A stretch of DNA of 64,000 nt from Acidobacteriota bacterium. Its GTDB lineage: Bacteria > Acidobacteriota > CAIWXX01. The position numbers were made by a program, and so were the translations under genes. A model generated the notes under the pieces. It was not told the origin of the DNA, searched no databases, and saw only the letters and a list, made by a program, of their open reading frames with translations. How positions within the stretch are numbered: the stretch's first letter is position 1; every line of letters starts with the position of its first letter. Of this stretch, positions 1 through 64,000 are shown piece by piece. The stretch is from the NCBI GenBank assembly GCA_040755995.1, contig JBFMAF010000024.1:309940-373939 (forward strand), read 5' to 3'.

Positions 1-123
1 TTCATCGCACGCAACCTGGCTGCCGCAATCGGGGGCGAGCTGACCGCATCCAGCGAGGGACGCGGGCATGGGAGCACTTTCACGCTGATGCTTCGTTCGT
101 GGACGGGCCCGCACGACCGATGA
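1..123 (+). CDS. Sensor histidine kinase, C-terminal HATPase_c end (5'-truncated by window)
   Basis: Frame 1 reads FIARNLAAAIGGELTASSEGRGHGSTFTLML..., the typical G2-box end of HATPase_c; TGA at 121-123. Confidence 0.8.
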   Translation, partial: FIARNLAAAIGGELTASSEGRGHGSTFTLMLRSWTGPHDR

Positions 124-174
124 GAATTCGGTTGCAGGATGAAGTATCATGATCTTGGTGACAGGAGGAAGACG

Positions 175-237
175 ATGCGGATGAGCGATATCCCCGAACT
201 CGAGAAGCTGGACGCCTCATTGACAACTGTCAACTGA
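175..237 (+). pseudogene. Possible truncated remnant of a putative addiction-module component (TIGR02574-like)
   Basis: AGGAGG RBS, then MRMSDIPELEKLDAS, which runs into a heptamer repeat and stops after 20 aa; the N-terminus resembles that family from memory. Confidence 0.35.
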
Positions 238-248
238 CAACCGTCAAC
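221..248. repeat. Degenerate heptamer tandem array (TGACAAC/TGTCAAC x4)
   Basis: tgacaac tgtcaac tgacaac cgtcaac. Confidence 0.85.
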
Positions 249-1063
249 TATCTTTCATACGTCCATGCGTCGGTCGCGTACTTGGCGGCCTCGATCGACC
301 TGATGATACCGATCTCCTCGGCCGACCACGGACGCTCCTCGAGCTCGATCCCGAACACCGATCTGAATGCGGCGGCGAAGACGCGATCGAGGCGAGGCGG
401 GGTGATGCCGCCGAGTATGCAGGTGATCGGGACGACCCGGCTGTCCAGCGTTGCGGCGTCGCTGCGGGTGCAACGCGCCAGCACACGCGCATCGAAGTCG
501 ACGAGAATCGAACCGTGCTGCAGAAACCGGTCGCGACTGCGCCATTGGGCGGACCCGGCGATTTTTCTACATTTGTAGAGAATCTCCGAATGCCCGGCAT
601 CGAGGAAGCAGGGATCGTTCCGGCAGTACGCACCTGACCTCATTCGCGGGGCCAGCTCCGTCGGGATGCCGATGCGTTCGAAGCCGGCCATCAATGCGGC
701 GCTGACCCGACGATATGGGCCGTATGGGGACGGGTCATCCAGCAACTGAGGGTGACTTGATGCAATGCTGTAGGTGATCTCCGCGTCGTGCAGCACGGCC
801 TGGCCTCCCGTGGGCCGCCGCACGACGGCGATGCCTGCTCGACGGCAGGCATCGAGGTCGGCGGCCGATGCCGCGGCCTGGGACTTGCCGAGGGACAGCG
901 TCGGCTGCGACCACGCGTAGAACCTTAGAATGGTCGCCGGCACGGCAGCCACCAAGTGCAGCATGGCCTCGTCGGCCGCCATGTTGAACGCACCGGGGAG
1001 GGGGCCGTCGAGCACCAGCCGCCATGGCGAGAATGGGGGTCCGACGGGCTCATGATGGGTCAT
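248..1063 (-). CDS. Lipoate-protein ligase A / octanoyltransferase LipM-like
   Basis: NMAADEAML, LRFYAW..PTLSLG, VRRPTGGQAVLHD and KIAGSAQ motifs of the BPL/LplA/LipB family. Confidence 0.9.
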   Translation of the reverse strand: MTHHEPVGPPFSPWRLVLDGPLPGAFNMAADEAMLHLVAAVPATILRFYAWSQPTLSLGKSQAAASAADLDACRRAGIAVVRRPTGGQAVLHDAEITYSIASSHPQLLDDPSPYGPYRRVSAALMAGFERIGIPTELAPRMRSGAYCRNDPCFLDAGHSEILYKCRKIAGSAQWRSRDRFLQHGSILVDFDARVLARCTRSDAATLDSRVVPITCILGGITPPRLDRVFAAAFRSVFGIELEERPWSAEEIGIIRSIEAAKYATDAWTYER

Positions 1064-1082
1064 TGGGTGCTCTCAGGGGGCA

Positions 1083-1210
1083 GACGCGGAGACGCGGAGA
1101 GGGGGAGAAACGGAGAAACGGAGAAACGGAGAAACGGAGAAACGTGAACACGGAGAGACGGAGACGCGTAGAGCGCCAGACGCGGGGACGCGGTGACACG
1201 GAGAAGAAAC
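1083..1210. repeat. Degenerate octamer tandem array (CGGAGAAA and variants)
   Basis: Four perfect cggagaaa units at 1111-1142, flanked by cggagacg/cggggacg/cggtgaca variants. Confidence 0.9.
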
Positions 1211-1325
1211 CATTTCGCGGCTCCGACCGCGGTGCCCAGTTTGTGTTATCTCGACCTTCGCCTGTCGACCCGAGGTTGCGCCGGCGCGGCCCTGACAGGC
1301 CTGGTGTACCCCAGGCTCGGCCTTG

Positions 1326-1547
1326 CTATGCTTCTGGTGTACCGGCTGGTGGTGCGGGTGCCTGGTCCTTGCCCCGCTTCGGTCCTGTGAACTTCTCGTA
1401 GAATTCGGTCAGGAACCTGGTGACGGCGTCGGTCGTGTCAGTAACATGCCGGCGCACCTTTTCGTTCTTAGCGACCAGCACCGCGGTGCCGACGATCAAT
1501 GCCGACTTGAACAGCAATCCGCCAAGCTTGGAATGTCCGACGATCAT
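1326..1547 (-). CDS. Small protein with an N-terminal hydrophobic helix (YtxH-like layout), hypothetical
   Basis: Strong GGAGGAGG RBS; hydrophobic LLFKSALIVGTAVLVA followed by an amphipathic segment; co-oriented with the upstream operon. Confidence 0.7.
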   Translation of the reverse strand: MIVGHSKLGGLLFKSALIVGTAVLVAKNEKVRRHVTDTTDAVTRFLTEFYEKFTGPKRGKDQAPAPPAGTPEA

Positions 1548-1571
1548 GAATCCTCCTCCCGTCTCAATACA

Positions 1572-2264
1572 TCACACATTATGTGCCGAACGCTGTGCCG
1601 CTTCAAGAAGCTTGACCTCGGGCAGGGTGGGGTCGAGCATGGAGGCGATCTGAAGATGGGTGAGGGCATCGTATGGTTGGCCCTGCCGCAACAGGGAGGC
1701 TCCGAGCATCGCATGGGCCTCGGCGTCGACAGGAGTTGTCTCGATGCCCACGAGGAGCTCTCGCGCGGCCGACTTGTGGCGTCTCTTGCGGTACCAGATC
1801 TTGCCCAGCAGTGTGCGTGTCAGTCCCGCCTCGGCCGCCTTCAGGCTCGCCGTGGCGGCCTCGAAGCTCGATTTCAATGCGGCCGACCGCGCAGCCGCCT
1901 TCGACTCGGTGCATGCGGTGCAATAGGCCACTAGCGCCCGCAGGAGAAGTGTGTGGGCGTGGTCTGCGGGCAGCCGATCGAGCACGGGAGTCAACTTGGG
2001 CGCCATAGCAGGCTCTTCAGCCAGTATCTCGTAAAGCGAAGATACGGATTCGGAGTGACCGGGGTCGAGCTCCAGAACGGCGGCGAACTGTTCCAGGGCT
2101 CTGTCGTTGCGCCCCTGGAAGTGAGCACTACGCGCTTCCTGCGCCCGTTGCGCCGCTTCGTTGATCTCGCGGATCTGCCGGGCCTTTCGCACGATCTTCT
2201 CTTCGAGCTGGGCGGCCTTGTCGCGGAGGAACCCGGCGATGCGGCTGATCGAATCACGCGGCAC
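1572..2264 (-). CDS. Tetratricopeptide-repeat protein
   Basis: TPR-like segments (ALEQFAAVLELDPGH; AEAHAMLGASLLRQGQPYDALTHLQIASMLDP); overlaps the M48 gene. Confidence 0.75.
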   Translation of the reverse strand: MPRDSISRIAGFLRDKAAQLEEKIVRKARQIREINEAAQRAQEARSAHFQGRNDRALEQFAAVLELDPGHSESVSSLYEILAEEPAMAPKLTPVLDRLPADHAHTLLLRALVAYCTACTESKAAARSAALKSSFEAATASLKAAEAGLTRTLLGKIWYRKRRHKSAARELLVGIETTPVDAEAHAMLGASLLRQGQPYDALTHLQIASMLDPTLPEVKLLEAAQRSAHNV

Positions 2265-3090
2265 GCTGTCGCCTCCACGCGAGCAGCTCCTTCGTCCGCT
2301 GCCGGCTCGCGAATCTGATCAACTCCCGCACGCGATGAGGACCGAACGGGTGCGTGATCTGCTCTGCCATGAGCATCATGCCCGCCTTCGAGAGAAGCTC
2401 GGCCCGATCGAGCTCGTCGGCCTGCTTGAGAAACTCGGCCATGTTCACTTGCGAAGCGAGTGTCTGCGAGCCGGCCGAGAGAAGCAGCTCCGCCTTGACT
2501 GCCGCGGTGATGTCGGCGCACAGGCAGTATCCCAGGGCGTCGCAGGAGTACTCGCAGGCCCTGACGTACCGCATCAAGAGGGTCTTGGCGGAGAGAGCGA
2601 GCGGGATTCTGAGGAGATCCGGGAGCTGCGCGAGCAGGCTGGTGGCCTGTCCGAACAGCAGCATCATGAGGATGCGGTAGAGCCGGTGGTTGCTCTTGAT
2701 GTGGCCCAACTCGTGGCCGATGATCGAGCTCATCTGCTCGGACGTGGCGGTGTCGAGGAGCGATGAGTGGAGCACGATGAAGGTCTCTTCGTCCGCCTGC
2801 AGCCCGTTGGTGTATGCATTCATCACGGGGTGGTTGCTCACGTAGATGGTCGGGGGTTCGATTCCCAGCAAGCGGCAGTGGCTGGTCAGAGTAGCGTGCA
2901 AAACGGGGAACTGCTTTCTCGCGACGCGGACCATTTTCCCGAGCTTGAAGCCCTTGAGCAGCTTGTGCTGGACGCTGTCGATAGCGGAGATCAGTTTGAC
3001 GACGATCGGGTGCTGCGACACCCTGGCAAAGGTGCTGGCCTCCTCGGCGTGCCGGTAGTCCTCGATGTCGATGATCTGCTTGTCAGGCAT
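2254..3090 (-). CDS. M48 family zinc metallopeptidase (HtpX/Ste24-like)
   Basis: NAYT, IGHELGH (HExxH) and EYSCD third ligand, plus THP. Confidence 0.9.
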   Translation of the reverse strand: MPDKQIIDIEDYRHAEEASTFARVSQHPIVVKLISAIDSVQHKLLKGFKLGKMVRVARKQFPVLHATLTSHCRLLGIEPPTIYVSNHPVMNAYTNGLQADEETFIVLHSSLLDTATSEQMSSIIGHELGHIKSNHRLYRILMMLLFGQATSLLAQLPDLLRIPLALSAKTLLMRYVRACEYSCDALGYCLCADITAAVKAELLLSAGSQTLASQVNMAEFLKQADELDRAELLSKAGMMLMAEQITHPFGPHRVRELIRFASRQRTKELLAWRRQRAA

Positions 3091-3161
3091 GAAACCCTAA
3101 TGAGGCGGGGCCTCAGACCGATGAAGCATGACCCCATGCTCCGTACCCAGGCCGAAGGCCG

Positions 3162-3215
3162 GTACCTGTGCCCGCACGCGCACCCGGTCGGAGGCGGATA
3201 CGGGTACGGGTACAG
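3162..3215. repeat. Inverted hexamer arrays forming an imperfect hairpin
   Basis: gtacctgtgcccgcacgcgcacccg ... cggatacgggtacgggtac. Confidence 0.5.
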
Positions 3216-3283
3216 ATTCAGGCCCGTGAAATGCGGCTCGAAAGCCTCTGCTCATTCGCGCCATGCTCTACGCCTCCGGCTGC

Positions 3284-4699
3284 CTAGTCGTCCTCTGGCG
3301 GCTCGGATGGTTCGCCCTTGGCTGGCCGGATCTGGTACTGCTCCATCTTCTTGTACAGATTCGAGCGGGGGACGTCGATCTGGTTTGCTGTTTGAGATAT
3401 GTTCCAATCGTTCTCGCGGAGGCGGGTGAGGATGAAGTGTTTCTCGCAGAGGTCGCGGTATTCTCTCAGAGTGCGCGCGCCGGACACGTCCAGGATTCCG
3501 CGCGAGTTCGGCGGGGCCTTCTGGATCACCCCTTGCAGCATCAGGTCATCGGGGCCGATGCTGTCACCATCGCTCATGATCAAGAGCCGCTCGACCAGGT
3601 TTCTCAGCTCGCGGACGTTTCCGCGCCAGGGCATGGTGCGCATCGTCTGAATCGCATCCGGATGAAAGCTCTTGTTTCGAAGGCTGTTCTCCTGGATGTA
3701 CATCTGCCGAAAATGCTCCACCAGCGGCGGGATGTCATCGGGGCGCTCCCGCAGCGGCGGGCTCTGGATCGGGATCACGTTGAGCCTGAAATACAGGTCC
3801 TCGCGGAAACGGCCGGCCGTGATTTCGGCTTCGATCTCCTTGTTGGTCGCTGCGATGACCCTGACGTCGATCTTGATTATGCGATTCGCACCGATTCGCT
3901 CGATCTCCCCCTCCTGCAGCGCCCGGAGCACCTTTGCCTGCGTCTTCAGGCTCATGTCGCCGATCTCGTCCAGGAAGATCGTCCCGCCGCTCGCCTGCTC
4001 GAACTTCCCGATCTGTTTCTCGAAGGCTCCCGTGAACGAGCCCTTCTCGTGGCCGAACAGCTCGCTCTCGATCAGCTCCTCCGGTATCGCCGCGCAGTTC
4101 ACCTGGACAAACGGTTCGGACCTTCGGGTGCTGAGCCGATGGATCTGTCGCGCCACCAGCTCCTTGCCCGTCCCACTCTCGCCGCGAATCAGGACTGTGG
4201 CGTGGGTAGGCGCCGCCTTCTGAATCGTCTCCAGCAGGCGCCGCATAGGGGCGCTCTCGCCCACGATCCGATATCGATTCTCTTCACGCAATCTGAACCG
4301 GCGGTTCTCCCGGGCGAGGCTCGAATGCGACAGCGCGTTGCGGACGGTCAGCAGCAGCTTGTCACGCTCGAGGGGCTTCTCGAGGAAGTCGAAGGCGCCC
4401 TGCTTTGTCGCCTCGACGGCCGTCGACACGGTGCCGTGCCCGGAGATCATGATCACCTCGGGGGGCTCCGGCGAGGCCACGATTCTCGGCAGAAGCTCCA
4501 TGCCATCTACCTGCGGCATCTTGATGTCCAGCAGAACGATGTCAGGACGCTCCTCGTCGATCATCCGCAGCCCCTCGCCGGCGTCCCGGGCTCCGACGAA
4601 TACGTATCCCTCGTACTCCAGCACCATCTTCAGCGTGTCTCGAATGCCTTCGTCGTCGTCAATCACCAGAATGCGCGGTTTCCCCATCAGACCGGTCAC
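3284..4699 (-). CDS. Sigma-54-dependent response regulator (REC-AAA+-HTH; NtrX/ZraR-like)
   Basis: REC (DDD, LLDIKMP, KP); GESGTGKE, GSFTGA, FLDEIGD, WRGNVRELRN; Fis-type HTH. Confidence 0.95.
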   Translation of the reverse strand: MTGLMGKPRILVIDDDEGIRDTLKMVLEYEGYVFVGARDAGEGLRMIDEERPDIVLLDIKMPQVDGMELLPRIVASPEPPEVIMISGHGTVSTAVEATKQGAFDFLEKPLERDKLLLTVRNALSHSSLARENRRFRLREENRYRIVGESAPMRRLLETIQKAAPTHATVLIRGESGTGKELVARQIHRLSTRRSEPFVQVNCAAIPEELIESELFGHEKGSFTGAFEKQIGKFEQASGGTIFLDEIGDMSLKTQAKVLRALQEGEIERIGANRIIKIDVRVIAATNKEIEAEITAGRFREDLYFRLNVIPIQSPPLRERPDDIPPLVEHFRQMYIQENSLRNKSFHPDAIQTMRTMPWRGNVRELRNLVERLLIMSDGDSIGPDDLMLQGVIQKAPPNSRGILDVSGARTLREYRDLCEKHFILTRLRENDWNISQTANQIDVPRSNLYKKMEQYQIRPAKGEPSEPPEDD

Positions 4700-4968
4700 C
4701 TTTCTTGCGAGCGCAGCGGGAATGAGGGGCCGAGGACTGACTCACACACCCACGGCTCGAACACCCCTCATGCCAGCTCCAACCGTACCATGCTCACCAG
4801 CACACTTTCAAGCGGAGGCGGGATGAGGTAGCATTAATGTCCTGGGGGGATGTTGAGAAGCCGGTTTCGCTCTGCTTGCCTGAACCAGGGGGCGTGCCCA
4901 GGGAGCGTTCGGCACCAGGCGAGGAGGCGGCCCGGCATTCCGATCGACACCCGGCTAGTCACGACTGG

Positions 4969-7710
4969 ATGAAGCAAATGGAAACGGGTCCATCACGCAC
5001 TCCGATCTTCGTGTTCGATATCTGGGGATGCCGCGGCTCGCGCAATCTGGAGCCGGGGTCGTCGCGACTGGGCACGCGGACGCCCTGCTACTCCGTCCTC
5101 GGCAGGGAAGAGCTCCTCGTTTTCGACGCGGGCCGCGGACTCGCCGCGCTCGGCATCGCGATGAAGCAGGGCGTCCGGTATCAGAACGTCTCGCATATTC
5201 ACCTGCTAGTGAGCCACGCTCACATGGATCACTGGGAGGGGCTCAAGGATGTCGACTGGTTCTGGCTGAAGGACCGGCCCCTGGAAGTGACGCTCCATGG
5301 GCCGTCGGAAGCAGTCGAGGCCGCTCGCGCGGCATTCGCTCATCCGTCCTACGTTCCGCTGGAACAACTGGCCTCCGGCACCAACGTGCGCTTCGACGTG
5401 GATGCTCTGAAGGCCGGAGATGAGCGCGATCTCGGTTCGTTCCGCCTCAAGACGGCGGCTCTCAACCATTACAGCGGCAGCGGCCCCACCAAACGCATGC
5501 TGGACGCACTGGGATTCCGCGCTGAAGGGAAGGATGGGCCCGTCGTTTCCTATGTCTCGGATCACGAGCCATCGCCCAGCCATGCCGCGGATGAGGCCCG
5601 GCTGGTGACGGGCGCCTCGCTCATCGTGCTCGACGCTCACTATGCGAACATCTCCGAGCATTCATACGGACACGGGTCGATCGAGTACGCAGCGCGGATC
5701 GCGCGCTCGTATCCGGACACCCTGGTCATGGCCAGCCACATCGGCTCGCTTCTGAGCGACGAGTCCATCATCGAGTCGGTCCTCCGCCACGCCCAGGGCG
5801 TCGCCAATTTCCGGCTCTCGCGCGAGGGGGATTCGTATTTCTGGAACTGGCGGGAGCAGAAGTTCATCACGCACGGACAGCCCCCAGCCGTCTCCGTCGG
5901 ATCAGACGGCACACCGAGGCGGCCTTTCCCGAAGGGCGGTCTCGCGACGCCGGAAGACCTCCATATCCTCAGGCACGAGCTGAAGACCCCGATCAATCAG
6001 ATCATGGGCTATTCGGAGCTCATCGAGGAGGAGATGGAGGACAAGGGCGAATCATCGTACACCGCCGACCTGCGGAAGATCCACAAGGCCTCCCAGCAGC
6101 TGCTATACCTGGTCGATCAGATCCAGCTGCCTGACTCGGCCCCCGGCGCGCCGCCGCCGGTTCCGCAGCATTCAACCGGACTGGAACAGGCGACAGCCGA
6201 GATCGGGACCGACGACGAAGCCGCTGTCGCTCTTCCGGCGGATTACGATCAGAATGGAGCACCTGGCGAGCACGTGCTTGTGGTCGACGACAACGAGCTG
6301 AACCTTGACATGCTGTCGCGACGGCTGAAGGGGCGGGGCTACCGCGTCTCGGTTGCGAGCGACGGGCAGCAGGCGTTCGAGAAGGTGAATGCGGACCGGT
6401 TCGACGCGATCCTCCTGGATATAATGATGCCCGGCATCAGCGGGCTTGACGTGCTGAAGGCGCTGCGCAAGACGTATACTCCGGCCGACCTGCCGGTCAT
6501 CATGGCCACGGCGAGGGATCAGAGCGAGGACATCGTGGAGGCGCTGAAGCTCGGCGCAAACGACTACGTCACCAAGCCGCTCGATTTTCCCGTCGTCGTG
6601 GCGCGCCTCCGAACCCACCTCTCGCTGAAGAAGGCCAGGGATCGTGTGAACCGCCTGGTGGAAGGGTTGGAGGTCAGGAATCGATTCATACGAAAAACGT
6701 TCGGGCGGTATCTGAGCGACGACGTGGTAGCGAGTCTGCTGGAGAGTCCGGAGGGGCTCAAGCTTGGCGGCGACCGCCGCGTTGTGACCATGCTCATGGC
6801 CGACCTCCGAGGCTTCACCTCGATGACGCATGGGATGAACCCCGAGCTGGTCATGAGAGTCCTCAACAACTACCTGGGGACCATGGCGCACGTCATCACC
6901 AAGCATCGAGGGACAATTGACGAGTTCCTCGGCGACGGCATTCTGGCGCTGTTCGGGGCGCCGATTCAGGCTGAGGACGACCCGCGGCGCGCCCTCGCAT
7001 GTGCGCTCGAAATGCAGGTGGCGATCGAGGCGGTGAATGAACACAATGCGGCCGAGGGGCTGCCGTCGATCGACATGGGCGTCGCACTGAACACGGGCGA
7101 GGTCGTCGTTGGCAACATCGGATCAGAGACGCGGGCCAAGTACGGAGTGGTGGGTAGCCAGGTGAACCTGAGCGGGCGAATCGAGTCGTTCACAGTCGGC
7201 GGCCAGATTCTGATGACTGACGCCACACTGCAGGCGGCCGGCCGTGACGTGCACGTGGGGAAGGCGCTGGCGCTGAACGCGAAGGGCTTCAAGGAACCAG
7301 TGCGCGTCTACGAGCTCGTGGGACTCGGCGCGCCTTACAACATCTTCCTCCCGCAGCGGAAGGACGCGCCGGTCCAGCTCTCGCAGGAGATCCCCGTTCT
7401 TTGCTGGGTGCTGAGCGACAAGCTGATCGACACGGATGTATTCGAGGGGTTCATTACCGCATTGTCGCCCAGGGGTGGTGAGATGCGGTCTCTGGCCAGC
7501 CTGGAGCCTATGACCAACCTCAAGCTCCGCTTTGCCGGTGATCGTGAGAAGGTGCTCGATTCCGATATCTACGTCAAGGTGACATGTGCCGACGAGACGG
7601 CCCACGAACGGCTGAGCTTCCGCTTTACTTCGGCGCGGCCCGATGTGCTCGAATATATCCGGCAGCTTCGCGAGAACAACGGCCGGTTGCCTGGGGAGCC
7701 AGCACGCTAA
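4969..7710 (+). CDS. Fusion of MBL-fold hydrolase, HisKA, REC, class III nucleotidyl cyclase (Cya2-like) and a degenerate PilZ-like tail
   Basis: WGCRGS and SHAHMDH (HxHxDH); HELKTPINQIMGYSEL; VVDD..LLDIMMP..TKP; ADLRGFT, DEFLGDG, KYGVVGSQVNLSGR. Start uncertain (4837, 4969 or 4978). Confidence 0.88.
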   Translation: MKQMETGPSRTPIFVFDIWGCRGSRNLEPGSSRLGTRTPCYSVLGREELLVFDAGRGLAALGIAMKQGVRYQNVSHIHLLVSHAHMDHWEGLKDVDWFWLKDRPLEVTLHGPSEAVEAARAAFAHPSYVPLEQLASGTNVRFDVDALKAGDERDLGSFRLKTAALNHYSGSGPTKRMLDALGFRAEGKDGPVVSYVSDHEPSPSHAADEARLVTGASLIVLDAHYANISEHSYGHGSIEYAARIARSYPDTLVMASHIGSLLSDESIIESVLRHAQGVANFRLSREGDSYFWNWREQKFITHGQPPAVSVGSDGTPRRPFPKGGLATPEDLHILRHELKTPINQIMGYSELIEEEMEDKGESSYTADLRKIHKASQQLLYLVDQIQLPDSAPGAPPPVPQHSTGLEQATAEIGTDDEAAVALPADYDQNGAPGEHVLVVDDNELNLDMLSRRLKGRGYRVSVASDGQQAFEKVNADRFDAILLDIMMPGISGLDVLKALRKTYTPADLPVIMATARDQSEDIVEALKLGANDYVTKPLDFPVVVARLRTHLSLKKARDRVNRLVEGLEVRNRFIRKTFGRYLSDDVVASLLESPEGLKLGGDRRVVTMLMADLRGFTSMTHGMNPELVMRVLNNYLGTMAHVITKHRGTIDEFLGDGILALFGAPIQAEDDPRRALACALEMQVAIEAVNEHNAAEGLPSIDMGVALNTGEVVVGNIGSETRAKYGVVGSQVNLSGRIESFTVGGQILMTDATLQAAGRDVHVGKALALNAKGFKEPVRVYELVGLGAPYNIFLPQRKDAPVQLSQEIPVLCWVLSDKLIDTDVFEGFITALSPRGGEMRSLASLEPMTNLKLRFAGDREKVLDSDIYVKVTCADETAHERLSFRFTSARPDVLEYIRQLRENNGRLPGEPAR

Positions 7711-7955
7711 CTCAGTTCATGCGACAGTTGGACGAAGCGGTCGACGGTCGTCGGCTCAGGTTCGCGGGTGCAGAGGCGATGCAGTCGGATTGCGGCCGTC
7801 TCGGACACCAGGCAATCGATTGGCGATCTGTGGTATCCTAGAGGCCGAGCTTCGAAACGATCAAGTGAAGGAGTCACTCATTATCACGTCCGCGCTCCCG
7901 TGACGTGGGACATCCATCGGCCGATGAGATGAGATCGGCAGGGAGGAAGAAAGAC

Positions 7956-10034
7956 ATGGAATCCGTGACACTCGACGATGCCCGGCGCAACGACGTGGTG
8001 GCGGCGCTCGGGAAATGCCCGCTCTTCCGCGCGCTCAAGGCTGAGCACTTCCCTCAGATTATCAACATTGGTGAGCTCTACCAGTATGATCCGGAGGAGG
8101 TGATCATACGGCAGGGAGATCCCTCTGATTCGTTCTTCGTGATTGTGGATGGTGAGGTATCCGTGAGAGATGCCAAGCCCGACGGCGAGTACATAGAGCT
8201 CGGGCGAATGCCCGCGAAGAGCAGCGTCGGCGAGATCGGCCTGTTGTTGGATGAGCCTCGGACTGCCACCGTGGTGGCCACTCAGCAGGCGGTGGTGTTG
8301 AAGTTCGGCGCGAAGGCCTTCCATGTCATGTTCCAGAAGATCCCGGATTTCGGCGTGGGGGTTAGCCGCGGGCTGGCCCACCGGCTGGAGCAGGTATCGG
8401 GCCGTCGCGTAGCGCTGCCCGAGTACGACACGACGAAGCCGAGGCCCCCGGTCGACGTGCTCAGCCTGCTCCCCAGGGAGCTGTGCCAGCGCCATCGCAT
8501 CCTCCCGCTGCAGGTCGATGGGAGTATCGTCACGATGGGGTTCGTGGATGAGCCCAGCACGCAGGTGATGACCGCCGTTCGCGACCAGCTCGCCAGCATG
8601 GACATCAGACCCATGCACATCAACCTCGAGTTCTACAACAAGATCATGCAGAGCTACGTCGGGCTGGAAGGCTGGGGAGCGCCAGCCGAGGCTGCCCCCG
8701 AGGCGCCCCCAGCTGCACGACCTCAATCCAAGTCGCCTCGGCTGGATGGTCTGTTGGAGAGGGTGGTGGCGGAAGGCGCATCGGATTTGCACGTGTCCGC
8801 CGGCCACAAGCCTCACTGGCGCATAGAAGGCGACATGCAGACGATCGTGGACCTACCGGTGCTTGGCGAGAACGAGGTCTTCGAGCTGCTCCAGCCGGTA
8901 ATGGAACACAGGCATCTGGACGAGTTCGCGGAGAGAATGGACGCGGACTTCGCCTACGCGGTGCCCGGCCTCGCCCGTTTCCGCGTCAACATGTACAAGG
9001 ACAACCACGGGGTCGGTGCGGCTTTCCGTCTGATTCCGTCCAAGGTTCTCACACTCGATCAGCTCGGCCTCCCCGCAGTCCTCAAGAACTTCTGCGAGGT
9101 TCCCAAGGGGCTGATCCTGGTGACGGGTCCGACCGGCTGCGGGAAGTCCACAACCCTGGCCGCGATGATAGACCACATCATCAAGACGCGCAAGGCACAC
9201 ATCGTGACGCTGGAGGACCCGATCGAGTTCGTTCATCAGAGCGATGCCTGCCTGATCAACCAGCGCGAGATCGGGGGTCAGGTGCAGAGCTTCGGCAGAG
9301 GCTTGCGCGCCGCGCTGCGCGAGGACCCGGACATAGTTCTACTGGGCGAGATGCGGGATGCAGAGACGATCGCATTGGCGCTCGAGACCGCCAACACGGG
9401 CCACCTTGTGCTGGCCACGTTGCACACAAACACAGCCATCACGGCGCTCGACCGGATCATCGACTCGTTCCCCGGCGACCAGCAACCCCAGATTCAGAGC
9501 ACGCTCGGGGATGTGTTGAGAGGCGTCGTCGCGCAGATGCTCGTCAAGAAGATCGGCGGAGGCCGCATGGCCGTGTGCGAGGTCATGGTCGTGAACTACG
9601 CCATACAGAACCTCGTCCGCGAGAAGAAGACTCAACAGATCCCCAGCGTCATGCAGACGGCCAGGGGCATAGGGATGGCACTGCTCAACGACGAGCTTGC
9701 GAAGCTGGTGGAGGATCGGAAGATCGAGATGCAGGAGGCCATGAGCAAGGCCATCGACAAGGACGATCTCAACCGGCGCTTCCGGAGCGGCCTGACGCTC
9801 GCCGAGGACCCACCCACCTTCGAGCGGGTCCGGATCATCGCTGTGAGGCCGTCGACTCCGGCCTCCGAGGCCGGGCTGCATCGCGGAGACTACATCGTGG
9901 AATTCGCCGGGAAGCCGACCAAGGAGTACACGGTGGACGAGATTCGAGCCGCCTTCCGCATCGATATGCAGCACCAGCTCGGCATCCAGAGGGGTGACAA
10001 GCGCCTCAAGATTGTCATGGACATGCGCAAGTAA
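7956..10034 (+). CDS. pilT: PilT-family retraction ATPase with N-terminal cNMP-binding and GspE/PilB-N subdomains and a C-terminal PDZ
   Basis: GGAGG RBS; cNMP cassette GEIGLLLDEPRTATV; SDLHVSAG, RFRVN, GPTGCGKST, EDPIE, LREDPD, GEMRD, TLH, AIQNLVRE; PDZ (VRPSTPASEAGLHRGDYIVEFAG). Confidence 0.9.
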   Translation: MESVTLDDARRNDVVAALGKCPLFRALKAEHFPQIINIGELYQYDPEEVIIRQGDPSDSFFVIVDGEVSVRDAKPDGEYIELGRMPAKSSVGEIGLLLDEPRTATVVATQQAVVLKFGAKAFHVMFQKIPDFGVGVSRGLAHRLEQVSGRRVALPEYDTTKPRPPVDVLSLLPRELCQRHRILPLQVDGSIVTMGFVDEPSTQVMTAVRDQLASMDIRPMHINLEFYNKIMQSYVGLEGWGAPAEAAPEAPPAARPQSKSPRLDGLLERVVAEGASDLHVSAGHKPHWRIEGDMQTIVDLPVLGENEVFELLQPVMEHRHLDEFAERMDADFAYAVPGLARFRVNMYKDNHGVGAAFRLIPSKVLTLDQLGLPAVLKNFCEVPKGLILVTGPTGCGKSTTLAAMIDHIIKTRKAHIVTLEDPIEFVHQSDACLINQREIGGQVQSFGRGLRAALREDPDIVLLGEMRDAETIALALETANTGHLVLATLHTNTAITALDRIIDSFPGDQQPQIQSTLGDVLRGVVAQMLVKKIGGGRMAVCEVMVVNYAIQNLVREKKTQQIPSVMQTARGIGMALLNDELAKLVEDRKIEMQEAMSKAIDKDDLNRRFRSGLTLAEDPPTFERVRIIAVRPSTPASEAGLHRGDYIVEFAGKPTKEYTVDEIRAAFRIDMQHQLGIQRGDKRLKIVMDMRK

Positions 10035-10068
10035 CTGCTGCGGGCGGCAGGCGAGACGGGGGTAGGAG

Positions 10069-10725
10069 ATGACCAAGAGATCGTTCTTGTCGAAGGGCGC
10101 AGTGCTGTGGGAATTCGGCGATCTAGCCCGCAGCATCGCCGTGGTCGAACAGGGCAAGCTGGGCATCCGAACGGAGAAAGGGGACGTCATCGGCGTCGTC
10201 CTGCCGAAGATGATACTCGGCGAGACCGCCATCTTCACGCTCGATGGGCAGGCGCCGCGCCGAACGGCGACAGCGTTTGCGATGGAGGACTACACGCAGG
10301 TGACCGAATACCCCGTGCTAGTAGTGAAGGGCATGGTGGAGTCCGGCAATCTCGCGATCATCTCCCAGATCCTGAAGACGCTTACGGGCCAGGTGAGTCG
10401 AATCTGCCTGGTCCTGTCAGGGGCTAACAGGGATCGCCCGGTGATACGTTCGACGATGCAGGGACTGCTGACGGGCATCGTTCACTCGGCGAAGGAGCTC
10501 GGCACCATCACCACCTGGGACGACTTCTTCCGCGCCTTCCGATTCCTGTCGATATTCAGGGACGAGCTGGGCAGGCTCTGCGGGGACTTCATGCCCGGCG
10601 CAGCGGTGCAGTCGGAGACGCTCGACAAGCTGTCGACTACCATCAAAGAGATGTTCGGCGGCGATGACAGCATCGTCTTGCAGTTGGAGCAGTTCGTCGA
10701 TGCATCTCGGGAGAAGGAGACATAG
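10069..10725 (+). CDS. Cyclic-nucleotide-binding domain protein with a helical C-terminus
   Basis: GGAG RBS; LWEFGD..SIAVVEQGKL..LGETAIF..RTATAFA cNMP fold; no obvious Crp HTH. Confidence 0.75.
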   Translation: MTKRSFLSKGAVLWEFGDLARSIAVVEQGKLGIRTEKGDVIGVVLPKMILGETAIFTLDGQAPRRTATAFAMEDYTQVTEYPVLVVKGMVESGNLAIISQILKTLTGQVSRICLVLSGANRDRPVIRSTMQGLLTGIVHSAKELGTITTWDDFFRAFRFLSIFRDELGRLCGDFMPGAAVQSETLDKLSTTIKEMFGGDDSIVLQLEQFVDASREKET

Positions 10726-10825
10726 AGCAGAGACCTGCCCCGCGATGACTGCCCATTTCTCTGGGAGGACTGCGGCGGCGCGGGCCAAGGTGTCCGACGC
10801 CTCAGCCTCCGCCGCCGGCGGGTCA

Positions 10826-11545
10826 TCACGACTTCAACCTTATCGTGAACCTGCAGCCCTTCCCCGCCAGGTTGCGCCATTCAATGCTGGCGCCGCATAG
10901 GCGGCAGATCTTTGCGACGATTGTGAGGCCAAGCCCGGTCCCCTGTGTCGAGGTGGAGAAGAATGGGCGCAGTATTCTGGAGGCGTTCTCCGCCGGGATG
11001 CCTGGGCCCTCGTCGTCCACATGCAGCAAGACCCCGTTGTCCTGTGCCTGCCAAGAGACCATGACCGTGGAACCGGGAGGCGAGAAGCGAATCGCGTTCG
11101 AGAGGAGCTCCTCGACCACGGTGCGCAGATGCTCCCGGTTGCAGGTGACTCGGACGGGTTCCCCAGAGACCAGGACCAATGACACGTTCCCCCCGCGTGC
11201 CTCATGCAGAACACAACGGAGGCCGGTTGCGACTACCTCGGAGATGTCGAGGGAGCTGGGTCGAAGCGGCTCGATCTTGACGAACCGCTGCATGTCCCTG
11301 ACCGCTCCGTCGATTCTAGCCACCGCCGCGAGGATGCTCGTAACATAGTCGAGAATCTCCCCCTGCGGCTTGATGAGATGCTGGACAAGCTGCGCTCCAG
11401 ACTTGATCGTGGCCAACGGATTGCGGATTTCGTGTGCCAAGCGCAAGACCATCTCGCCCAGATCGTCGGCTGTGAACTCCTCGGACCCGGGTGTCAGTGC
11501 ATCGTCAAGTCGGGCCGATGCATCGGGACCGTTCCTACCAGGCAT
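10826..11545 (-). CDS. Histidine kinase without a sensor domain (HisKA + HATPase_c)
   Basis: LAHEIRNPL; ELLSNAIRFS, DDEGPGI, PFFST, GTGLGL. Confidence 0.9.
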   Translation of the reverse strand: MPGRNGPDASARLDDALTPGSEEFTADDLGEMVLRLAHEIRNPLATIKSGAQLVQHLIKPQGEILDYVTSILAAVARIDGAVRDMQRFVKIEPLRPSSLDISEVVATGLRCVLHEARGGNVSLVLVSGEPVRVTCNREHLRTVVEELLSNAIRFSPPGSTVMVSWQAQDNGVLLHVDDEGPGIPAENASRILRPFFSTSTQGTGLGLTIVAKICRLCGASIEWRNLAGKGCRFTIRLKS

Positions 11546-11689
11546 CCGGCAGCCACCCTTCTGTCGCCCGCCCGGCCATCCACGAGCTGGAGGCTGCCTC
11601 GCCGCGGGGCCACCTGCACGGTGGAATCTCCGCGGCCAGACCGACGTTGCCTGAGAGGAATTGGACGGCCCCGGGTTGCGAAAGGGCGC

Positions 11690-13318
11690 TCACTTCGGAG
11701 CCTCTCCCGGCTGGGCTTGCCCCGGCGGCGGCGCGGAAACCCTGTCCAGCACCTCCCTCACCCTACGCGCCAGCTCCCCGAGCTTGAAAGGTTTCGTCAA
11801 GGCCCCCCCCACTCTCTCATCGATGAGATCCGCTTGCTCGATCCCGTGCTCATATCCGGACATGTACAGGAAGTGGGTCTGGGGCGACAAGGACATGGCA
11901 CGGGAACGAAGCTCGCGCCCCCCCATCTGAGGCATGACAACGTCGGTTATCACAAGTTGCACCGGGGCTCGTGAGGAGCCAAGTATCTCCAGAGCCTCAC
12001 GTCCGTTGCGAGCAACCGTCACCTGGTAGCCGAGGAAGGACAAGGTCTTCTGCAAGATCCACCGAAGCTCCGGCTGATCCTCGACAACCAGTATCGACTC
12101 CTGCCCGCCTCGGGTCTTCTCATCGTGCAGGTCGCACTCGATCTCCTGAATCCTCTCCTCAGTCGGAGGAAGATACACGAAGAGGCTGGAGCCTCCACCG
12201 AGAGCACTGGTCGCATCAACCATCCCCTTGTGCTGCTTCACAATCGTATAGACCGTCGCGAGTCCCAGGCCCGTTCCGCCCGCGGCCAGCTTGGTCGTGA
12301 AGAAAGGCCTGAACACCCTTCCCAGGGTGTCTTGATCCATCCCGATGCCTGTGTCCTGGACGGCGATTCTCACGTAGCGCCCAGGTCTTCCCCACGGGTG
12401 GGTCGCGAGAAAGGCTTCTGTGATTGCCACATGTTCCGTCGAGATGGTGATGATTCCCGTGTCGGGTATTGCGTCATTGGCGTTGGCGCACAGATTCAAG
12501 ATCACCTGCTCCATCTGTCCCCTGTCGGCGACTACCGTCGCGGCCTGAGAACATAGCGCGAGCCGGACCTCGATGCTTTCACGGATGAGCCTGCGAAGCA
12601 TCGGCTGCATTTCCAGAATCATGGAATTCAGGTCGATCACAGCGTCCTGGCGCTCGCGGGGCCTTGCGAATGCGAGGAGTCCGCGGATGAGCTCCCTCGC
12701 CCGCTCGGCCGCACGGATGATGACACGGGTCTCTTCCAGGCCCGATTGATCAGGGGCGAAGCGGGCGCCGACTATCTCGCTCGCTCCCAGAATCACCGTG
12801 ATGAGGTTGTTGAAGTCGTGTGCAACGCTGCCCGCCAAGCGGCCGAGCGTCTCCATCCTCTGCGCCAGGCGCACCTGTTCTTGCATCTGGAACCGGTCAG
12901 TGACATCCGAGTAAATCGACGCGTATCCCACCGGCTGACCGACGCCATCCTGTAAGGGCAGGGCGACGATGTGATGGCTGAACTCCTTGCCGTCGGTCCG
13001 ACGACCGCTCACCAGGCCCCGCCAGACCTGGCCCCGCGCGAGACATTCGCGCGGCCGCTGGCACGGTTCAGCGAGACCCTCATCCCTGAACAAGAGGTGA
13101 TCCTTGCCCATCACCTCCTCCGGGGACGAGGCCACCATCCGCAAGTAAGCCTCGTTCGCATATCGCGTCCTGCCTGCGGTGTCAGTGATCACGACCCCCT
13201 CTGCCAGCTGGTCGAGCACGTTCAGCAGTGCGCTGCGATCCGCACCCCGGACGGAAGCTGTCCTCGCCACCTCTCTGGGCCCCCTTTCCAATGCGGGCTG
13301 CACTGCCTCGTCGTTCAT
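11690..13318 (-). CDS. PAS-domain hybrid histidine kinase (CckA-like PAS-HisKA-HATPase-REC)
   Basis: PAS/PAC; AHDFNNL; NLCANANDA, DTGIGM, PFFTTK, GTGLGL; REC VITDVVMP..KPF. Start 13318 chosen over the ORF start 13609. Confidence 0.92.
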   Translation of the reverse strand: MNDEAVQPALERGPREVARTASVRGADRSALLNVLDQLAEGVVITDTAGRTRYANEAYLRMVASSPEEVMGKDHLLFRDEGLAEPCQRPRECLARGQVWRGLVSGRRTDGKEFSHHIVALPLQDGVGQPVGYASIYSDVTDRFQMQEQVRLAQRMETLGRLAGSVAHDFNNLITVILGASEIVGARFAPDQSGLEETRVIIRAAERARELIRGLLAFARPRERQDAVIDLNSMILEMQPMLRRLIRESIEVRLALCSQAATVVADRGQMEQVILNLCANANDAIPDTGIITISTEHVAITEAFLATHPWGRPGRYVRIAVQDTGIGMDQDTLGRVFRPFFTTKLAAGGTGLGLATVYTIVKQHKGMVDATSALGGGSSLFVYLPPTEERIQEIECDLHDEKTRGGQESILVVEDQPELRWILQKTLSFLGYQVTVARNGREALEILGSSRAPVQLVITDVVMPQMGGRELRSRAMSLSPQTHFLYMSGYEHGIEQADLIDERVGGALTKPFKLGELARRVREVLDRVSAPPPGQAQPGEAPK

Positions 13319-13926
13319 ACTCTTCCCGTTTTCATGGGCTAACAGGATACCTTCAGTATCCATCCCGCTACGTGCCGCGCGGCGGACTCGCTCGTCTGCC
13401 ACGACGACCCGCCCTCCCGGAGGCGGGTTCCTCTCGGTTGCCCCAATGCCCCGGCCGGCATGGCTGGACCGCTCGATGCGGTACCCCGGCCGCATCCTGT
13501 GTACCGCTGCATTCCCGCTGTCCACAGGTCGGCGGCACCCGTCAGCATGGTCCATCCCTGTTAATATGAGCCAGCGCGAGGATGACTGTAGTCGGACGAA
13601 AGCCCTCATGTGCCATATGGCAGAGTCCTACCCGATTGGCGCCCTGAGGGCACGCCCTGCGTCGGCCCGGCCGCGCACGGTGTGCTCTTGCCGAACGAGC
13701 CAGTCTTCAGTCGCATCCAACAATTCTCCCTCAACTAAGGATGATTTGGCCAGAAGGGCCCATCTTGCGCGGTAATGTGGATTTTTTTTCGGCGGATGAA
13801 ACCGGGACAGTGCTCATGAACAACCGGGCATACCCGTGACACCGAGACCAGGTGCGTGAATGACGGGTGCGCGGAGGGCTTCAGACTCGTGAATTGTGAT
13901 ATCATGTGCGGCAGATCACGTGAGAC

Positions 13927-15243
13927 ATGGCCCTCTGTCTAGTAGTCGAAGACGACCCGGACGAGAGCCGGGTGCTGGCAGGAGCGCTTCGCGCGGGTGG
14001 TCATCAGGTCCTGTGCGCGAGGGACGGCCGCTCGGCCTCGGAGATCTGCCATCTCCACCGACCCGAGCTCGTACTTCTGGATCTGGGCCTGCCTGATATT
14101 GACGGGATGAGCCTGATCCCGACCCTGATCCGGCTTTCCCCATTCAGTCGGGTGGTGGTGCTCACCGGGCTTGACAGCGTCCGGGCTTCCGTCGCGGCTC
14201 TGCGCGCTGGCGCCCGTCACTACCTGGTGAAGCCATGGGACCTCGAGGAGCTCCTGCTGATCGTCGAGAGGGAGTCGCGCAGTGTCGACTCGAACGAGGT
14301 GTGTGCCAGGGAGCGGGTTGGATCCGTCTTCTGGGGCACGCACCCCGCGATGACACGCCTGAGGCGGCAGCTGGAGAAGTTGTCCGGGGCTCCGACCACC
14401 CCGGTTTTCATAGAGGGTGAGACGGGGAGCGGCAAGGAGGTCATAGCGAGGGAGCTGCACCGGCTGACTGCTGATGCCAAGGAATTCCTCGCGCTAAACT
14501 GCGCGGCGATACCAGGTGAGCTTCTGGAGAGCGAGCTGTTCGGGCACGAGCGCGGCGCATTCACCGGCGCCGAGATGCGACGCAGAGGATTGGTGGAGCT
14601 CGCACGTGACGGCACGCTCTTCCTTGACGAGGTATCGGAGACGCCCCCTTCACTGCAGGCGAAGCTCCTTCGTTTCCTCCAGGATCATCGATTCAGGAGG
14701 GTAGGCGGTGAGGTGGAGCTCTCGGCTCCGAGTCGGGTTGTCGCAGCCACTCACCGCGATGTCGATGCGCTGGTGCAGGAGGGCAGATTCAGAAACGACC
14801 TGTTCTACCGGCTGGCTGTCGTGCGCCTGAAAGTCCCTCCCCTCTGTGCACGTCGCGACGATCTCCTCCCACTCGCCTACTTCCTCATCCAGACGATTGC
14901 CCGAACCCTTGGGCGAGCACCTCGCCAGCTGACTCCCTCTGCCGAGCAGGCCGTATTAGACCATGACTGGCCCGGCAACGTGCGAGAGCTCAAGAACCGC
15001 CTCGAGCGAGCAACGGTTCTCGGGGAGGGTGAGTACATCCAGCACGAAGACCTCGACCTTCCAGGGAGTCCGCCGCGAGCGACGCAGCGCCCTGCTGCCG
15101 GCAAGACAACCGAGCAGCTCAGCAGGGTGCTGGAGGCGGAGCGCTGGAACATCTCCAAGGCCGCGAGGCGCCTGGGCGTAGAGCGGCACTGGCTCCGGTA
15201 TCGCCTGAAGAAAATGGGGCTCAGCAGGCCGGTCGATCGGTAG
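13927..15243 (+). CDS. Sigma-54-dependent response regulator
   Basis: REC LLDLGLP; GETGSGKE, GAFTGA, FLDEV, WPGNVRELKN; C-terminal HTH. Confidence 0.95.
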   Translation: MALCLVVEDDPDESRVLAGALRAGGHQVLCARDGRSASEICHLHRPELVLLDLGLPDIDGMSLIPTLIRLSPFSRVVVLTGLDSVRASVAALRAGARHYLVKPWDLEELLLIVERESRSVDSNEVCARERVGSVFWGTHPAMTRLRRQLEKLSGAPTTPVFIEGETGSGKEVIARELHRLTADAKEFLALNCAAIPGELLESELFGHERGAFTGAEMRRRGLVELARDGTLFLDEVSETPPSLQAKLLRFLQDHRFRRVGGEVELSAPSRVVAATHRDVDALVQEGRFRNDLFYRLAVVRLKVPPLCARRDDLLPLAYFLIQTIARTLGRAPRQLTPSAEQAVLDHDWPGNVRELKNRLERATVLGEGEYIQHEDLDLPGSPPRATQRPAAGKTTEQLSRVLEAERWNISKAARRLGVERHWLRYRLKKMGLSRPVDR

Positions 15244-15317
15244 CCACTTTCTCCAGTTCCCCCGGCCGGATTCTCCAATTGCTCCACTAGCCGCCTGAGA
15301 AATCCTGGATGTCGATC

Positions 15318-15333
15318 TGGCATCCGGCATGCA
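15318..15333 (+). promoter_or_regulatory. Candidate sigma-54 (-24/-12) promoter
   Basis: TGGCATCCGGCATGCA has GG-N10-GC spacing and sits directly downstream of a sigma-54 activator gene. Confidence 0.45.
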
Positions 15334-15345
15334 GGGGGTGCGTGC

Positions 15346-16554
15346 GTGACCCGAGTGCTGATCGTGGATGACGAGGCGGAGCTGGTCCGCAACATCGCCA
15401 ACTACCTTGGGTCCTTCGGCGACGAGTTCAGGGTCTCCACGGCTCTTACCGGCGAGGACGCGTTGTTGATTCTGAAGCGCGGCTCCGTGGACGTCCTGGT
15501 GACAGATGTGAGGCTCCCTGCGATGGATGGACTCGATCTCCTCCGGCGCACGATGGACCTGAGCCCCAACACCAGGGTGCTTGTGATGACGGCGTTCGCT
15601 TCCCCTGATCTGCGAAGCCTGGCGCTCCGAGAAGGAGCTCAGAGATTCATCGAGAAACCGCTGGATCTCGACGATCTTCGCAAAGCCGTCCATGAGGCCA
15701 TGGACCTCGGTCGGGGTTGGACAGGACAGGTGGGTCACCTCGACATGTTCGACGTCGCGCAGATCATGGCCCTGAGCAGGAAGGACAGGACGATCCAGGT
15801 TTCGTGCCAGCGCGAGAAAGGGGTCCTGCGCTTCGCTGAGGGGTCGCTGCTGCACGCCTCCGTAGGCGATCTCGAAGGTGTCAAAGCCTTCTACCGCATG
15901 GTGGATTGGGTCGGCGGGAGATTCGAAGAAATCGAAGGTGATGCCGCCGCGAGGTACCAGTGTAACGTGGATCTTCCGCTGACACACCTCCTGATGGAGG
16001 CTGCACGACTTCGAGATGAGCAACACGGCTCCCGGAGGCGGCCTGGAGCCGAGGAGGGATTGCGCGGCACCGGCCAGGAGGTGCGTACGCTACTCCAGGA
16101 GCTGGAATCTGCGCCGGTCGCGGTGGCCGGTGACTCTCATATACCAGAAAAGGAGGAACGACCGATGGCGCTCAAGGATCATTTCAACGAGTTGGCCGCA
16201 GTCGAGGGGTTCAGGGGTCTCGCAGTGTTCTCGCCCAACGGGGAGATGCTCGATGGTATCGTATCCGGCAAGTTCGACATCAAGGCGGCCGGGATGTTCG
16301 CGAACAACGCTCTTCTGAACGCGCAGAAGGCGACGGACCAGATGGGAGTAGGGCGAGGCAACCTGATGCAGATCCGTGCCCCGCAGGCGGTGGTGATCAT
16401 GCGGTGCCTCAACGAGGCGCCGGAGTTCTCCCAGACCGTGCCGGGGAAGGCACACTTCCACACAGTAGTCGTCTTGGACCCGGAGGGGAACACGGGGCTT
16501 GCGTCAATGCTACTGGACAAGACCGTGACCAAGATGACGGCAGAGCTTCGCTAG
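15346..16554 (+). CDS. REC + DUF4388 (PatA-N-like) + C-terminal roadblock/LC7-like domain protein
   Basis: REC (VDDE, VTDVRLP, EKP); GQVGHLDMFDVAQIM..G.LRFAEGSLLHA..HLLMEAARLRDE; separate C-terminal domain from MALKDH. Confidence 0.85.
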   Translation: MTRVLIVDDEAELVRNIANYLGSFGDEFRVSTALTGEDALLILKRGSVDVLVTDVRLPAMDGLDLLRRTMDLSPNTRVLVMTAFASPDLRSLALREGAQRFIEKPLDLDDLRKAVHEAMDLGRGWTGQVGHLDMFDVAQIMALSRKDRTIQVSCQREKGVLRFAEGSLLHASVGDLEGVKAFYRMVDWVGGRFEEIEGDAAARYQCNVDLPLTHLLMEAARLRDEQHGSRRRPGAEEGLRGTGQEVRTLLQELESAPVAVAGDSHIPEKEERPMALKDHFNELAAVEGFRGLAVFSPNGEMLDGIVSGKFDIKAAGMFANNALLNAQKATDQMGVGRGNLMQIRAPQAVVIMRCLNEAPEFSQTVPGKAHFHTVVVLDPEGNTGLASMLLDKTVTKMTAELR

Positions 16555-16850
16555 CTGGGCCACGCGATTGCGGGCGATCCCCACGTGACGGGGATCGCCC
16601 GGGGGGCCCATCGGTCCCCACGGCTCGAGACCTGCACCGGAAGCCCAAGGGAGAGATCCCCGGCCAATGCAGACGCCTGCTTTCTTGCCGTATGACCCCA
16701 CGCATGCGCGGGCGGCAGGTCGTGACGTTGTAGTGTGGGTGGGTCGTGTGCTTGCGAAGGCGCAGACAACCTGCTAGATTTGTCGTCAGTCAGGCGTGCA
16801 GGCGGGACCGCCCGCCGAATCAGACTCTCGATGTCTACGGAGGAGGATTC

Positions 16851-17960
16851 ATGATGAGACGGATGACTGCCGTCGTGGCCGCGATTCTCGCATTCTCATG
16901 TTGGGTCGAGGTCATCGGGGCGGCTGAGGAGGTCGCGGAGCAGTGGGTGTCTCCTGAGGAGATCGCCAGGGCTGCGAGCCACTGGACACGGGAAAGGCTC
17001 TTGGATGCCAAGCCGATGACCATGCTCAGGTCTGACCGGTCCGTTCGACCCCGGGATGCAGGCGTTCCGCCTTCGACCAATGGAAACCTGCGTTTCGCGC
17101 CTGAGACTCTGCCGGAAGACTCGGTGCTGCTCAACCCGACCGACGGAGACCTGCTCGCCATCTCCGGCGCTCTCGTGCCGGACGATCCCGGTTCACCGAC
17201 GAAGAGCATCCCCGCGCCGATGCGCATCGAAGGAGCGGGCTACGACTATCCACCACCCCAGACGACCTTCTACGTTCTGACCTCCTTGTACTCTGTGCAT
17301 CCCTACTGCACCATAGGGAAGGTCGCATTCGAGACAGGAGGAGAGGGAGCGGTCTGCTCCGGGTCCTCCATCGGAGGCCGTGCGGTGCTCACCGCCGGCC
17401 ATTGCATCTGCTCCGAGGGACAGTGGCATACCGACTGGATCTTCATCCCAGCTTACAGGAATGGCACGGCCCCGTACGGCGTCTGGCCGGCCTTCTACAA
17501 GACTGCATTCACTTCCTGGCTCAACGACGGATACCATTGCAGGGACGTCGCGTTCGCGGCCGTAGTGGATCAGGGCGGCAAGAAATTGTCCAAGAAGGTG
17601 GGCGCACTGGGGATCGCGTGGGACCCGACCACGAAGTACACCGACCGGCTGTATCATTGGAACGTGTTCGGCTACCCTGCGGCTGACCCCTTCGACGGGT
17701 ACTGGCTCGTCGAGACACAGGCGTCTTACGCCGAGACCGACAACGATCCGGACTGCACCCCGGATGAGAATGGGATCGGGGGAATACAGACCGGCGGCTC
17801 CAGCGGTGGGCCCTGGATTCTGGACTTCACGCCGGGTGGAGGCGGCAACTACGCGAACAGCGTGAACAGCTATCACTATACAAGCCAGCCCTATGAGAAG
17901 TACGGCCCGTATTTCGACAAGGAAGTCAAGAAACTGCGAGACGCCGCCGTCAAGAAGTAG
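16851..17960 (+). CDS. Secreted trypsin-like (V8/glutamyl endopeptidase-like) serine protease with propeptide
   Basis: GGAGGAGG RBS; signal peptide; WTRERLLDAKP propeptide; catalytic triad TAGHC / DVAF / GSSGGP. Confidence 0.9.
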   Translation: MMRRMTAVVAAILAFSCWVEVIGAAEEVAEQWVSPEEIARAASHWTRERLLDAKPMTMLRSDRSVRPRDAGVPPSTNGNLRFAPETLPEDSVLLNPTDGDLLAISGALVPDDPGSPTKSIPAPMRIEGAGYDYPPPQTTFYVLTSLYSVHPYCTIGKVAFETGGEGAVCSGSSIGGRAVLTAGHCICSEGQWHTDWIFIPAYRNGTAPYGVWPAFYKTAFTSWLNDGYHCRDVAFAAVVDQGGKKLSKKVGALGIAWDPTTKYTDRLYHWNVFGYPAADPFDGYWLVETQASYAETDNDPDCTPDENGIGGIQTGGSSGGPWILDFTPGGGGNYANSVNSYHYTSQPYEKYGPYFDKEVKKLRDAAVKK

Positions 17961-18064
17961 AGGACCATCGATTGGGCATGGGATCTTGTCTTCACCTGTG
18001 ACTCTCGACGTGAGCCCAGTAGCTCGCAGGTCGGAGGCGTGCCCCTTGCGCTCTCAGGCGTGAA

Positions 18065-19258
18065 ATGAGACCGCCGGCGTATCTCGGACTCGTGCTCCTC
18101 CTCAACGCTTTCGCGCTCGTTCCGGCCTCTGGAGGCCCCTCTCCTCAGGACGACGAGGTCGTTGCCGTCGCCGCGGGCCGCAAGATCACGCAGAAGGACC
18201 TGGAGGAGAGGATCAGCAACCTGCCTGACGGCTATCGCGAGGTCTTCGAAACACCGGACGGCCGGGCCCGCCTGGCCAGGGAGCTGGCCAGAATCGAAGT
18301 CTTCTCTCAGGAAGCTGTCAAGATCGGGCTTGACAAAGACCCGGGACTCCAAACGCGTCTCTCCGAGCTCACCAAGGCCGTTCTGGCAGCCGAGTATGCG
18401 AGGGCCAAGATCTCCTCGCGTGTGAGCGTCAGCGAGGAGGAGGCGCGCGCCTACTATGGGAAGAATCGGGAAGAGTACAGCAACCCGGAGAGGATCTATG
18501 CACCGAAGATCTTCGTGCGAGTGCTCGATAGCGACTCGTTCGAGGCAGTGACACAGAAGAGGGAGAGGGCGGAGAGAGCGAGGAGATTCCTCATGGAAGG
18601 AGCGGACTTTCGGAAGACGGCATGGGAGCTCTCGGACGAGCAGCCGGATGCTCAACCCGACTACTATGCACGCGGAAGGCTTGTGCCCGAGATCGAGCCG
18701 ATCGTGTTCGCGCTCAACAAGGGGGAAGTAAGCCCAGTCATGAAGGTGCGCGACGGCTTCGTGGTATACAAGATCGAAGATCGGATACCCCCGAGTGTCA
18801 AGCCGTTCGACGATGTGAAGAGCGAGATCGTCCAGCAGTTGCGTGAGGAGAGGCTGCAGGAAATGTTCGAGGCGGCCGAGCGCGCGCTGTTCGACAAGTA
18901 TCAGGTCGTCTTCTCCCCCGGGATCGGTCCGCTGCGCAGGAATCCAAAGGAACAGTCGATCGCCGTGGGCAAGATTTCGATGGTCGTCCTCGCTGCCCCT
19001 GACTCGGCGGCAAAGGGCGTCATCGCAACGCTGCTGATCGAGGGATCGTGGGATGGCGGGGCCGTTGAGCAGATAGCGATAGCGCTCAGGGCCGACACGA
19101 CGATCGCGCGCCAGGCCGGATCGGAGGAGCTGCATGCCCGGCTCGATGACCTCCGAGCGGGTCAGTTCGTGAGGGCGCGCTGCGCTGGACGCGTCGAGCT
19201 GTCGAGCCCGTCACGCGGCGAAGCCAAGAGCCTCGTCATCCTGGAACGGCAAGACTGA
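18065..19258 (+). CDS. Exported PpiC/SurA/PrsA-like foldase with a C-terminal DUF3221-like beta domain
   Basis: Signal peptide; VVAVAAGRKIT; VSEEEARAYY; FALNKGEVSPV..GF; extra ~95 aa C-terminal domain. Confidence 0.75.
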   Translation: MRPPAYLGLVLLLNAFALVPASGGPSPQDDEVVAVAAGRKITQKDLEERISNLPDGYREVFETPDGRARLARELARIEVFSQEAVKIGLDKDPGLQTRLSELTKAVLAAEYARAKISSRVSVSEEEARAYYGKNREEYSNPERIYAPKIFVRVLDSDSFEAVTQKRERAERARRFLMEGADFRKTAWELSDEQPDAQPDYYARGRLVPEIEPIVFALNKGEVSPVMKVRDGFVVYKIEDRIPPSVKPFDDVKSEIVQQLREERLQEMFEAAERALFDKYQVVFSPGIGPLRRNPKEQSIAVGKISMVVLAAPDSAAKGVIATLLIEGSWDGGAVEQIAIALRADTTIARQAGSEELHARLDDLRAGQFVRARCAGRVELSSPSRGEAKSLVILERQD

Positions 19259-19332
19259 GCCTGGTGAAGGCTGGCTCGGCATAGGCTACCAGTCCGTGCT
19301 CAGCCGGTGCCGGCCAGGCGGTCTTGTGCCGG

Positions 19333-22300
19333 TCAATGCCCTGAGGTGCCGGCCCGTGCGACCTGCTCCAGATACGGCTGGAGCTCGCGCCGGAGGTTGG
19401 AATTCAACTCGATCGCTCGTTCCAGCGCCTCCCGCGCTTGCGTCGCCGCCTCTGCCTTCGCGCCAGGAGTGGCCGCAGATCGGGCCCGGAGCAGGTACAG
19501 GAAGCCACGGACGGCATGCGCACGAGCGCAGGCGGGGTTGACTGCGATGGCCCTCTCGGCGACTTCCAACCCTCGCTGCAGCGCGTGCGTGGCCTTGTCC
19601 GCGCGGGCAGTGGAGGATTCGGCACGCCATCGATACGTCTCGGCCAGCCCGGCCAAAGCATCGGTGTTCCGATCGTTGTATCGGATGGCCTCACCAAACG
19701 CCCGCTCAGCTTCGACGAGCTCCCGCTCCGCGGGTCGATCAAGGCTGATCGCCCATTGCACCTTGAGCAGATGGAGCTCACCGGCGAGAGTATGAGTCTC
19801 TGAGGAAGTCGGGTCGATCGCGATCGCCTTCTCCAGTATTGGGGCGGTCGGTGCGAGGCCGCCGAGTGGTGACCTGTTCTGATCGATTGCGTATCGGGCC
19901 TCGATCAGCGCTGCCCGCATCGTGAGGTGCATGCATCCGAGCTCCTCGCCGAAGTCGTCGAACACCCTCTGAAGAGACTCCCTGGCCTGGCGGAGTACGC
20001 CGGACGGGTCGCGTCCATGGCAGACGTCAAACTGCGCGAGCACCATCCGCGTATGGGCGAGATTCAGCAGGGGCAAGTAGACGTCAGAGTGCACCTTCAA
20101 TGCCTGGTCGAGCGCATGGATGGCATCGGCTGCCGTCTTGGTTGGGTCCCTGCCTGTTTCCAATTCCCACCTCGCCATCAGCCCACACACCGACCCGAGG
20201 TTTCCGAGGGAGTAAGCATGATTTGGGTTGATTTCCAGCGCCTTCTTGTAGGCATCGATCGACCGCGAGAAGGAGTCGGAAGGGTCCATTCCTGAATCCA
20301 TCTCATACATGGCGAGGTCGAAGTAGATGATGCCCATGTTGTTGAAGCCCGAAACGAAGCGCGGGTTGATCTCCACGGCCTTGCGATAGCAGGCTATGCC
20401 CGCCTGGAATGACTTCCGTGGATCCATGCCGCGCCGCATCTCGAACTCGCCAATGTCCAGGTACGCGATGCCCATGCGCTTGTAGGCGTCAGGGTTCATG
20501 GCGTCAATCGCAGCCGCCTTCGTGAAGCTGTCGATGGCCCGATTGAGCGTCTCCCGCGGGTCCACTCCGGTCTCCTTTTCGATCACTCCGCGGAGGCCGT
20601 ATGCGACTCCCATGTCAAGGTACGGCTTGTCATTCTGCGAATCGAGCGCGAGAGAACGACTGGCAGCCTCGACAGCCCTGTCGAACTCATCGAGTGCAGG
20701 CTGAGCCCCTGCGCCATGCATCATCAGGTACTCTCCGTGGAGCCAATGCGCCTCGGCCATCGCGCCGTGCGCCTCGGCGCTCTTCGGGTCCGCCTGCAGC
20801 ATCCGGTTGACTGCCGAGGTCACCCGTTCGAAGTACGGAGTCGGATCGCCGCCGATCTCGTACAAGAGAAGCCTCATCGTGGTCACGTGGAGCGCGCACA
20901 GCTGCTGGTACGTATCCGGGTCGCTCTCGCCGACGGAGGCGGCCAGCTGGTAGGCGGCCTCGGCGAGATCGTATTCCGCGCGAGCCGCCTCGTACTCGCC
21001 TCGATCCTGCTTCTCGCTGCCCATCGCCCGATGAACGTCGCCCTCGAGTATCGACGCCTCGTACAACCACACTGCAGCCTCTCTGGCTGCGCGCGCCCTC
21101 CGCAGGGCGGGTTCGTACTGCTTCTCATAAAACGCGACAAGCCCCTTCACATAATCGGGCGATTCTGTGCCCACGTCTCGCACCCGACGCAGATGCTCGA
21201 TCGCCGGGTCCCGGAACGCCTTCTCGATCTCCAGGCGCTTCGCCCCTCTTGCATCCCTGTCCGTGATCCGCTCGATCTGCTCGAGCTGCTTCAGGTACAG
21301 CGCGCCCAATGTCCGGCCGAGCGCCATGGCAACGGAATCGTCCTGGAAGCCGGCGGCCCAGGCCTTTTCCAGATGTTCCCGCGCGGACTCGTACTTGCCA
21401 AGCGCGAGGTATCCGCGGCCCAGGGCGTAGTGGCCGGGGCCATACCCGGCGTCCCCCACACGCTCCATCTGTTCCTCGATCGCCATCATTCGCCTCTTCA
21501 GCAGATCCATCTCGTTGCGGATGTTGTGGAGCGGCGCCATGTGGGCGAATCGCATGATCGCCTCGATTTCCTTGATCTCCAGACCGAACCTCTGCGCCAG
21601 GATGGCCTCTGAACGTGCGAGCCACCGGGATCGAATTCCGTAACCACCCAGGACCATCACCGCGACGAGCGCCAAGGTGCTGACCGCGAATACAGCCTTG
21701 TTCTTCTTGGCCCTCTTGTAGAGCTTGTACCCCCAGGTCGCAGCGCGCGCCTCCACCGGTTCACCATCCAGATACCGCTGCAAGTCATCGGCCAGAGCGC
21801 GCGCGGAGTCGTAGCGCCTGTGTATCTCCTTTTCCAGGCACTTCATCACGATCGTGTCGAGGTCCACCGGAATCCCAGGGTTGATCTTGCGCGAGGCAAG
21901 CGGCTCCTCGTTGATGACCTTCAACAGCAGGGCCGTGGCGCTCGGCGCCTCGAACGGCACCCGTCCGGTGAGCATCTCGTACATGGTTGCGCCGAGGCTG
22001 TACACGTCCGTGCGGCGATCGAGCCGCTCCAGCTGGCCAAGCGCCTGCTCCGGGGCCATGTATGCGGGCGTTCCCAGGACCGCTCCCGTCACCGTCTCTC
22101 CGTGAGCCTGCACATCCCGGGCTAGCCCGAAGTCCATCACATAGGGCGCCCATCGCCCCTCGTCGATTCTGGCCACCATCACGTTGCTCGGCTTGATATC
22201 CCGATGGATCAGGCCGATGCGATGAGCCGCGTGCAACCCTTGCGCCACCTGCTGGATTGCCCGCAGCTTCTGCTCCAGGTTCATCTCCGCCGCGGCATCC

Positions 22301-22842
22301 TTCAGCGTGCGACCCTCGATGTACTGCATCGCAATGTAGAGCTGCCCCTGCACCTCGCCCACTTCGTACACCTTGCAGACATGTTCGTGCTCCACGCGCG
22401 CCTGCGCCTGTGCCTCCTGGAGGAAGCGCCGGGCCAACTCGGGATTGTCCTGCAAGATAAACTTGAGCGCCACCGGCCGTTTCAGCCGGCGATCATACGC
22501 CTTGTACACACGTCCCATGCCGCCCTGGCCGAGGAAGTCGACGAACTCGTACCGGTCCCACCCTCGAACCGGTGCGCCGGGGAATGCCTTCGCCGGGCCC
22601 TCCGGTGATGTCCACGGTGTAGTCGGCGGCGACGGTGTCTCCGGCCCCTCGACCAGTGTCTCTCCGGAGGAGATGCCAGCTCCACCGGCCGGCGTCGGGT
22701 CGACCGTGAGGGCCTCAGGCGCTGGCCGCGGAGTGTGCACCGGAGGGAGATCTTCGGTTAGGTCGGCGCGTGGCGCGCCGGCCCCGACACCTGGTCCGCC
22801 ATGCTGCTCGACCAGACCCTCGTGTCGTTTCGGTTTATCCAT
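19333..22842 (-). CDS. Hanks-type Ser/Thr protein kinase with one TM segment and long TPR arrays
   Basis: GQGGMG, VALK, HRDIKPSN, DFGLA, GTPAYMAPE, DVYSLG; hydrophobic AVFAVSTLALVAVMVLGG; many TPRs. Start 22842 chosen because the longer ORF overlaps the divergent gene. Confidence 0.93.
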   Translation of the reverse strand: MDKPKRHEGLVEQHGGPGVGAGAPRADLTEDLPPVHTPRPAPEALTVDPTPAGGAGISSGETLVEGPETPSPPTTPWTSPEGPAKAFPGAPVRGWDRYEFVDFLGQGGMGRVYKAYDRRLKRPVALKFILQDNPELARRFLQEAQAQARVEHEHVCKVYEVGEVQGQLYIAMQYIEGRTLKDAAAEMNLEQKLRAIQQVAQGLHAAHRIGLIHRDIKPSNVMVARIDEGRWAPYVMDFGLARDVQAHGETVTGAVLGTPAYMAPEQALGQLERLDRRTDVYSLGATMYEMLTGRVPFEAPSATALLLKVINEEPLASRKINPGIPVDLDTIVMKCLEKEIHRRYDSARALADDLQRYLDGEPVEARAATWGYKLYKRAKKNKAVFAVSTLALVAVMVLGGYGIRSRWLARSEAILAQRFGLEIKEIEAIMRFAHMAPLHNIRNEMDLLKRRMMAIEEQMERVGDAGYGPGHYALGRGYLALGKYESAREHLEKAWAAGFQDDSVAMALGRTLGALYLKQLEQIERITDRDARGAKRLEIEKAFRDPAIEHLRRVRDVGTESPDYVKGLVAFYEKQYEPALRRARAAREAAVWLYEASILEGDVHRAMGSEKQDRGEYEAARAEYDLAEAAYQLAASVGESDPDTYQQLCALHVTTMRLLLYEIGGDPTPYFERVTSAVNRMLQADPKSAEAHGAMAEAHWLHGEYLMMHGAGAQPALDEFDRAVEAASRSLALDSQNDKPYLDMGVAYGLRGVIEKETGVDPRETLNRAIDSFTKAAAIDAMNPDAYKRMGIAYLDIGEFEMRRGMDPRKSFQAGIACYRKAVEINPRFVSGFNNMGIIYFDLAMYEMDSGMDPSDSFSRSIDAYKKALEINPNHAYSLGNLGSVCGLMARWELETGRDPTKTAADAIHALDQALKVHSDVYLPLLNLAHTRMVLAQFDVCHGRDPSGVLRQARESLQRVFDDFGEELGCMHLTMRAALIEARYAIDQNRSPLGGLAPTAPILEKAIAIDPTSSETHTLAGELHLLKVQWAISLDRPAERELVEAERAFGEAIRYNDRNTDALAGLAETYRWRAESSTARADKATHALQRGLEVAERAIAVNPACARAHAVRGFLYLLRARSAATPGAKAEAATQAREALERAIELNSNLRRELQPYLEQVARAGTSGH

Positions 22843-22968
22843 TTCTTGTCGGGTGAACTCGGAAGCCACTATGAGAAGTGCACGTGGATATGATAGTTTT
22901 AAGATTGCGAAAAGGGAAGGGGACTTCCCATGGTGCGTGCTGCAAACCGACGTGAACGTTGAGTGCCG

Positions 22969-24552
22969 ATGCCATATCTGATCCTCAATCCAGGGACCTC
23001 TAACGAGCAATCCTTCCAGCTCAAGACCGGGGCGAACACCATCGGCAGGGACATGGAGAACGACATCGTCATCCTGCAGACGACATTGTCGCGCCGCCAC
23101 GCCCGGATCGATGTGACTGCCGACCGAGTATTCGTCACGGACCTGCAGAGCCGCAACGGGACGTTCGTGAACGACGTCAAGATCGATCAGAGGGAGGTTC
23201 GCAACGGGGATCTCATCCGCTGCGGCAGCTCTGTGATGAGGTTCACCGAGGGGCAGCGGATCGAGAAGGAGCTCAAGTCCACAGGGGCATCCTCGCTGGG
23301 CGAGCTGCTGATCAAGGACTCGATCGACATCCACGGCACCGTCCTGAGGCTGAAGCAGAAGGACGAGACCAGCCGGAGCGTCGACATGCTGCGCGTCCTT
23401 CTCAAGGTGAGCGAGCTCCTCTCATCTCCCGAGAACATCGACACGATCCTGGGTAGCACCCTGGACCTCTTGTTCGCGATCGTGGACGTCGATCGCGGAG
23501 CGATCTACCTGCTCGACGACAAGACCGGCGACCTGATTCCTGCCGCGGTGAAGCTGGCGCCCGGGCTCGACCCGAACCGGCCGTTCTCCAGCCGGCACAT
23601 CCTCAACCATGTGCTCGAGAAGGGGATTGGTGTCCTGAGCTCCGATGCGGTGGTCGACACGCGTTTCGCCGGGGCTGCCTCGATTCTGGATCAGTCGATA
23701 CATTCCTCCATGTGCGTCCCTCTCAAGTGCCGCGACAAGACCACAGGCGTTCTGTACGTGGACAATCTCATCCGTTCGGACCTGTTCGCCGAAGCGGATC
23801 TGGAGTTCCTCAGCGGCTTTGCAAATCAGGCGGCCGTCGCCATCGAGAACTCCCGGTTGTACCGGAGAATCGAAGAGGATGCTATCGCTCGCAATCGCCT
23901 TCTTCGCTTCTTTCCCCGCGCGGTCATCAACAAGCTGATGGAATCCAAGGATCTCGGCCTGGGCTCAGTCGACGCAGACGTCACGATCCTGTTCTCCGAC
24001 ATATGCAGTTTTACAGAGACCTCCTCGACGATGGAGCCACGACAGGTAGTTGATCTTCTGAACGACTACTTCCCTGTGATGGCCGAGATCGTGTTCCGCC
24101 ACGGCGGCACGCTGGAGAAGTACATCGGAGACGCTTTGATGGCTATCTGGGGAGCGCCGTTTCAGGATCCCGAGGACGCTGATCGCGCCCTGGGGGCGGC
24201 CATCGAGATGCAGCACGCGCTGAGGCAGCTCAACCGGAAATTGGTGGAGTGCGGAAGGGTCGAGATACACATCCACATCGGCTTGAACAGCGGCACGGTG
24301 GCCGCGGGCAACATCGGCTCGGCAGACTACATCCAGTATGCCGCCATAGGAGATGCTACCAACGTGGCGAGCCGAGTCTGCTCGGCGGCTCAGAGGGACG
24401 AAGTGCTCGTTTCCCAGGAGACGTACGCCAAGCTGACGAACAAGTCACTGCCCTTCGAGTCCCTTCCGCCTACGATGGTGAAGGGCAAAGACAAGCCGCT
24501 CCAGCTCCATCGCATCCGATGGGATCTCGTGCCGAAGGTGAGCAGCCAATGA
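22969..24552 (+). CDS. FHA-GAF-class III adenylate cyclase (CyaD-like architecture)
   Basis: FHA (IGR..SRRHA..SRNGTFVN); GAF (MCVPL..GVLYVD..ANQAAVAIEN); cyclase FSDI..EKYIGDA..IGDATNVASR. Confidence 0.92.
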   Translation: MPYLILNPGTSNEQSFQLKTGANTIGRDMENDIVILQTTLSRRHARIDVTADRVFVTDLQSRNGTFVNDVKIDQREVRNGDLIRCGSSVMRFTEGQRIEKELKSTGASSLGELLIKDSIDIHGTVLRLKQKDETSRSVDMLRVLLKVSELLSSPENIDTILGSTLDLLFAIVDVDRGAIYLLDDKTGDLIPAAVKLAPGLDPNRPFSSRHILNHVLEKGIGVLSSDAVVDTRFAGAASILDQSIHSSMCVPLKCRDKTTGVLYVDNLIRSDLFAEADLEFLSGFANQAAVAIENSRLYRRIEEDAIARNRLLRFFPRAVINKLMESKDLGLGSVDADVTILFSDICSFTETSSTMEPRQVVDLLNDYFPVMAEIVFRHGGTLEKYIGDALMAIWGAPFQDPEDADRALGAAIEMQHALRQLNRKLVECGRVEIHIHIGLNSGTVAAGNIGSADYIQYAAIGDATNVASRVCSAAQRDEVLVSQETYAKLTNKSLPFESLPPTMVKGKDKPLQLHRIRWDLVPKVSSQ

Positions 24553-25568
24553 GACTGCGTGCGCTGCTGCTGGTGTCCTGTCTTGCGGCGTCCCGTCTCG
24601 TCTCGGCGGCAGACGCCGAGGTGAAGCTGGAGGGGTACGCCGAGTGGCGCAATGGCCCGGTTCTTCTGGTCGATGGCCAGCGGGTCGAGGCCGCGCCGGG
24701 AATGAAGTTCAAAGGACAGGCCCCCGCGAAGGACTTCGGCACCATCCCGTTGGGGTACGAAGTGAAGGTCAAGGGTACCCGCCGTCCCGACGGTGTCGTA
24801 GTGGCGAAGGAGGTCGAGGCCAAGCCGAACGGATCCGCGATGTTCGAGCGTGAGGTCCTTTCAGCGACCGATGAGCTGGAGGCGAGCTGGGTGAAGGCCG
24901 GGAAGGTATTCGAGCCGCTGGCGAACGGCTCGGAGGAGGTGATCGGGCGGCTTCACTCGACGGGTCCCGATGTCGATCGGGTCCGGACGATTGTCGGGAG
25001 GGTGACGCCTCCGCATCGCGACCCGGCGCAGTTCCGCGTGTACGTGGTCGACAACGCAGAATGGAACGCATTCGCCTGCGCCAATGGAATGATCGTAGTG
25101 CACAGCCAGCTCCTGGCCGATATGAACGACGATGATCTGGGGATCATCATGGGGCACGAGCTGGTGCACGTGACGCACGAGCACACGCGCCGCCAGTTCA
25201 AGAGTGCCATGTGGATTCAGCTGGTCGGGCTCGGTGTCTTGGCAGGCAGCCAGGCGATCGACGACAAGAAGGCGCGCGCCATCGTGGACCTGGCAGCCGT
25301 GTTCAGCCTCATGGCCTGGAAGAACGGCTACAGCCGCGAACACGAGGACCAGGCGGACCGCGTGGGCATCCGCTACGCCCATGAAGGCGGCTACGACGTC
25401 CGCCGCGGCCCCGATCTGTGGATGCGCTTCGCGAAGAAATACGGCGACCAGAATCGCGCCGTCAACTTCTTCTTCGGCGATCATTCGGTCTCCGCCGCCC
25501 GCGCGAAGAACATCCAGCGGGAGATCGCACTGAACTACAGCGCACCGGCCGTGCGGCCGGCTCCTTGA
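24549..25568 (+). CDS. Exported M48 metallopeptidase (BepA/LoiP-like) with an N-terminal DUF5666-like domain
   Basis: ATGA overlap with the cyclase; signal peptide; VKVKG..VVVAKEVE; NAFA, GHELVH, YSREHEDQAD. Confidence 0.85.
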   Translation: MRLRALLLVSCLAASRLVSAADAEVKLEGYAEWRNGPVLLVDGQRVEAAPGMKFKGQAPAKDFGTIPLGYEVKVKGTRRPDGVVVAKEVEAKPNGSAMFEREVLSATDELEASWVKAGKVFEPLANGSEEVIGRLHSTGPDVDRVRTIVGRVTPPHRDPAQFRVYVVDNAEWNAFACANGMIVVHSQLLADMNDDDLGIIMGHELVHVTHEHTRRQFKSAMWIQLVGLGVLAGSQAIDDKKARAIVDLAAVFSLMAWKNGYSREHEDQADRVGIRYAHEGGYDVRRGPDLWMRFAKKYGDQNRAVNFFFGDHSVSAARAKNIQREIALNYSAPAVRPAP

Positions 25569-25739
25569 CTTCGTCGGTCTGCCTGGTCCGGCTCGTCAGA
25601 CTCCGAGGTCCAAGGCGACCGCGACAGCCTCGTCGAGCTGCTCGATCTTCACGGGCGAAAGCGCCCCGACGTAGTTCACGGGGCCGCTCAGAACAGGCGC
25701 CCGAGTTATCTACAGCTGTAGTACCTTCGTCGGTGGCAG

Positions 25740-27035
25740 CTACTGTCCGGCGGCCGTCTTCCTCGCCTGTGCACGACTCACGAAGGTCAGTGCAGCGGCG
25801 GCCAGCAGAAGGCCGGCGGCGAGGTAGAACGACGTGTTCGCAATGCGGGCGTTGAGGCTGCCGTCGGCCATCCTGGCCGCGTCCTGGATCCTACCGTTGG
25901 CATACGACAGAATCAGTCCGCCGAACCCCCACGCCGTGAAGAGGATGCCGTAGTTGAGGCCGAGGCTCTTGAGCCCGAAGTAGTCCTTGCTGGCCGCGGG
26001 AAAGAGCGCCAGATTCGCCCCGTAGTTCGCTCCGGCGATCAGGATGATCGGGAGAAGCAGGTACGGGTTTCTTCTTACGACGATCAGGAGACAGATCATG
26101 ACCGCCTGAAGGACGAACACTACGAGCATGGTCGACTGCCTTCCGATCCTGTCCGACAGCGTTCCGGCGAGGATTCGACCCCCGGCGTTGCCTACCGCCA
26201 GCACGACAACCGCCCAGAAGGCATACTCGCCCAGGGCCGCGACGCCCAGGTTCTTCGCGGTGCTGATGATCATCAGCCCCACACCTGCGCCGCAGAAGAA
26301 CATGATCCACAGCATCCAGAAGTGTGCGGTGCCCACCATGGCAGTCCAGGCCGCGTCGGTTGAACCTGAGGCGGCCGCATGCGCGCCGGACGCTGGCAGG
26401 GCACCGGCCGTCGCCGGGACGTAGCCGGGTGGCGGGTTCTTGAGAAGCTGCGCGAAGAGCACAACCGCGACCAGGAAGAGGATTCCGAAGACCATCATCG
26501 TCGACGAGATGCCCATCTCGCGCACACCGCCCCTCTCTGTTGCGAATGCACGCAGCAGGGAGTTGGCCAGGGGCGCTGCGTAGACCGACGCCAGCCCGAA
26601 TCCCGCCACGACGATCCCGGCGATCGTACCGGTCTTGGAAGGAGGGAACCACTTGACCGCAGGAGGTGTAGCCGATGCGTAGCCGAAGCCGATGCCGATG
26701 CCCCCGAGGACTCCGAAGCCGACCACGAATCCGGAGAGTGAGGAGCCCGCCATGCCAGCCACCATGCAGCCTCCGCCGATGAAGAGACCGCCGATCGATG
26801 CCACCCACCTCGGCCCGATACGGTCCTGCAGCCGGCCGGCGGGGATCATCGAGAGCGAGAAGATAAGGACCGCGACGGAGTAGGGGAGGGCTTTGTCAGC
26901 CTGGCTCCACCCCCACGACGCCGGAATCGCTCCGGAGATGACGCTCCACGTGTACAACACGCCGAACGCCAGATTCATCCCAGTGGCGGCCGCGGTGACA
27001 CGCCAACCGAGGTTTCTGGTTTCGATGCTGTCCAT
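25740..27035 (-). CDS. MFS transporter, oxalate/formate antiporter (OFA)-like monocarboxylate family
   Basis: About 12 hydrophobic segments; GRLQDRIGPR, VKWFP..G.I.G...AGFG, DYFGLKSLGLNYG. Confidence 0.9.
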   Translation of the reverse strand: MDSIETRNLGWRVTAAATGMNLAFGVLYTWSVISGAIPASWGWSQADKALPYSVAVLIFSLSMIPAGRLQDRIGPRWVASIGGLFIGGGCMVAGMAGSSLSGFVVGFGVLGGIGIGFGYASATPPAVKWFPPSKTGTIAGIVVAGFGLASVYAAPLANSLLRAFATERGGVREMGISSTMMVFGILFLVAVVLFAQLLKNPPPGYVPATAGALPASGAHAAASGSTDAAWTAMVGTAHFWMLWIMFFCGAGVGLMIISTAKNLGVAALGEYAFWAVVVLAVGNAGGRILAGTLSDRIGRQSTMLVVFVLQAVMICLLIVVRRNPYLLLPIILIAGANYGANLALFPAASKDYFGLKSLGLNYGILFTAWGFGGLILSYANGRIQDAARMADGSLNARIANTSFYLAAGLLLAAAALTFVSRAQARKTAAGQ

Positions 27036-27158
27036 GCCTCACCTTCTCTTCTGATGGGCGGAGCGGCGGGTGATGAGCTCGCGGCACAGGGGATCAGGTT
27101 GCCATAGGCGCACAGCGTGCGGCAGTCCCTTGGCCCTTTCGCCTTTCCCCCTTTCCCA

Positions 27159-28406
27159 CTATTGACCGAACTTCGCGATGAGCTCTTTCTTGCCTTTTCC
27201 GAGGATGTCGTACTTCTTTCCGACCTTCACAAAGGCCTCGATGGCCGCATCGAGATGGCGTTTCTCGTGGGCCGCTGAGAGCTGCGTGCGTATTCGCGCC
27301 TGCCCTTTGGGGACGACCGGGAAGAAGAACCCGACTGCGTAGATGCCCTCGCTGAAAAGATCCCGCGCGACGTCCTGGGCCAGCTTCGCGTTGTACAACA
27401 TGACCGGCACGATCGGGCTCTCCCCTTCTTTCAGATCAAACCCGGCATCGGTCAGAAGCTTTCTCCAGTAGTTCGTGTTCCACTCCAGCTTGTCGCGCCG
27501 CTCGGTCGTCCGCGAGACGAGGTCCATGACCTTGAGTGCTCCAGCGACGATCACCGGCGCCACCGTGTTGGAGAACAGGTATGGGCGGGCTCTCTGGCGG
27601 CAGAGCTCAACCAGCTCCTTGCGTCCGCTGACGCAGCCGCCGGAGGCTCCGCCGAGCGCCTTGCCAAGAGTCGTCGTGATGACATCTATCTTGCCCACGA
27701 CTCCGCAGTGCTCATGCGTGCCGCGCCCGGTCTTGCCCATGAACCCCGACGCGTGGGAGTCGTCGACGAAGACCATGGCATCGTACTTCTCGGCCAGAGC
27801 GACGATCTCGTCGAGCTTCGCTACGTCGCCGTCCATGGAAAACACTCCGTCGGTGATGATCAACCGGTAGCGCTTATCCTGGTGCTCTTCGAGCTTCTCT
27901 TGAAGATGCACCATGTCGGAATGCTTGTAGCTGTCCTGCATGGCCTTGCACAGTCGCATGCCGTCGATGATCGAGGCGTGCACCAGCCTGTCCGCGATCA
28001 TCACATCCTGATCGCCCAGGATCGCCTCGAACACTCCGGCGTTGGCATCCATGCAGGATGGGAACAGCAGCGTGTCCTCCGTCCCCAGAAACGCGGTCAG
28101 CCTGGCCTCGAGCTGGCGGTGGATGTCCTGCGTGCCGCAGATGAAGCGGACCGACGACATGCCGTAGCCGCGGTAGTCGAGCCCATCATGCGCCGCCTTG
28201 ACCACATCCGGATGACTCGACAGCCCGAGGTAGTTGTTCGCGCACATGTTGATGACCTTCTTGGTCGAGGACCCGACGGGGAACTCGACCTCGATCTCCG
28301 CGCCCTGCGGCGCGTGTATGTAGCGCTCCTCTTTGAAGAGACCGGCGTCCTTCAGTCCCGCCAGTTCGCCCTGATACGTCGTTCGAGCCTTGTCGCTGTA
28401 TGCCAC
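27159..28406 (-). CDS. kbl: Glycine C-acetyltransferase-like alpha-oxoamine synthase (divergent paralog)
   Basis: [52 protein letters not shown]. Confidence 0.88.
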   Translation of the reverse strand: MAYSDKARTTYQGELAGLKDAGLFKEERYIHAPQGAEIEVEFPVGSSTKKVINMCANNYLGLSSHPDVVKAAHDGLDYRGYGMSSVRFICGTQDIHRQLEARLTAFLGTEDTLLFPSCMDANAGVFEAILGDQDVMIADRLVHASIIDGMRLCKAMQDSYKHSDMVHLQEKLEEHQDKRYRLIITDGVFSMDGDVAKLDEIVALAEKYDAMVFVDDSHASGFMGKTGRGTHEHCGVVGKIDVITTTLGKALGGASGGCVSGRKELVELCRQRARPYLFSNTVAPVIVAGALKVMDLVSRTTERRDKLEWNTNYWRKLLTDAGFDLKEGESPIVPVMLYNAKLAQDVARDLFSEGIYAVGFFFPVVPKGQARIRTQLSAAHEKRHLDAAIEAFVKVGKKYDILGKGKKELIAKFGQ

Positions 28407-28456
28407 GATGACCTCCTGTTTGTGGCGCCGTTTCCGGCGTGCCTGCGCCTGGGCCT

Positions 28457-28708
28457 CTAGGCCTTCCGGGATCGTTCGACCAGGGCCACGATGCGGTTCA
28501 CGGAGTCAAACGCCTCCGGCGTCGCGTCGGCATCCGGTATCTGGACGCCGCACTTCTTCTCGAGGAATCGCTTGAGGGACACCATCGAGAACGAATCGAC
28601 GATGCCGCCCGAGATCAGCGGGGTGTCCTCGGTGATCTCTCGATCGTCATCTTCCTCCAGGTACTCCCGCTTCACATAGTCCAGAACCATCTGCTTGATG
28701 TTCTCCAT
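28457..28708 (-). CDS. Acyl carrier protein
   Basis: 83 aa, acidic; LISGGIVDSFSM phosphopantetheine serine motif; GGAGG RBS. Confidence 0.9.
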   Translation of the reverse strand: MENIKQMVLDYVKREYLEEDDDREITEDTPLISGGIVDSFSMVSLKRFLEKKCGVQIPDADATPEAFDSVNRIVALVERSRKA

Positions 28709-28768
28709 CTGTGCTCCTCCTTGCTTCCCTCCCGACAGGGAGCTTCATGAATCCGTCCCTCAACAGGC

Positions 28769-30469
28769 TTAGTCGTTCTCCAAAGTCGACGTGTCCCCGA
28801 TGGGTTCGCCCCACTCCTTCGCGCGCAGCATGCGCCGCATGATCTTGCCGCTCCGAGTCTTCGGCAGAGACGCCACGAACTCGATCTCCTGCGGCATCGC
28901 CAGCGGCGACAGCTTCTTCCGGATGAAGTTCATGATATCGAGCTCGAGATCGTCGTTCGGCTGATTGCCGGGCTTCAGAGCCACGAATGCCTTGACCACC
29001 TCCATGTTCACCGCGTCGGGCTTCCCGACGGCGGCCGATTCGGCCACGGCGGGATGCTCCAGCAGCGCCGACTCGATCTCGAACGGCCCAACCAGGTGCC
29101 CCCCCGTGTTGATGACATCGTCGTCACGGCCGACGAACCAGAAGTAGCCGTCGGCGTCAATGCTGGCTCTGTCTCCCGTGAGATACCATCCGTTCTTGAA
29201 CTTGCCGTCATACACCTGCTGGTTGTTCCAATACGTCCGGAACATGGATGGCCAACCCGGCCGCAGGCCGATCAGGCCTACGGTGCCCGCCTTGGCGACG
29301 GGCTCGAACGTCCTCGGATCCAGCACGGTCGCCGTGATGCCCGGGAAGGGCTTGCCCATCGAGCCCGCCTTGATCGGCATCCCCGGCACGTTGGTGATCA
29401 CGATGCTGCCGGTCTCAGTCTGCCAGTAGGTGTCGTGGAACGGAAGCCCGTAGGCCTCTCTGGACCAGTGTACGGCCTCGGCATTCAGCGGTTCTCCCAC
29501 GCAGCAGAGATGGCGGAGCGACGAGAGATCGAACCTCTTCGCGAGCTCCACACCCTCCTTCATCAGAAGCCGTATGGCCGTCGGAGCGCTGTACCAGACG
29601 GTCACCCTGTATTTCTCCAGGAACTTGTACCAACGTTCGGCATTGAATCCGGCATCCAGCACCGCCTGTGTTGCGCCGTTGGCCCACGGACCGATGATAC
29701 CGTAAGACGTGCCGGTCACCCATCCCGGGTCCGCGTTGCACCAGTAAATGTCGGCCGGCTGAATGTCCAGCACCCACTTGGTCGTCAGGTATTGCGAGAT
29801 CAGTGAGTAGTGCACGTGCAGCGCGCCCTTCGGCTGCCCGGTGGTGCCGGAGGTGTAGTGCAACACCGACGGCGTCTCGGCCGTCGACGGATATGCCTCG
29901 AAACTCTCCACACGCGGCGCCTTCTCCATGTCAAACGCGACCTCGCGTTCCTTAAGCGGCGCGCCTTCGGCGTCAACCACGACGATGTGCCGGAGCGCCG
30001 GCAGCTGCTCCCGTATCCTCCGCACCTTCGAGACGTGCTTCCTCTGCGTGAGAATCACCGAGGTCTTCGCACTGTCCAGGCGCGTGAAGAGGGACTCCTC
30101 GCCGAACGCGGAGAACAGAGGCTGCGCAATGCCGCCCATCTTCAGTACGCCCAGGAACGAGAAATACAGCTCCGGTATACGCTCCATGAAGATGCAGATC
30201 CGCTCCCCGGGACGAATCCCCATGCCGACCAGGTAATGCGCAATCGTATTCGTCAGGACGCGCATGTCGTCAAACGTGTAGGTCTTCGCCTTGCCGAAGA
30301 AATCCTCCCAGAGCAGCGCGATCTTGGAGCCGTTTCCCTGCTCGCAGATCCTGTCGCTGCAGTACCAGCCGATATTGATCTTGGCGTCCTTGCAGTAGCC
30401 GAGCTCCCGTTCCGAGAATGACCAATCAAAACCCCTTAACCGTTCTTCGCGCGATTCGATGTTGCTCAT
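28769..30469 (-). CDS. acsA: Acetate--CoA ligase (AcsA-type adenylate-forming enzyme)
   Basis: YTSGTTGQPKG, ADPGWVTG, VGEPLN, YWQTETG, GRDDD, LPKTRSGKIMRR. Confidence 0.92.
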   Translation of the reverse strand: MSNIESREERLRGFDWSFSERELGYCKDAKINIGWYCSDRICEQGNGSKIALLWEDFFGKAKTYTFDDMRVLTNTIAHYLVGMGIRPGERICIFMERIPELYFSFLGVLKMGGIAQPLFSAFGEESLFTRLDSAKTSVILTQRKHVSKVRRIREQLPALRHIVVVDAEGAPLKEREVAFDMEKAPRVESFEAYPSTAETPSVLHYTSGTTGQPKGALHVHYSLISQYLTTKWVLDIQPADIYWCNADPGWVTGTSYGIIGPWANGATQAVLDAGFNAERWYKFLEKYRVTVWYSAPTAIRLLMKEGVELAKRFDLSSLRHLCCVGEPLNAEAVHWSREAYGLPFHDTYWQTETGSIVITNVPGMPIKAGSMGKPFPGITATVLDPRTFEPVAKAGTVGLIGLRPGWPSMFRTYWNNQQVYDGKFKNGWYLTGDRASIDADGYFWFVGRDDDVINTGGHLVGPFEIESALLEHPAVAESAAVGKPDAVNMEVVKAFVALKPGNQPNDDLELDIMNFIRKKLSPLAMPQEIEFVASLPKTRSGKIMRRMLRAKEWGEPIGDTSTLEND

Positions 30470-30739
30470 CCGGTGATCTCCTTACTTGCCTTGCGAGCGC
30501 CTCAGCATGTACGACTCTCCGTGCCGCCACGCATCAGCCTGCCCTCGGGCACCGATATCGGTGACCCGGCAGATGCCAGCAAGCCTTCCAGCGGATCGGC
30601 TCGTCTGCCGCGAAGCAGCAAACCAGCCATCGCCGGTCTCCAGTTCACCGGCGCAGTATCGCATTGGAGATGCAGGCTGTCAAACCGTGGCAGCGGCTCC
30701 GGCTCCGACGTACCCGCGGGAGGCCTCGCCCCGCCACCC

Positions 30740-31945
30740 TCAGCCCTTGACCACGCCGTAGGCCCGGCCGACCTTTGCGAACGCCTCGATCGCGCGATCG
30801 AGCTGCTCGCGAGTATGCCCGGCCGATAGCTGGACCCGTATTCTCGCCTGGCCCTTCGGGACCACCGGGTAGCTGAATCCCACCACATAGATCCCCTCCG
30901 CCAGAAGATCGCGGGCGATGTCCTGGGCGAGGCGCGCGTCGCCGAGCATGATCGGCACGATCGGATGCACGCCCTGCATGATTTGGAATCCGGCCGCCGC
31001 CATGCGCTCGCGGAAGTACTTCGTGTTCGTCATGAGACGGTCGCGGAGGTGCGTGGAGTGGGAGAGGAGATCGAGAACGGCGAGGGAGGCTCCGACGATG
31101 ACCGGCGACAGCGTATTGGAGAAGAGGTATGGCCGCGATCGTTGTCGCAGCAGCTCGATGAGGGGCTGGCGCCCCGAGGTGAAGCCGCCCGCCCCGCCTC
31201 CGAGCGCTTTCCCCAGTGTCGAGGTGATCAGATCCACGCGGCCCATCACGCCGCAGTGCTCGGGCGTGCCGCGGCCGGTTCGACCCATGAAGCCAGTTGC
31301 ATGCGAATCGTCGACCATGACGATGGCTTCGTATTCCTCGGCCAGGTCGCAGATCCGGTCTAGCCTGGCGATGAAGCCGTCCATCGAAAAGACCCCGTCG
31401 GTGGCGATCAGCCGTATGCGGCGGTTCTGGGTCGCCTGCAGAAGCTGCTCGAGCTCCTCCATGTCCCCGTTCGCGTATCGGTGTCGTTCGGCCTTGCACA
31501 GGCGGATTCCGTCGATGATCGAAGCATGGTTGAGCGCATCCGATATGATCGCATCCTCGCCGCCCAGCAGAGCCTCGAACAGCCCGCCGTTGGCGTCGAA
31601 GCAGGACGAATAGAGGATCGTGTCATCCGTGCCGAGAAACATCGAGATGCGTTGTTCCAGCTGCCTGTGGATGTCCTGAGTGCCGCAGATGAAGCGAACC
31701 GACGAGAGCCCGAATCCGCGGCTGTCCAGGGCAGCCTGAGCCGCGCGGACGATGTCCGGATGAGACGAGAGGCCGAGGTAGTTGTTCGCGCACAGATTGA
31801 TGACCGTGTCGGCCGCCTCGCCGTGCTGCACTCGTATCTCTGCCCCTTGTGGAGAGACAATGGTACGCTCCGTCTTGCGCAACCCCGATTCCTGGATCTC
31901 CTTCAGGGCCGTGCCATAGATCCCCCGGGTCCGCCTGTTCAGCAT
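30740..31945 (-). CDS. kbl: Glycine C-acetyltransferase (2-amino-3-ketobutyrate CoA ligase), canonical-looking
   Basis: [59 protein letters not shown] before MLNRR. Confidence 0.93.
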
Positions 31946-32108
31946 CCTGGCCTCCTCACGCGCGTCGTTCTGCCCCGGCATTCGTAGCCGCGACTGTGCA
32001 CCAGCAAGTCAGGCTCATTCTAGCACAGGGCGGGGCCGCACTGGCTGCGTTGGCGCGCGTCTGTTATTGCAGACGGCCGATCGATTCCGCTAGAATCGAG
32101 CAACTACG

Positions 32109-32528
32109 ATGGGACACGTTGTTCGCTTCGGAATCGCCATGGATTCCGATCTCCTGGCCACCTTCGACGCGGCCATCGCGCGGCGCGGGTACGGGAATCG
32201 GTCGGAGGCGATCCGAGACCTCGTGCGGGACAGTCTCGTCGCTGCGGGCTGGTCCGGTGGACGCCGGAAGTCAGTCGGTGTGATCACGCTGGTCTACGAG
32301 CACGAGACCCGAGACCTGGACCGCGTGCTCACGGCCCTACAGCATCGCAACTATCGTGCGATCACCTCCGCGCTTCACGTCCATCTCGACCGGCACCATT
32401 GCCTGGAGGTGCTGGTGGTGCGCGCGAGCGCGGCGCGCATCAAGAAGATCGCCGATCTCTTGATCTCCACCAAAGGGGTCAAACACGGTACGCTGTCGGC
32501 GACGACAACCGGAGAGGGTATCCCTTAG
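32109..32528 (+). CDS. nikR: Nickel-responsive ribbon-helix-helix regulator
   Basis: VRFGIAM..GYGNRSEAIRDLVR; HVHLDRHHCLEV; KGVKHG. Confidence 0.95.
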   Translation: MGHVVRFGIAMDSDLLATFDAAIARRGYGNRSEAIRDLVRDSLVAAGWSGGRRKSVGVITLVYEHETRDLDRVLTALQHRNYRAITSALHVHLDRHHCLEVLVVRASAARIKKIADLLISTKGVKHGTLSATTTGEGIP

Positions 32529-32575
32529 CGTGACCGATTCGGGCCCCGGCTCGCCGGCTCTCGGGAAGGACCGCC

Positions 32576-32878
32576 TCAGGGCTGAACGGCTTCGAGCTGT
32601 TTCAGGAACTGGTCGTACTGCAGGGCCTGCCAGCTCTCGGCGCTCAGAGCACCTTCGATCCTCGATATGATCGACACCTTGTGAGCCGTCTCCACGTCTG
32701 GTGCTTCGTAGATGTCCATGAAGTCGTAGGGGCCGAGGATCGCATAGTGCGCCAGCCACTTGACATCCGGGCAGCACGTTTTCACCTTAGTGAGCCAGTC
32801 CTTGCCCATCGCACGACGCGCCTTGGCATCGTGCAGAGCGGCAGGCGCAAGCCGAGTCATGAGTACGAATGTCGGCAT
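32576..32878 (-). CDS. GYD-domain protein
   Basis: GGAGG RBS; MPTFVLMT..HYAILGPYDF..EAPD. Confidence 0.85.
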   Translation of the reverse strand: MPTFVLMTRLAPAALHDAKARRAMGKDWLTKVKTCCPDVKWLAHYAILGPYDFMDIYEAPDVETAHKVSIISRIEGALSAESWQALQYDQFLKQLEAVQP

Positions 32879-33115
32879 GACCAAACCTCCTCTTCTTGAG
32901 ACCGAGTCGTTCCCAGAGATCGTGGGGTTCACAGCTCATTTTCATAGGTTACAGGGGAACTGTCAAGGACAAAGGCTGGTCCGCCAGTTCGGGCGCGCTA
33001 CCACTGCACGTTCAGCACGCCGGTGAGGCGATCAGCCGGCCCTGCGTGGCAGAGTCTGCTTGTTCGTGGTAGACTCCCGTGCACATGAAGAACACGCGAG
33101 AGTAAGGCGGCGATG

Positions 33116-33197
33116 GCAATGTGGAATGCGGAATGCGTAGTATGCCATCGGACCTGCAGTGCCTGACAGTCCGATGTCGAATGCGGAGTGCGGAATC
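33116..33197. repeat. Degenerate heptamer array (GGAATGC) interrupted by a small hairpin
   Basis: gcaatgt ggaatgc ggaatgc ... catcggac-N15-gtccgatg ... cgaatgc ggagtgc ggaatc. Confidence 0.7.
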
Positions 33198-33290
33198 TGC
33201 CGTGCGGACACTCACGGTGCCAGACCACTGCATGCCGGAGGACGGTGGCGGGGCTCGCGGCAGGCAGGACGACGAGGAGCGGGAGGTAAT

Positions 33291-34262
33291 ATGCGAAGAG
33301 TGGCCCTTATTCCATTGTTGATCATTCTCGCGACTGCTGCGTGCGGCAACGACCGTGATAAGGGGCTGATCGTCGCGTCGGGGCACGTCGAAGCAACTGA
33401 CGTGCGGATATCGACGAAGGTCGTAGGCACGGTGGAGTGGTTTCCAGTCGAGGAAGGGGACAACGTGTCGGCAGGCCAGGAGCTCGCGCGGCTGGACACG
33501 GTAGACGCGCGGCTGGCGCTGGATGTCGCACGGGCCGAGCGGAACCAGGCCGAAGCGGATCTGCGAATGAAGGTTACGGGCGAGCGCGAGGAGGACATCA
33601 AGGAGGCGGCGGCGATGGTCGCTCGCGCCGAGGCCGATCTGGACGGCGCACAGAAGGACCTGGACCGCATGGAGGGGCTTCTCGACTCCGGCTCCGGCAC
33701 CCAGAAGTCCCGCGACGACGCACGGACCCGCCGTGACATCGCCGCGTCGGCTCTCGAAGCAGCCCGCGAACGATTGAGGAAGTTGAAGAGCGGAAGCCGG
33801 CCGGAGATCATCGATGCGGCACGGGCGCGGTTGAGCGCCGCGGAGGCCCGCATCGCACAGCTCGAACAGCAGATCAAGGACGCCGCCATCCGGTGCCCCG
33901 TCAACGGGGTGGTCACGGAGAAGCTGGTGGAGCAGGGCGAGCTGCTGTCGCCGGGTACAGCTATGGTGGTGGTCACCAATCTCACGGAGCCGTGGCTGAC
34001 GGTCTACATCAGCGAGACGGACCTGGGTCGAGTGCGGATCGGGCAGGATGTAGACGTAGTGACCGACGACGGTCAGGCTCGCAAGGGGCGAGTGACCTAC
34101 ATCGCGTCGAAGGCCGAGTTCACTCCGAAGAACGTCCAGACCCGCGATGAGCGCGTCAAGCTCGTATACAAGCTCAAAATCGGCATCGAGAACGCCGACG
34201 GTCTCTTCAAGCCCGGCATGCCTGCCGAGGCGCGGATGAGTGCAGTCGTGGCGGACCGATGA
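33291..34262 (+). CDS. HlyD/YbhG-type membrane fusion protein (lipoprotein signal)
   Basis: GGAGGT RBS; TAAC lipobox; SGHVEAT; coiled coil; AEFTPKNVQT..ER. Confidence 0.92.
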   Translation: MRRVALIPLLIILATAACGNDRDKGLIVASGHVEATDVRISTKVVGTVEWFPVEEGDNVSAGQELARLDTVDARLALDVARAERNQAEADLRMKVTGEREEDIKEAAAMVARAEADLDGAQKDLDRMEGLLDSGSGTQKSRDDARTRRDIAASALEAARERLRKLKSGSRPEIIDAARARLSAAEARIAQLEQQIKDAAIRCPVNGVVTEKLVEQGELLSPGTAMVVVTNLTEPWLTVYISETDLGRVRIGQDVDVVTDDGQARKGRVTYIASKAEFTPKNVQTRDERVKLVYKLKIGIENADGLFKPGMPAEARMSAVVADR

Positions 34263-35233
34263 CCGGAAACCCGATGGTCGTCCTCGACGGCGTAGCGAAG
34301 AGCTACGCCGGCACGGCGGCCGTCCGCTCGGTCAGCTTCACGGTACACCCACGAGAAATGCTCGGCTTGATCGGGCCGGACGGTGCGGGCAAGACCACGA
34401 CACTCCGGATGGTCCTCGGATTGCTCCGGCCCGATGCCGGCACCGTCCGGACGTGCGGGCTGGATCCGGCCCGCCAGCCCCGAGCGCTTTCGAAGAGAGT
34501 CGGTTACCTGTCTCAAAGGTTCTCGCTGTACGGCGATCTCTCGGTCGACGAGAACATCGCCTTCTTCGCGGAGATACACGGCGTGGGCGGGTGGAAGCCG
34601 CGGCGCGACGAGCTGCTCGATTTGGTCCGCATGACGCCTTTCCGTACCCGCCTGGCTGAGCGGCTTTCGGGCGGAATGAAGCAGAAGCTGGCTCTTGCCT
34701 GCACACTGGTCCACACGCCGGAGCTGCTCGTTCTGGACGAGCCCACCACGGGCGTAGACCCGGTATCGAGGCGTGATTTCTGGAAGCTCCTCTCGCGACT
34801 CCAGCAGGATGGCCTGACCATACTCATGACAACCCCTTACCTCGACGAAGCCGAACGGTGCCAACGCGTGGCTCTGATCGATCGTGGCCGCGTGCTCGTG
34901 GTGGATGCACCTGGGACGCTGCGAGATCAGGCCGCCGGCGCGATGATCGAGCTGCTGGCCCGGCCGAAGCGCCGGGCGCTGGAGATCCTGCGGGCCGTAC
35001 CTGACGTGGCAGACATTCAGGCCTTTGGCGAACGGCTTCACGTCGCGCTGGCCCCGCGGCCGGCCGGTGAGACCGCCCATATCGCCGCATCGGGTCTGGC
35101 CGATCGGTTGCGGTCAGAAGGTGTTGAAGTGGAGCTGGCGCGGGCGGTCCCCCATTCACTCGAAGACATATTCATCGCGCGGGTGCGCGCGGCCGAACCG
35201 GCTGCGGCCCCGCCGGAGGAGATCACGCGATGA
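34259..35233 (+). CDS. ABC transporter ATP-binding protein (YbhF N-half-like)
   Basis: GPDGAGKTT, LSGGMKQK, LDEPTTGVDP. Confidence 0.93.
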   Translation: MTGNPMVVLDGVAKSYAGTAAVRSVSFTVHPREMLGLIGPDGAGKTTTLRMVLGLLRPDAGTVRTCGLDPARQPRALSKRVGYLSQRFSLYGDLSVDENIAFFAEIHGVGGWKPRRDELLDLVRMTPFRTRLAERLSGGMKQKLALACTLVHTPELLVLDEPTTGVDPVSRRDFWKLLSRLQQDGLTILMTTPYLDEAERCQRVALIDRGRVLVVDAPGTLRDQAAGAMIELLARPKRRALEILRAVPDVADIQAFGERLHVALAPRPAGETAHIAASGLADRLRSEGVEVELARAVPHSLEDIFIARVRAAEPAAAPPEEITR

Positions 35234-36576
35234 TTGCTCAAGCCTTCTTTCTCCTGTCGCTGGCGGTGCCGGCCTCCTCGCACGCTTCGGCGCAGACGCA
35301 GCCTGCGGCCGCGCAGCCGGGCCCTGCTGAGCTGCGACTGACGCTGGCGGAGGCTCTCGCTATGGCCAGGGACGCCTCGCCTCGGCTGGCGCAACTGCAG
35401 GCGCTGTACTCAGCCTCGGATGCCGGCGTACACAGGGCCGGTGCCAACCGGCTCCCGCAGGTGGATCTGAGCGCTGGCTACACACGGTACTCGCACGTTC
35501 CCGAGTTCTCGGTTCCGATCCCCGGGCGGGGCACGCAGACGATCTTCCCGGACCTGCCCGACAACTACAGAGCGCGCCTCGGCGTCTGGATGCCGCTATA
35601 CACAGGCGGGCGCCTTGCGAGCCTTTCCGACGCGGCGAAGATGGACAGGGAGGCATCCGAGCGAGACGTCGTCACTGGAACGATCGACCTGGTTTATGAA
35701 ACAAACGTCGCCTACTGGTCGCTCGTCACTGCGCGCGAGAGCGAGCGGGTGCTCAACGAAGCGCTAGCCGCCTACGAGTCGCATCTCGAAGACGCGCAGA
35801 ACCGCCAGAGATTCGGCCTGGCCGCAAGCAACGAGGTGCTGGCGGTGCAGGTGGAGCGGGACCAGGCCGAGCTGGCCCGGCTGGACGCCGGCAACGCGGC
35901 CGAGATCGCGAATGCAACCCTGGTGAGGCTTCTGGGTGTGGCGACGGGCACCCGAGTCGATGCTGCAGAGCCTCTCGATCAGCCGCAGGCCGGTCCGATC
36001 GGCCTCGAAGACGCGATTGCCGAAGCGTTGGCCACACGGCCGGAACGAGCCGCGCTGAAGTCGCGCATCGTCGCTGCGGAGGCCATGGTGCGTGTGGAAC
36101 GGTCTGCGCGGCTCCCGCAGGTGAGTGCCGTGGCCGGTTATGACTACGCGAATCCGAACCGCCGCATCATGCCGATGGCGGATGAATGGAAGGCCACCTG
36201 GGACGTGTCGTTCAACGTCGCGCTTTCGGTGTTCGACAGCGGACGCACCAGCGCCTCGATGGACCGCGCATCGGCTCAACTTGAGGCCCTCAAGCAGCAA
36301 CTCGAAGAGCTCGATCGCCGGATCGAGCTGAACGTGACTTCGGCGCTGCTCGACCTCGAGAGCGCGCATGCGGCCTTGGCGGTGGCGGATCGAAACCTCG
36401 ACGCCGCCCGAGAGAACCGGCGTGTCTCGGCCGACCGGTATCGCGAGGGGGTGAGCCCGTCCTCGGAGCTGCTCGACGCAGAGGTGGCGCTGCAGCAGGT
36501 CGGCCTGCAGCGAACCCGCGCGCTGGCGCGGATACGGCAATCCACCGCGGGGTTGGAGCGCGCGATCGGGAGATGA
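35230..36576 (+). CDS. TolC-family outer membrane efflux protein
   Basis: Signal peptide; LTLAEAL; two OEP repeats (RLPQVDLSA / RLPQVSAVA); RYREG..ELLDAE. Confidence 0.9.
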   Translation: MIAQAFFLLSLAVPASSHASAQTQPAAAQPGPAELRLTLAEALAMARDASPRLAQLQALYSASDAGVHRAGANRLPQVDLSAGYTRYSHVPEFSVPIPGRGTQTIFPDLPDNYRARLGVWMPLYTGGRLASLSDAAKMDREASERDVVTGTIDLVYETNVAYWSLVTARESERVLNEALAAYESHLEDAQNRQRFGLAASNEVLAVQVERDQAELARLDAGNAAEIANATLVRLLGVATGTRVDAAEPLDQPQAGPIGLEDAIAEALATRPERAALKSRIVAAEAMVRVERSARLPQVSAVAGYDYANPNRRIMPMADEWKATWDVSFNVALSVFDSGRTSASMDRASAQLEALKQQLEELDRRIELNVTSALLDLESAHAALAVADRNLDAARENRRVSADRYREGVSPSSELLDAEVALQQVGLQRTRALARIRQSTAGLERAIGR

Positions 36577-36579
36577 CAC

Positions 36580-37611
36580 TTGGCCCCGGCAGTCACGATC
36601 AGCAGATTGACGAAGCGTTTCGGAGCGTTCACGGCCGTCGACGATCTATCGCTCACCGTCAGCGAGGGAGAGGTTTTTGGGTTTCTAGGTAGCAACGGGG
36701 CGGGCAAGTCCACCGCCATTCGAATGCTCTGTGGTCTGCTGGCTCCCACCTGGGGCTCCGCCCGCGTGCTGGGCTTCGACATCGTCAGACAATCGGAGGA
36801 CATCAAGCGCAACATCGGTTACATGAGCCAGCGATTCAGCCTCTACGAGGACCTGACCGTGGCGCAGAACTTGAGGTTTTTCGGGGGAGTATATGGGCTG
36901 CGCGGCAGCGCGCTGCAGAGCCGGGTGCGCTGGGCGCTCGAGATGGCCGGACTGGAAGGCAAGGAGGATCTCGTCACGGGCCAGCTCGCCGGAGGCTGGA
37001 AGCAGAGGCTGGCGCTGGCATGTTCGGTGCTTCATCAACCCCGGATCGTCTTTCTGGACGAGCCCACGGGCGGTGTCGACCCGATCTCGCGCCGCTCATT
37101 CTGGAACCTGATCGATGAAATGGCCGGCCGCGGCGTCACCGTGTTCGTAACGACACACTATCTCGACGAGGCCGAGCACTGCGACCGGCTGGCGTTGATG
37201 CACGCGGGAAAGCTGGTCGCGCTGGGTACCGTCGCTGAGCTGAAAGAGGTATTCGCCGAGCGGGCAGTGGTCGAGGTCGGCTGCCCGAGGATCATCGAGG
37301 CGCTCGACGAGCTCGGCAAAGAGAGCTGGGTCCTGGAGGCATCTGTGTTCGGTACGCGGATCCACCTCGTGGTGGACGCCTACGAGGCGGGACGGGCGCG
37401 GGTCCTCGATCTCCTCGCACGAGCAGGCAACGTGCCGGCACAGGTGGAGCGGATTGTGCCGTCGCTCGAGGACGTGTTCATTCACCATATCGAGATGCGC
37501 GGTGACACGGAGAATCGGAGAACCGGGGAATCGGGGAAACGGGGAAACGGAGAATCGGAGAATCGGAGAACCGGAGATGAGCAAGAGGGTGAGGGGGCTC
37601 TGACGCGGTGA
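36580..37611 (+). CDS. ABC transporter ATP-binding protein (YbhF C-half-like); tail encoded by an octamer repeat
   Basis: TTG start; GSNGAGKST, LAGGWKQR, LDEPTGGVDP, TTHYLDEAE. Confidence 0.9.
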   Translation: MAPAVTISRLTKRFGAFTAVDDLSLTVSEGEVFGFLGSNGAGKSTAIRMLCGLLAPTWGSARVLGFDIVRQSEDIKRNIGYMSQRFSLYEDLTVAQNLRFFGGVYGLRGSALQSRVRWALEMAGLEGKEDLVTGQLAGGWKQRLALACSVLHQPRIVFLDEPTGGVDPISRRSFWNLIDEMAGRGVTVFVTTHYLDEAEHCDRLALMHAGKLVALGTVAELKEVFAERAVVEVGCPRIIEALDELGKESWVLEASVFGTRIHLVVDAYEAGRARVLDLLARAGNVPAQVERIVPSLEDVFIHHIEMRGDTENRRTGESGKRGNGESENRRTGDEQEGEGALTR

Positions 37612-37640
37612 CACGGAGACAGCGGGAAACGGAGAGCGGG
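37500..37640. repeat. Degenerate octamer tandem array (CGGAGAAT/CGGGGAAA)
   Basis: cggtgaca cggagaat cggagaac cggggaat cggggaaa cggggaaa cggagaat cggagaat cggagaac; same family as 1083-1210. Confidence 0.9.
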
Positions 37641-37657
37641 TAGGGGATATCGAGGCG

Positions 37658-38779
37658 ATGCGCAAGACGTGGGCCGTCGCACTGAAGGAGCTGCGGCAGG
37701 CTTTTCGAGACCCGTTGAGCCTTGGGATGCTCATCGCCCTTCCCACGTTCATCCTCCTGCTCTATGGCTATGCGTTGAACTTCGACGTCAAGCACGTGGC
37801 GCTTGCAGTGCAGGACCGGGACAAGAGCCAGGAGAGCCGCGATCTTGTGGCCTCATTCGTCAACACGCCCTACTTCGACCTGGCAGCGGATCTCGATGCC
37901 GGTGCGGACTTCGCGAGGCTCACGGAGAGCAGGCGAGCCAGGGCCATACTCGTGATACCGGAGGGGTTCTCGAGGGAGCTCGCGGCCGGCAGGACCGCCG
38001 ATGTGCAGATGATACTGGATGGAGCCGATGCCAACACAGCATCGATCGTGCTGAGCTATGCCACGGCGATTGTCGCGGATGCCAATGTGCGAATCCTGCG
38101 CGCTGCCATGGGAAGCACGGCCGGCACGATCGTGCCTATCGACTACCAGCCACGCGTGTGGTACAACCCCGAGCTCAAGTCGACGCACTTTCTGGTGCCC
38201 GGGCTGATCGGCTTCATTCTGATGTTGACGGCGGTCGTGTCCACCGCCCTGTCGATAGCGCGAGAAAAAGAGCGGGGCACGATGGAACAGCTCCGGGTGG
38301 CGCCGCTCGGCTCGGGACACCTGCTCTTCGGCAAGACCCTCCCTTATCTCGGGATCTCGGCAATCGCAACCGTGTTGATCCTCGTGGCGGCGCGGATTCT
38401 CTTCGGCGTCGTAATCCGCGGACCGTACCTCGATCTGGCGATCGCAACCTTCCTCTATCTCGTGGATGGGCTGCTGTTCGGCCTGTTTATTTCGAGCGTG
38501 AGCCACACCCAGGCGATGGCATTCCAGGCCGGCACGGTCACATCTATGCTTCCCGCGATTCTGCTTTCCGGATTCGTGTTTCCGATCCGCTCGATGCCGG
38601 AGGTTTTGCAGTACGTGACCTACCTTGTCCCAGCCCGGTACTACCTCGTGATCCTGCGCGGGATCATCCTGAAGGGAGCCGGCCTGGGGCAGTTCGTCCG
38701 CGAGCTGGCGCTGCTGACCGTCTATGGTGTGGTCGTCTTTGCGTTGGCTTCGGTCCTGAGACGGCGTAAGGAGGCGTGA
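37658..38779 (+). CDS. ABC-2 type permease (YbhS-like)
   Basis: KELRQAFRD, WYNPEL, AREKERGTMEQL, LSGFVFPIRSMP. Confidence 0.92.
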   Translation: MRKTWAVALKELRQAFRDPLSLGMLIALPTFILLLYGYALNFDVKHVALAVQDRDKSQESRDLVASFVNTPYFDLAADLDAGADFARLTESRRARAILVIPEGFSRELAAGRTADVQMILDGADANTASIVLSYATAIVADANVRILRAAMGSTAGTIVPIDYQPRVWYNPELKSTHFLVPGLIGFILMLTAVVSTALSIAREKERGTMEQLRVAPLGSGHLLFGKTLPYLGISAIATVLILVAARILFGVVIRGPYLDLAIATFLYLVDGLLFGLFISSVSHTQAMAFQAGTVTSMLPAILLSGFVFPIRSMPEVLQYVTYLVPARYYLVILRGIILKGAGLGQFVRELALLTVYGVVVFALASVLRRRKEA

Positions 38780-38780
38780 G

Positions 38781-39962
38781 GTGTACGTGCTCTTCCGGGT
38801 CATACAGAAGGAGTTCCTCCAGATACGCAGGGACAGGCGCATGATCCCGATGATCCTGGTCGGACCTCTGATTCAGCTCATCGCATTCGGCTATGCGGCC
38901 AACACCGACGTCGTCGACATCCCGACGGTCCTCGTGGATCAGGATCGTACGCAGGCAAGCCGCGAGCTGGTCGATCGGTTCGTCGGCTCGGGCTACTTCG
39001 ATGTCGTAGGCGCCGAGGACACGGTCCAGGGCGTCGAAAAGTGGCTCGTGGGCGGCGATGCTCTGGTGGCCCTGGTCATCGGCGAGGGGTACGGTGATGC
39101 ACTGGCGTCGGGCGAGACCGCCCACATTCAGCTGATCGCCGACGGCAGCGACTCGAACTCGGCCGTGGTCGGCACCGGCTACGCGGCGCGCATCGTCACG
39201 CAGAAGGGGAGCGAGGCGCTGCAGGAGGCGCTGGCCCGCCGGACGCCGTTGGCGGCCGTAAAGGGCGCCGCCCTGCTCGTCCCGTCCAGCCCGTCCGTGA
39301 GATTGCCTCCGGCGGGCCGGATCGAGCTGATCCCGCGGATCTGGTACAACCCGGATCTCAAGAGCCGCTGGTTCTACGTGCCTGCCGTCCTGGCCATGGT
39401 GTTGATGCTCACAACCATGATCCTCTCGTCAATGGGTGTGGTGCGAGAGAAGGAGATCGGCACGATGGAACAGCTCATCGTGACGCCGATCAAGGCGTGG
39501 CAGCTGATCGTCGGGAAGCTGCTCCCCTTCGCCATCATCGGGCTCGTCATTCTTCACCTTGTGACGGCGCTGGCGGTGTGGCACTTCGGAGTGCCGTTCA
39601 GGGGCTCCCTGATCCTGCTGGTGCTGCTCACGGCGCTCTTCCTCACGAACACACTCGGCCTGGGCCTCCTGATGTCCACTCTGGTGCGCACGCAGCAGCA
39701 GGCGATGATGGGATCGGTCTTCGCGCTGATGATTCCGATGATCTATCTCTCGGGCCTCATCTTCCCGATCGAGAACATGCCCACGGCGATCCAGTACGTC
39801 ACCTATGCGATTCCCCTGCGCTACTACGCCGTGATCATCCGCGGCATATTCCTCAAGGGCGCTGGCATCGCAGTGCTATGGCCGCAAGCCGTCGCCATGG
39901 CCCTGATGGGCATCGGTTTCCTGGCGCTGGCCTCGGTTCGCTTCAGGAAGCGGCTGGACTGA
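38781..39962 (+). CDS. ABC-2 type permease (YbhR-like)
   Basis: KEFLQIRRD, WYNPDL, REKEIGTMEQL, LSGLIFPIENMP. Confidence 0.92.
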   Translation: MYVLFRVIQKEFLQIRRDRRMIPMILVGPLIQLIAFGYAANTDVVDIPTVLVDQDRTQASRELVDRFVGSGYFDVVGAEDTVQGVEKWLVGGDALVALVIGEGYGDALASGETAHIQLIADGSDSNSAVVGTGYAARIVTQKGSEALQEALARRTPLAAVKGAALLVPSSPSVRLPPAGRIELIPRIWYNPDLKSRWFYVPAVLAMVLMLTTMILSSMGVVREKEIGTMEQLIVTPIKAWQLIVGKLLPFAIIGLVILHLVTALAVWHFGVPFRGSLILLVLLTALFLTNTLGLGLLMSTLVRTQQQAMMGSVFALMIPMIYLSGLIFPIENMPTAIQYVTYAIPLRYYAVIIRGIFLKGAGIAVLWPQAVAMALMGIGFLALASVRFRKRLD

Positions 39963-39999
39963 GCCGGCGCCTTCGGGTCCGCTTGCCGGGCACGCCCGT

Positions 40000-40779
40000 C
40001 TACCCGCGCTCCTCCTTCTCCGCCGTCACACGATTGAACATTGCGTACAGCTGCTTGAAGTGCTGGAGGCTTTCGCAGATCAGGGGCTCGAGACTCGGCA
40101 GATCCGCCTTGTTCACCGTGACGTTGGCGCCGTGCAGGAAGGCGGTGTTGGCATCGCCTGTTCTGAGGGTTGAGGAGATCAAGACGACGAGCGTCTGCCG
40201 GCGCTGGACCGGTTTCTGCCCGTTGATCTTCGCGATGATCTTGATGCCGCCCTCGGGATCATCCGGGAATGCCTGGCCCACAGTGATCAGCTGGTAGGTC
40301 CCCGACGACACCTCCTGGATCGCATCGGCGGCGCTCCGTGCCACTTCCACCGAGTATCCCAGGCGGCTCAGGACCCGCGAGATCCCATCGACCTGGCCCT
40401 GATCATCGTCGCAGATCAGGGCCCTCTTCGCGCCGTACTCGCGGCCGGAGTCTTCGGCGGCAAGGGCGGTTTCGGCCGGGTCGAGGTCGCGTCCGAAGAG
40501 AGCCCTCACGGAGTCCAGGATCTCCTTTTTCGTCGCCGCCAGCTCGCGCCTGACATACGCCTGAACGGCGGGCGAGATCTCGTCTCCTGGTGGCGAAGCC
40601 GCCTGGCCCGAGGCAGCCGGGACATGCGGGCTCGACGGAGGCGCGGCCGTCCTGGTCGCATCCTTTTGCACAGTGACGATCTTCCCGCAGTTCGGGCAGG
40701 GCGTCCGGAAGACGCCGGTGGGCGCTTTCGCATCATCGATCTGGATCAGGTTCTTGCAGTCGGGACAGCTCACTCTCAT
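40000..40779 (-). CDS. Zinc-ribbon (MJ0042-like) plus pseudo-receiver domain protein
   Basis: CPDC..CPNC; Pro/Ala linker; REC-like fold with ICDDD but LITVG where the phospho-Asp is expected. Confidence 0.75.
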   Translation of the reverse strand: MRVSCPDCKNLIQIDDAKAPTGVFRTPCPNCGKIVTVQKDATRTAAPPSSPHVPAASGQAASPPGDEISPAVQAYVRRELAATKKEILDSVRALFGRDLDPAETALAAEDSGREYGAKRALICDDDQGQVDGISRVLSRLGYSVEVARSAADAIQEVSSGTYQLITVGQAFPDDPEGGIKIIAKINGQKPVQRRQTLVVLISSTLRTGDANTAFLHGANVTVNKADLPSLEPLICESLQHFKQLYAMFNRVTAEKEERG

Positions 40780-40790
40780 GACGTCCTCCG

Positions 40791-42035
40791 CTACTCCAGC
40801 CAGTCCGGCTTGTTCTCCACCCGAGTCGGGCCGGGGCCCGTCCGTGCCTTGGGCGGTGGGCTTGCGGCCGGCGCCGGAGCGGGACTCGGCGGCGGTTGCT
40901 CCACTTCAGCGCCCGGAGCAAGCTGATCGATCGCAGCGTCCGACCCCAGCCCCTGGAACGCGAGCGCAAGGTTGCCGGGATTGGTGGCGTAGCTCAACGC
41001 CACCTGCTCCTCGATTATCCCCGCCTGCACCATCCTCTCCAGCTCGCTGTCGAACGCCTGCATGCCGTCGAGATGCCCGTCGTTCATCGCATCCACCAGG
41101 GAACGCCCCTCCGACTCCCCCCTGACGATGTACTCGCGCGTGCGCAGCGTCGACCTCAGAATCTCGATCGCGGCGACCCGCCCGCCGCCTCTCTTGGGAA
41201 CCAGGCGCTGGGAGATGACCCACTTGAACGTCTGCGCGAACCGCGTGCGGATCTGCTGCTCCTCGTTCGTCGGGAAGATGCCGATGATGCGGGCGATCGT
41301 CTTGGAAGCGTCGATCGTGTGGAGCGTGCTAAGAACGAGATGGCCCGTCTCGGCGGCCTCCAACGCAATCTCCGTGGTCTCGGCGTCCCGCATCTCGCCC
41401 ACAAGCACTACTTTGGGCGCCTGCCTCAACGCCGCGCGCAGCGCCAGCGAGAAGGTCGTGGTGTCCGTGCCAAGCTCGCGCTGGTTCACAGTCGACTTCT
41501 TGTGCTGGTGAAGGTACTCGATCGGATCCTCGATGGTCACGATATGGTACGCGTGTTTTTCATTGATGTCGTTGATGATGGCCGCCAATGTCGTCGACTT
41601 CCCGCTGCCGGTCGGGCCCGTCACAAGCACGATCCCGTTCTTCTCCTCAGCCACGGCGTACAGAGCCTTGGGCAATCCCATCTGGGCAATCGACGGCACG
41701 CCCGAGGGAATCACGCGCATCACGATCGCGAACGTACCACGCTGCAAGAACACGTTCACGCGAAAGCGCGTCACGCCGGGTATGCTATAAGACAGGTCGG
41801 TTGAACCCGTATGGACCAGTTTCCGCATGGTCTCCTGATCCTGTCCCATCAGACTGAGCGCGATCATCTCGGTCTGATACGGGCTGAGCCTCTCCATCCC
41901 CTTGATCGGCACGGACACCAGCTCGCCGCTCACCTCCACCTGCGGCGGCCTGCCGACCGAGAAGTTCAAGTCGGATATGCCCTCGCGCATGCGAAGCATC
42001 GATTCGAAGATCCGGTTTACCTCCACCTTGTTCAT
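40791..42035 (-). CDS. pilT: PilT/PilU-family type IV pilus ATPase
   Basis: SDLNF, RFRVN, GPTGSGKST, EDPIE, LRQAP, GEMRD, STLH; lacks a clear AIRNLIRE motif; Pro-rich tail. Confidence 0.9.
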   Translation of the reverse strand: MNKVEVNRIFESMLRMREGISDLNFSVGRPPQVEVSGELVSVPIKGMERLSPYQTEMIALSLMGQDQETMRKLVHTGSTDLSYSIPGVTRFRVNVFLQRGTFAIVMRVIPSGVPSIAQMGLPKALYAVAEEKNGIVLVTGPTGSGKSTTLAAIINDINEKHAYHIVTIEDPIEYLHQHKKSTVNQRELGTDTTTFSLALRAALRQAPKVVLVGEMRDAETTEIALEAAETGHLVLSTLHTIDASKTIARIIGIFPTNEEQQIRTRFAQTFKWVISQRLVPKRGGGRVAAIEILRSTLRTREYIVRGESEGRSLVDAMNDGHLDGMQAFDSELERMVQAGIIEEQVALSYATNPGNLALAFQGLGSDAAIDQLAPGAEVEQPPPSPAPAPAASPPPKARTGPGPTRVENKPDWLE

Positions 42036-42186
42036 GGTGTGCCCCCAGTGCTCCAACGAGATATCGCTACTGCCTGAGAAGTATCTCACGACGAGACCGC
42101 AGAGGCAATCGTGGGCGGACTCTCCCGCTCCGATTGTCATCCTCCTGATACACAGCCATGTGGATTCGTGCTATGGTGGAGTTGAG

Positions 42187-43386
42187 ATGGATAGCAAGAG
42201 AGCGCCCGGGTCCTCACGTCCCCGCACCGGGACGCGTGCGAGCGCGCGTCGCACCGAGGGGCAGCCCGGGCCAGCTGGTGACGGACGGCATGTCACAGGA
42301 GTCGCGGATCTGGGTGATGGCGATGCTGCGTTCCTCAGACGGCTTGCCAACAACTACCTCCCGTCGAGGGGGGATCCTCTCATTCCGCTCCCTCTGGTGC
42401 GGGAGTGGGGGTTGAGGGACGGCACGGAAGTATCGGGGGTCCTCGGGGACGAAGAGGGCAGAACGCCGACCCTCGCCAGCATCCAGACGGCTGGAAGCCG
42501 GGCTCTTCCGGCGGAGCATCTGATAGTGCCCCAATTCCAGGATCTCGTGTCGATCAATCCGCACGAGATGATCTGCCTGGGTGCAGACGCTTCCGCAACG
42601 AGTCTTCGTGTGATTGATCTCGTCGCGCCGGTAGGCCGCGGCCAGCGCGGGCTCATCGTTTCGCCCCCGCGCGCTGGAAAAACGACGCTCCTGGAACAGA
42701 TCGGATGCGCGATCATCAAGCACCATTCGAATACGCATCTGATCATGCTGCTGATCGACGAACGGCCTGAAGAGGTCACTCACTTCCGGCGGGCGGTCGG
42801 TGGCGAGGTCCTCGCGTCCTCAGCAGACTCGGAATCCGACGCTCACCTGCGGCTGGCGTGGATCGCAGTAGAGCGCGCCAAGAGGCTCGCCGAGGCGGGG
42901 CGCCACGTGGTGATCCTTCTCGACAGTCTGACCCGCCTCGGACGCGCCAGCAACCGCGAGATGGGTCGTGGCGGCCGCACGATGTCAGGTGGTGTCGACA
43001 GCCGGGCCCTGCAGTTCCCGAGGCAGTTCTTCGGAGCAGCACGGTGCTGCGAGGGGGCAGGCAGCCTCACGATCCTGGCTACCGTTCTCATCGACACCGC
43101 CAGCCGAATGGATGAGGTGATATTCCAGGAGTTCAAGGGGACCGGCAACATGGAGCTCCTCCTGGACAGGGATCTGGCCGAACGGCGGATCTTCCCGGCA
43201 GTCGACGTGCTGCGGTCCGGCACGCGGCGCGAAGAACTCCTGTGCTCGGCAGACGAGCTCAGGCAGCGACACAGGCTCCGCCGAGCCCTCGCCGACCTGC
43301 CGCTCGCTGAAGCAGCGCGAAAGCTCATAGCACTGATCGAGAAGACTGCATCCAACGCTGATCTGCTTCAGATGATGAGTGGGTAG
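42187..43386 (+). CDS. rho: Transcription termination factor Rho (short, divergent N-terminus)
   Basis: PVGRGQRGLIVSPPRAGKT, DERPEEVT, LLDSLTRL, MSGGVD, EFKGTGNMEL, SGTRREELL. Confidence 0.92.
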   Translation: MDSKRAPGSSRPRTGTRASARRTEGQPGPAGDGRHVTGVADLGDGDAAFLRRLANNYLPSRGDPLIPLPLVREWGLRDGTEVSGVLGDEEGRTPTLASIQTAGSRALPAEHLIVPQFQDLVSINPHEMICLGADASATSLRVIDLVAPVGRGQRGLIVSPPRAGKTTLLEQIGCAIIKHHSNTHLIMLLIDERPEEVTHFRRAVGGEVLASSADSESDAHLRLAWIAVERAKRLAEAGRHVVILLDSLTRLGRASNREMGRGGRTMSGGVDSRALQFPRQFFGAARCCEGAGSLTILATVLIDTASRMDEVIFQEFKGTGNMELLLDRDLAERRIFPAVDVLRSGTRREELLCSADELRQRHRLRRALADLPLAEAARKLIALIEKTASNADLLQMMSG

Positions 43387-43510
43387 AGTTGTCAGTTGTC
43401 AGTTCGACGGCGTCCGCAGTCCGAACAGGGGCGTACGTGCCACGCCGTCGGACGTCCGTGGCTCCGGTCGATGCTGGCTTCTCTGTACTGACAACCGCCA
43501 ACTGACAACT
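43387..43510. repeat. Inverted heptamer arrays (GTTGTCA ... TGACAAC) enclosing an internal hairpin
   Basis: agttgtcagttg at 43387 pairs with caactgacaact ending at 43510; internal cgacggcgt/acgccgtcg stem. Confidence 0.75.
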
Positions 43511-43519
43511 TCCTCTTGT

Positions 43520-43549
43520 TTGACATCTTCGATTGAGTTGTGTTAGAAA
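43520..43549 (+). promoter_or_regulatory. Candidate sigma-70 promoter for the SAM-I leader
   Basis: TTGACA, 18 nt, then TAGAAA preceded by TG-n, about 30 nt upstream of the riboswitch. Confidence 0.55.
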
Positions 43550-43581
43550 AGCGCCCGTTCGTACGGCTATGAGTTGCAGTG

Positions 43582-43696
43582 CTTATCCAGAGAGGTGGAG
43601 GGACCGGCCCTGTGAAGCCTCGGCAACCCGGCAGCGCACCCATCAGCTGCCATGGTGCCAATTCCGGCAGACCCCCGGAGGGATCTGGAAGATGAG
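43582..43696 (+). ncRNA. SAM-I (S-box) riboswitch
   Basis: CTTATCCAGAGAGGTGGAGGGACCGGCCCTGTGAAGCCTCGGCAACC...GGTGCCAATTCC...GGAAGATGAG; upstream of methionine biosynthesis genes. Confidence 0.95.
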
Positions 43697-43948
43697 ACAC
43701 GCTGGAATGATCATGCCTGCCTCCTCAGCCCGCGTCCAGCGCAGCTGAGGAGGCAACCGCATACCCGACGCGCTCCTACTCGGAGAGGTCGTCGGGACAC
43801 CTGCCCGCTCGCCGGCAGGAGCACCCTGAGAGGGCGCTCGGGCGGCGCCTGAGCGATTTGCGGGAAGTTCTCGCAATCTCGAGAGGGAGTCTCTAATCGA
43901 AACAAAGCGAGCTTTCGAGAGAAGAGTCTGAACACGAGGAGAAACAAG

Positions 43949-45133
43949 ATGGCTGATCACTATTCGACACAGGCAGTACACGCAGGCGAAGATCGACGGA
44001 AACCCTGCGGGGCACTCACCACTCCCGTCTACCATACCTCCACCTACACGTTCGCCGACACCGGCGAGATTCTCGAATTCATGCGGCGGAAGAGCGCCGG
44101 TGACTGGCCGTTGAGAGACGAATACGGTAGATACAGCAATCCCACGCAGAGCGCAGCTGAACGCAAGCTGGCGGCTCTGGAACGGGGTGAACGCGCGCTG
44201 CTGTTCGGGAGCGGTATGTGCGCGATCACCACCACGTTGCTGACGTTTCTTTCCGCCGGTGACCACATGGTCATGGCAAGCGATGCCTACCACCGCACCA
44301 AGGATTTCGCACAGATGTTTCTCACGCGCTGGGGAATCGAGACGACGATGGTGCGGATCGGCCGGCCTGATGAGATCGAGGCTGCCATGCGGCCGGCGTC
44401 ACGGTTGCTCTTCGCCGAAACCCCGACGAATCCATACTTGCGAATCGCCGACATCGCACGGCTGGTCGAGATCGCGCGGCGCAGGAACGTGCTGAGCGTC
44501 ATCGACAGCACGTTTGCCACGCCTATCAACCTGCGCCCACTGGAGCTCGGTGTCGATCTGGTCGTCCACAGCGCGACGAAGTACCTTGGAGGACACAATG
44601 ATCTCCTTGCCGGCGTCGTCGTGGGGTCGCACAGGCTGGTGGCACAGATCGAGAAGACGAGAGGTGTCGTGGGTGGAGTGAGCAACCCACATGACGCATA
44701 CCAGCTCATCCGAGGGCTGAAGACCCTGGAGCTGCGAGTTCTCCGGCAGAACGAGAGCGGGCTGCGGCTCGCGCGCTTCCTGGAGAGCCATGGCTCTGTC
44801 GAGCGCGTCTACTACCCGGGGCTCGCAAGCCATCCCGACCACGATCTGGCGAAGCGGCAGATGACCGGGTTCGGCGGGGTCGTCAGCTTCGAGATCAAGG
44901 GGGACTTCTTGAAAACAGGCCGGTTCATCGACGCCCTGCGACTACCGTTCGTCGGGCCGACGCTTGGAGGAGTCGAAAGCGTCGTCCAGCAGAACGCGGT
45001 CCTTTTCTCGCTGGATCCGGCCGAATGGCGGGCCGGAGGCATCACGGACAACCTGGTGCGATACGCGATCGGCATCGAAAACGTCGAAGATCTCATCGCA
45101 GATTTGGATCAGGCACTGGCCCAAATCGGATAG
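43949..45133 (+). CDS. metB: Cystathionine gamma-synthase / trans-sulfuration PLP enzyme (plant-CGS-like motifs)
   Basis: EYGRYSNPT, SGMCAI, ETPTNP, DSTFATP, HSATKYLGGHND, FGGVVSF. Confidence 0.85.
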   Translation: MADHYSTQAVHAGEDRRKPCGALTTPVYHTSTYTFADTGEILEFMRRKSAGDWPLRDEYGRYSNPTQSAAERKLAALERGERALLFGSGMCAITTTLLTFLSAGDHMVMASDAYHRTKDFAQMFLTRWGIETTMVRIGRPDEIEAAMRPASRLLFAETPTNPYLRIADIARLVEIARRRNVLSVIDSTFATPINLRPLELGVDLVVHSATKYLGGHNDLLAGVVVGSHRLVAQIEKTRGVVGGVSNPHDAYQLIRGLKTLELRVLRQNESGLRLARFLESHGSVERVYYPGLASHPDHDLAKRQMTGFGGVVSFEIKGDFLKTGRFIDALRLPFVGPTLGGVESVVQQNAVLFSLDPAEWRAGGITDNLVRYAIGIENVEDLIADLDQALAQIG

Positions 45134-45148
45134 AACACAGGAGGAGAA

Positions 45149-46618
45149 GTGATAGTCAACAAGTTCGGCGGAACCTCCGTCGGGAACCCACAGTGCATGG
45201 CAGATGTGGCCGATATCCTCATCGAGCAGCACAATCGAACGAAACCCGGAGACAGCGGCGATATGCGATCCGCTTCTAAAGGCACCGTCGTGGTCGTGTC
45301 GGCCATGAGCGGCGTTACGGACAGACTGATCGCGGGTGCACGGGCTGCTGCCGAGGGCCAAGACGGCGTCTACCGGGATATCAAGGCGGCCCTGCTGGCC
45401 CGGCACCTCGATGTGGTCGAGACGTTGCTGAGCCACAGCCCGGAGAGACTGGAGGTGGGCGGCCTGGTCGAAGACCGCCTGCACGATCTCGATCGCCTCT
45501 ACCGCAGCATAGCAGTCCTGGGCGAGCTGACGGTACGAGGATGCGACGCGGTCGCGTCGTTCGGCGAACAGCTCTCAGCCAATATCCTCGCTGCGGTGTT
45601 GCGCGACCGAGGCGCGCGGGCGCAGGCACTGAGCGCCACAGAACTGATCGTGACCGATGGTCACTTCGGCGCGGCGACCCCTCTGGTCGAGCAGACCAAC
45701 GAGCGCCTGCAGCAGCGCGTCAGGCCGCTCCTGGAGCGGGGGACGATTCCGGTGATTACGGGGTACATCGCAGCGACCGAGCAGGGCGCGACAACCACAC
45801 TCGGGCGGGGAGGCAGCGACTACACGGCGGCCATCGTGGGGGCGGGCCTGGAGGCCGAGGAAGTGTGGATCTGGACTGACGTCGACGGCATACTCACGGC
45901 GGACCCGAACATAGTGTCCGGGGCCAGGACGCTCGCCGAGCTCTCATACTCCGAGGCGGCCGAGCTCGCTTACTTCGGCGCCGACGTGCTGCATCCGAAG
46001 ACCATACGGCCGGTCGTGGCCGGCCGGATACCGCTGCGCATCCTGAACACGTTCAATCCATCTCGACGCGGCACGCTTATCGTCGACAGCCCGCGACCCG
46101 ATCGCGACCTGTCGCCCGCGATCATTTCGACTACCGGCCTCAGCATGATCGGCGTCGGCACACAGGATGACTCCTGGACGCTCGACATGGCGGCCTGCGC
46201 TTTGCGGCTGCTCAGCGACGCAGGCGTCGACGTGCTGCTGTTCTCGCAGGCGTTCTCGGAACACAGCCTGAGCCTCGTCGTGCGCGAACAGAATCAGGCT
46301 CACTGCCTGAACGTACTCAGAGCCCGGTTTGGCGGAGAGAGCGCGCAGACGGACACGGGGAATCGGAAAGACGACGGCATGTATACACTGGGGACGCGGG
46401 AGAAGGTCGCCACGGTGTCCGTAGTGGGAAGGCCGGGATGGAAGGAAAGCCATATCGTGTCCCATGCTTTTGCTGCTCTCGGCAAGCACGGCACACGCGT
46501 GATCGCCGTGGCACAGGCGGGAACGGAGTACAGCGTGTCATTCTGCATCCCGGAGGACCAGGTCGAAAGCACGGTGCGTTTCCTGCACGCCGAGCTCGGA
46601 CTCGGAGGCAAGGCATGA
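45149..46618 (+). CDS. lysC: Aspartate kinase with two ACT domains
   Basis: KFGGTSV, VVSAMSGVT, TTLGRGGSDYTA, WTDVDG..ADP, FGA.VLHP. Confidence 0.93.
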   Translation: MIVNKFGGTSVGNPQCMADVADILIEQHNRTKPGDSGDMRSASKGTVVVVSAMSGVTDRLIAGARAAAEGQDGVYRDIKAALLARHLDVVETLLSHSPERLEVGGLVEDRLHDLDRLYRSIAVLGELTVRGCDAVASFGEQLSANILAAVLRDRGARAQALSATELIVTDGHFGAATPLVEQTNERLQQRVRPLLERGTIPVITGYIAATEQGATTTLGRGGSDYTAAIVGAGLEAEEVWIWTDVDGILTADPNIVSGARTLAELSYSEAAELAYFGADVLHPKTIRPVVAGRIPLRILNTFNPSRRGTLIVDSPRPDRDLSPAIISTTGLSMIGVGTQDDSWTLDMAACALRLLSDAGVDVLLFSQAFSEHSLSLVVREQNQAHCLNVLRARFGGESAQTDTGNRKDDGMYTLGTREKVATVSVVGRPGWKESHIVSHAFAALGKHGTRVIAVAQAGTEYSVSFCIPEDQVESTVRFLHAELGLGGKA

Positions 46619-47658
46619 AGAAGGTACCCGTGGGCATTCTGGGAGCCACTGGCATGGTCGGCCAGCGGTTCATTCAGCTGTTGGACGATCACCCATGGTT
46701 CGAAGTGGCGGCCGTGGCCGCATCCGATCGGTCCGCCGGCCGGCGCTACTCGGACGCGTGCCGCTGGCTGCTTCCAGGGGCCGTCCCGAGCAAGGTCGCC
46801 GGGCTGCCCGTCCGCCCTCTCGATCCGGCCCTCGACTGCGAGCTCGTGTTCTCCGCACTTCCGTCGGATGTTGCGGGGCCGGTCGAGGAGTCTTTTGCAG
46901 ATGCGGGCTACGCAGTCTGCTCGAACGCGGCCTCGCATCGCCTCGATCCCGACGTGCCGTTGCTCATTCCGGAGGTGAACTGGCAACACACTGCACTCAT
47001 CGGCGTGCAGCGCCGAAGGCGCAAGGGATTCATCGCCACCGGACCCAACTGCTCCACCGCGGCCCTCACCCTGGCACTCCGCCCGCTGCACGACGCTTTC
47101 GGCGTGCGGCGCGTCTTCGTCGTGACGATGCAAGCACTGTCCGGCGCAGGCTACCCGGGCACGGCGTCATTGGACATACTGGGCAACGTGATCCCGCACA
47201 TCGGTGGGGAGGAGGCGAAGGTGGAGCAGGAGCCGTTGAAGTTGCTCGGCACACTCACTGGCGACGGAGTAGCCGGCGCCTCCATCATTCTCAGCGCGCA
47301 GTGCAATCGTGTGCCTGTCCGGGACGGGCACACCGAGTGCGTGTCGATCGAGTTGGAAACGAAGACGGAACAGCGCGACGTGGTCGCCGCTCTGCAAAAC
47401 TACGAGGCGCCGCCGGGGGTGATCGATCTCCCGAGCACTCCGCGGCGGCCGGTGGTTGTGCGCACGGAGCCGGACCGGCCGCAGCCGGCGCGAGACCGCG
47501 ATGCGGGTTGCGGCATGTCTGTGAGCGTCGGGCGCGTCCGCCCATGCCCGCTTCTCGATCACAAGTTTGTGCTGCTCGGGCACAACACGGTGCGCGGCGC
47601 GGCCGGGGGCTCGATCCACAATGCAGAGCTGCTGGTGAAGCAGAGATGGCTGGGATGA
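46615..47658 (+). CDS. asd: Aspartate-semialdehyde dehydrogenase (archaeal/fungal-like type)
   Basis: GATGMVGQ, PLLIPEVN, PNCS, QALSGAGYPG, RVPVRDGH, HNTVRGAAG. Confidence 0.95.
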   Translation: MKKVPVGILGATGMVGQRFIQLLDDHPWFEVAAVAASDRSAGRRYSDACRWLLPGAVPSKVAGLPVRPLDPALDCELVFSALPSDVAGPVEESFADAGYAVCSNAASHRLDPDVPLLIPEVNWQHTALIGVQRRRRKGFIATGPNCSTAALTLALRPLHDAFGVRRVFVVTMQALSGAGYPGTASLDILGNVIPHIGGEEAKVEQEPLKLLGTLTGDGVAGASIILSAQCNRVPVRDGHTECVSIELETKTEQRDVVAALQNYEAPPGVIDLPSTPRRPVVVRTEPDRPQPARDRDAGCGMSVSVGRVRPCPLLDHKFVLLGHNTVRGAAGGSIHNAELLVKQRWLG

Positions 47659-47751
47659 ATGCACTTGTCAATTGTCAGAAGATACACTGCCCTGCCCGAA
47701 ATCGATGCCGAGCACTGAGAGTAGGGGAGGCGGGAACCGGAGGAGCGGCAC

Positions 47752-48885
47752 GTGAAATACGCGAAGTATGGGCCTGCGTCGTTGAACGGGCTCTTCGGTG
47801 ATTTCGTCATCTACCGGAACCTCGTCCCGGCCGATCCACGTGTGCCTGCGATCGCTGAGCTGCGCGACCGCCTTGGCCTCGATCGTGGATATCTGCCGAG
47901 GAAAGCGGAGCCGGCGTACGGGGCTGTCGTGGCGACGATGATACGGGCCGCGCGGCATATCGAGGCGCCCGGGACGGCTGTGCGTTGCCTACTGTATGTT
48001 GGCGACACCCTGATGAACGACGGCACGGCGTTCAAGAGCATCTGCGCGGCAGGCGGATGGCAGGGCCGGGCGTTCATCGGCCGGGACGATCTGAGCCGTG
48101 CACGACAGATCGATGTGGACGGGTCGATTTACCTGTCGAACCGCTGGTCCGCCCTTCACGAGTTCGTCGACTCGGTTCAGGCTGATGGCTTCGGCCGGGA
48201 CGAAGCTACGGTGATGGTTGTCGACATGGACAAGACGGCGATCGGAGCGAAGGGGCGCAACGACGGAGTGATCGATGAGGCCCGCCTGGAGGCTGTCGAC
48301 CGGACGGTCCGACACCTCCTGGGCCCGCGATACGACGAGGCGGTGTTTCGTGAAGCCTATGACGAACTGAAGCAGGCACCCTACCACCGCTTCACAGCCG
48401 ACAACCAGGACTACCTCGTCTACATCTGCCTGATGATCGGAGCGGGGCTTTTCGAAGTGAAGCGTCTGGTGGACGACGTGACATACGGATCGATAGGAGG
48501 CTTCGGCGAGTTTATCGCCCAGGTTGACGGGAGACGCCATGAGCTGGCGAATACCGGCCTGCTAAGCGTTCATGACGACATCTGTAGCCGCTTTCGGCAT
48601 GACGATCCGACTCCGTTCAAGATGTTCAGGTACACCGAGTATCTGACGACGGCTGCGCGGTTCGGGGACATGGTGGAACGGGAGGCGGAGCAGGTGCTGG
48701 CAGAGCGGATCGCGGTCACCCAGGAAGTAAGGGAGGTGGTGGATGCGGTGAGGGACTGCGGAGTACTGGCCTTCGGAGTCTCGGACAAACCGGATGAGGC
48801 AGCCGTGCCGACCGGCGATCAGGTGCGATCCGGAATGAAGCCGCTCCACCGCCTGGACACCGTTGCTATCGGGGAGGCGTGCTGA
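47752..48885 (+). CDS. Hypothetical protein with HAD-like motifs in permuted order
   Basis: GGAGG RBS, GTG start; PRK, YVGDTLMND, VVDMDKT, GVSDKP. Confidence 0.7.
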   Translation: MKYAKYGPASLNGLFGDFVIYRNLVPADPRVPAIAELRDRLGLDRGYLPRKAEPAYGAVVATMIRAARHIEAPGTAVRCLLYVGDTLMNDGTAFKSICAAGGWQGRAFIGRDDLSRARQIDVDGSIYLSNRWSALHEFVDSVQADGFGRDEATVMVVDMDKTAIGAKGRNDGVIDEARLEAVDRTVRHLLGPRYDEAVFREAYDELKQAPYHRFTADNQDYLVYICLMIGAGLFEVKRLVDDVTYGSIGGFGEFIAQVDGRRHELANTGLLSVHDDICSRFRHDDPTPFKMFRYTEYLTTAARFGDMVEREAEQVLAERIAVTQEVREVVDAVRDCGVLAFGVSDKPDEAAVPTGDQVRSGMKPLHRLDTVAIGEAC

Positions 48886-48902
48886 CGCGGAGAAGCGGTG
48901 AG

Positions 48903-48939
48903 GCGGTGACGCGGAGATATGGTTTCTCCGCGCCACCGC
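48903..48939. terminator. Hairpin built from octamer-family units between convergent genes
   Basis: gcggtgacgcggaga-tatggtt-tctccgcgccaccgc; no clear U-tract. Confidence 0.5.
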
Positions 48940-49008
48940 GTCGCTGCGACCGTTATACAGCGCGCCATGAGCCGCGCTGTGTAGCTCGATCCGTGTAGGC
49001 CAGCCGGC

Positions 49009-49350
49009 TCAGGCGCGCGCAGGATAACCGGATCTGCTGAAGTCCAACGGAGGTTCCACTTCCGTAGCGATCAGGACTTTCTTGCCGTCGGCCGTATCCT
49101 TCTCCACGACGTAGCCGTCCTCGACCAGCTCCCGGATCAAGTGGTCGAACGCCTTGATCCAGGTGTAATATCCGGCCTGGTTGTCCTCGATGCCCCAGTC
49201 GATCTGCGCCCTGGTGTGTCCAGTCCGCGCCTTGAACACAGCCTGCTCCCACTTGTCAGGCGTGGTCTCTCGCAGATGCCATAGCTGCCTCAGCATCTCG
49301 CTCTTCATCAGCGCCTTGGTGTCGTCGAAGACGATTCCCTCGTTCAGCAT
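49009..49350 (-). CDS. Hypothetical protein (possible winged-helix-like fold)
   Basis: GGAGGAG RBS; globular composition; IRELVEDGYVV resembles a wHTH wing region. Confidence 0.7.
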   Translation of the reverse strand: MLNEGIVFDDTKALMKSEMLRQLWHLRETTPDKWEQAVFKARTGHTRAQIDWGIEDNQAGYYTWIKAFDHLIRELVEDGYVVEKDTADGKKVLIATEVEPPLDFSRSGYPARA

Positions 49351-49514
49351 TCTCTCCTCCAGTCGGCAACGGGTAGAACGATCATCCCCGAGTTATTCCT
49401 ACTTCCCCAGTAGGATTAAATCGGCCCGATCCTGGCATTGTCAAGTCCGCGAGGGCGACAGGGGGCTTGCTCTGAAGTGAAGTGAGCAACGGGGGTGCTG
49501 CGGGAGGGGCGGGA

Positions 49515-50378
49515 TCACGGTGCCTCTCGGTCCTGTTCGATGACCTCTCTCAGTATCCGCCCAAGGTCCACCTTGCTGAGCTCTGCGTAGAGGTCCTTTT
49601 CCTGGAGCAGGGCGGCGATCTTCTCGTTATCGAGGAGCTCGTAGTAGCTCTGAGCTCTGATCTTCTCCTGGATCTCCTCGTCTTGTGCGACAGCGAGGAT
49701 GCGAGGATCCTCGGCGAAACGGGCGATGTCCGGATCGGATTGGAACTTCTCGAAAAGCACCGGGTCGCTGACGACGGTTATCAGGTCCTGGAATACTCCC
49801 TGGACCCGCTCGTCGACCGGGCTGGCCTTCACGACTGCTGCCCCGAATGCTGAAGACTCGATTTCATCCTTGAGCTGCACGAACGGATCGTCGGCCTCCT
49901 TCGGGGCGCCGGCCTGGCTCCTCGTGGCAACGCGATCGTCCACCGGCTGCGGCGGACCGGCTGTGACGACTTCTTCAACAATGCCGACAACGTGAAGCCC
50001 GGTCAGCGTCAGAAGCACCAGCACGAATCCCCAGATGGCGCCGAGCCCGCCGCCAAGCCAGCGCTCCCAGGACTCCATCTTCGGCAGGTCGCTCTCCTCC
50101 CGCTGCCGCTCTCTGCGGCGGATGAGAAGCTCGGCTACGATGAGGAAGATAAGGAACAGGATGATCGCGGTTCCGAGCAGTGCAGCAATGGGCACCAGCG
50201 CGAGTGGGACCATGTCAGAACCGGCAACTGCCCACTCGAACAGAAACGACACCGGCCTGGCCAGCAACGCTGCGAGCGCAAGTGAGGCGAATGCCGCGAG
50301 TATCCGCAGGACGCCCCGGAAGACGCCAACGATCCCAAACAGAACGATCACGGCGAGTCCAATGAGTGTGATGAGCAT
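49515..50378 (-). CDS. CvpA (colicin V production) family membrane protein
   Basis: GVFRG.LR; 4 TM segments; ERWLGGGLGAIWG; soluble C-terminus. Confidence 0.8.
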   Translation of the reverse strand: MLITLIGLAVIVLFGIVGVFRGVLRILAAFASLALAALLARPVSFLFEWAVAGSDMVPLALVPIAALLGTAIILFLIFLIVAELLIRRRERQREESDLPKMESWERWLGGGLGAIWGFVLVLLTLTGLHVVGIVEEVVTAGPPQPVDDRVATRSQAGAPKEADDPFVQLKDEIESSAFGAAVVKASPVDERVQGVFQDLITVVSDPVLFEKFQSDPDIARFAEDPRILAVAQDEEIQEKIRAQSYYELLDNEKIAALLQEKDLYAELSKVDLGRILREVIEQDREAP

Positions 50379-50536
50379 CGTTCCTCCGCAGCAGAGGCTC
50401 CCGGCCGGGTGCTACTCCCGGGCGGCCACCCTGGCCGTGCGATCGCAGCAGGCCGGCGAGCGGATTTCCTCAGTCCTCGAATCGAATCACATAGAAGACG
50501 AAAGTCCCGGGGCCAGCATAACCGGGGCATCGCGTG

Positions 50537-51001
50537 TCAGTCAACGAACAACGCCGGCAGCAGCATCCACGCGATAGTCCACACGCCGTCCGCTTCGCGA
50601 CAGAGGCAAACAACACCGCCTTGCTGGAACGACACGACGGGCTTCGATTCGTCGCCGTTCACCAGCGCGGCAGCGGCCTTGCCAAGGAACGGAAGATGGC
50701 CGACCACCATGAGGTCATCGGGCCTGCAGGTCACGTCTGAAACGAAAGGAGCCACCGCGTCTTTGGGTCCGATGCCGGAACGAATGCCGATCTGCTGTAC
50801 GCCGAGCGCCGTCGCCAGCAGCTCCGCTGTCTGTGCGGCCCGCTTCTTGCCGCTGTGCTCGATTGTATGCACGCGAACGGCTGCCCGGCGCAGGACCGCC
50901 GCGATGCGCTGCACGTCTGCGCGCCCCTTGTCGCTCAAGGGCCGTTCAGGGTCGATACGTTCCGGCAACGCTTCACCGTGTTGCACGAGGTAGAGTCTCA
51001 T
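50537..51001 (-). CDS. sixA: Phosphohistidine phosphatase SixA-like
   Basis: LYLVQHGEA, RPLS..G, HSGKKRA.QTA, VGHLPFL. Confidence 0.85.
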   Translation of the reverse strand: MRLYLVQHGEALPERIDPERPLSDKGRADVQRIAAVLRRAAVRVHTIEHSGKKRAAQTAELLATALGVQQIGIRSGIGPKDAVAPFVSDVTCRPDDLMVVGHLPFLGKAAAALVNGDESKPVVSFQQGGVVCLCREADGVWTIAWMLLPALFVD

Positions 51002-51650
51002 CGTCTGCCCCGATCAGAAGTTCGATGCTCCGGCTCGGATCGCATTCCTTCAGGGCGCCGACGTATCCGCGGACCATGCCCGCCAGGGATGACGCGGCGA
51101 AAGGAGTCAGCGGGATCTTCGCGCGGCCGACATACAGCGATAGTTCCGGCTTCGCGGCGGCTCCGCGGATCTCGCACTGGATCAAGTCCGCGATCCTGGG
51201 GATTTCGTCAAGGCCGAAGCAGGGGACGCCAATGCTGAAGAGCCGATCGGAGACGACCGCGAGAAGCCGGTCCGTCTCATTGCAGAGCAGCTCAGTCGAG
51301 ACACCGGTGCGAAAGAGCTCGATCTTCGGCACCGGATTCGTCTTGAACCCTTCGCACAATACCATGTCGACGTCTCGCATGAACCGATCGCAAACCTCTT
51401 CGAGTGTCAGCTCGCGATCCACGTCCGCGATGACGGCCACGCGGGTCGGCGAGGAGATCGCAACGGCGGCGGCGCCCGCCCGCTTGTGCCTCCACGTGTC
51501 CTTCCCCTCTCGATCCATCTCGAACCCATGGACGTCGTGCTTGACCGTGGCGATTCGATGGCCCCGGCCGGTGAGCTCCGGAATCAACCGCTCGATCAGG
51601 GTCGTCTTCCCGCATCCCGACTGCCCGACTATCGATACCAATGGGATCAT
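50973..51650 (-). CDS. mobB: Molybdopterin-guanine dinucleotide biosynthesis protein B
   Basis: GQSGCGKTT, VKHDVHGF, GKDTWRH..AGA, EGFK. Confidence 0.92.
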   Translation of the reverse strand: MIPLVSIVGQSGCGKTTLIERLIPELTGRGHRIATVKHDVHGFEMDREGKDTWRHKRAGAAAVAISSPTRVAVIADVDRELTLEEVCDRFMRDVDMVLCEGFKTNPVPKIELFRTGVSTELLCNETDRLLAVVSDRLFSIGVPCFGLDEIPRIADLIQCEIRGAAAKPELSLYVGRAKIPLTPFAASSLAGMVRGYVGALKECDPSRSIELLIGADDETLPRATR

Positions 51651-51821
51651 TCGCGCCTCCTGGACTGGCGAAAGGCCGCTGTGCCCACGCAGATCCTAAC
51701 CACATGACAGGAGCATCGCAACTTCTTGACACAAGTTCCCGCGGGCAGTGTATGCTCTGAGCGGCGGTTGGCTCGCTCGGATGGATCGGGCGGACAACCG
51801 CGTCCCAGGGAGGCTCTGTAG

Positions 51822-53810
51822 GTGAATGCGGAGGCCCGCGCCGGCATGCCGCGCATCGTGATCCAGTTCGCCCGATTCCTGGCTTCCGCCTATCTGCTCG
51901 GCTTTCTCCTCTTCAGCTTCATGCGCATGGCCCTGCTCGTACGGAACTTGTCCGAGGCACGGGAGATCCCGGGCTCTGTTCTGCTGCGTTCCATCTTGGT
52001 TGGATCGCGCTTCGATCTGGCAGTGTGCAGCTACATGATCCTCGTCCCGTTCGCGCTGTCCGTCCTCGCCTGCGCATTCGGCTGGAGAGGAGGGCTTGTA
52101 CCCGCTATTCTGACGGTGTCATTCTGCACGGAATATGTGCTCGGCGCATTCATCGCAGGAATCGACATCGGGTACTACGGCCAGTTCAACACCAGGGTGA
52201 CCGTTTCGGTTCTGAACTGGCTGGACAATGCCGAATTCGTTGTAAGGATGGTGGTCGAGGACCGTACCTTTCACGGTCTCATCCTCCTGTTCGGCGCCTC
52301 CACTTGGCTTCTCTGTTTCCTGCTCTGGCGGTTTGGGAAGAAGCTGGTTGCCGGACTGCGCGGCTGCCCTGGCGATCAACTGGGCCGGCGGCTCTTCCAG
52401 ACATTCGTTATGGCCCTCTGTGGATCGACCTTCCTGATCCTGACGATCCGGGGGAGGACTGCCGAGAAATCGCCGATCCGCTGGGGCACGGCGTTCTTCA
52501 GCGAGTATGCGTTCGCGAATCAACTGCCGCTCAACCCGGTATTCACTTTCGTGGAGAGCTGGATGGAGACACGGGGTAGCGAGAACCGGCTGGTGGAGCA
52601 GATCGACAGTGCGGCTGCCATCAGGCGTGTACAGGAGGCGCTTGAAATATCCGCGCCCGACACATCCTTCTCCCCGATTGCGAGACACATCGCGGCCGGC
52701 GAACCGACGCGACAGAATCTGGTGCTGGTCGTCATGGAGAGCATGGCTGCGTGGAAGATGGCCAGATTCGGCAACGAGAACCGGCTCACGCCATATCTCG
52801 ACGGCATCGCGGCCCGCGGCTACTGCTTCGACCGCCTCTATTCATCCGGCATGCACACGTACAGCGGCCTTTACTCTACCCTCTGCGGGCTTCCAGTCGT
52901 TCTCCAGAAGCACGCGATGAAGGGCACCGACGCCATGCAGCCGTTCGGAAGCATCGCGCGCGTCCTCGCCCGCCACGACTACCACACAGTCTTCTTCAGC
53001 ACTCATGATGACCAGTTCGACAACATGGGAGGCTTCTTGAGGAACGCCGGCTTCCAGCGAGTCGTGAGCCTGGATGACTATCCGGCGGAGTGGCAGAGGA
53101 GCACGCTGGGCGTGCCCGATCACTACATGTTCCAATACGCCCTGCCGGCGCTGAATCAGCTGAGTGCCGGCGACCGGCCTTTTTTCGCCACGCTGCTTAC
53201 AGCGAGCGACCACGGCCCGTATGTGGTTCCACCTGCTATCGGCTTCAGCCCGCAAAACCTGAGCATCGAGAAGACGATCGTGGAGTACGCCGATTGGTCG
53301 ATCGGGGAGTTCATGAAGGCGGCCGCGCGCCAGCCCTGGTTCGAGAACACCATCTTCGCCTTCGTGGCCGATCATGGGACCATCCACCTGCCGCGCTACG
53401 ACCTGGCGCTCTCGCTTTTCCATGTGCCATTCGTCATATACTCGAAGGGACTCGAGAGCCGTGCGGAGACTCTTGACCAGCTCGGCTGCCAGTTCGACGT
53501 GGCTCCGACCCTCCTGGGACTCCTGAACACGGACTACATCAACAACTCCCTGGGCATCGACCTCCTGCGCGACAGGCGGCCGATGGCGTTCTTCAGCGGA
53601 GACGACAAGCTGGGATGCCTGGACGAGGAGCGATACCTCATCGTCAGAACCGGAAACGACACGCTGTACCACTACCCAAGCGGAGACATCCACGATTTCT
53701 CGCAGACGGAGAAACCCAGGGCAGAAGCCATGCGCGTGTATGTTCTCTCAATGATGCGGACTGCTCAGTGGCTCGTGAGCCAGGGTAGGGCGCGGCCCGG
53801 ATTGTGGTGA
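51822..53810 (+). CDS. LTA synthase family (sulfatase-like) membrane phosphotransferase
   Basis: About 5 N-terminal TMs; NLVLVVMES, TASDHGPY, FVADHG, QFDVAPT. Confidence 0.9.
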   Translation: MNAEARAGMPRIVIQFARFLASAYLLGFLLFSFMRMALLVRNLSEAREIPGSVLLRSILVGSRFDLAVCSYMILVPFALSVLACAFGWRGGLVPAILTVSFCTEYVLGAFIAGIDIGYYGQFNTRVTVSVLNWLDNAEFVVRMVVEDRTFHGLILLFGASTWLLCFLLWRFGKKLVAGLRGCPGDQLGRRLFQTFVMALCGSTFLILTIRGRTAEKSPIRWGTAFFSEYAFANQLPLNPVFTFVESWMETRGSENRLVEQIDSAAAIRRVQEALEISAPDTSFSPIARHIAAGEPTRQNLVLVVMESMAAWKMARFGNENRLTPYLDGIAARGYCFDRLYSSGMHTYSGLYSTLCGLPVVLQKHAMKGTDAMQPFGSIARVLARHDYHTVFFSTHDDQFDNMGGFLRNAGFQRVVSLDDYPAEWQRSTLGVPDHYMFQYALPALNQLSAGDRPFFATLLTASDHGPYVVPPAIGFSPQNLSIEKTIVEYADWSIGEFMKAAARQPWFENTIFAFVADHGTIHLPRYDLALSLFHVPFVIYSKGLESRAETLDQLGCQFDVAPTLLGLLNTDYINNSLGIDLLRDRRPMAFFSGDDKLGCLDEERYLIVRTGNDTLYHYPSGDIHDFSQTEKPRAEAMRVYVLSMMRTAQWLVSQGRARPGLW

Positions 53811-53901
53811 CCCGGAGCCCGCTGGTATCATGGACGGCACCATGAGTGGTATTGGAGCGCCCTCGGGGCACATTCTTCCTCGCGGCAAGAAGGGGACAGA
53901 C

Positions 53902-55095
53902 ATGAAATCGAGAAACTCGTTCCGGCTCGTGGTCGCGGCCGTGGCCCTCTTGGCGTCGTCCGCGCTGACGGCGCAGGGCATCATCATCGACCACAGCTGC
54001 ATCGACCTCAGCAAGATCCCGCAGACTTGGATCGACGCGGCGAAGCAGCGGCTTCGCGTCGGCTACGGTCACACCTCTCACGGCAGCCAACTGGTGACTG
54101 GGATCGAGGCGTTCCGCGGCGAGAAGGGATCTCGCTATTACTACACGTCGAGCGGCTGGGGGCTGGTGCGAGGTGTCTTCCTCAACGACTCTTGGGGAAA
54201 CGCCGGTGGAGCGGACGACCTCGGCCACAACGGGGATCTGGCGTGGCGGGACGCCACCGTGAAGATGCTGAAGACGCAAAACAACGATCGAAATGTGGTC
54301 ATCTGGTCCTGGTGCGGTGGTGTCAGCGACAACACCAAGGCCGGAATCAACACCTATCTCAGCGCGATGACTCAGCTGGAACGGGACTACCCGAACGTCA
54401 AGTTCGTGTACATGACAGGGCACCTGGATGGAACGGGGGAGAAGGGCAATCTCAACGTCCGCAACCAGCAGATCCGTTCGTATTGCCGCGCGAATGGCAA
54501 GATCCTGTTCGATTTCGCCGACATCGAGAGCTACGATCCTGATGGGAAGAGGAATTACATGAAGCTGTTCGCCACCGACGGGTGCGAGTACGACAGCGAC
54601 GGCGACCACGACCCGTGGGGCGACAAGAACTGGGCCGAGGAATGGATCAAGAGTAATCCCGAAAGCGAGCTGGCTGAGCTCGCGTCGAAGTGCGGAGACT
54701 GTGCCCACTCTCAAGCTCTCAACTGCATTCTCAAGGGGCGCGCGTTCTGGTGGCTGGCCGCGCGACTGGCCGGCTGGGACGGCAGCGCAACATGGCTCAA
54801 ACTCACGAAGCCCAACGGGAAAGAGAAATGGGTTCGCGGCAGCCGGCGTAATATCACTTGGACATATTCAGGAATTCAAGGCGACGTGCAGCTTGTGCTG
54901 ATGAGGGGCGGGACGAAGCTAGGCAATATCGCGCAGAACCTGGCGCTCACCTCGAAAAGCTACGCGTGGACCGTAGGTGAGTACGACAAAGGAACAGCTC
55001 CGCTGGGCACCGGCTACGTCGTCAAGATCATGACAGCGGATGGGAAGTACTGGGACAGGAGCGACGCGAGCTTCGCGATATACTGCGCGACATAA
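53902..55095 (+). CDS. Secreted SGNH-like hypothetical protein with a C-terminal Ig-like (Kre9/KNH-type) domain
   Basis: Signal peptide; GHTSHGSQ, WSWCG, FDFADIESYD, AHS..LN; PNGKEKW..G..NITW..SDASF. Confidence 0.7.
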   Translation: MKSRNSFRLVVAAVALLASSALTAQGIIIDHSCIDLSKIPQTWIDAAKQRLRVGYGHTSHGSQLVTGIEAFRGEKGSRYYYTSSGWGLVRGVFLNDSWGNAGGADDLGHNGDLAWRDATVKMLKTQNNDRNVVIWSWCGGVSDNTKAGINTYLSAMTQLERDYPNVKFVYMTGHLDGTGEKGNLNVRNQQIRSYCRANGKILFDFADIESYDPDGKRNYMKLFATDGCEYDSDGDHDPWGDKNWAEEWIKSNPESELAELASKCGDCAHSQALNCILKGRAFWWLAARLAGWDGSATWLKLTKPNGKEKWVRGSRRNITWTYSGIQGDVQLVLMRGGTKLGNIAQNLALTSKSYAWTVGEYDKGTAPLGTGYVVKIMTADGKYWDRSDASFAIYCAT

Positions 55096-55120
55096 GTCGC
55101 GCAGTATGCGGGTGGGGGTT

Positions 55121-55154
55121 CCGCGGGAGGCCTCGCACGGAGGCCCTCCCCGCG
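55121..55154. terminator. Imperfect GC-rich hairpin downstream of the gene
   Basis: ccgcgggaggcctc-gcacg-gaggccctccccgcg. Confidence 0.4.
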
Positions 55155-55574
55155 AATACAGCGCGTCATGCACTACGTCGACTCGTTGGAGTTGTTGCCG
55201 ACTCATGACGCGCTGTATGGAGGCGGCGGCCGATTCTCAGCTCGATCCGTAGTGCCCGCGACGAACCTGCGCGGCCTCCCACGATCCGCTGTTGTAACTG
55301 CCAGGTCTCCGTTCCAGGCGCGTTATCCTTCCGTAGAGGCAGGGGCTTTCTTGCGGGAGCCCGCGAGAGCGCCCGATGAGCCACTCGATCTTGCCGCAGC
55401 GGGCCACGCCGGTTGCCATAAGAAAAACAGCCCTGACGCACGATATTGAACAACGCGGAATTCCCAGGAGCTGCGGGACGGGCGGGAATTTTTTTTCGCA
55501 AAGAGGGGGCTAGACAACCGGATCGCTTTCTGCGACGATAGGTTGGTTCACTTTCCCGGGGAGGGAGGCTACCT

Positions 55575-56486
55575 ATGGCAGGGGGCGAGGGGCCGCGGCT
55601 CAGCCAGTGCGGTCGCGAGATAACGGATTCAGATGTTGAGCATCTGAAGGCAGTCGTTGCTGGGTTTCCGAGGCTGAGCCGGAAGGAGCTAGCGCTGACG
55701 TTGTGCGAGCACTGGGGCTGGGTGGCGGGCACCGGCGCGCACAAGGTGACAGCGTGCATGAGGTTGTTGGAGAAGCTGGAGAAGGCTGGCGTGGTTCGGC
55801 TGCCTGAGAAGCAGGCGCAGAGTGGAGGCAAGAGGTGGAGATCGCCGGAGCTGACCGAAGGGACGCGCGAGCAGCGGGTGATTTCCGGTGATCTATGTGA
55901 ACTTGGGCGAGTGCGGCTTGATCTCACGGGGAGCCGAGCGGAGACCGAGCTCTGCAACGAGTATATCGAACGCTATCACTATTTGAAGTACAAGAAGCCG
56001 TTCGGCTGCGTGCTGAGGTACATGGCGGTTTCGGAGAAGGGGCTGGTGGGATGCGTGCTGATGGCCGGGGCAGCGAAGTCGATACGGGCCCGCGATACGT
56101 GGATCGGATGGAGCGAGCGGCAACGCTTGAGGAACCTGCCGTGGGTGATCGGCAACAGTCGTTTTTTGATCCTGCCTTGGATTCAGGTGAAGCATCTTGC
56201 CAGTCACGTGTTGGGACAACTGGCCAGGCAGGTTGCTGAGGACTGGGAAGGGCGGTGGGGATACAGGCCGGTGTTGATGGAGACGTTTGTAGATCCGGCC
56301 TTGTACGGGGGCACATGCTACCGGGCCGCGGGGTGGATTTGTCTGGGTTACACCAGCGGCAGGGGACTCACTCGACCTGGGAGGCGGTACAAGAGCACGC
56401 GCAAGATCATCTATGTACGGCCATTGGTTCGGGATTTCCGGCAGCAACTCTGTTGGGAGGAGCTGAAAGGGAGGGTCATCGAATGA
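55575..56486 (+). CDS. DUF4338 (DruA-like) domain protein carried inside the IS
   Basis: LSRKELA..LCE.W.W; RYHYL, RDTWIGW, NSRFLILPW..HLASH.L, ETFVDP, GTCYRAAGW..G.T.GRG. Confidence 0.85.
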   Translation: MAGGEGPRLSQCGREITDSDVEHLKAVVAGFPRLSRKELALTLCEHWGWVAGTGAHKVTACMRLLEKLEKAGVVRLPEKQAQSGGKRWRSPELTEGTREQRVISGDLCELGRVRLDLTGSRAETELCNEYIERYHYLKYKKPFGCVLRYMAVSEKGLVGCVLMAGAAKSIRARDTWIGWSERQRLRNLPWVIGNSRFLILPWIQVKHLASHVLGQLARQVAEDWEGRWGYRPVLMETFVDPALYGGTCYRAAGWICLGYTSGRGLTRPGRRYKSTRKIIYVRPLVRDFRQQLCWEELKGRVIE

Positions 56487-58003
56487 GAGGCTGTAAGGTG
56501 AAACAGACTATGAAGGAACGCAGGAGAGCCCGGAAGGAAGCGCGAAGGGCGCTGCGAGAGCGCCTGAAGAAAGGCGGATTGGTGGCACCGGCCGAGCCAT
56601 CGACTCCCAATCGGATGTGTGAGTACAAGAGCGTGGAGGAGGAGCAGGTGGCGCGGCAGGAAGCGCTGACCGAGCAGATGCGCGTGTTTCATGCGCAGCT
56701 ACCCGTTCTCATGGCACGACTCAGCAAGATCCGTGATCCTCGTGATCCGAAGAAGGTGAAGCACCTGCTAACAATGCTGATGCTCTACGGCATTCTGATG
56801 TTCGTCTACCAGATGGGATCGCGGCGTGAGGCGAATCAGAAGATGACGCGCCCTCAGTTCATCGAGAACCTGAAGCAGTTCTTTCCCGATCTCGATGCTA
56901 TACCACACCACGATACGCTCAATCGATTGCTCTCGCACATTGAGGTCGAGCAGATTCAGGCCGCTCAGACGGATCTGATCCGCCACTCGATTCGAAACAA
57001 GAAGTTTGTGCGGTACCTGATCGAAAACCACTACCCCATCGCCGTCGACGGGAGCCAGAAGCTAGTGCGGGAAGAGCAACTGAGCGAAGAGTGGCTCCAA
57101 CGATGCCTGAAGAAAGGGGAGGGAGAGCAAGCGCAGTACTACGTCTATGTACTCGAAGCCAGCTTGGCCTTTCAGAACGGGATGACCATACCCCTGCTCA
57201 CGGAGTTCTTGTGCACGACGGCGGGCGACTCAAGCACCGACCGGCAGGACTGCGAGACCAAGGCGTTCCGCCGGCTGACCACAAGGCTGAAACGTGAGTT
57301 CCCACGTCTACCTGTATTGGTTCTCCTGGACGGCCTCTACCCGACTGGCCCGATGATGAGTCTGTGTCGGAAGTACAACTGGGACTTCATGATTGTACTT
57401 CAGGACAAGTCTCTGCCCAGTGTCTGGGACGAGTACAACGGCCTACAGAGATTGCTACCGGAGAACCGCTTGGCCATGGCGTGGGGCGAGCGCCGACAAC
57501 TCTTCCGATGGGTCAATAACATCGACTATGCATACGGTGATTCCTCACACCAGAAGCGGCTCACACTCCACTTCGTCGTCTGTGAGGAGAAATGGGAAGA
57601 GATCGACAACACCACCGGCCGCTCCATCACAAAGACCTCTCGGCACGCGTGGATATCTCGCGTGCCTCTAGATCAGGGAAACCTCCACCGACGATGCAAC
57701 CTCGGCGCACGGCACCGATGGGGAATCGAATCCGGATTCCTCGTCGAGAAACGCCATGGCTATCAGTACGAACACTGCTTCTCCTTCAACTGGAGCGCCC
57801 TGCGCGGCTACCACTACTTGATGCGCATCGCGCACGCGATCAACGTCCTGGCACAGTACTCCAGCGCCTTGGTCAAAATCGTCCGGGATCTCGGCCTCCG
57901 CAGCTTCATCCACTTCATCCGGGAGACCATGGCTGGCCCATGGCTCAAGCCGGAGTGGGTGCGGGAGCAACTCCAGGCTCCGTTCCAGCTCCGCCTCGAG
58001 TAG
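56483..58003 (+). CDS. DDE transposase
   Basis: ATGA-coupled to DUF4338; DPR..KVKH.L, PHHDTL, IAVDGS, QDCE, LLDGLY, RHRWGIESGF..EK. Confidence 0.88.
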   Translation: MRGCKVKQTMKERRRARKEARRALRERLKKGGLVAPAEPSTPNRMCEYKSVEEEQVARQEALTEQMRVFHAQLPVLMARLSKIRDPRDPKKVKHLLTMLMLYGILMFVYQMGSRREANQKMTRPQFIENLKQFFPDLDAIPHHDTLNRLLSHIEVEQIQAAQTDLIRHSIRNKKFVRYLIENHYPIAVDGSQKLVREEQLSEEWLQRCLKKGEGEQAQYYVYVLEASLAFQNGMTIPLLTEFLCTTAGDSSTDRQDCETKAFRRLTTRLKREFPRLPVLVLLDGLYPTGPMMSLCRKYNWDFMIVLQDKSLPSVWDEYNGLQRLLPENRLAMAWGERRQLFRWVNNIDYAYGDSSHQKRLTLHFVVCEEKWEEIDNTTGRSITKTSRHAWISRVPLDQGNLHRRCNLGARHRWGIESGFLVEKRHGYQYEHCFSFNWSALRGYHYLMRIAHAINVLAQYSSALVKIVRDLGLRSFIHFIRETMAGPWLKPEWVREQLQAPFQLRLE

Positions 58004-58452
58004 CGAGCACCAGGCCACGAACCCCCGCCCCTAACCCGACTGTCATCGCCGAACTACGCCCCGCCCCCACCACTTGCCCTTCGTGCGCCACGCCGGTAGC
58101 CGCTTTGGTCAAGCTACCAAGCCGCGATGTCCCGTCTGTGCGCCCGGGCTTGCCCCGCCCACCAGATCGAGCACCTCGCACGAACCCCCCGCCCCCCTCA
58201 TGCGTCAGCGCTGTAAGAAAAACGACATCGTTGACCTCGGCCTTCGAGGTGTGATATTCGTTCGGCATGAGAGCCAGCATGAGGGGGCATTGCTGTGACA
58301 GGTGGTTTCTCTGAGGTAGCTATCTCGACGGCGGTGGCGCTGGAGCGGATTGGTGTGCGCTGCCGGCCGCTTGACTTAGCACCGCGCCAAATTCTCCCCC
58401 CCCCCGCAGTAGGAATTTATCTCCCGCGCGAGTTTTGGGAGCTGGGGCTCTC

Positions 58453-59427
58453 ATGACTGCTCGTTGCGCGTGGTGTAGTGTCTTCCGGCCTCTCGGCGCT
58501 GCTATGCTCGCGGGTCTGTTCCTGATGCATGCAGGCTGCGCCAACAGTCCCCCGTCGGCAACGAACGATCAAGCTACCATCGTGCTGCAAGCGTCGCCGT
58601 CGAAGGTGGCTCAGCGGGGGCGTGCAACCATCATTGCAACAGGCATCAAGAAGACTGGGGCTCCCATATGGCCCGGCATGATCATAACGTTCACCGCCGA
58701 CCGCGGTCGCATCGATCCGGCCGAGGCCGCCTTCGACGCGAACGGACGCGCAGAGGTGACCTACTTCGCGCCTGACGCGATCTGTACGGCGAACGTCGAC
58801 GCGACTTCGGGCAGCGTGGATATCGCAGCCATAACAATCGAAGTAGGTTCAGTGGCGAGCTCGGTAGTGCTGACTGCGAGCCGCACGTCGCTCCCGGAGC
58901 GCGGCGGAACGGTGACGCTCCGGGCGGCTGCCTACGACGAAAGCAGCAATCCGGTGGCAAGAACGTCGATCGTGTTCACGGCGACGGCCGGTGCGTTGGG
59001 CTCCGGTGGGCGGCCCGTGCTCACGAACGCATCGGGCACGGCCAAAGACCATCTCACGACGACTGCCAGTGCCACCGTCGTTGCCTATGCCGGCTCAGCC
59101 GCGAGCACCGAGGTTGAGATCACGGTGGAAGAGCCGGTGGAAAACGAGCCGCCGACCGCCGACTTCGTGTATTCGCCGCAAAGCCCGTCGACGAGGGAGA
59201 AGGTGTACTTCAACGGTGATGTCTCCTCCGATCCAGACGGTCGCATAGTGAGGTGGGAATGGGACCTTGGCGACGGCACGACGGTTTCCGGCAAGCGGAC
59301 GAGCCATTCCTACATCACCGCGGCCACGTATGCGGTGGTCCTCTGTGTCACTGATGACGACGGAGCCCGCGACTGCCAATCGTATGACGTGGTTGTCGCC
59401 GAGCCCGCGGCAGCCACCGCGAGGTAG
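58453..59427 (+). CDS. Lipoprotein with two bacterial Ig-like (invasin/Big_1) domains and a PKD domain
   Basis: AGC lipobox; Ig-like repeats; PPTADF..SSDPDG.I..WEWDLGDG..VTDDDG. Start uncertain. Confidence 0.8.
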   Translation: MTARCAWCSVFRPLGAAMLAGLFLMHAGCANSPPSATNDQATIVLQASPSKVAQRGRATIIATGIKKTGAPIWPGMIITFTADRGRIDPAEAAFDANGRAEVTYFAPDAICTANVDATSGSVDIAAITIEVGSVASSVVLTASRTSLPERGGTVTLRAAAYDESSNPVARTSIVFTATAGALGSGGRPVLTNASGTAKDHLTTTASATVVAYAGSAASTEVEITVEEPVENEPPTADFVYSPQSPSTREKVYFNGDVSSDPDGRIVRWEWDLGDGTTVSGKRTSHSYITAATYAVVLCVTDDDGARDCQSYDVVVAEPAAATAR

Positions 59428-59430
59428 ACC

Positions 59431-59913
59431 ATGGAGCGCACGTCCAGGCTCATCGTTCTGCTCGCGCTGCTGGCTGCTGCGATCGCGCTGGCCTTCTCGC
59501 AGAATCGTGCCTCAGTCCGACCCACGCAGAGGGCGCGCACGGCACCGAGGTATGTCCCGATGAAATCGGTGCCGGTGGTGCGAGGTTTCCCCGAAACGCC
59601 GGCTGATCCTCCCGACAGGGGTGTCTCGCATCGCAATCCCTTCAGGTACGCCGACCAACCCGACACTCCGGCGTACGTACCACCTCCTCCGCCACCGCCG
59701 CCTCCGGAGATCAAGCCGGAGAGCCGCTTCATCGGCACGATCTATCAGAGTGAGATGATCGCGCTATTCGGTCTCAAGAACGATGTGCTTGCGCTTAGGC
59801 AGGGCGAGATTCTCGAAGAGAAGTACACGATCAGGCAGGTCGAATCCGAGTCGGTCTGGCTCGAGGACGCCCTGCATCACAACACGGCAATGCTTTCGCT
59901 GGGCAAGAAGTGA
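59431..59913 (+). CDS. Small membrane-anchored PilP/GspC-like protein
   Basis: N-terminal hydrophobic helix, RNPF, poly-Pro linker, FIGTI..GEILEEKYTIRQV beta domain; precedes the secretin. Confidence 0.65.
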   Translation: MERTSRLIVLLALLAAAIALAFSQNRASVRPTQRARTAPRYVPMKSVPVVRGFPETPADPPDRGVSHRNPFRYADQPDTPAYVPPPPPPPPPEIKPESRFIGTIYQSEMIALFGLKNDVLALRQGEILEEKYTIRQVESESVWLEDALHHNTAMLSLGKK

Positions 59914-59914
59914 G

Positions 59915-62146
59915 ATGAACAACCACTACACGCGCAGGCGCGGCCTTGCTTTGCGCTTCGCATCCGGGGCCGCAGGCCTCCTGACGATTGCTCTCCTCCT
60001 CTGCTCCTGCGCCGCGAATCGAGCGTACAAGGCAGGGGTGCGGGCGGAGCGAGCCGAGCGTTACGCAGACGCCATCCGGCACTACGCGGAGGCCGTGGAC
60101 CGGAAGCCGGAGGAGCCCCGGTATCGCATGGCTCTGTCGGACGCGCTTGTGAAGAGCGGGGAGGCTCACCTGAAGCGGGGCGAGGCGTTGGAGCGGGGTG
60201 GCGAGCTGGAGCTGGCCTATCGAGAGTACGATCTCGCCTGGCAGGAGAATGCGTTCCTTGACCGCGCGCTGCTCAAGCGCGACATCGTGCGCAAGCGGTT
60301 GCTCGCGCGGGCAGAGGCTCCGAAGACGCCGAAGGAACCGCCGATCCAATCGCCGCTCGATGCGCTTCCAACGCAACCGATCAGTCTCAAGGTGGCGGAC
60401 GCGGAATTGACCGAGGTGTTCTCGAGTATCGAGAAGCTCACGGGGATACTCTTCATATACGACGACACGTTCAAGTCTCGCAAAGTCACGGTGAATCTGC
60501 AGCAGCTGACATTCCGTGACGCGCTTGACCGGCTGATGTTGATGAACCATCTCTTCTACAGGCCGATCGACTCGAAGACGGTTCTGATCGCGCCTGAGAA
60601 CAAACGAGATGAGTACGAGGAGCAGCTGCTGAAGACGTTCTTCCTGCACAATTCCGATCCGGCAAAGGTGGCTGCCAACATCAGATCGATCCTCGAGCCG
60701 AAGAAGATGATGGTGAACCCGGAGCTCAAGGCGATCACGATCAAGGACAGCGCGGAGAAGCTGGAGTTTGCGCGACGGCTCATCGAAAAGGAGGACATGC
60801 GGCGGCCGGAGGTGGTGGTGGATCTGGAGATACTGGAATTCAACCGGCAGAGACTGCGGCAGATGGGGCTCGATTTGAGCTCGTATGCCGTGGGGGCTGC
60901 GGTCGCGCTTGAGCCAGCCACACAGTTCCCCGCCTCCAGCCTGATCCGCGGGCACATGCTCGGCAACATTGAGATCAGCGATATCCTGTTCTCGATACCG
61001 AGCGTTGCCTATCGCCTGCTGCGCACCGACACGCGCACGCGGTTAATCGCGCGCCCGCAGCTGCGCGCGGCCGAAGGCGAGACGGCAGCGATCAAGATCG
61101 GGGAAAAGGTTCCGATTCCGGTCACCACGTTCGTGCCGGTGGCCGGAGGCGGGGTGAACGATCAGCCGATAACCAGTTTTGCGATGGAGCCGATCGGCCT
61201 GAGCATCGAGGTGACGCCCGAGGTGCACTACAACGATGAAGTGAGCCTGAAGTGCAAGTTCGAGCTCACGAGCATCGTGAGAGAGGGTACGGCCACACTG
61301 CCGCCGACGATCGGCAACCGCTCGGTGGTTTCCACGATCCGGCTCAACGACGGCGAGACCACACTGATAGCGGGGCTGATCCGGGAGGAGGACAGGCGGA
61401 GCCGCAGTGGGCTGCCCGGCATCTCGCAGGTGCCGGTGCTGGGCTATCTCTTCGCGTCGAACAGCGATACGGGGAATGCTACCGACGTCGTCCTCACGAT
61501 AACGCCTCACATCGTGAGGATGGCGGAGATCGGCGAGGAGGAGCGCCGGCCGATCTGGGTTGGAACGGAGAAGCAGCTGCGGATTACGGAGGAGCCACCG
61601 CGCTTCGTCGAGCCCGACGCGTCCCACTCGCTGGGTGCGAACGAAAGCCAGCCAGCAACGGCGCAGCCTCCCCCTGCTGGTGGAGCGCCGTCCAGTCTGG
61701 ATGGGCCATCGACCGCACCGCATGAGAAACCGAGAACCGGGAACCGGGAACCGGGAACCATCCTGTTCGATCCGATGGAAGTGGTGGTGCCGTTGGGCCA
61801 GGAGTTCTCGATGCAGATCAGGGGGCAGTCGTTCGGGCCGAATGCTCAGTGCTCGTTCAAGGTCGTCTTCGACCAGGCGATTCTTACACTGGTACGCATC
61901 GAGCGTGGCCAGAGGGTGGCGGACAGCTTCAGGAGCGACATCAGAAATGGCGCCGCCTGGATCAGCTTCGTGTCAGGGAAGGATTTCGACGGGGACATCT
62001 GCAGCGTTGTGCTTGCCGGCAAAGCGCCCGGGTCCACACAGCTCCTGGTCGAGAGCGCAACTGCGACCGATGCTTCGGGCACGCCATCGAAGGTGACCTT
62101 CGTGCCTGCCTCGGTGCGCGTGGCGGGCGAGCGGGGATCGATATGA
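59915..62146 (+). CDS. Secretin (GspD/PilQ family) with N-terminal lipoprotein/TPR region and C-terminal cohesin-like domain
   Basis: CSC lipobox; TPRs; PEVVVDLEILE, IKIGEKVP, IGLSIEVTP, DGETTLIAGLI, PVLGYLF, ITPHIV; cohesin-like VVFDQAIL. Confidence 0.9.
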   Translation: MNNHYTRRRGLALRFASGAAGLLTIALLLCSCAANRAYKAGVRAERAERYADAIRHYAEAVDRKPEEPRYRMALSDALVKSGEAHLKRGEALERGGELELAYREYDLAWQENAFLDRALLKRDIVRKRLLARAEAPKTPKEPPIQSPLDALPTQPISLKVADAELTEVFSSIEKLTGILFIYDDTFKSRKVTVNLQQLTFRDALDRLMLMNHLFYRPIDSKTVLIAPENKRDEYEEQLLKTFFLHNSDPAKVAANIRSILEPKKMMVNPELKAITIKDSAEKLEFARRLIEKEDMRRPEVVVDLEILEFNRQRLRQMGLDLSSYAVGAAVALEPATQFPASSLIRGHMLGNIEISDILFSIPSVAYRLLRTDTRTRLIARPQLRAAEGETAAIKIGEKVPIPVTTFVPVAGGGVNDQPITSFAMEPIGLSIEVTPEVHYNDEVSLKCKFELTSIVREGTATLPPTIGNRSVVSTIRLNDGETTLIAGLIREEDRRSRSGLPGISQVPVLGYLFASNSDTGNATDVVLTITPHIVRMAEIGEEERRPIWVGTEKQLRITEEPPRFVEPDASHSLGANESQPATAQPPPAGGAPSSLDGPSTAPHEKPRTGNREPGTILFDPMEVVVPLGQEFSMQIRGQSFGPNAQCSFKVVFDQAILTLVRIERGQRVADSFRSDIRNGAAWISFVSGKDFDGDICSVVLAGKAPGSTQLLVESATATDASGTPSKVTFVPASVRVAGERGSI
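61724..61759. repeat. Heptamer tandem repeat (CGGGAAC x3 plus degenerate units) inside the secretin gene
   Basis: gagaaac cgagaac cgggaac cgggaac cgggaac c. Confidence 0.85.
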
Positions 62147-62276
62147 TTCGCATGTCTCAAGGCTCGGGCGTGCAGCGCGACGGGGATTTTTCTTCTGAAC
62201 GTCCAAGACCTCTTGATGCTCATGACACCCATAGACATGAGAAGGTAGGTTTCGAAATGGAGACGAGGAGGGAGTG

Positions 62277-64000
62277 ATGGTCGACCAGTTTCGTAGATTG
62301 GGTCTTGCCGCAAAGATCGGAATCATATTCGTGTCGCTGGCGGTGCTGGCGGGGTCATTGTACGGAGGGCGGCTGCTTCTGCTGCAGCCGTCACAAACGC
62401 CTGCGCTTCCGAGCGGCGCGCTGAAGGGCGGCCCGCCTCAGTCCGTGAGTATCACGCGAGCTGACTGGACGCCTGCGTGGTTGGCGCCTCCCGCCGTGAG
62501 CACGTTCACGGGCGAGGTGGTCGCGCGCGCCGGGCATGGGATGTTCGTCCTCCACGCGCAGCTCCGGGTAACGGACGGAGCCGGTAACCTCTTGCGCAGC
62601 TGGGCCGAGATCAAGAAGGTGAAGACTGAGACCGGCCAGGAAACAGTGCTATTCACCTGGAGCTGGGATGGCACTGACGGTCTCGGACAGCCCGTGGGAG
62701 ACGGCCCCTATAGCTGGAGCTTCACTGTCCAATTCAGAGGGCAGACGGATACCAGGAGCGGTGTTGTTGGAATCGACCGGCTCCCTCCGGCAGTGTCGAT
62801 TCAGGAGCCGGAGCAGGGTCAGGTGATGGGCGCCTCGGTCGACGTTCTTGCAACCTGGACAGACGCGCTCAGTGGGATCGATCCGAGCACCGGCATGGTC
62901 ACGCTCGATGGCGCACAGGTCAGCGGACTCCAGATCGACGCCAGCGGAGCTCGCGGAACGCTGGAAGACGTCGCAGGCGGGCCGCACACCCTCGTGGTTT
63001 ACGTCGCCGACCACGCCGGCAACACGGCCAGCGCATCCGGAGAGTTCGTGACGGATCGGACCGCGCCTGCGGTGACCATTCGGGAGCCGCGCGGGCAAGT
63101 CAACGGGCCATCAGTCGCGGTGGACGTCGTATGGACAGATGAAGGCGGAGCCGGAATCGACTCCAGCAGTGGCCTGGTGCTGCTTGATGGCTCGTCTACA
63201 TCCGGCCTGACGATCGATCAGGCTGGAGCGCGCGGGACACTCGAAGGCGTCGCCGACGGGCCGCACGTCCTGAGTGCATCGGTCAGCGACCAAGTGGGCA
63301 ACGAGGCTTCGGCGTCCAGCGACTTCGAAGTCGCAACCGGCCAACCAGGTGTCCAGAACACGAGCATCCTCGGAACAGTGGCTGATTCCACGGGCCAGTC
63401 CCTGGCAGACGTCTCGGTGTCAAGCCCGGGCGCAACCCACTCCGTCAGTAGCGATCATGACGGCCGCTTCCTGATAGAGATGGCCTCCGGCGGCACGCAC
63501 TGGCTGACCTTGTACAAGGACGACTACGTTCTGGTGCAGCGCCCGGCTCAGGTAGCCGAGGGCCAGCACTACAATGTCGGTGAAGTTCGACTGACCGCGA
63601 AGGATTCTCGGGTGACGACGATCGGTCCGGAAGGGGGTACTGCGGCTAACTCTACTGGTGATATCGAGGTGGTCGTTCCTCCGGGTGCACTCGCCGCGCC
63701 AGTCGACATGCGCTTGACGCACATACCCAGTTCAAAGGAGCTGCCGGGGCCGCTGAATGCATCGGACAACGTACAGTCTCCGATCAACTATACACACTGT
63801 GTTGTGCTAGACCCGCCGGATACTACCTTCGCAATACCAGCCACCTTGCGCTTTGCTAATCAATGGGGATTTCCCGCCGGATTCCGCCTCCCCAGCGCAT
63901 TCTGGGATCAGGATGCGAACAAGTGGGTGCCCGACGGGGCTGATGCGTTCGTGTCTGCCGACGGTTCCGTCTTCACGAAGGAGATCACCGCGTTCCACAC
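62277..64000 (+). CDS. Large surface protein, 3'-truncated by window: N-terminal TM, FlgD-Ig, two Ig-like repeats, carboxypeptidase-regulatory-like and ZU5-like domains
   Basis: Not in the ORF track because it has no stop. GAGGAGG RBS; own translation gives WDGTDGLGQPVGDGPY, D..PP.V.I..P..G.H.L....D..GN (x2), GTVADSTG, IGPEGG..VVVPPGAL. Confidence 0.85.
   Translation, partial: MVDQFRRLGLAAKIGIIFVSLAVLAGSLYGGRLLLLQPSQTPALPSGALKGGPPQSVSITRADWTPAWLAPPAVSTFTGEVVARAGHGMFVLHAQLRVTDGAGNLLRSWAEIKKVKTETGQETVLFTWSWDGTDGLGQPVGDGPYSWSFTVQFRGQTDTRSGVVGIDRLPPAVSIQEPEQGQVMGASVDVLATWTDALSGIDPSTGMVTLDGAQVSGLQIDASGARGTLEDVAGGPHTLVVYVADHAGNTASASGEFVTDRTAPAVTIREPRGQVNGPSVAVDVVWTDEGGAGIDSSSGLVLLDGSSTSGLTIDQAGARGTLEGVADGPHVLSASVSDQVGNEASASSDFEVATGQPGVQNTSILGTVADSTGQSLADVSVSSPGATHSVSSDHDGRFLIEMASGGTHWLTLYKDDYVLVQRPAQVAEGQHYNVGEVRLTAKDSRVTTIGPEGGTAANSTGDIEVVVPPGALAAPVDMRLTHIPSSKELPGPLNASDNVQSPINYTHCVVLDPPDTTFAIPATLRFANQWGFPAGFRLPSAFWDQDANKWVPDGADAFVSADGSVFTKEITAFH

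Follow-up and report, generated by a model that had tools for sequence, protein, structure and literature searches.

The window analyzed here, a 64,000-nucleotide stretch of an Acidobacteriota bacterium genome, carries three co-oriented open reading frames on the plus strand, g1, g2, and g3, lying where the earlier sequence-only reading had placed them and separated by 245 bp (g1 to g2) and 34 bp (g2 to g3) (Table 1). The start of g1 was taken as ATG 4837, with in-frame ATGs at 4969 and 4978 as alternatives, and its Atlas record begins at residue 48. That of g2 was taken as ATG 7956, which has GGAGG upstream, with GTG 7905 as the alternative; its database cluster (P0004) has a length of 692 aa. 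Because all scores lie above curated cut-offs, the domain matches of the three proteins are not due to chance.

Table 1. Features of the g1-g2-g3 locus and its immediate context, in positions of the window
Feature	Position	Strand	Basis
g1: MBL-HisKA-REC-class III cyclase-C-terminal domain, 957 aa	4837..7710	+	ORF, Pfam, translation
g1 MBL-fold (Lactamase_B_2) domain, HAHMDH and all other conserved metal ligands	4990..5880	+	PF12706
g1 HisKA (DHp), H-box RHELKTP	5965..6123	+	PF00512, 34.9 bits
g1 receiver: acidic pocket DD, LLDIMMPG Asp, Thr, Lys	6274..6609	+	PF00072, 105.8 bits
g1 class III nucleotidyl cyclase, Cya2-like, Glu/Gly pair (IDEFLGDG, KYGVVGSQVN)	6784..7287	+	PDB search
g1 C-terminal domain of about 130 aa, ends RFTS	7318..7707	+	Alignment with neighbour cyclases
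g2: cNMP-binding, GSPII/MshEN-like, PilT core and PDZ ATPase, 692 aa	7956..10034	+	
g2 cyclic-nucleotide-binding domain, cassette GEIGLLLDEPRTAT	8082..8336	+	PF00027, 66.7 bits, regex
g2 GSPII/MshEN-like domain (LLPRELCQRHRILPL)	8433..8612	+	PF05157, 29.5 bits, profile positions 9-68 only
g2 PilT-family ATPase core	8742..9767	+	TIGR01420, 3JVU, motifs
g2 C-terminal PDZ	9807..10013	+	PF17820/PF13180
g3: small cNMP-binding protein, 218 aa	10069..10725	+	Pfam
Context: divergent REC-sigma54 activator-HTH_8 regulator	3284..4699	-	Pfam
Context: sensor-less HisKA+HATPase_c kinase	10826..11545	-	Pfam
Context: PAS hybrid histidine kinase with receiver	11690..13609	-	Pfam

The first gene had been described as a cyclase-hydrolase fusion, and both domains are indeed present, but the label leaves out the DHp-only HisKA and the receiver that separate them, with four Pfam domains in all (Lactamase_B_2, 45.9 bits; HisKA, 34.9; Response_reg, 105.8; Guanylate_cyc, 71.3). 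No HATPase_c follows the HisKA in the Pfam matches, so that g1 does not have the domain pair of a histidine kinase, and HisKA likewise stands without HATPase_c in related cyclases at two other loci (L139 and L140). The receiver matches PF00072 and its translation contains VVDDN, LLDIMMPG, MATA, and YVTKP, motifs that supply the acidic pair, the phospho-acceptor Asp, the Thr, and the Lys. The small kinase encoded downstream on the opposite strand (Table 1) is a candidate phosphodonor for this receiver.

As the sequence-only reading had held, the cyclase is a Cya2-like writer: its best PDB match is Synechocystis Cya2 (2W01; 222 bits, E = 3.6e-65), with which it shares the Glu/Gly pair and the conserved catalytic Asn/Arg region. 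The PF00211 match (71.3 bits) is accompanied by the metal Asp and the Glu/Gly pair, with ADLRGFT, IDEFLGDG, and KYGVVGSQVNLSGR in register with 2W01, and the substrate Glu of g1 and that of Cya2 fall in one alignment column, where an engineered adenylyl cyclase chain (6FHT) has Lys. Passages of a study of Cya2 describe it as a guanylyl cyclase that becomes an adenylyl cyclase through the one substitution E488K (PMC5995499), and by analogy with this biochemistry g1 would prefer GTP. According to the same passages, Cya2 also extends C-terminally beyond its cyclase core, as g1 does, but is CHASE2-regulated and membrane-bound (PMC5995499), whereas g1 is a soluble protein that HisKA-REC would gate and that is equipped with an MBL domain. 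The C-terminal domain of g1 is conserved after Glu/Gly cyclases and its Atlas structural matches are cyclase C-termini; no Pfam family was found for it at E ≤ 1, and a PilZ-like identity is only a lead.

The N-terminal MBL-fold domain of g1 is a candidate cNMP phosphodiesterase. It matches PF12706 over residues 95 to 302 at 45.9 to 48.6 bits (cut-off, 27) and has HxHxDH together with the further His/Asp ligands; among 31 aligned sequences H78, H81, H160, D191, H228, and H250 never vary, and conservation is at least 90% at H76 and D80. Its AF2 model (pLDDT 92.6) had Bacillus subtilis YhfI (6KNS) as top Foldseek match, with further matches to PhnP, RNase Z, yeast PDE1, and phage Apyc1. According to passages of the respective sources, YhfI prefers cAMP/cGMP (PMC9117128), and Mycobacterium tuberculosis Rv1339, a member of the same Pfam family among the MBL-fold class II and atypical class II phosphodiesterases, hydrolyses both cAMP and cGMP (PMC9293780). 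PDE1 and Apyc1, too, hydrolyse 3',5'-cGMP or cAMP. Sequence similarity to these enzymes is nevertheless remote, with g1 scoring 20.1 bits against a cut-off of 400 on the NF041851 equivalog model and the typical class II family PF02112 not reported at E ≤ 1; g1 differs from them also in the fusion to a receiver-gated cyclase. The eraser of the sequence-only reading is therefore only a plausible role for this MBL-fold domain. A serious contender, falling only a little short of an even chance, is that the domain is another hydrolase (RNase Z- or PhnP-like) or a sensory or regulatory domain, in which case the locus would hold a writer and readers without an eraser. The best NCBIfam matches of the domain are partial RNase Z models (37 bits), a PDB search with its sequence returned nothing significant, and the structural neighbors of the model (TM 0.6 to 0.75) span many substrates, arylsulfatase, PqqB, and RNase Z among them. 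Against this stand the retention of every metal ligand, the cAMP/cGMP phosphodiesterase activity that the cited passages give for YhfI and other PF12706 members, and the company that the domain keeps. Three more full-length representatives at 50% identity also show the MBL-HisKA-REC-cyclase fusion, each with HxHxDH and the Glu/Gly pair, and a more distant homologue (P0179) has an MBL+cNMP_binding+GGDEF architecture. The latter is a bacterial parallel to Dictyostelium GbpA and GbpB, which combine an MBL-fold phosphodiesterase with cNMP-binding domains in cGMP signaling but are eukaryotic and, unlike g1, have no cyclase fusion.

The second gene encodes what had been claimed, a PilT-like ATPase with its own cNMP-binding domain, and Pfam resolves it into cNMP_binding (66.7 bits), MshEN-like (29.5), T2SSE (165.9), and PDZ (27.4/27.7) matches. 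The cNMP-binding domain far exceeds the PF00027 cut-off (27.5) and keeps the Glu and Arg of the cNMP-binding cassette (GE...R[T]A), whose Gly, Glu, Arg, and Ala do not vary in an alignment of 20 family members, that of the window included. Members of the CRP/FNR-type fold do bind other ligands, and the domain could conceivably have become a structural or dimerization module or a receptor for something else; given the invariant cassette and the high score, we consider such a loss of cyclic nucleotide binding very improbable. The ATPase core matches TIGR01420 (pilT_fam) at 438.7 bits (cut-off, 319.1) over profile positions 2 to 343 of 343, with Walker A (GPTGCGKST), Asp box (EDPIEF), Walker B (REDPDIVLLGEMRD), and His box (TGHLVLATLH) all intact, and its AIQNLVRE agrees with the PilT signature motif AIRNLIRE at six of eight positions. 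In the PDB it scores 353 to 319 bits with PilT structures (Pseudomonas aeruginosa 3JVU, 353) and 234 bits with PilU (9N32). The core aligns end to end, with shared motifs, with the retraction ATPases 3JVU, Aquifex 2EWV, and Geobacter 6OJX, to which g2 adds the N-terminal cNMP-binding and GSPII-like domains and the C-terminal PDZ; unlike them, it lies away from pilB/pilC.

Messenger binding at the N-terminal domain of a T2SSE-family motor is a principle that g2, with its weak MshEN/GSPII match, would share with the extension ATPases MshE, PilB, and PilF, which c-di-GMP regulates via their MshEN domain, but its sensor is a cNMP-binding domain and its motor is of PilT type rather than an extension ATPase. 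Neither a strict nor a relaxed core match to the 24-residue MshEN c-di-GMP motif, RLGxx(L/V/I)(L/V/I)xxG(L/V/I)(L/V/I)xxxxLxxxLxxQ, was found in g2. Cyclic mononucleotides are linked to type IV pili through cAMP-Vfr/CyaB in Pseudomonas and cAMP-SyCRP1 in Synechocystis, both acting via transcription factors, whereas the sensor of g2 is fused to the motor itself and Pfam reports no DNA-binding domain in g2 or g3. The third gene proved to be the stand-alone cNMP-binding protein that had been proposed, its domain (10087 to 10311; PF00027, 37.4 bits) retaining the cassette Glu and Arg (GETAIF...RRTAT) and the G, E, R, and A being invariant in three aligned sequences. The C-terminal half of g3 is helical and has no Pfam match; its Atlas cluster counts 156 members.

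The claim that g2 is the retraction ATPase itself did not hold: the genome has five PilT-family genes, of which g2 is one, and the canonical pilB-pilT-pilC genes lie together on another contig (C28), remote from g2. A quick tree groups the PDZ-type cores into one clade (SH-aLRT 99), and the other four paralogues of the genome fall outside this group, because a branch with support 95 sets their clade apart. Proteins with the sensor fused to PilT make up a conserved, unstudied family, found mostly in metagenome-assembled genomes of Acidobacteriota and Myxococcota, with the full N-terminal module in 110 of the 120 clusters listed and PDZ in 90 of those 110. The statement that no characterized system of this layout was known agrees with our literature search, which found no paper describing such a fusion. 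It is possible, if on balance unlikely, that g2 is nucleotide-regulated yet takes no part in type IVa pilus retraction, serving instead another type IV filament or secretion-like machine or acting as a regulatory ATPase. The number and placement of the paralogues, the separate pilBTC cluster, and the GSPII-like and PDZ additions, absent from canonical PilT, all point that way, as do the lack of recurrent pilus genes beside the fused PilT across 55 related neighborhoods and the occurrence of sensor+MshEN+full T2SSE (PilB/GspE-like) fusions in four genomes among the 401 of the phylum sample. On the other side, bona fide PilT structures are the closest matches of the core, the AIRNLIRE-like motif is kept, and no alternative machine is encoded adjacent to g2.

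Conservation of the neighborhood was assessed at these 55 related fused-PilT loci, 28 of which have at least 5 kb of flank. The exact three-gene layout recurred at none of them, nor did an MBL gene adjoin the fused PilT at any, and a g3 homologue did so at one (L040); for the full layout, then, the lack of co-occurrence elsewhere that the sequence-only reading had named as refuting it is largely what was seen. What does recur is the pairing of a Glu/Gly HisKA-REC-cyclase with the fused PilT, at 5 of the 55 loci (L046, L137, L139, L140, and L153; four of them among the 28 longer-flanked loci), in at least four arrangements of order and orientation, the window included. All three of the PDZ-type genomes checked that lack this adjacency have a Glu/Gly cyclase elsewhere in the genome. 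No cyclase is seen at 11 loci that extend for 8 kb or more in either direction (L040, L043, L047, L048, L120 to L123, L142, L152, and L160), and nine loci instead share housekeeping-type neighbors such as EamA, peptidase S9, and PS decarboxylase. Across the own-phylum sample of 401 genomes the fused PilT and cyclase families do not track each other. The five other fused-PilT genomes have no full-length homologue of the g1 cyclase, with G023, G009, and G056 giving no cyclase match at E ≤ 1e-35 and G041 and G119 only partial matches (39 to 40% identical), and the other five that encode a full-length cyclase homologue (G001, G058, G050, G165, and G263) have no fused PilT.

These patterns bear on the identity of the messenger. 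It is improbable, though worth weighing, that the wiring is the same and the messenger is cAMP, or both nucleotides, so that g2 and g3 would read cAMP from any cyclase in the genome and adjacency to a Glu/Gly enzyme would be secondary. The genome encodes five class III cyclases, one of them further along the window (22963 to 24552) with Lys at the substrate position, and, with 14 cNMP-binding matches genome-wide, cross-talk is therefore possible. At two loci (L140 and L206) a Lys/Asp cyclase adjoins the Glu/Gly one, and most fused-PilT loci lack an adjacent cyclase altogether. The Arg-Thr-Ala cassette seen here occurs in cAMP and cGMP receptors alike and is not diagnostic for cGMP, which also leaves room for cAMP. 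Yet the g1-family cyclases beside the fused PilT have the Glu/Gly pair at all three loci in which the substrate-pair region is present (L046, L139, and L140a), as in the window, and the fusion partners of the MBL domain are all Glu/Gly cyclases.

The three-gene observation of the sequence-only reading is thus confirmed and its interpretation partly supported, and the locus suggests a putative direct nucleotide switch on a pilus-type motor. We give an even chance to a receiver-gated cyclic-nucleotide module, with cGMP as its most likely messenger, whose signal acts directly on an accessory PilT-class motor ATPase. In this proposal g1 would be a response-regulator-type enzyme whose receiver is phosphorylated, probably by one of the adjacent histidine kinases, and phosphorylation would set the output of the Cya2-type guanylyl cyclase domain and may also control the N-terminal candidate phosphodiesterase, so that one protein would both make and remove the signal. 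The signal would be read by g3 and by the N-terminal cNMP-binding domain of g2, a dedicated PilT subfamily in which the sensor is followed by a GSPII-like docking domain, the PilT hexamer core, and PDZ. Binding of the nucleotide would alter the ATPase activity of g2, the oligomeric state in which it occurs, or the way in which its GSPII-like and PDZ domains dock it on a type IV filament machine. More tentative, and in our view rather doubtful, is the fuller version in which a bifunctional guanylyl cyclase/MBL phosphodiesterase sets local cGMP and thereby allosterically switches a dedicated PilT-class motor via its fused sensor. If true, a type IV filament motor would here for the first time be under the direct control of a cyclic mononucleotide, and, since PilB/GspE-like ATPases in the phylum carry sensor fusions as well, the module would belong to a wider, undescribed cNMP-to-motor logic in Acidobacteriota and Myxococcota.

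The middle gene of the trio g1 to g3, which all lie on the + strand, encodes a PilT-class ATPase with its own cyclic mononucleotide (cNMP) sensor. On TIGR01420, the model of the PilT/PilU family, g2 scored 438.7 bits against a cut-off of 319.1, with far lower scores on the GspE, PilB, DotB, and VirB11 models, and its best solved relatives are PilT structures (3JVU, 353 bits; 5ZFQ, 2EWV, and 6OJX, 319 to 324 bits), compared with 234 bits for PilU and 131 bits for GspE in the PDB search. The core keeps Walker A, the Asp box, Walker B, the His box, and 'AIQNLVRE', and the sensor cassette reads GEIGLLLDEPRTAT. The second N-terminal domain is, by its sequence, a GSPII-like fold and not a c-di-GMP receptor, because the MshEN-type c-di-GMP motif was not found in g2. 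The sequence-only reading had cast g2 as the retraction ATPase itself, but g2 is not the housekeeping motor: five genes of the window's own genome (G000) exceed the TIGR01420 cut-off, and the top-scoring one lies on contig C28, flanked by the genes for PilB (787 bits, above cut-off) and a PilC-family protein.

Positions of the genes, domains, and related loci discussed in the text (window coordinates unless a locus is named)
Feature	Position	Strand	Remarks
g1	4837-7710	+	957 aa; alternative starts at in-frame ATGs 4969 and 4978
g1 Lactamase_B_2 (MBL fold)	residues 95-302		Pfam
g1 HisKA	residues 377-429		Pfam
g1 Response_reg	residues 480-591		Pfam
g1 Guanylate_cyc	residues 650-817		Pfam
g1 C-terminal region	7318-7707		final ~130 aa
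g2	7956-10034	+	ATG start, GGAGG upstream; cluster P0004, 692 aa; in order cNMP_binding, MshEN/GSPII-like, T2SSE, PDZ (Pfam)
g3	10069-10725	+	218 aa; cNMP-binding domain and helical half of unknown family
Third class III cyclase of window	22963-24552	+	PF00211 match 23977-24498
Zinc-ribbon and receiver protein	40000-40779	-
Second PilT-family ATPase of window	40791-42140	-	TIGR01420, 397.7 bits
PKD/Big_1-domain protein, then secretin	58435-62146	+	GspD/PilQ-like, under equivalog cut-offs
L127, sensor-MshEN-T2SSE ATPase	9774-11912	+	712 aa
L140, Glu/Gly and Lys/Asp cyclase pair	812-5062
L142, calcineurin-like phosphoesterase	8439-8939	-
L142, calcineurin-like phosphoesterase	13544-15055	+
L201 (G000 contig C9), REC-GGDEF-REC-cyclase	9053-11887	-	944 aa

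The sensor-bearing form recurs across a family. A search with the first 290 residues of g2 returned 139 proteins at E ≤ 1e-5, and among the best 120, which were listed, 110 (P0004-P0113, the window's own included) matched the full N-terminal module, with T2SSE precomputed in 109 of these and PDZ families also in 90. Sources that name these proteins list them as PilT or PilT/PilU family ATPases, and the organisms named among the listed matches were Vicinamibacteria. The Gly, Glu, Arg, and Ala of the cassette and the 'RHR' of the GSPII-like domain were invariant in a 20-member alignment, one row of which (P0033) looks frameshifted. A quick tree of 32 cores, one from genome G025 (SH-aLRT only, midpoint root), placed the PDZ-type cores in a clade with support of 99 and paired the window's core with P0006 at 98; a branch of support 95 marks off another clade, made up of nine sensor-less cores and the genome's other four PilT paralogues, so that these four paralogues fall outside the PDZ-type group.

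Within a phylum sample of 401 genomes, the N-terminal query of g2 (E ≤ 1e-15) matched 17, a tally that includes G048. Six of these (G000, G009, G023, G041, G056, and G119) hold the full sensor-GSPII-PilT gene, seven have sensor-only, partial, or uncertain matches, and four (4/401 sampled) encode a sensor joined to MshEN and a full-length T2SSE ATPase, which the tree places with PilB. As judged from this domain content, the cNMP sensor is also present on an extension- or secretion-type motor; loci L125-L128 carry such sensor-MshEN-T2SSE ATPases. No fused gene was found in the same-family genomes G001 and G002, and a sensor in their nearest PilT paralogues was ruled out, the N-terminal extensions there having no Pfam domain.

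The product of the g1 cyclase is probably cGMP, a reading well founded by homology, because the domain has a Cya2-like match and shares with Cya2 the substrate Glu whose exchange, E488K, changes activity in that enzyme. Among solved structures it is closest to Cya2, the guanylyl cyclase of Synechocystis (2W01; 222 bits, E 3.6e-65), with other bacterial adenylyl cyclases at no more than 108 bits in the same search, and 'IDEFLGDG' and 'KYGVVGSQVN' of g1 line up with the corresponding positions of Cya2. In 6FHT, an engineered chain, it is exactly this substrate Glu of Cya2 that is replaced by Lys. PMC5995499 describes Cya2 as a guanylate cyclase, with an uncharacterised C-terminal extension, that becomes active as an adenylate cyclase when E488K alone is exchanged. 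The final ~130 aa of g1, with no Pfam match, end in 'RFTS' and are kept after cyclases of the Glu/Gly (Cya2-type) substrate pair; by predicted structure this domain recurs at the C-termini of many bacterial cyclases, CHASE2 types included, and an Atlas score of 0.83 offers a weak lead that it may be PilZ-like.

Other cyclases show related arrangements. The genome's other Cya2-like Glu/Gly cyclase (L201), 59% identical to g1 across the cyclase and C-terminal domain, adjoins a large hybrid kinase gene with an Hpt domain; it fuses GGDEF to a Glu/Gly cyclase, so that a single protein may produce c-di-GMP as well as a cNMP. At the unrelated loci L140 and L206, a Glu/Gly cyclase adjoins a HisKA-REC-cyclase of the Lys/Asp (adenylyl) type, and such pairs may give paired cGMP/cAMP output. 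The third class III cyclase of the window has Lys at the substrate position, with FHA-like and GAF-like regions, judged by eye, upstream in the same frame.

Evidence on the metallo-beta-lactamase-fold (MBL) domain of g1 points both ways, and the balance tips slightly toward a cNMP eraser. Metal ligands H78, H81, H160, D191, H228, and H250 were invariant among 31 aligned sequences, H76 and D80 were present in at least 90%, and g1 has all of them. A confident AF2 model (pLDDT 92.6, pTM 0.92) found Bacillus subtilis YhfI as its best PDB match in Foldseek (E 9.5e-15, TM by target 0.71-0.76); later matches include an arylsulfatase, an ElaC homologue, PhnP, RNase Z, yeast PDE1, PqqB, and Apyc1, along with Brucella MBL-like proteins solved with GMP/AMP. 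As excerpted, PMC9117128 reports a strong preference of YhfI for cAMP/cGMP and classes enzymes of its type as class II phosphodiesterases with HxHxDH, and an excerpt of PMC9293780 presents Rv1339 as an 'atypical class II' enzyme of PF12706 that removes cAMP and cGMP. Against the eraser counts the NCBIfam model of such phosphodiesterases, on which the g1 domain reached only 20 bits (cut-off 400); among PDB sequences, none matched the MBL region significantly (best match PhnP, E 0.35).

The fusion itself is recurrent. With the MBL domain as query, the full library yielded 1200 proteins at E ≤ 1e-3, of which 21 reached E ≤ 1e-30, and among the best matches the MBL-HisKA-REC-cyclase architecture is repeated in P0126, P0129, and P0132 (878-899 aa; HisKA of P0132 unmatched at the threshold used), all three with HxHxDH, the Glu/Gly pair, and an 'RFT' C-terminal motif. 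P0125 and P0130 seem to be incomplete versions of this architecture, and others among the best matches are stand-alone MBL proteins. A distant relative, P0179 (875 aa), joins MBL to cNMP_binding and GGDEF, an architecture that connects the MBL subfamily of g1 with signalling by both cNMP and c-di-GMP.

Conservation of the neighbourhood was assessed at 55 loci with a fused PilT (cNMP sensor, GSPII/MshEN-like domain, and PilT core, with or without PDZ), 14 from species genomes (L040-L053), 5 from phylum genomes (L120-L124), and 36 from metagenomes (L129-L164), collected with one peptide pattern per scan, so that recall of family loci is limited, and excluding L165 and weaker sensor-only matches. 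Each was searched with every domain of g1, g2, and g3. The three-gene layout did not recur, with the complete set and the MBL domain each in 0/55 loci and a g3 homologue in one (L040; 40% identity, opposite strand), but a cyclase neighbour did recur: a g1-like HisKA-REC-cyclase-C-terminal-domain gene without MBL adjoins the fused PilT in L046, L137, L139, L140, and L153 (5/55, or 4/28 if only loci flanked by 5 kb or more are counted). The Glu/Gly pair is readable in L046, L139, and L140a, the second L140 cyclase being of the Lys/Asp type; only C-terminal parts of the cyclase lie on the contig in L137 and L153, and L041 has HisKA and REC fragments at the contig end. Orientation varies: the cyclase is divergent and upstream in L046, convergent and downstream in L137 and L139, where a single-domain receiver gene comes first, on the same strand and upstream in L140 and L153, and directly upstream in the window. 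Single-domain receiver genes abut PilT in L131, L136, L137, and L139 and are divergent in L041, L140, and L153.

The cyclase-PilT linkage is thus real but partial, as the adjacency in 5/55 loci stands beside eleven fused-PilT loci that extend 8 kb or more to either side and show no cyclase, and beside a lack of tracking within the own phylum; these counts were made at fused-PilT loci only, and kin among them are not independent. Three PDZ-type genomes without adjacency (holding L040, L042, and L043) were checked, and each has a full-length Glu/Gly cyclase of this family elsewhere; from the two Myxococcales genomes came a shorter Glu/Gly match and a generic one. In the own-phylum sample the presence of a fused PilT does not follow that of the cyclase: G000 (two copies), G001, G050, G058, G165, and G263 carry full-length cyclase homologues, only the first of these genomes has a fused PilT, and no such homologue was found in the five other genomes with a fused, PDZ-less PilT. 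Nine loci share another, housekeeping-type neighbourhood of the fused PilT, and in neighbourhoods of this type genes for two calcineurin-like phosphoesterases (Metallophos_2 and Metallophos) occur in three loci each.

The genes around the trio are signalling genes, with a REC-sigma54 activator gene upstream of g1 on the opposite strand and, downstream of g3, a sensor-less HisKA-HATPase kinase gene and a PAS hybrid kinase gene. Within g1, Pfam found no HATPase_c downstream of HisKA, and the receiver shows an acidic pair, the aspartate of 'LLDIMMPG', a Thr, and a Lys, which we take to fill the functional roles of a receiver. We propose that a histidine kinase would phosphorylate this receiver, because kinases adjoin g1 to g3 and a CHASE4-HAMP-PAS kinase adjoins the cyclase in L139. 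The receiver would then act on the dimeric Glu/Gly cyclase, and possibly on the MBL domain too, to alter output, cGMP would be bound by the sensors of g2 and g3, and the g2 sensor would in turn alter ATPase activity, hexamer state, or docking via the GSPII-like and PDZ domains.

Where second messengers are established to regulate pilus motors post-translationally, the messenger is mainly c-di-GMP and the target an extension ATPase, and cyclic mononucleotides are known to act on pili via transcription factors; to our knowledge, few effectors of bacterial cGMP signalling have been described. A full-text search of the published literature found no description of a PilT with a cNMP-binding domain, and though the parts of g1 to g3 are all of known kinds, their combination is an uncharacterised variant. 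Two papers, PMC10787695 and PMC2853384 (one an Arthrospira genome paper), were irrelevant to a PilT-sensor fusion as far as their excerpts extend. An ATPase of the PilT class whose cNMP sensor is both conserved and intact, and which is linked again and again to Cya2-type cyclases, would let the action of a cNMP on a motor be tested directly, and the recurrent MBL-cyclase fusion would be a cNMP counterpart of GGDEF-EAL 'make and break' proteins; all the parts are soluble domains amenable to binding and activity assays.

The AF2 model of g3, built on a three-sequence alignment, is poor (mean pLDDT 56.6), and a word search returned one homologue besides g3 itself; Atlas suggests a 156-member cluster. 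Between 4600 and 11000, promoter-like sites (1 against 1.3 expected) and terminator-like sites (4 against 2.7) gave nothing usable, and a sigma-54 promoter pattern was rejected at 54 matches against 57.6 expected, its site at 4694 lacking the GG doublet. Further along the window, no further secretion or pilus genes were identified beside the secretin. The second PilT-family ATPase gene of the window, a further paralogue of g2, is followed on the same strand by the zinc-ribbon and receiver gene, which makes it one more accessory PilT paired with a response regulator.

What the first reader, a model, noticed from the sequence alone, without database searches (positions are those of the whole stretch)
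7956..10034. Chimeric PilT: cNMP sensor + extension-ATPase N-subdomain + PilT core + PDZ
Seen: between the cNMP domain and the PilT core lies DVLSLLPRELCQRHRILPL..TMGFVDEP, resembling the T2SSE_N (GspE/PilB) subdomain but lacking the RLG MshEN c-di-GMP motif. The core retains an AIRNLIRE-like AIQNLVRE, and a PDZ domain ends the protein. The phosphate-binding cassette has Arg-Thr, as in cGMP-binding PKG/CNG domains; this is compatible with cGMP but not diagnostic. Established: canonical PilT is about 350 aa with none of these additions. Inference: the cNMP domain occupies the position MshEN holds in PilB/MshE.
Basis: partly seen in the sequence, partly recalled or inferred. Interest (0 to 1): 0.82.

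Follow-up and report, generated by a model that had tools for sequence, protein, structure and literature searches.

The report
Cyclic-nucleotide-sensing pilus retraction motor
This gene encodes a pilus-retraction-type motor (PilT) fused to a cyclic-nucleotide-binding domain, a docking subdomain normally found only on extension motors and a PDZ domain, and it sits next to a predicted guanylate cyclase, so it likely lets cGMP or cAMP act directly on pilus retraction.

Summary
Confirmed. Window 7956-10034 (+) encodes an intact 692-aa protein: cNMP-binding domain, MshEN_C (PilB N1D) subdomain, PilT core and PDZ. All four pass curated profile cut-offs (PDZ narrowly). The core groups with PilT, not PilB. 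It is a conserved family: 82 homologs have the full architecture (named ones are Acidobacteriota), inside a wider PDZ-less family in several phyla. The nucleotide pocket is intact in 68 of 68 PDZ-clade proteins but only 22 of 38 PDZ-less ones. The gene lies outside the pil operons; this genome has four other PilT-family genes. New here: the upstream gene is a response-regulator cyclase whose best structural relative is Synechocystis Cya2, with the GTP-specifying glutamate. Such cyclases occur in 17 of 22 carrier genomes against 46 of 279 others, but shared ancestry explains most of that and the adjacency is not conserved. The same module also sits on some PilB-type motors. Best reading: an accessory retraction ATPase likely gated by a cyclic mononucleotide; ligand, direction and partners are untested. 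I found no paper on it. The scan noted this family before in other genomes, including one truncated PDZ form.

The parts
7956..10034 (+). Gene for the 692-aa cNMP-MshEN_C-PilT-PDZ protein (P0001)
   Evidence: 82 full-architecture homologs
7983..8402 (+). Cyclic-nucleotide-binding domain with C-helix (aa 10-149)
   Evidence: Pfam PF00027 E 1.8e-18; model matches CRP/Clr-type domains at Z 19
8229..8267 (+). Phosphate-binding cassette G92-E93...R102-T103-A104
   Evidence: G, R, A invariant in 79 of 79 rows; intact in 68 of 68 PDZ-clade rows
8412..8663 (+). MshEN_C / T2SSE_N-like alpha/beta subdomain (aa 153-236), without the c-di-GMP-binding MshEN_N
   Evidence: PF05157 29.4 bits over cut-off 23.1; best PDB hit Thermus PilF, E 0.012; three strands with helices in the model
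8664..8720 (+). Flexible Ala/Pro-rich linker (aa 237-255)
   Evidence: pLDDT below 50
8733..9770 (+). PilT ATPase core (aa 260-605): Walker A K397, Asp-box E420/E424, Walker B E465, His-box H483/H490, Arg343/Arg358; no tetracysteine motif
   Evidence: TIGR01420 438.8 bits; best PDB hit P. aeruginosa PilT 3JVU, 353 bits; TM 0.93 to 6OJX; conservation table
9384..9404 (+). Family signature ETANTGH: E477 and N480 stand at P. aeruginosa T216 and E219, both hexamer-interface residues
   Evidence: alignment; PMC6858323 passages; E 68 of 68, N 67 of 68
9600..9623 (+). AIRNLIRE-like motif AIQNLVRE; R555 equals P. aeruginosa R294
   Evidence: R in 68 of 68
9777..10031 (+). C-terminal PDZ domain of the DegP/HhoA type (aa 608-692)
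   Evidence: PDZ_6 and PDZ_2 just over cut-off; DegP E 8e-6, HhoA E 7e-5
4837..7710 (+). Upstream gene: metallo-beta-lactamase fold, HisKA, receiver and class III cyclase of the Cya2 type; Glu at the base-specifying site (codon 6922-6924), so a predicted guanylate cyclase
   Evidence: Pfam; best PDB hits 6FHT and 2W01, E 2.2e-73 for 2W01; PMC5995499 passages
10069..10725 (+). Downstream 218-aa cNMP-domain protein with its own G-E...R-T-A cassette, 34 bases after the stop; probably co-transcribed (inferred from spacing)
   Evidence: PF00027 E 2.6e-9; Atlas cluster of 156 members, commonest phylum Acidobacteriota

Best explanation
This is an intact PilT-family ATPase with a cyclic-nucleotide-binding domain, a PilB-type MshEN_C subdomain and a PDZ domain, and it is likely an accessory retraction motor of the type IVa pilus that a cyclic mononucleotide would switch directly. 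Shown: the domain order, a complete catalytic set, a conserved nucleotide pocket, a position outside the pil operons and four other PilT-family genes in the genome. Inferred: it forms a hexamer and retracts pili through PilC like other PilT proteins. Inferred: cNMP binding moves the C-helix, which runs straight into MshEN_C, and so changes docking at the PilM socket that PilB normally occupies through the same subdomain. Inferred and weakest: the PDZ holds the C-terminal tail of a partner on the cytoplasmic face. On the ligand I put cGMP at about 0.45, cAMP at 0.35 and both at 0.2, given gating. In this genome the predicted guanylate cyclase next door is the likely source.
For: Core: TIGR01420 over cut-off and PilB far under; top PDB and fold hits are PilT; PilT side of a 100% split. 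Catalytic residues equal to P. aeruginosa R82, R97, K136, E159, E163, E204, H222, R239 and R294 are kept in 68 of 68 PDZ-clade rows, H229 in 67 of 68. Pocket intact in 68 of 68 plus 4 of 4 PDZ-clade proteins. PilM over cut-off in 47 of 49 carrier genomes searched (two pairs look like duplicates, so 45 of 47). The genome has pilB-pilT-pilC and pilM operons elsewhere. Five PDZ-clade genomes each have 4-6 PilT-family matches over cut-off. N1D is described as the PilM-contacting part and the mark of extension motors (PMC11656802 and bioRxiv 10.1101/2021.10.23.465551, passages). For cGMP: the upstream cyclase has the Cya2 glutamate; RT in 64 of 68 PDZ-clade pockets; Cya2-like cyclases in 17 of 22 carriers against 46 of 279 non-carriers.
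Against: No binding, ATPase, retraction or expression data exist. The pocket is degenerate in 16 of 38 PDZ-less relatives, and L043 lacks MshEN_C, so neither part is always required. The interface residue E219 is replaced by Asn, so the hexamer cycle may differ. No catalytic cyclase domain lies in the flanks of 47 genome loci or 23 metagenome loci. The cyclase co-occurrence is mostly lineage: all 19 carriers and all cyclase-positive genomes sit in one RecA branch; within it 16 of 19 against 10 of 20 (Fisher p 0.04); independent pairs not significant. Only 5 of 44 genomes with PDZ-less or PilB-type forms have a Cya2-like cyclase. The genome also has three Lys-type adenylate cyclases. PilM is probably common in these phyla anyway (no control set searched).
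Confidence: 0.58

Rival explanations
1. It works like PilU: a helper motor that cannot retract alone and is tethered to a canonical PilT or another partner, with the cNMP domain setting when it joins.
For: Present alongside 3-5 other PilT-family genes in all six PDZ-clade genomes checked; orphan position; altered E219 site; the PDZ sits at the PilT C-terminus, the region implicated in PilU-dependent retraction (bioRxiv 10.1101/2021.10.23.465551, passages).
Against: It scores much better against PilT (353 bits) than PilU (234 bits), does not group with Xanthomonas PilU and keeps the AIRNLIRE arginine. An earlier scan note (e1-9972169, not checked here) reports a genome where such a protein is the only PilT.
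Confidence: 0.17
2. It is a competitor or signalling ATPase rather than a retractor: MshEN_C occupies the PilM socket or binds PilB regulators and so blocks extension, or it even drives extension.
For: N1D is otherwise the mark of extension motors; the same module sits on PilB-type cores, once in tandem with the PilT form (L035); in two of three trees the family fell outside all other PilT/PilU when rooted on PilB.
Against: Full catalytic set and PilT-specific C-terminal motif are conserved and the PilB tetracysteine motif is absent; with balanced sampling the family nests inside PilT.
Confidence: 0.13
3. It is an ordinary retraction motor whose cNMP-fold domain is structural or binds a different ligand or protein, so cAMP/cGMP do not gate it.
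For: 16 of 38 PDZ-less relatives have a degenerate pocket yet keep the domain; the top fold match is a cUMP-binding domain, tied with CRP-type ones; cyclase adjacency is not conserved.
Against: The pocket is intact in 72 of 72 PDZ-clade proteins at about 55-65% overall identity; both neighbours in this window are cyclic-nucleotide genes.
Confidence: 0.12

Closest known systems
PilT, type IVa pilus retraction ATPase (P. aeruginosa 3JVU, G. metallireducens PilT4 6OJX, Aquifex 2EWV)
   Same: Core fold (TM 0.93), Walker A/B, Asp and His boxes, arginine fingers, AIRNLIRE-like helix, no zinc motif.
   Different: About 340 extra residues in three domains; E219 replaced by Asn and T216 by Glu; not in a pil operon.
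PilB / MshE / PilF extension ATPases with an MshEN N1D
   Same: MshEN_C subdomain in front of the ATPase, with a nucleotide second-messenger domain just before it.
   Different: Core is PilT; the four-helix c-di-GMP-binding MshEN_N is replaced by a cNMP domain; no tetracysteine motif.
cAMP control of type IV pili through Pil-Chp, CyaB and Vfr
   Same: A cyclic mononucleotide made by a class III cyclase controls pili (PMC11656802, passages).
   Different: Vfr acts on transcription; here the receptor domain is on the motor itself, and the adjacent cyclase is of the guanylate type.
Synechocystis Cya2 guanylate cyclase (2W01), for the upstream gene
   Same: Best natural PDB match, E 2.2e-73; glutamate at the site whose E488K change makes an adenylate cyclase.
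   Different: Input is MBL fold, HisKA and receiver instead of a membrane CHASE2 domain; activity not measured.
PilU accessory retraction ATPase (9N32)
   Same: Extra paralog beside canonical PilT.
   Different: Lower score (234 against 353 bits) and a separate branch.

Membership tests
PilT retraction ATPase | Scores over the curated PilT/PilU cut-off and under PilB/GspE cut-offs | tested here: met
   438.8 against 319.1; PilB 135.1 against 675.65
PilT retraction ATPase | Core groups with PilT, apart from PilB/GspE | tested here: met
   100% SH-aLRT split (quick trees; the careful run did not finish)
PilT retraction ATPase | Walker A/B, Asp box, His box and arginine fingers intact | tested here: met
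PilT retraction ATPase | AIRNLIRE-type motif; no tetracysteine zinc motif | tested here: met
   AIQNLVRE, R555 in 68 of 68; zero CxxC
PilT retraction ATPase | Lacks the N1D domain of extension ATPases (canonical architecture) | tested here: not met
   PF05157 over cut-off; rule stated in PMC11656802. It is a variant, not a canonical PilT.
PilT retraction ATPase | Hexamer that retracts pili through PilC | not testable with these tools
   Needs experiment
PilB/MshE extension ATPase | PilB-type core with zinc motif | tested here: not met
MshEN c-di-GMP receptor | Four-helix MshEN_N with tandem RLG motifs | tested here: not met
   No RLG in the sequence; cNMP C-helix leads directly into the alpha/beta subdomain; definition from PMC5013675 passages
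Cyclic-nucleotide-binding domain | Beta-barrel with phosphate-binding cassette G-E...R-(T/S)-A and C-helix | tested here: met
   (the motif definition itself is recalled)
Cyclic-nucleotide-binding domain | Binds cAMP or cGMP; selectivity | not testable with these tools
   RT and RS both occur in relatives; top PDB hits include PKA and PKG
PDZ domain (HtrA type) | Profile and sequence match to PDZ | tested here: met
   Just over cut-off; DegP E 8e-6
PDZ domain (HtrA type) | Binds a C-terminal peptide through a carboxylate-binding loop | tested here: inconclusive
   A conserved R-S-G-(V/L/I)-T-L precedes the match; likeness to the GLGF loop is recalled; no ligand known
Cya2-type guanylate cyclase (upstream gene) | Glu instead of Lys at the base-specifying position | tested here: met
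   TIDEF as in 2W01, against TIDKF in the E488K construct 6FHT
Cya2-type guanylate cyclase (upstream gene) | Makes cGMP in preference to cAMP | not testable with these tools
   Needs assay

The most novel reading that the evidence does not exclude
A cGMP-gated pilus retraction motor. A phosphorylation-controlled Cya2-type guanylate cyclase makes cGMP, which binds this PilT directly and lets it take the PilM socket through a borrowed PilB docking subdomain. That would give bacterial cGMP a direct mechanical output. With the matching cNMP-PilB (side by side in L035), one messenger could set both directions of the pilus engine.
Probability: 0.22. Interest if true: 0.87.

Novelty: new variant of a known kind. 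Interest (0 to 1): 0.66.

Why it matters
How a pilus machine chooses between extension and retraction is an open question. Known second-messenger control acts on the extension motor (c-di-GMP on MshEN) or on transcription (cAMP-Vfr), and the N1D domain is used to tell extension from retraction motors. This family breaks that rule and puts a cyclic-mononucleotide pocket on the retraction side. It is one soluble protein, so ligand binding, ATPase rate and PilM docking can be tested directly. It would also offer a natural test of whether N1D gives a motor specificity for one pilus system. A cGMP result would add a rare bacterial cGMP effector.

Tried and rejected
Misassembly or one-off fusion: rejected (82 full-architecture homologs; 22 of 23 metagenome loci carry the module and 19 the PDZ, the rest cut by contig ends). 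PilB/GspE identity: rejected. Conserved operon: not found; neighbours repeat only within close lineages. The 47 loci screened included six broken, cut or atypical members (L043, L046, L047, L065, L075, L099). Conserved cyclase neighbour: not found; L192 holds only the non-catalytic tail of a Cya2-like cyclase. Family as an early-branching relic that kept the ancestral N1D: suggested, reversed with balanced sampling, so not claimed. Single origin of the module on PilT and PilB forms: the cNMP tree did not join them and did not reject it (p-AU 0.16); PilB-form MshEN_C scores 36-67 bits on the family profile (22-30 for P0270, none for L062) against 19-21 for two ordinary PilB-like genes of this genome. 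Co-evolution with Cya2-like cyclases: not shown after correcting for kinship (67 RecA rows, 6 of 80 genomes had no RecA match and 9 near-identical-scoring non-carriers were not fetched). The strict DNA motif for Glu-type cyclases (4 of 50 genomes) missed real cases and was replaced by protein searches. First locus scan found nothing. The representative search was swamped by multi-cNMP proteins. No sequencing run was listed. Promoter and terminator scans were at chance level. Fold searches listed no rows for MshEN_C or PDZ because other domains filled the lists.

Full report
What is there. Window 7956-10034 (+) is one open frame of 692 residues. Pfam finds four domains over their curated cut-offs: cNMP_binding (aa 43-127, 66.7 bits), MshEN PF05157 (aa 160-219, 29.4), T2SSE (aa 263-588, 165.9) and PDZ (27.4 and 27.7 against 27). 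NCBIfam assigns the core to PilT/PilU (438.8 bits, cut-off 319.1), far under the PilB and GspE cut-offs. The best solved relative is P. aeruginosa PilT (353 bits), ahead of PilU (234) and GspE/PilB (131 or less). The AlphaFold model (pLDDT 88.8, pTM 0.65) has four folded units and one disordered linker, aa 237-255. Its core superposes on PilT at TM 0.93 and Z 38.8. The N-terminal module folded alone has pLDDT 94.5 and matches CRP/Clr-type cNMP domains at Z about 19. The cNMP C-helix runs directly into a three-stranded alpha/beta unit, which fits the description of MshEN_C; the four-helix c-di-GMP-binding MshEN_N is absent (PMC5013675, passages). The PDZ is closest to DegP and HhoA. The MshEN_C piece alone hits Thermus PilF weakly (E 0.012).

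A family, not an accident. A search with aa 1-260 gave 251 hits, 120 listed; 82 of those are 683-713 aa and carry cNMP, T2SSE and PDZ. The few with organism names are Vicinamibacteria; a PDZ-less one is Myxococcales. Of those 80, 41 are cNMP + MshEN_C + PilT, from records labelled Myxococcota, Acidobacteriota, Riflebacteria, Lentisphaerota and Desulfobacteraceae; some labels (Klebsiella, Bifidobacterium) look wrong. PDZ appeared in five loci, all Acidobacteriota. A PDZ-clade motif found 23 metagenome loci, 22 with the module and 19 with PDZ; the rest are cut by contig ends. The window's genome is probably an acidobacterium of a small class (inferred from kinship labels and trees). Its two family-level relatives, 98-100% complete, gave no match to the module, so the gene is patchy.

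Phylogeny. Three core trees put the family on the PilT side of a 100% SH-aLRT split from PilB-like proteins, with the PDZ forms as a 96% clade holding the query (all quick trees). The nearest outside rows are stand-alone PilTs with the same signature motif, partly because I sampled them by that motif. The root moved with sampling: outside all other PilT/PilU, nested within PilT. I therefore claim no order of events.

The engine looks intact but tuned. Mapped on P. aeruginosa PilT, R82, R97, K136, E159, E163, E204, H222, R239 and R294 are kept in 68 of 68 full-length PDZ-clade rows, H229 and D242 in 67. There is no CxxC. Consistent changes: T216 to Glu (68 of 68), E219 to Asn (67 of 68), R123 to Lys and K58 to Arg (68 of 68). 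McCallum et al. place these residues at hexamer interfaces (PMC6858323, passages). The conformational cycle may therefore differ from canonical PilT (inference).

The pocket. G-E...R-(T/S)-A is intact in 68 of 68 PDZ-clade rows of alignment A1 (64 RT, 4 RS) and 4 of 4 PDZ loci, but in only 22 of 38 PDZ-less loci. Selection to bind a ligand looks strong in the query's clade and relaxed or redirected elsewhere. RT does not identify the base.

Context. The gene is not in a pil operon. The genome has pilB-pilT-pilC at C28, pilM-N-O-like genes at C55 and five PilT-family genes over cut-off in all. Five other PDZ-clade genomes have 4-6 each. PilM is over cut-off in 47 of 49 carrier genomes searched (no control set). 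Neighbours are not conserved across the family. The same cNMP + MshEN_C module precedes PilB-type cores in L008-L010, P0111 and P0270, and in L035 the PilT form is followed 100 bases later by the PilB form. A common origin of the two modules is neither shown nor rejected.

The cyclase next door. The gene 245 bases upstream encodes MBL fold, HisKA, receiver and class III cyclase domains. Its best PDB matches are 6FHT and 2W01, which PMC5995499 identifies as Synechocystis Cya2 guanylate cyclase and its E488K adenylate-cyclase variant (passages). The window's enzyme has the glutamate, so it is a predicted guanylate cyclase. The gene 34 bases downstream is another cNMP-domain protein. The genome has two Glu-type and three Lys-type cyclases. 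In 301 genomes of the class of G440, 22 match the module and 63 a Cya2-like cyclase; the overlap is 17 of 22 against 46 of 279 (Fisher p 5e-9). Of 39 high-scoring Cya2-like cyclases fetched, 38 have Glu. Against a link: on a RecA tree both traits sit in one 39-row branch (0 of 26 outside have either); inside it the split is 16 of 19 against 10 of 20 (p 0.04), and independent pairs are not significant. Only 5 of 44 genomes with PDZ-less or PilB-type forms have such a cyclase. No catalytic cyclase lies in the flanks of 47 plus 23 family loci. cGMP is a reasonable lead for this clade and this genome, not a result.

How it most likely works. A review states that an N-terminal N1D distinguishes extension from retraction ATPases, that its PilM contact is inferred from type II secretion structures, and that the two motors compete for the stator (PMC11656802, passages). 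Another paper suggests N1D gives extension motors their system specificity (bioRxiv 10.1101/2021.10.23.465551, passages). I infer that this PilT uses MshEN_C to dock at PilM, that cNMP binding controls this through the C-helix, and that the PDZ tethers a partner. Confidence 0.58. Rivals: PilU-like helper 0.17, competitor or extension-side ATPase 0.13, ungated motor 0.12.

Novelty. Six full-text searches for this architecture or its regulation listed 9 papers; judged from titles and abstract openings, and from passages of PMC10124867, none describes it. The library lacks most subscription papers, and I read no supplements; the architecture tables of PMC5013675 could list it. Databases name the proteins simply PilT. 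The scan itself noted the family before in other genomes; a search for the Cya2 link returned no note. Verdict: a new variant of a known kind, interest 0.66.

Noticed in passing
L035:3516-7535 (-): cNMP-MshEN_C-PilT followed 100 bases later by cNMP-MshEN_C-PilB, with two more cNMP-domain genes within 5 kb; a possible paired extension/retraction cassette. The record's organism label looks doubtful.
   Followed up: partly
L008, L009, L010, P0111, P0270, L062: PilB-type extension ATPases with a cNMP domain in place of MshEN_N; pocket intact in 6 of 6 checked. P0270 has the module twice.
   Followed up: partly
L053:7751-10111 (+): PilB-type ATPase with an MshEN match and a GAF-like N-terminus (judged by eye), divergent from a cNMP-MshEN_C-PilT gene.
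   Followed up: no
L026:286-999 (-): Stand-alone 238-aa cNMP-MshEN_C protein 19 bases after a full-length family gene; the DNA after its stop is repetitive. It could be a titrating partner or a truncated duplicate.
   Followed up: partly
L043:4795-6426 (+): Family member with cNMP fused to PilT and no MshEN_C match; pocket degenerate.
   Followed up: no
L023, L028, L032, L049, L091, L093 and others: Stand-alone PilTs of about 360 aa in Rokubacteria and deltaproteobacteria share the E219-to-Asn signature and form a separate PilT clade.
   Followed up: partly
window 22963-24549 (+): FHA-GAF-class III cyclase with Lys at the specificity site, a predicted adenylate cyclase 13 kb downstream.
   Followed up: partly
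window 40794-42140 (-): A second, divergent PilT-family gene (over the TIGR01420 cut-off), followed by a receiver-domain gene at 40003-40779.
   Followed up: no
window 4837-7710 (+) and G000:C9:15055-17898 (-): Two Cya2-type cyclases with unusual inputs: MBL-HisKA-receiver here, and what reads as receiver-GGDEF-like-receiver on C9 (by eye).
   Followed up: partly
window 10829-16554: Dense signalling cluster: histidine kinase, PAS hybrid kinase, sigma-54 activator and receiver-DUF4388 protein.
   Followed up: no
window 59783-62143 (+): Secretin gene (PF00263) near a transposase-associated ORF at 56255-58000 in a slightly lower-GC stretch.
   Followed up: no
G000:C11:6574-7533 and C10:204498-205460: Two divergent recA copies in the genome.
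   Followed up: no

Follow-up and report, generated by a model that had tools for sequence, protein, structure and literature searches.

The last gene of a SAM-regulated operon in an Acidobacteriota genome encodes an enzyme (hereafter X) that we propose makes O-phosphohomoserine (OPHS) from homoserine via a phospho-Asp158 intermediate. We put the probability that X supplies OPHS in this way, rather than removing it, at about 0.8; the reaction, its direction and its phosphate donor are what we infer from the motifs, fold pattern, gene context, regulators and distribution observed here. X represents a real HAD family that carries no name, has an apparently permuted core and probably fills the homoserine kinase gap. 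Its gene lies in the window, i.e., the whole 64,000-nucleotide stretch of DNA that was analysed, together with the features collected in Table 1.

Table 1. Operon features and HAD motifs of X in the window (residue numbers refer to X).
Feature	Position	Strand	Remarks
SAM-I riboswitch (RF00162), operon leader	43580..43698	+	81.2 bits, cut-off 44.4
Plant-type cystathionine gamma-synthase-like PLP enzyme (CGS), 394 aa	43949..45133	+	likely O-phosphohomoserine user
Aspartate kinase (AK), 489 aa	45149..46618	+	TIGR00657, 348.6 bits, cut-off 208.7
Aspartate-semialdehyde dehydrogenase (asd), 347 aa	46615..47658	+	TIGR00978, 434.3 bits, cut-off 301.2; start overlaps AK stop
X, candidate homoserine phosphotransferase in place of ThrB, with a putative circularly permuted HAD fold	47752..48885	+	GTG start, 377 aa
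HAD motif III equivalent P49-R50-K51	47896..47904	+	lines up with the region around motif III in a Gph-like HAD from the window genome
HAD motif IV equivalent YVGDTLMND, G84-D85-T86...D90 (G84 at 48001)	47995..48021	+	Mg2+ site by analogy
HAD motif I VVDMDKT, D158-x-D160-K-T (D158 at 48223)	48217..48237	+	by analogy, D158 as nucleophile and D160 as acid/base
Helical C1-type cap, residues 171-318	48262..48705	+	predicted secondary structure
HAD motif II equivalent GVSDKPDE, S344-D-K-P-D-E (S344 at 48781)	48775..48798	+	

The operon is ordered SAM-I–CGS–lysC–asd–X, with X as the last of four genes. The sequence-only reading had described it as SAM-regulated, and the SAM-I riboswitch as well as the CGS, aspartate kinase and asd genes upstream of X all proved to be real. 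A promoter-like site was not found, nor was a terminator-like one between asd and X; the 250 bases that follow the SAM aptamer in the leader (43699-43948) contain several stable hairpins (z -3.7 for 43570-43960), and a terminator-like site was not found there either. Structure work on tobacco CGS is said to assign OPHS specificity to its (E/D)YGRY and H/R-R/K segments. The window enzyme carries EYGRY and Y-H/R-R/K, plant-like versions of both segments occur in 18/18 full-length X-linked CGSs and in 0/4 paralogs of the window genome, and the best PDB match of the window CGS is tobacco CGS (1i41/1qgn) at 379.8 bits, ahead of 327.6 for the next entry and 226.6 for E. coli CGS. This evidence backs the earlier assignment of the CGS as plant-type. 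In the plant route, CGS joins OPHS and cysteine to cystathionine, as described in PMC11350084. The window operon shares with that route the CGS type and the proposed OPHS substrate but differs in being bacterial, in having a SAM-I riboswitch, its own AK and asd and a proposed OPHS source other than ThrB, and in residing in a genome without thrC.

The window genome (99.84% complete) contains one X and two hom genes. Profile searches of it found no thrB (the only match is IspE), thrB_alt, ThrH, MetA or thrC, and by cut-off its ApgM-like protein counts as iPGM, not as HomK. The window CGS should need OPHS, and with thrB, thrB_alt, ThrH and HomK searched for and not found, X is the one candidate source. 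Since thrC is missing, methionine is the only visible use of OPHS in this genome. Two family relatives (G001, G002) likewise yielded neither thrC nor thrB; for these three genomes without threonine synthase, threonine uptake or synthesis from glycine may apply. An LtaE-like motif occurs on contig C3 of the window genome. Within the window, two Kbl-like (2-amino-3-ketobutyrate CoA ligase type) PLP enzymes (27159-28406 and 30740-31981, both on the minus strand) flank an acyl-CoA synthetase-like ORF; in 6 X loci (best 80 of 460), a similar gene is found after thrC in opposite orientation. The genome further encodes SerC, two SerA-like genes below cut-off, a MetH-like frame, a possible sulfhydrylase paralog and a MetX-like gene above one model's cut-off, the last two making an acyl-homoserine route possible. 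The MetX-like gene (L234, G000:C18:138000-145752) lies apart from methionine genes: its neighbours encode an AprA MT2-like methyltransferase, a sulfotransferase and a TPR protease, and no SAM riboswitch was found in that stretch.

The HAD assignment of X builds on four motifs that had been recognized from the DNA as PRK (47896), YVGDTLMND, VVDMDKT and GVSD. All four positions match, and the motifs are conserved in relatives and hence are not chance strings: R50, K51, G84, D85, D90, D158, D160, S344 and D345 are invariant in 120/120 close relatives, and each is retained by 68-73 members of a diverse set of 73 representatives, i.e., the proteins of 330-410 aa out of 150 among the matches listed (K51 71/73, G84 73/73, D85 71/73, D90 72/73). 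The motif I DxD (D158-x-D160) follows a strand at 153-158 and is kept in 72/73 diverse representatives, while S344 of motif II follows a strand at 339-343 and is S or T in 78/78 loci (best 80 of 460). In canonical HADs, the linear order of the motif scheme is I-II-III-IV. X shows III-IV-I-II instead, and a simple pattern test found the order IV<I<II in 177/192 full-length relatives. X is therefore regarded as a permuted derivative rather than as a canonical HAD member.

Structural comparisons point in the same direction. The AlphaFold2 model of X (pLDDT 93.1, pTM 0.90) combines an alpha/beta core with a helical insert (residues 171-318) right after the DxD strand, in agreement with the cap-like insert that had been noticed behind motif I. 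Conserved cap residues (T215, D217, N218, Q219, D220, R293, E296) form a candidate amino-acid-binding surface. Among 48,161 chains compared with VIA, the best match of the whole model was the HAD phosphatase 6iah (Z 7.6, rmsd 3.9, 150 aligned residues), a score below the secure level, with X 153-371 superposed on residues 1-166 of the chain. For the model of X 1-150, 12 of the 50 matches listed could be assigned to HAD phosphatases from their title or known family (Z 4.0-4.8), tied with unrelated folds and preceded by five non-HAD rows. In eight of these twelve, X 1-146 lies on the C-terminal half of the HAD at weak Z (e.g., 2w4m 113-244, 3k1z 123-247, 2hoq 105-234), and in the other four the ranges begin at residue 20-33 and reach the C-terminus. 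For X 151-377, 7/7 non-self Atlas rows were HAD clusters, with TM values of 0.32-0.43 by query that are below the secure level. Alignment of the family profile with three single HADs of the same genome by hhalign gave probabilities of 2-17%, all of them crosswise, with X 48-97 on the C-terminal motifs, X 152-168 on motif I and, once, X 318-349 on motif II. Weak Pfam matches in divergent members agree with the crosswise order (P0250: 54-86 on the HAD_2 end, 247-327 on the middle of PF00702). Foldseek searches with the whole model and the N-terminal part, as well as a VIA re-check of the Foldseek list, placed no HAD among the matches listed, an outcome to be expected of a permuted fold that speaks neither for nor against the assignment.

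Each structural score is weak, but the pattern is consistent and, together with the motif conservation, supports the permuted HAD proposed from the sequence. The chain appears to have been cut between motifs II and III with the old ends joined near residue 150, and the crosswise alignments suggest that the motifs meet at one site in three dimensions. The closest parallels are C1-cap HAD phosphatases (human NANP 2w4m, HDHD3 3k1z, PH1655 2hoq, beta-PGM-like 3kbb), whose C-terminal halves align with X 1-146; the motif I and II regions of X match N-terminal halves of HADs. Compared with these enzymes, the halves of X are swapped, identity is 13-16% and the cap comprises ~150 residues.

The family comprises at least 2,536 proteins at E<=0.001 (7,999 candidates scored), reduced to 398 representatives by clustering at 50%; where named at all, they are called “hypothetical” only. 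The Atlas clusters closest to X are mostly from Chloroflexota and carry no Pfam family. X itself matched no NCBIfam or Pfam family at E<=1, PF00702 was hit by merely 2/120 family members in a Pfam search, and sequence searches of Pfam, NCBIfam and PDB with X, its alignment or its halves returned nothing useful; retroviral capsid rows (E 0.1-1.8) were rejected as chance. We attribute this escape from family searches to the permuted core. All seven relatives of 661-2000 aa are fusions of X with AK that share 78-88% identity and form a single clade in the X tree. Several divergent homologs (P0232, P0234, P0239, P0240 and P0267 with 576-620 aa, P0218 with 816 aa) have 200-430 additional aa at the N-terminus that match no Pfam family, together with altered motifs (DxDQT or DxDHT, SDRP), so that a different function is possible. 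In one record (P0139), possibly an assembly artefact, X is joined to a JAB-domain protein; JAB proteins have a role in sulfur-carrier pathways.

The gene context ties X to the pathways of methionine and threonine. Locus counts are based on the 80 best loci among 460 relatives that were confirmed in the genome collection, a selection that leans to close relatives. Among loci of this set with enough flank, AK lies upstream of X in 43/54, asd in 42/54 and either of them in 48/54, which confirms the link to Met/Thr genes, whereas CGS (14/49) and hom (5/49) are less frequent there. Downstream, thrC is found in 25/54 loci, and thrB is nearby in 0/54; CGS upstream and thrC directly downstream never occur together (all best 80 of 460). 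Two operon types occur, AK/asd-X-thrC and the arrangement of the window, SAM-I plus plant-type CGS-AK-asd-X. They follow the X tree: 20/20 CGS-linked proteins, including that of the window, fall into one 25-member clade (support 99), and thrC-linked proteins lie outside it. In the unrooted tree, the window protein is surrounded by CGS-type proteins that come mostly from Chloroflexota, a position suggestive of module transfer. In eight loci (L048, L049, L051, L054, L057, L069, L076, L078), X is directly followed by one or two YdjM-like membrane genes, which precede thrC where it is present. The relative G001, a case that counts against the proposed role of X, has AK-X in a locus that begins at a contig end, and thrC was not found in this genome.

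Regulatory elements sort with the operon types. SAM-I precedes CGS in 8/9 loci scanned and in 4/4 further CGS-bearing stretches. A T-box stands before hom-lysC-asd-X-thrC in two close relatives (L029 and L033; 2/9 and 2/10 in overlapping scanned sets), where the specifier position reads ACC (Thr) from the alignment, and none was found in the remaining scanned X loci. Between them, these elements would place X operons under the control of Thr and SAM, the two products in which the OPHS branch ends.

The gene with which X alternates is thrB. We sampled 201 genomes of the Anaerolineae, the class of G021, with a completeness of >=90% requested. X occurs in 95 and thrB above cut-off in 68; both are present in one genome (G207) compared with 32.1 expected, X alone in 94, thrB alone in 67 and neither in 39 (Fisher p 3.6e-24, a value overstated by kinship). 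The steps before and after are present, with hom in 181/201 and thrC-like genes in 197/201 genomes. Among the 178 genomes with both hom and thrC, which include kin that are not independent, the counts are 1 with both (31.6 expected), 87 with X only, 63 with thrB only and 27 with neither; these 27 may reflect incomplete assemblies or another homoserine kinase. None of X, thrB and ThrH was detected in 36/201 genomes. Other known families are rare in the sample (thrB_alt above cut-off 0/201, HomK 1/201, ThrH-like 13/201, of which 11 above cut-off).

The alternation recurs along the phylogeny. A RecA tree was computed for 110/201 genomes, of which 30 were given as loci by the tool and 80 chosen among the X or thrB genomes listed; one copy was used for each of 19 genomes with two recA copies. 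On this tree, at least 10 switches between X and thrB are needed, or 9 when the two-copy genomes are left out, and 4-5 of the changes are forced by starred branches. An independent-pairs test on starred branches was underpowered (5 pairs, median p 0.5) and never gave the opposite direction. In the window genome's own phylum, 21 genomes include 4 with X, 8 with thrB and 0 with both. A thrB gene accompanies X in three genomes, namely G207 and two from outside Chloroflexota (G024, G025).

Taken together, X exhibits the marks of a non-orthologous homoserine kinase, i.e., complementarity with thrB as well as clustering and co-regulation with enzymes that use OPHS. The sequence-only reading had left open whether the enzyme supplies or removes OPHS. 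The exclusion of thrB, the failure to find another homoserine kinase family in the window genome and the induction of the operons by Thr or SAM shortage favour supply.

One alternative places X in OPHS supply without letting it act alone: it might make or relay the donor for ThrH, HomK or another enzyme, or serve as a partner subunit of AK. The ThrH family occurs in 10/95 X genomes and 0/68 thrB genomes, so that 10/13 ThrH genomes (G044, G056, G086, G095, G119, G127, G150, G158, G178, G185, G203, G204, G209) have X. HomK, which exceeds the TIGR02535 cut-off in both cases tested, lies directly behind X and before thrC in five loci (L036, L038, L045, L059, L060). We considered that X might be degenerate where HomK is present and rejected this idea, as all catalytic residues are intact. 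Together with the three genomes that combine X and thrB, these cases leave room for a helper, and the AK-X fusions would suit a partner subunit. However, 83/95 X genomes have no thrB, ThrH, HomK or thrB_alt, the window genome has neither ThrH nor HomK, and each of the favourable cases comes down to one clade: the HomK loci, the fusions and the ThrH genomes in the RecA tree (G044, G086, G150, G203). We consider a helper role improbable.

Still less probable is a plain phosphatase, whether it acts on OPHS, stands in for SerB or clears a phosphorylated side product of the aspartate pathway. Phosphoester hydrolysis is the role of most HADs according to PMC6957218, ThrH itself is also a phosphoserine phosphatase (PMC1079889), and the DxD fits a phosphatase and a transferase equally. 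An enzyme that removes OPHS should, however, accompany thrB, yet the overlap is 1/201, and it would be futile in operons switched on by Thr or SAM shortage, which makes removal unlikely; moreover, the identified neighbour clusters of X include no serine-pathway gene. Replacement of homoserine dehydrogenase, or a route from aspartate semialdehyde that bypasses homoserine, could explain why hom is upstream in so few loci while AK and asd nearly always are, but is hardly credible: hom is present in 89/95 X genomes (64/68 thrB genomes), for which reason its replacement by X was rejected, and X has HAD phosphoryl-transfer motifs and, in its model, no nucleotide-binding domain.

We thus favour X as a Mg2+-dependent HAD-type phosphotransferase with a permuted core that would carry out the homoserine kinase step in genomes without ThrB. 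By analogy with HAD chemistry, Asp158 would accept the phosphoryl group from the donor and Asp160 would act as acid/base, while Lys51, Ser344, Asp85 and Asp90 would hold phosphate and Mg2+. The cap would bind the amino-acid part, such that homoserine and not water is phosphorylated. In most Anaerolineae, OPHS from X would pass on to ThrC, for which it is the substrate. In the subfamily of the window, SAM-I–CGS–lysC–asd–X would form a methionine module whose plant-type CGS uses OPHS.

The identity of the donor is a more tentative matter. Phosphoserine is a possible though not a probable candidate, and the same holds for the group of other compounds such as ATP, PEP or PPi, of which ATP is less likely because no separate nucleotide-binding domain is seen in the model. 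Aspartyl-phosphate seems somewhat unlikely, although the tie to AK and a match in shape suggest it: phosphate would come from the product of the neighbouring AK, a near match of OPHS that differs at carbon 4 alone. Consistent with this reading, 7/7 long relatives are AK fusions (one clade), AK directly precedes X where asd is missing in 8/76 loci (best 80 of 460) and also in G001, G084, G205 and G207, and a SerA-like hit is absent throughout one clade of four X genomes. The SerA profile, however, separates neither group, as such a hit (E<=1e-100) is missing in 9/95 X genomes and about as often in thrB genomes (8/68), and the window genome has SerC; phosphoserine is therefore still available as donor. 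The full proposal that X is an aspartyl-phosphate:homoserine phosphotransferase, and that AK and X together act as a two-part homoserine kinase, is accordingly a doubtful one.

ThrB has several known replacements, namely type II ThrB, ThrH, HomK/ThrB2 and the DvMF_0971 type (PMC5764234, PMC1079889, 10.1101/2024.10.14.618325). The step proposed for X is that of ThrB (GHMP, TIGR00191), type II ThrB (TIGR00938) and the shikimate-kinase-like DvMF_0971, which are ATP-dependent kinases with folds other than that of X (for DvMF_0971, see PMC5764234). X matched none of TIGR00191, TIGR00938 and TIGR02535 at E<=1. Closer in chemistry is ThrH of Pseudomonas aeruginosa (TIGR02137), a ThrB replacement with a HAD fold and a C1-type cap that, according to PMC1079889, makes OPHS from phosphoserine, not ATP. 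Formation of OPHS by a phospho-enzyme mechanism is likewise proposed for X. In comparison with ThrH, X has no TIGR02137 match at E<=1 (cut-off 223.4 bits) and is 377 aa long versus 203 model positions; its cap is much larger, its core is permuted, and it can share a genome with ThrH. HomK/ThrB2 (TIGR02535; BT2402) is described as a phosphotransferase with a donor other than ATP, guessed to be phosphoserine (10.1101/2024.10.14.618325, Appendix 3), and is, as proposed for X, a non-orthologous ThrB replacement beside AK, hom and thrC. Judged by sequence, X belongs to neither the ThrH nor the HomK family, though it is proposed to work like them.

Missing thrB is one of four steps behind most amino-acid gaps in prototrophs and concerns 16/208 genomes in GapMind 2026 (10.1101/2024.10.14.618325), the main text of which contains neither “Chloroflex” nor “Anaerolinea”. 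Our literature search, which covered titles and the starts of abstracts in mostly open-access literature, returned no account of the X family, of a permuted HAD or of an aspartyl-phosphate donor. X thereby becomes a testable homoserine kinase candidate for 95/201 Anaerolineae and for scattered genomes of other phyla, organisms that current annotation would call threonine or methionine auxotrophs since X is missed by family searches. Its fold would moreover exemplify natural circular permutation in the HADs, for which no earlier description was found in the literature searched. If the aspartyl-phosphate reading is true, a naturally permuted HAD would catalyse a reaction not described before, phosphoryl transfer from aspartyl-phosphate to homoserine, and this reaction would drive the synthesis of threonine in roughly half of the sampled Anaerolineae and the SAM-regulated, plant-type methionine route here. 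The SAM/CGS subfamily of X probably provides OPHS for this plant-type route, and in the operon of the window X would complete a bacterial, riboswitch-controlled version of it.
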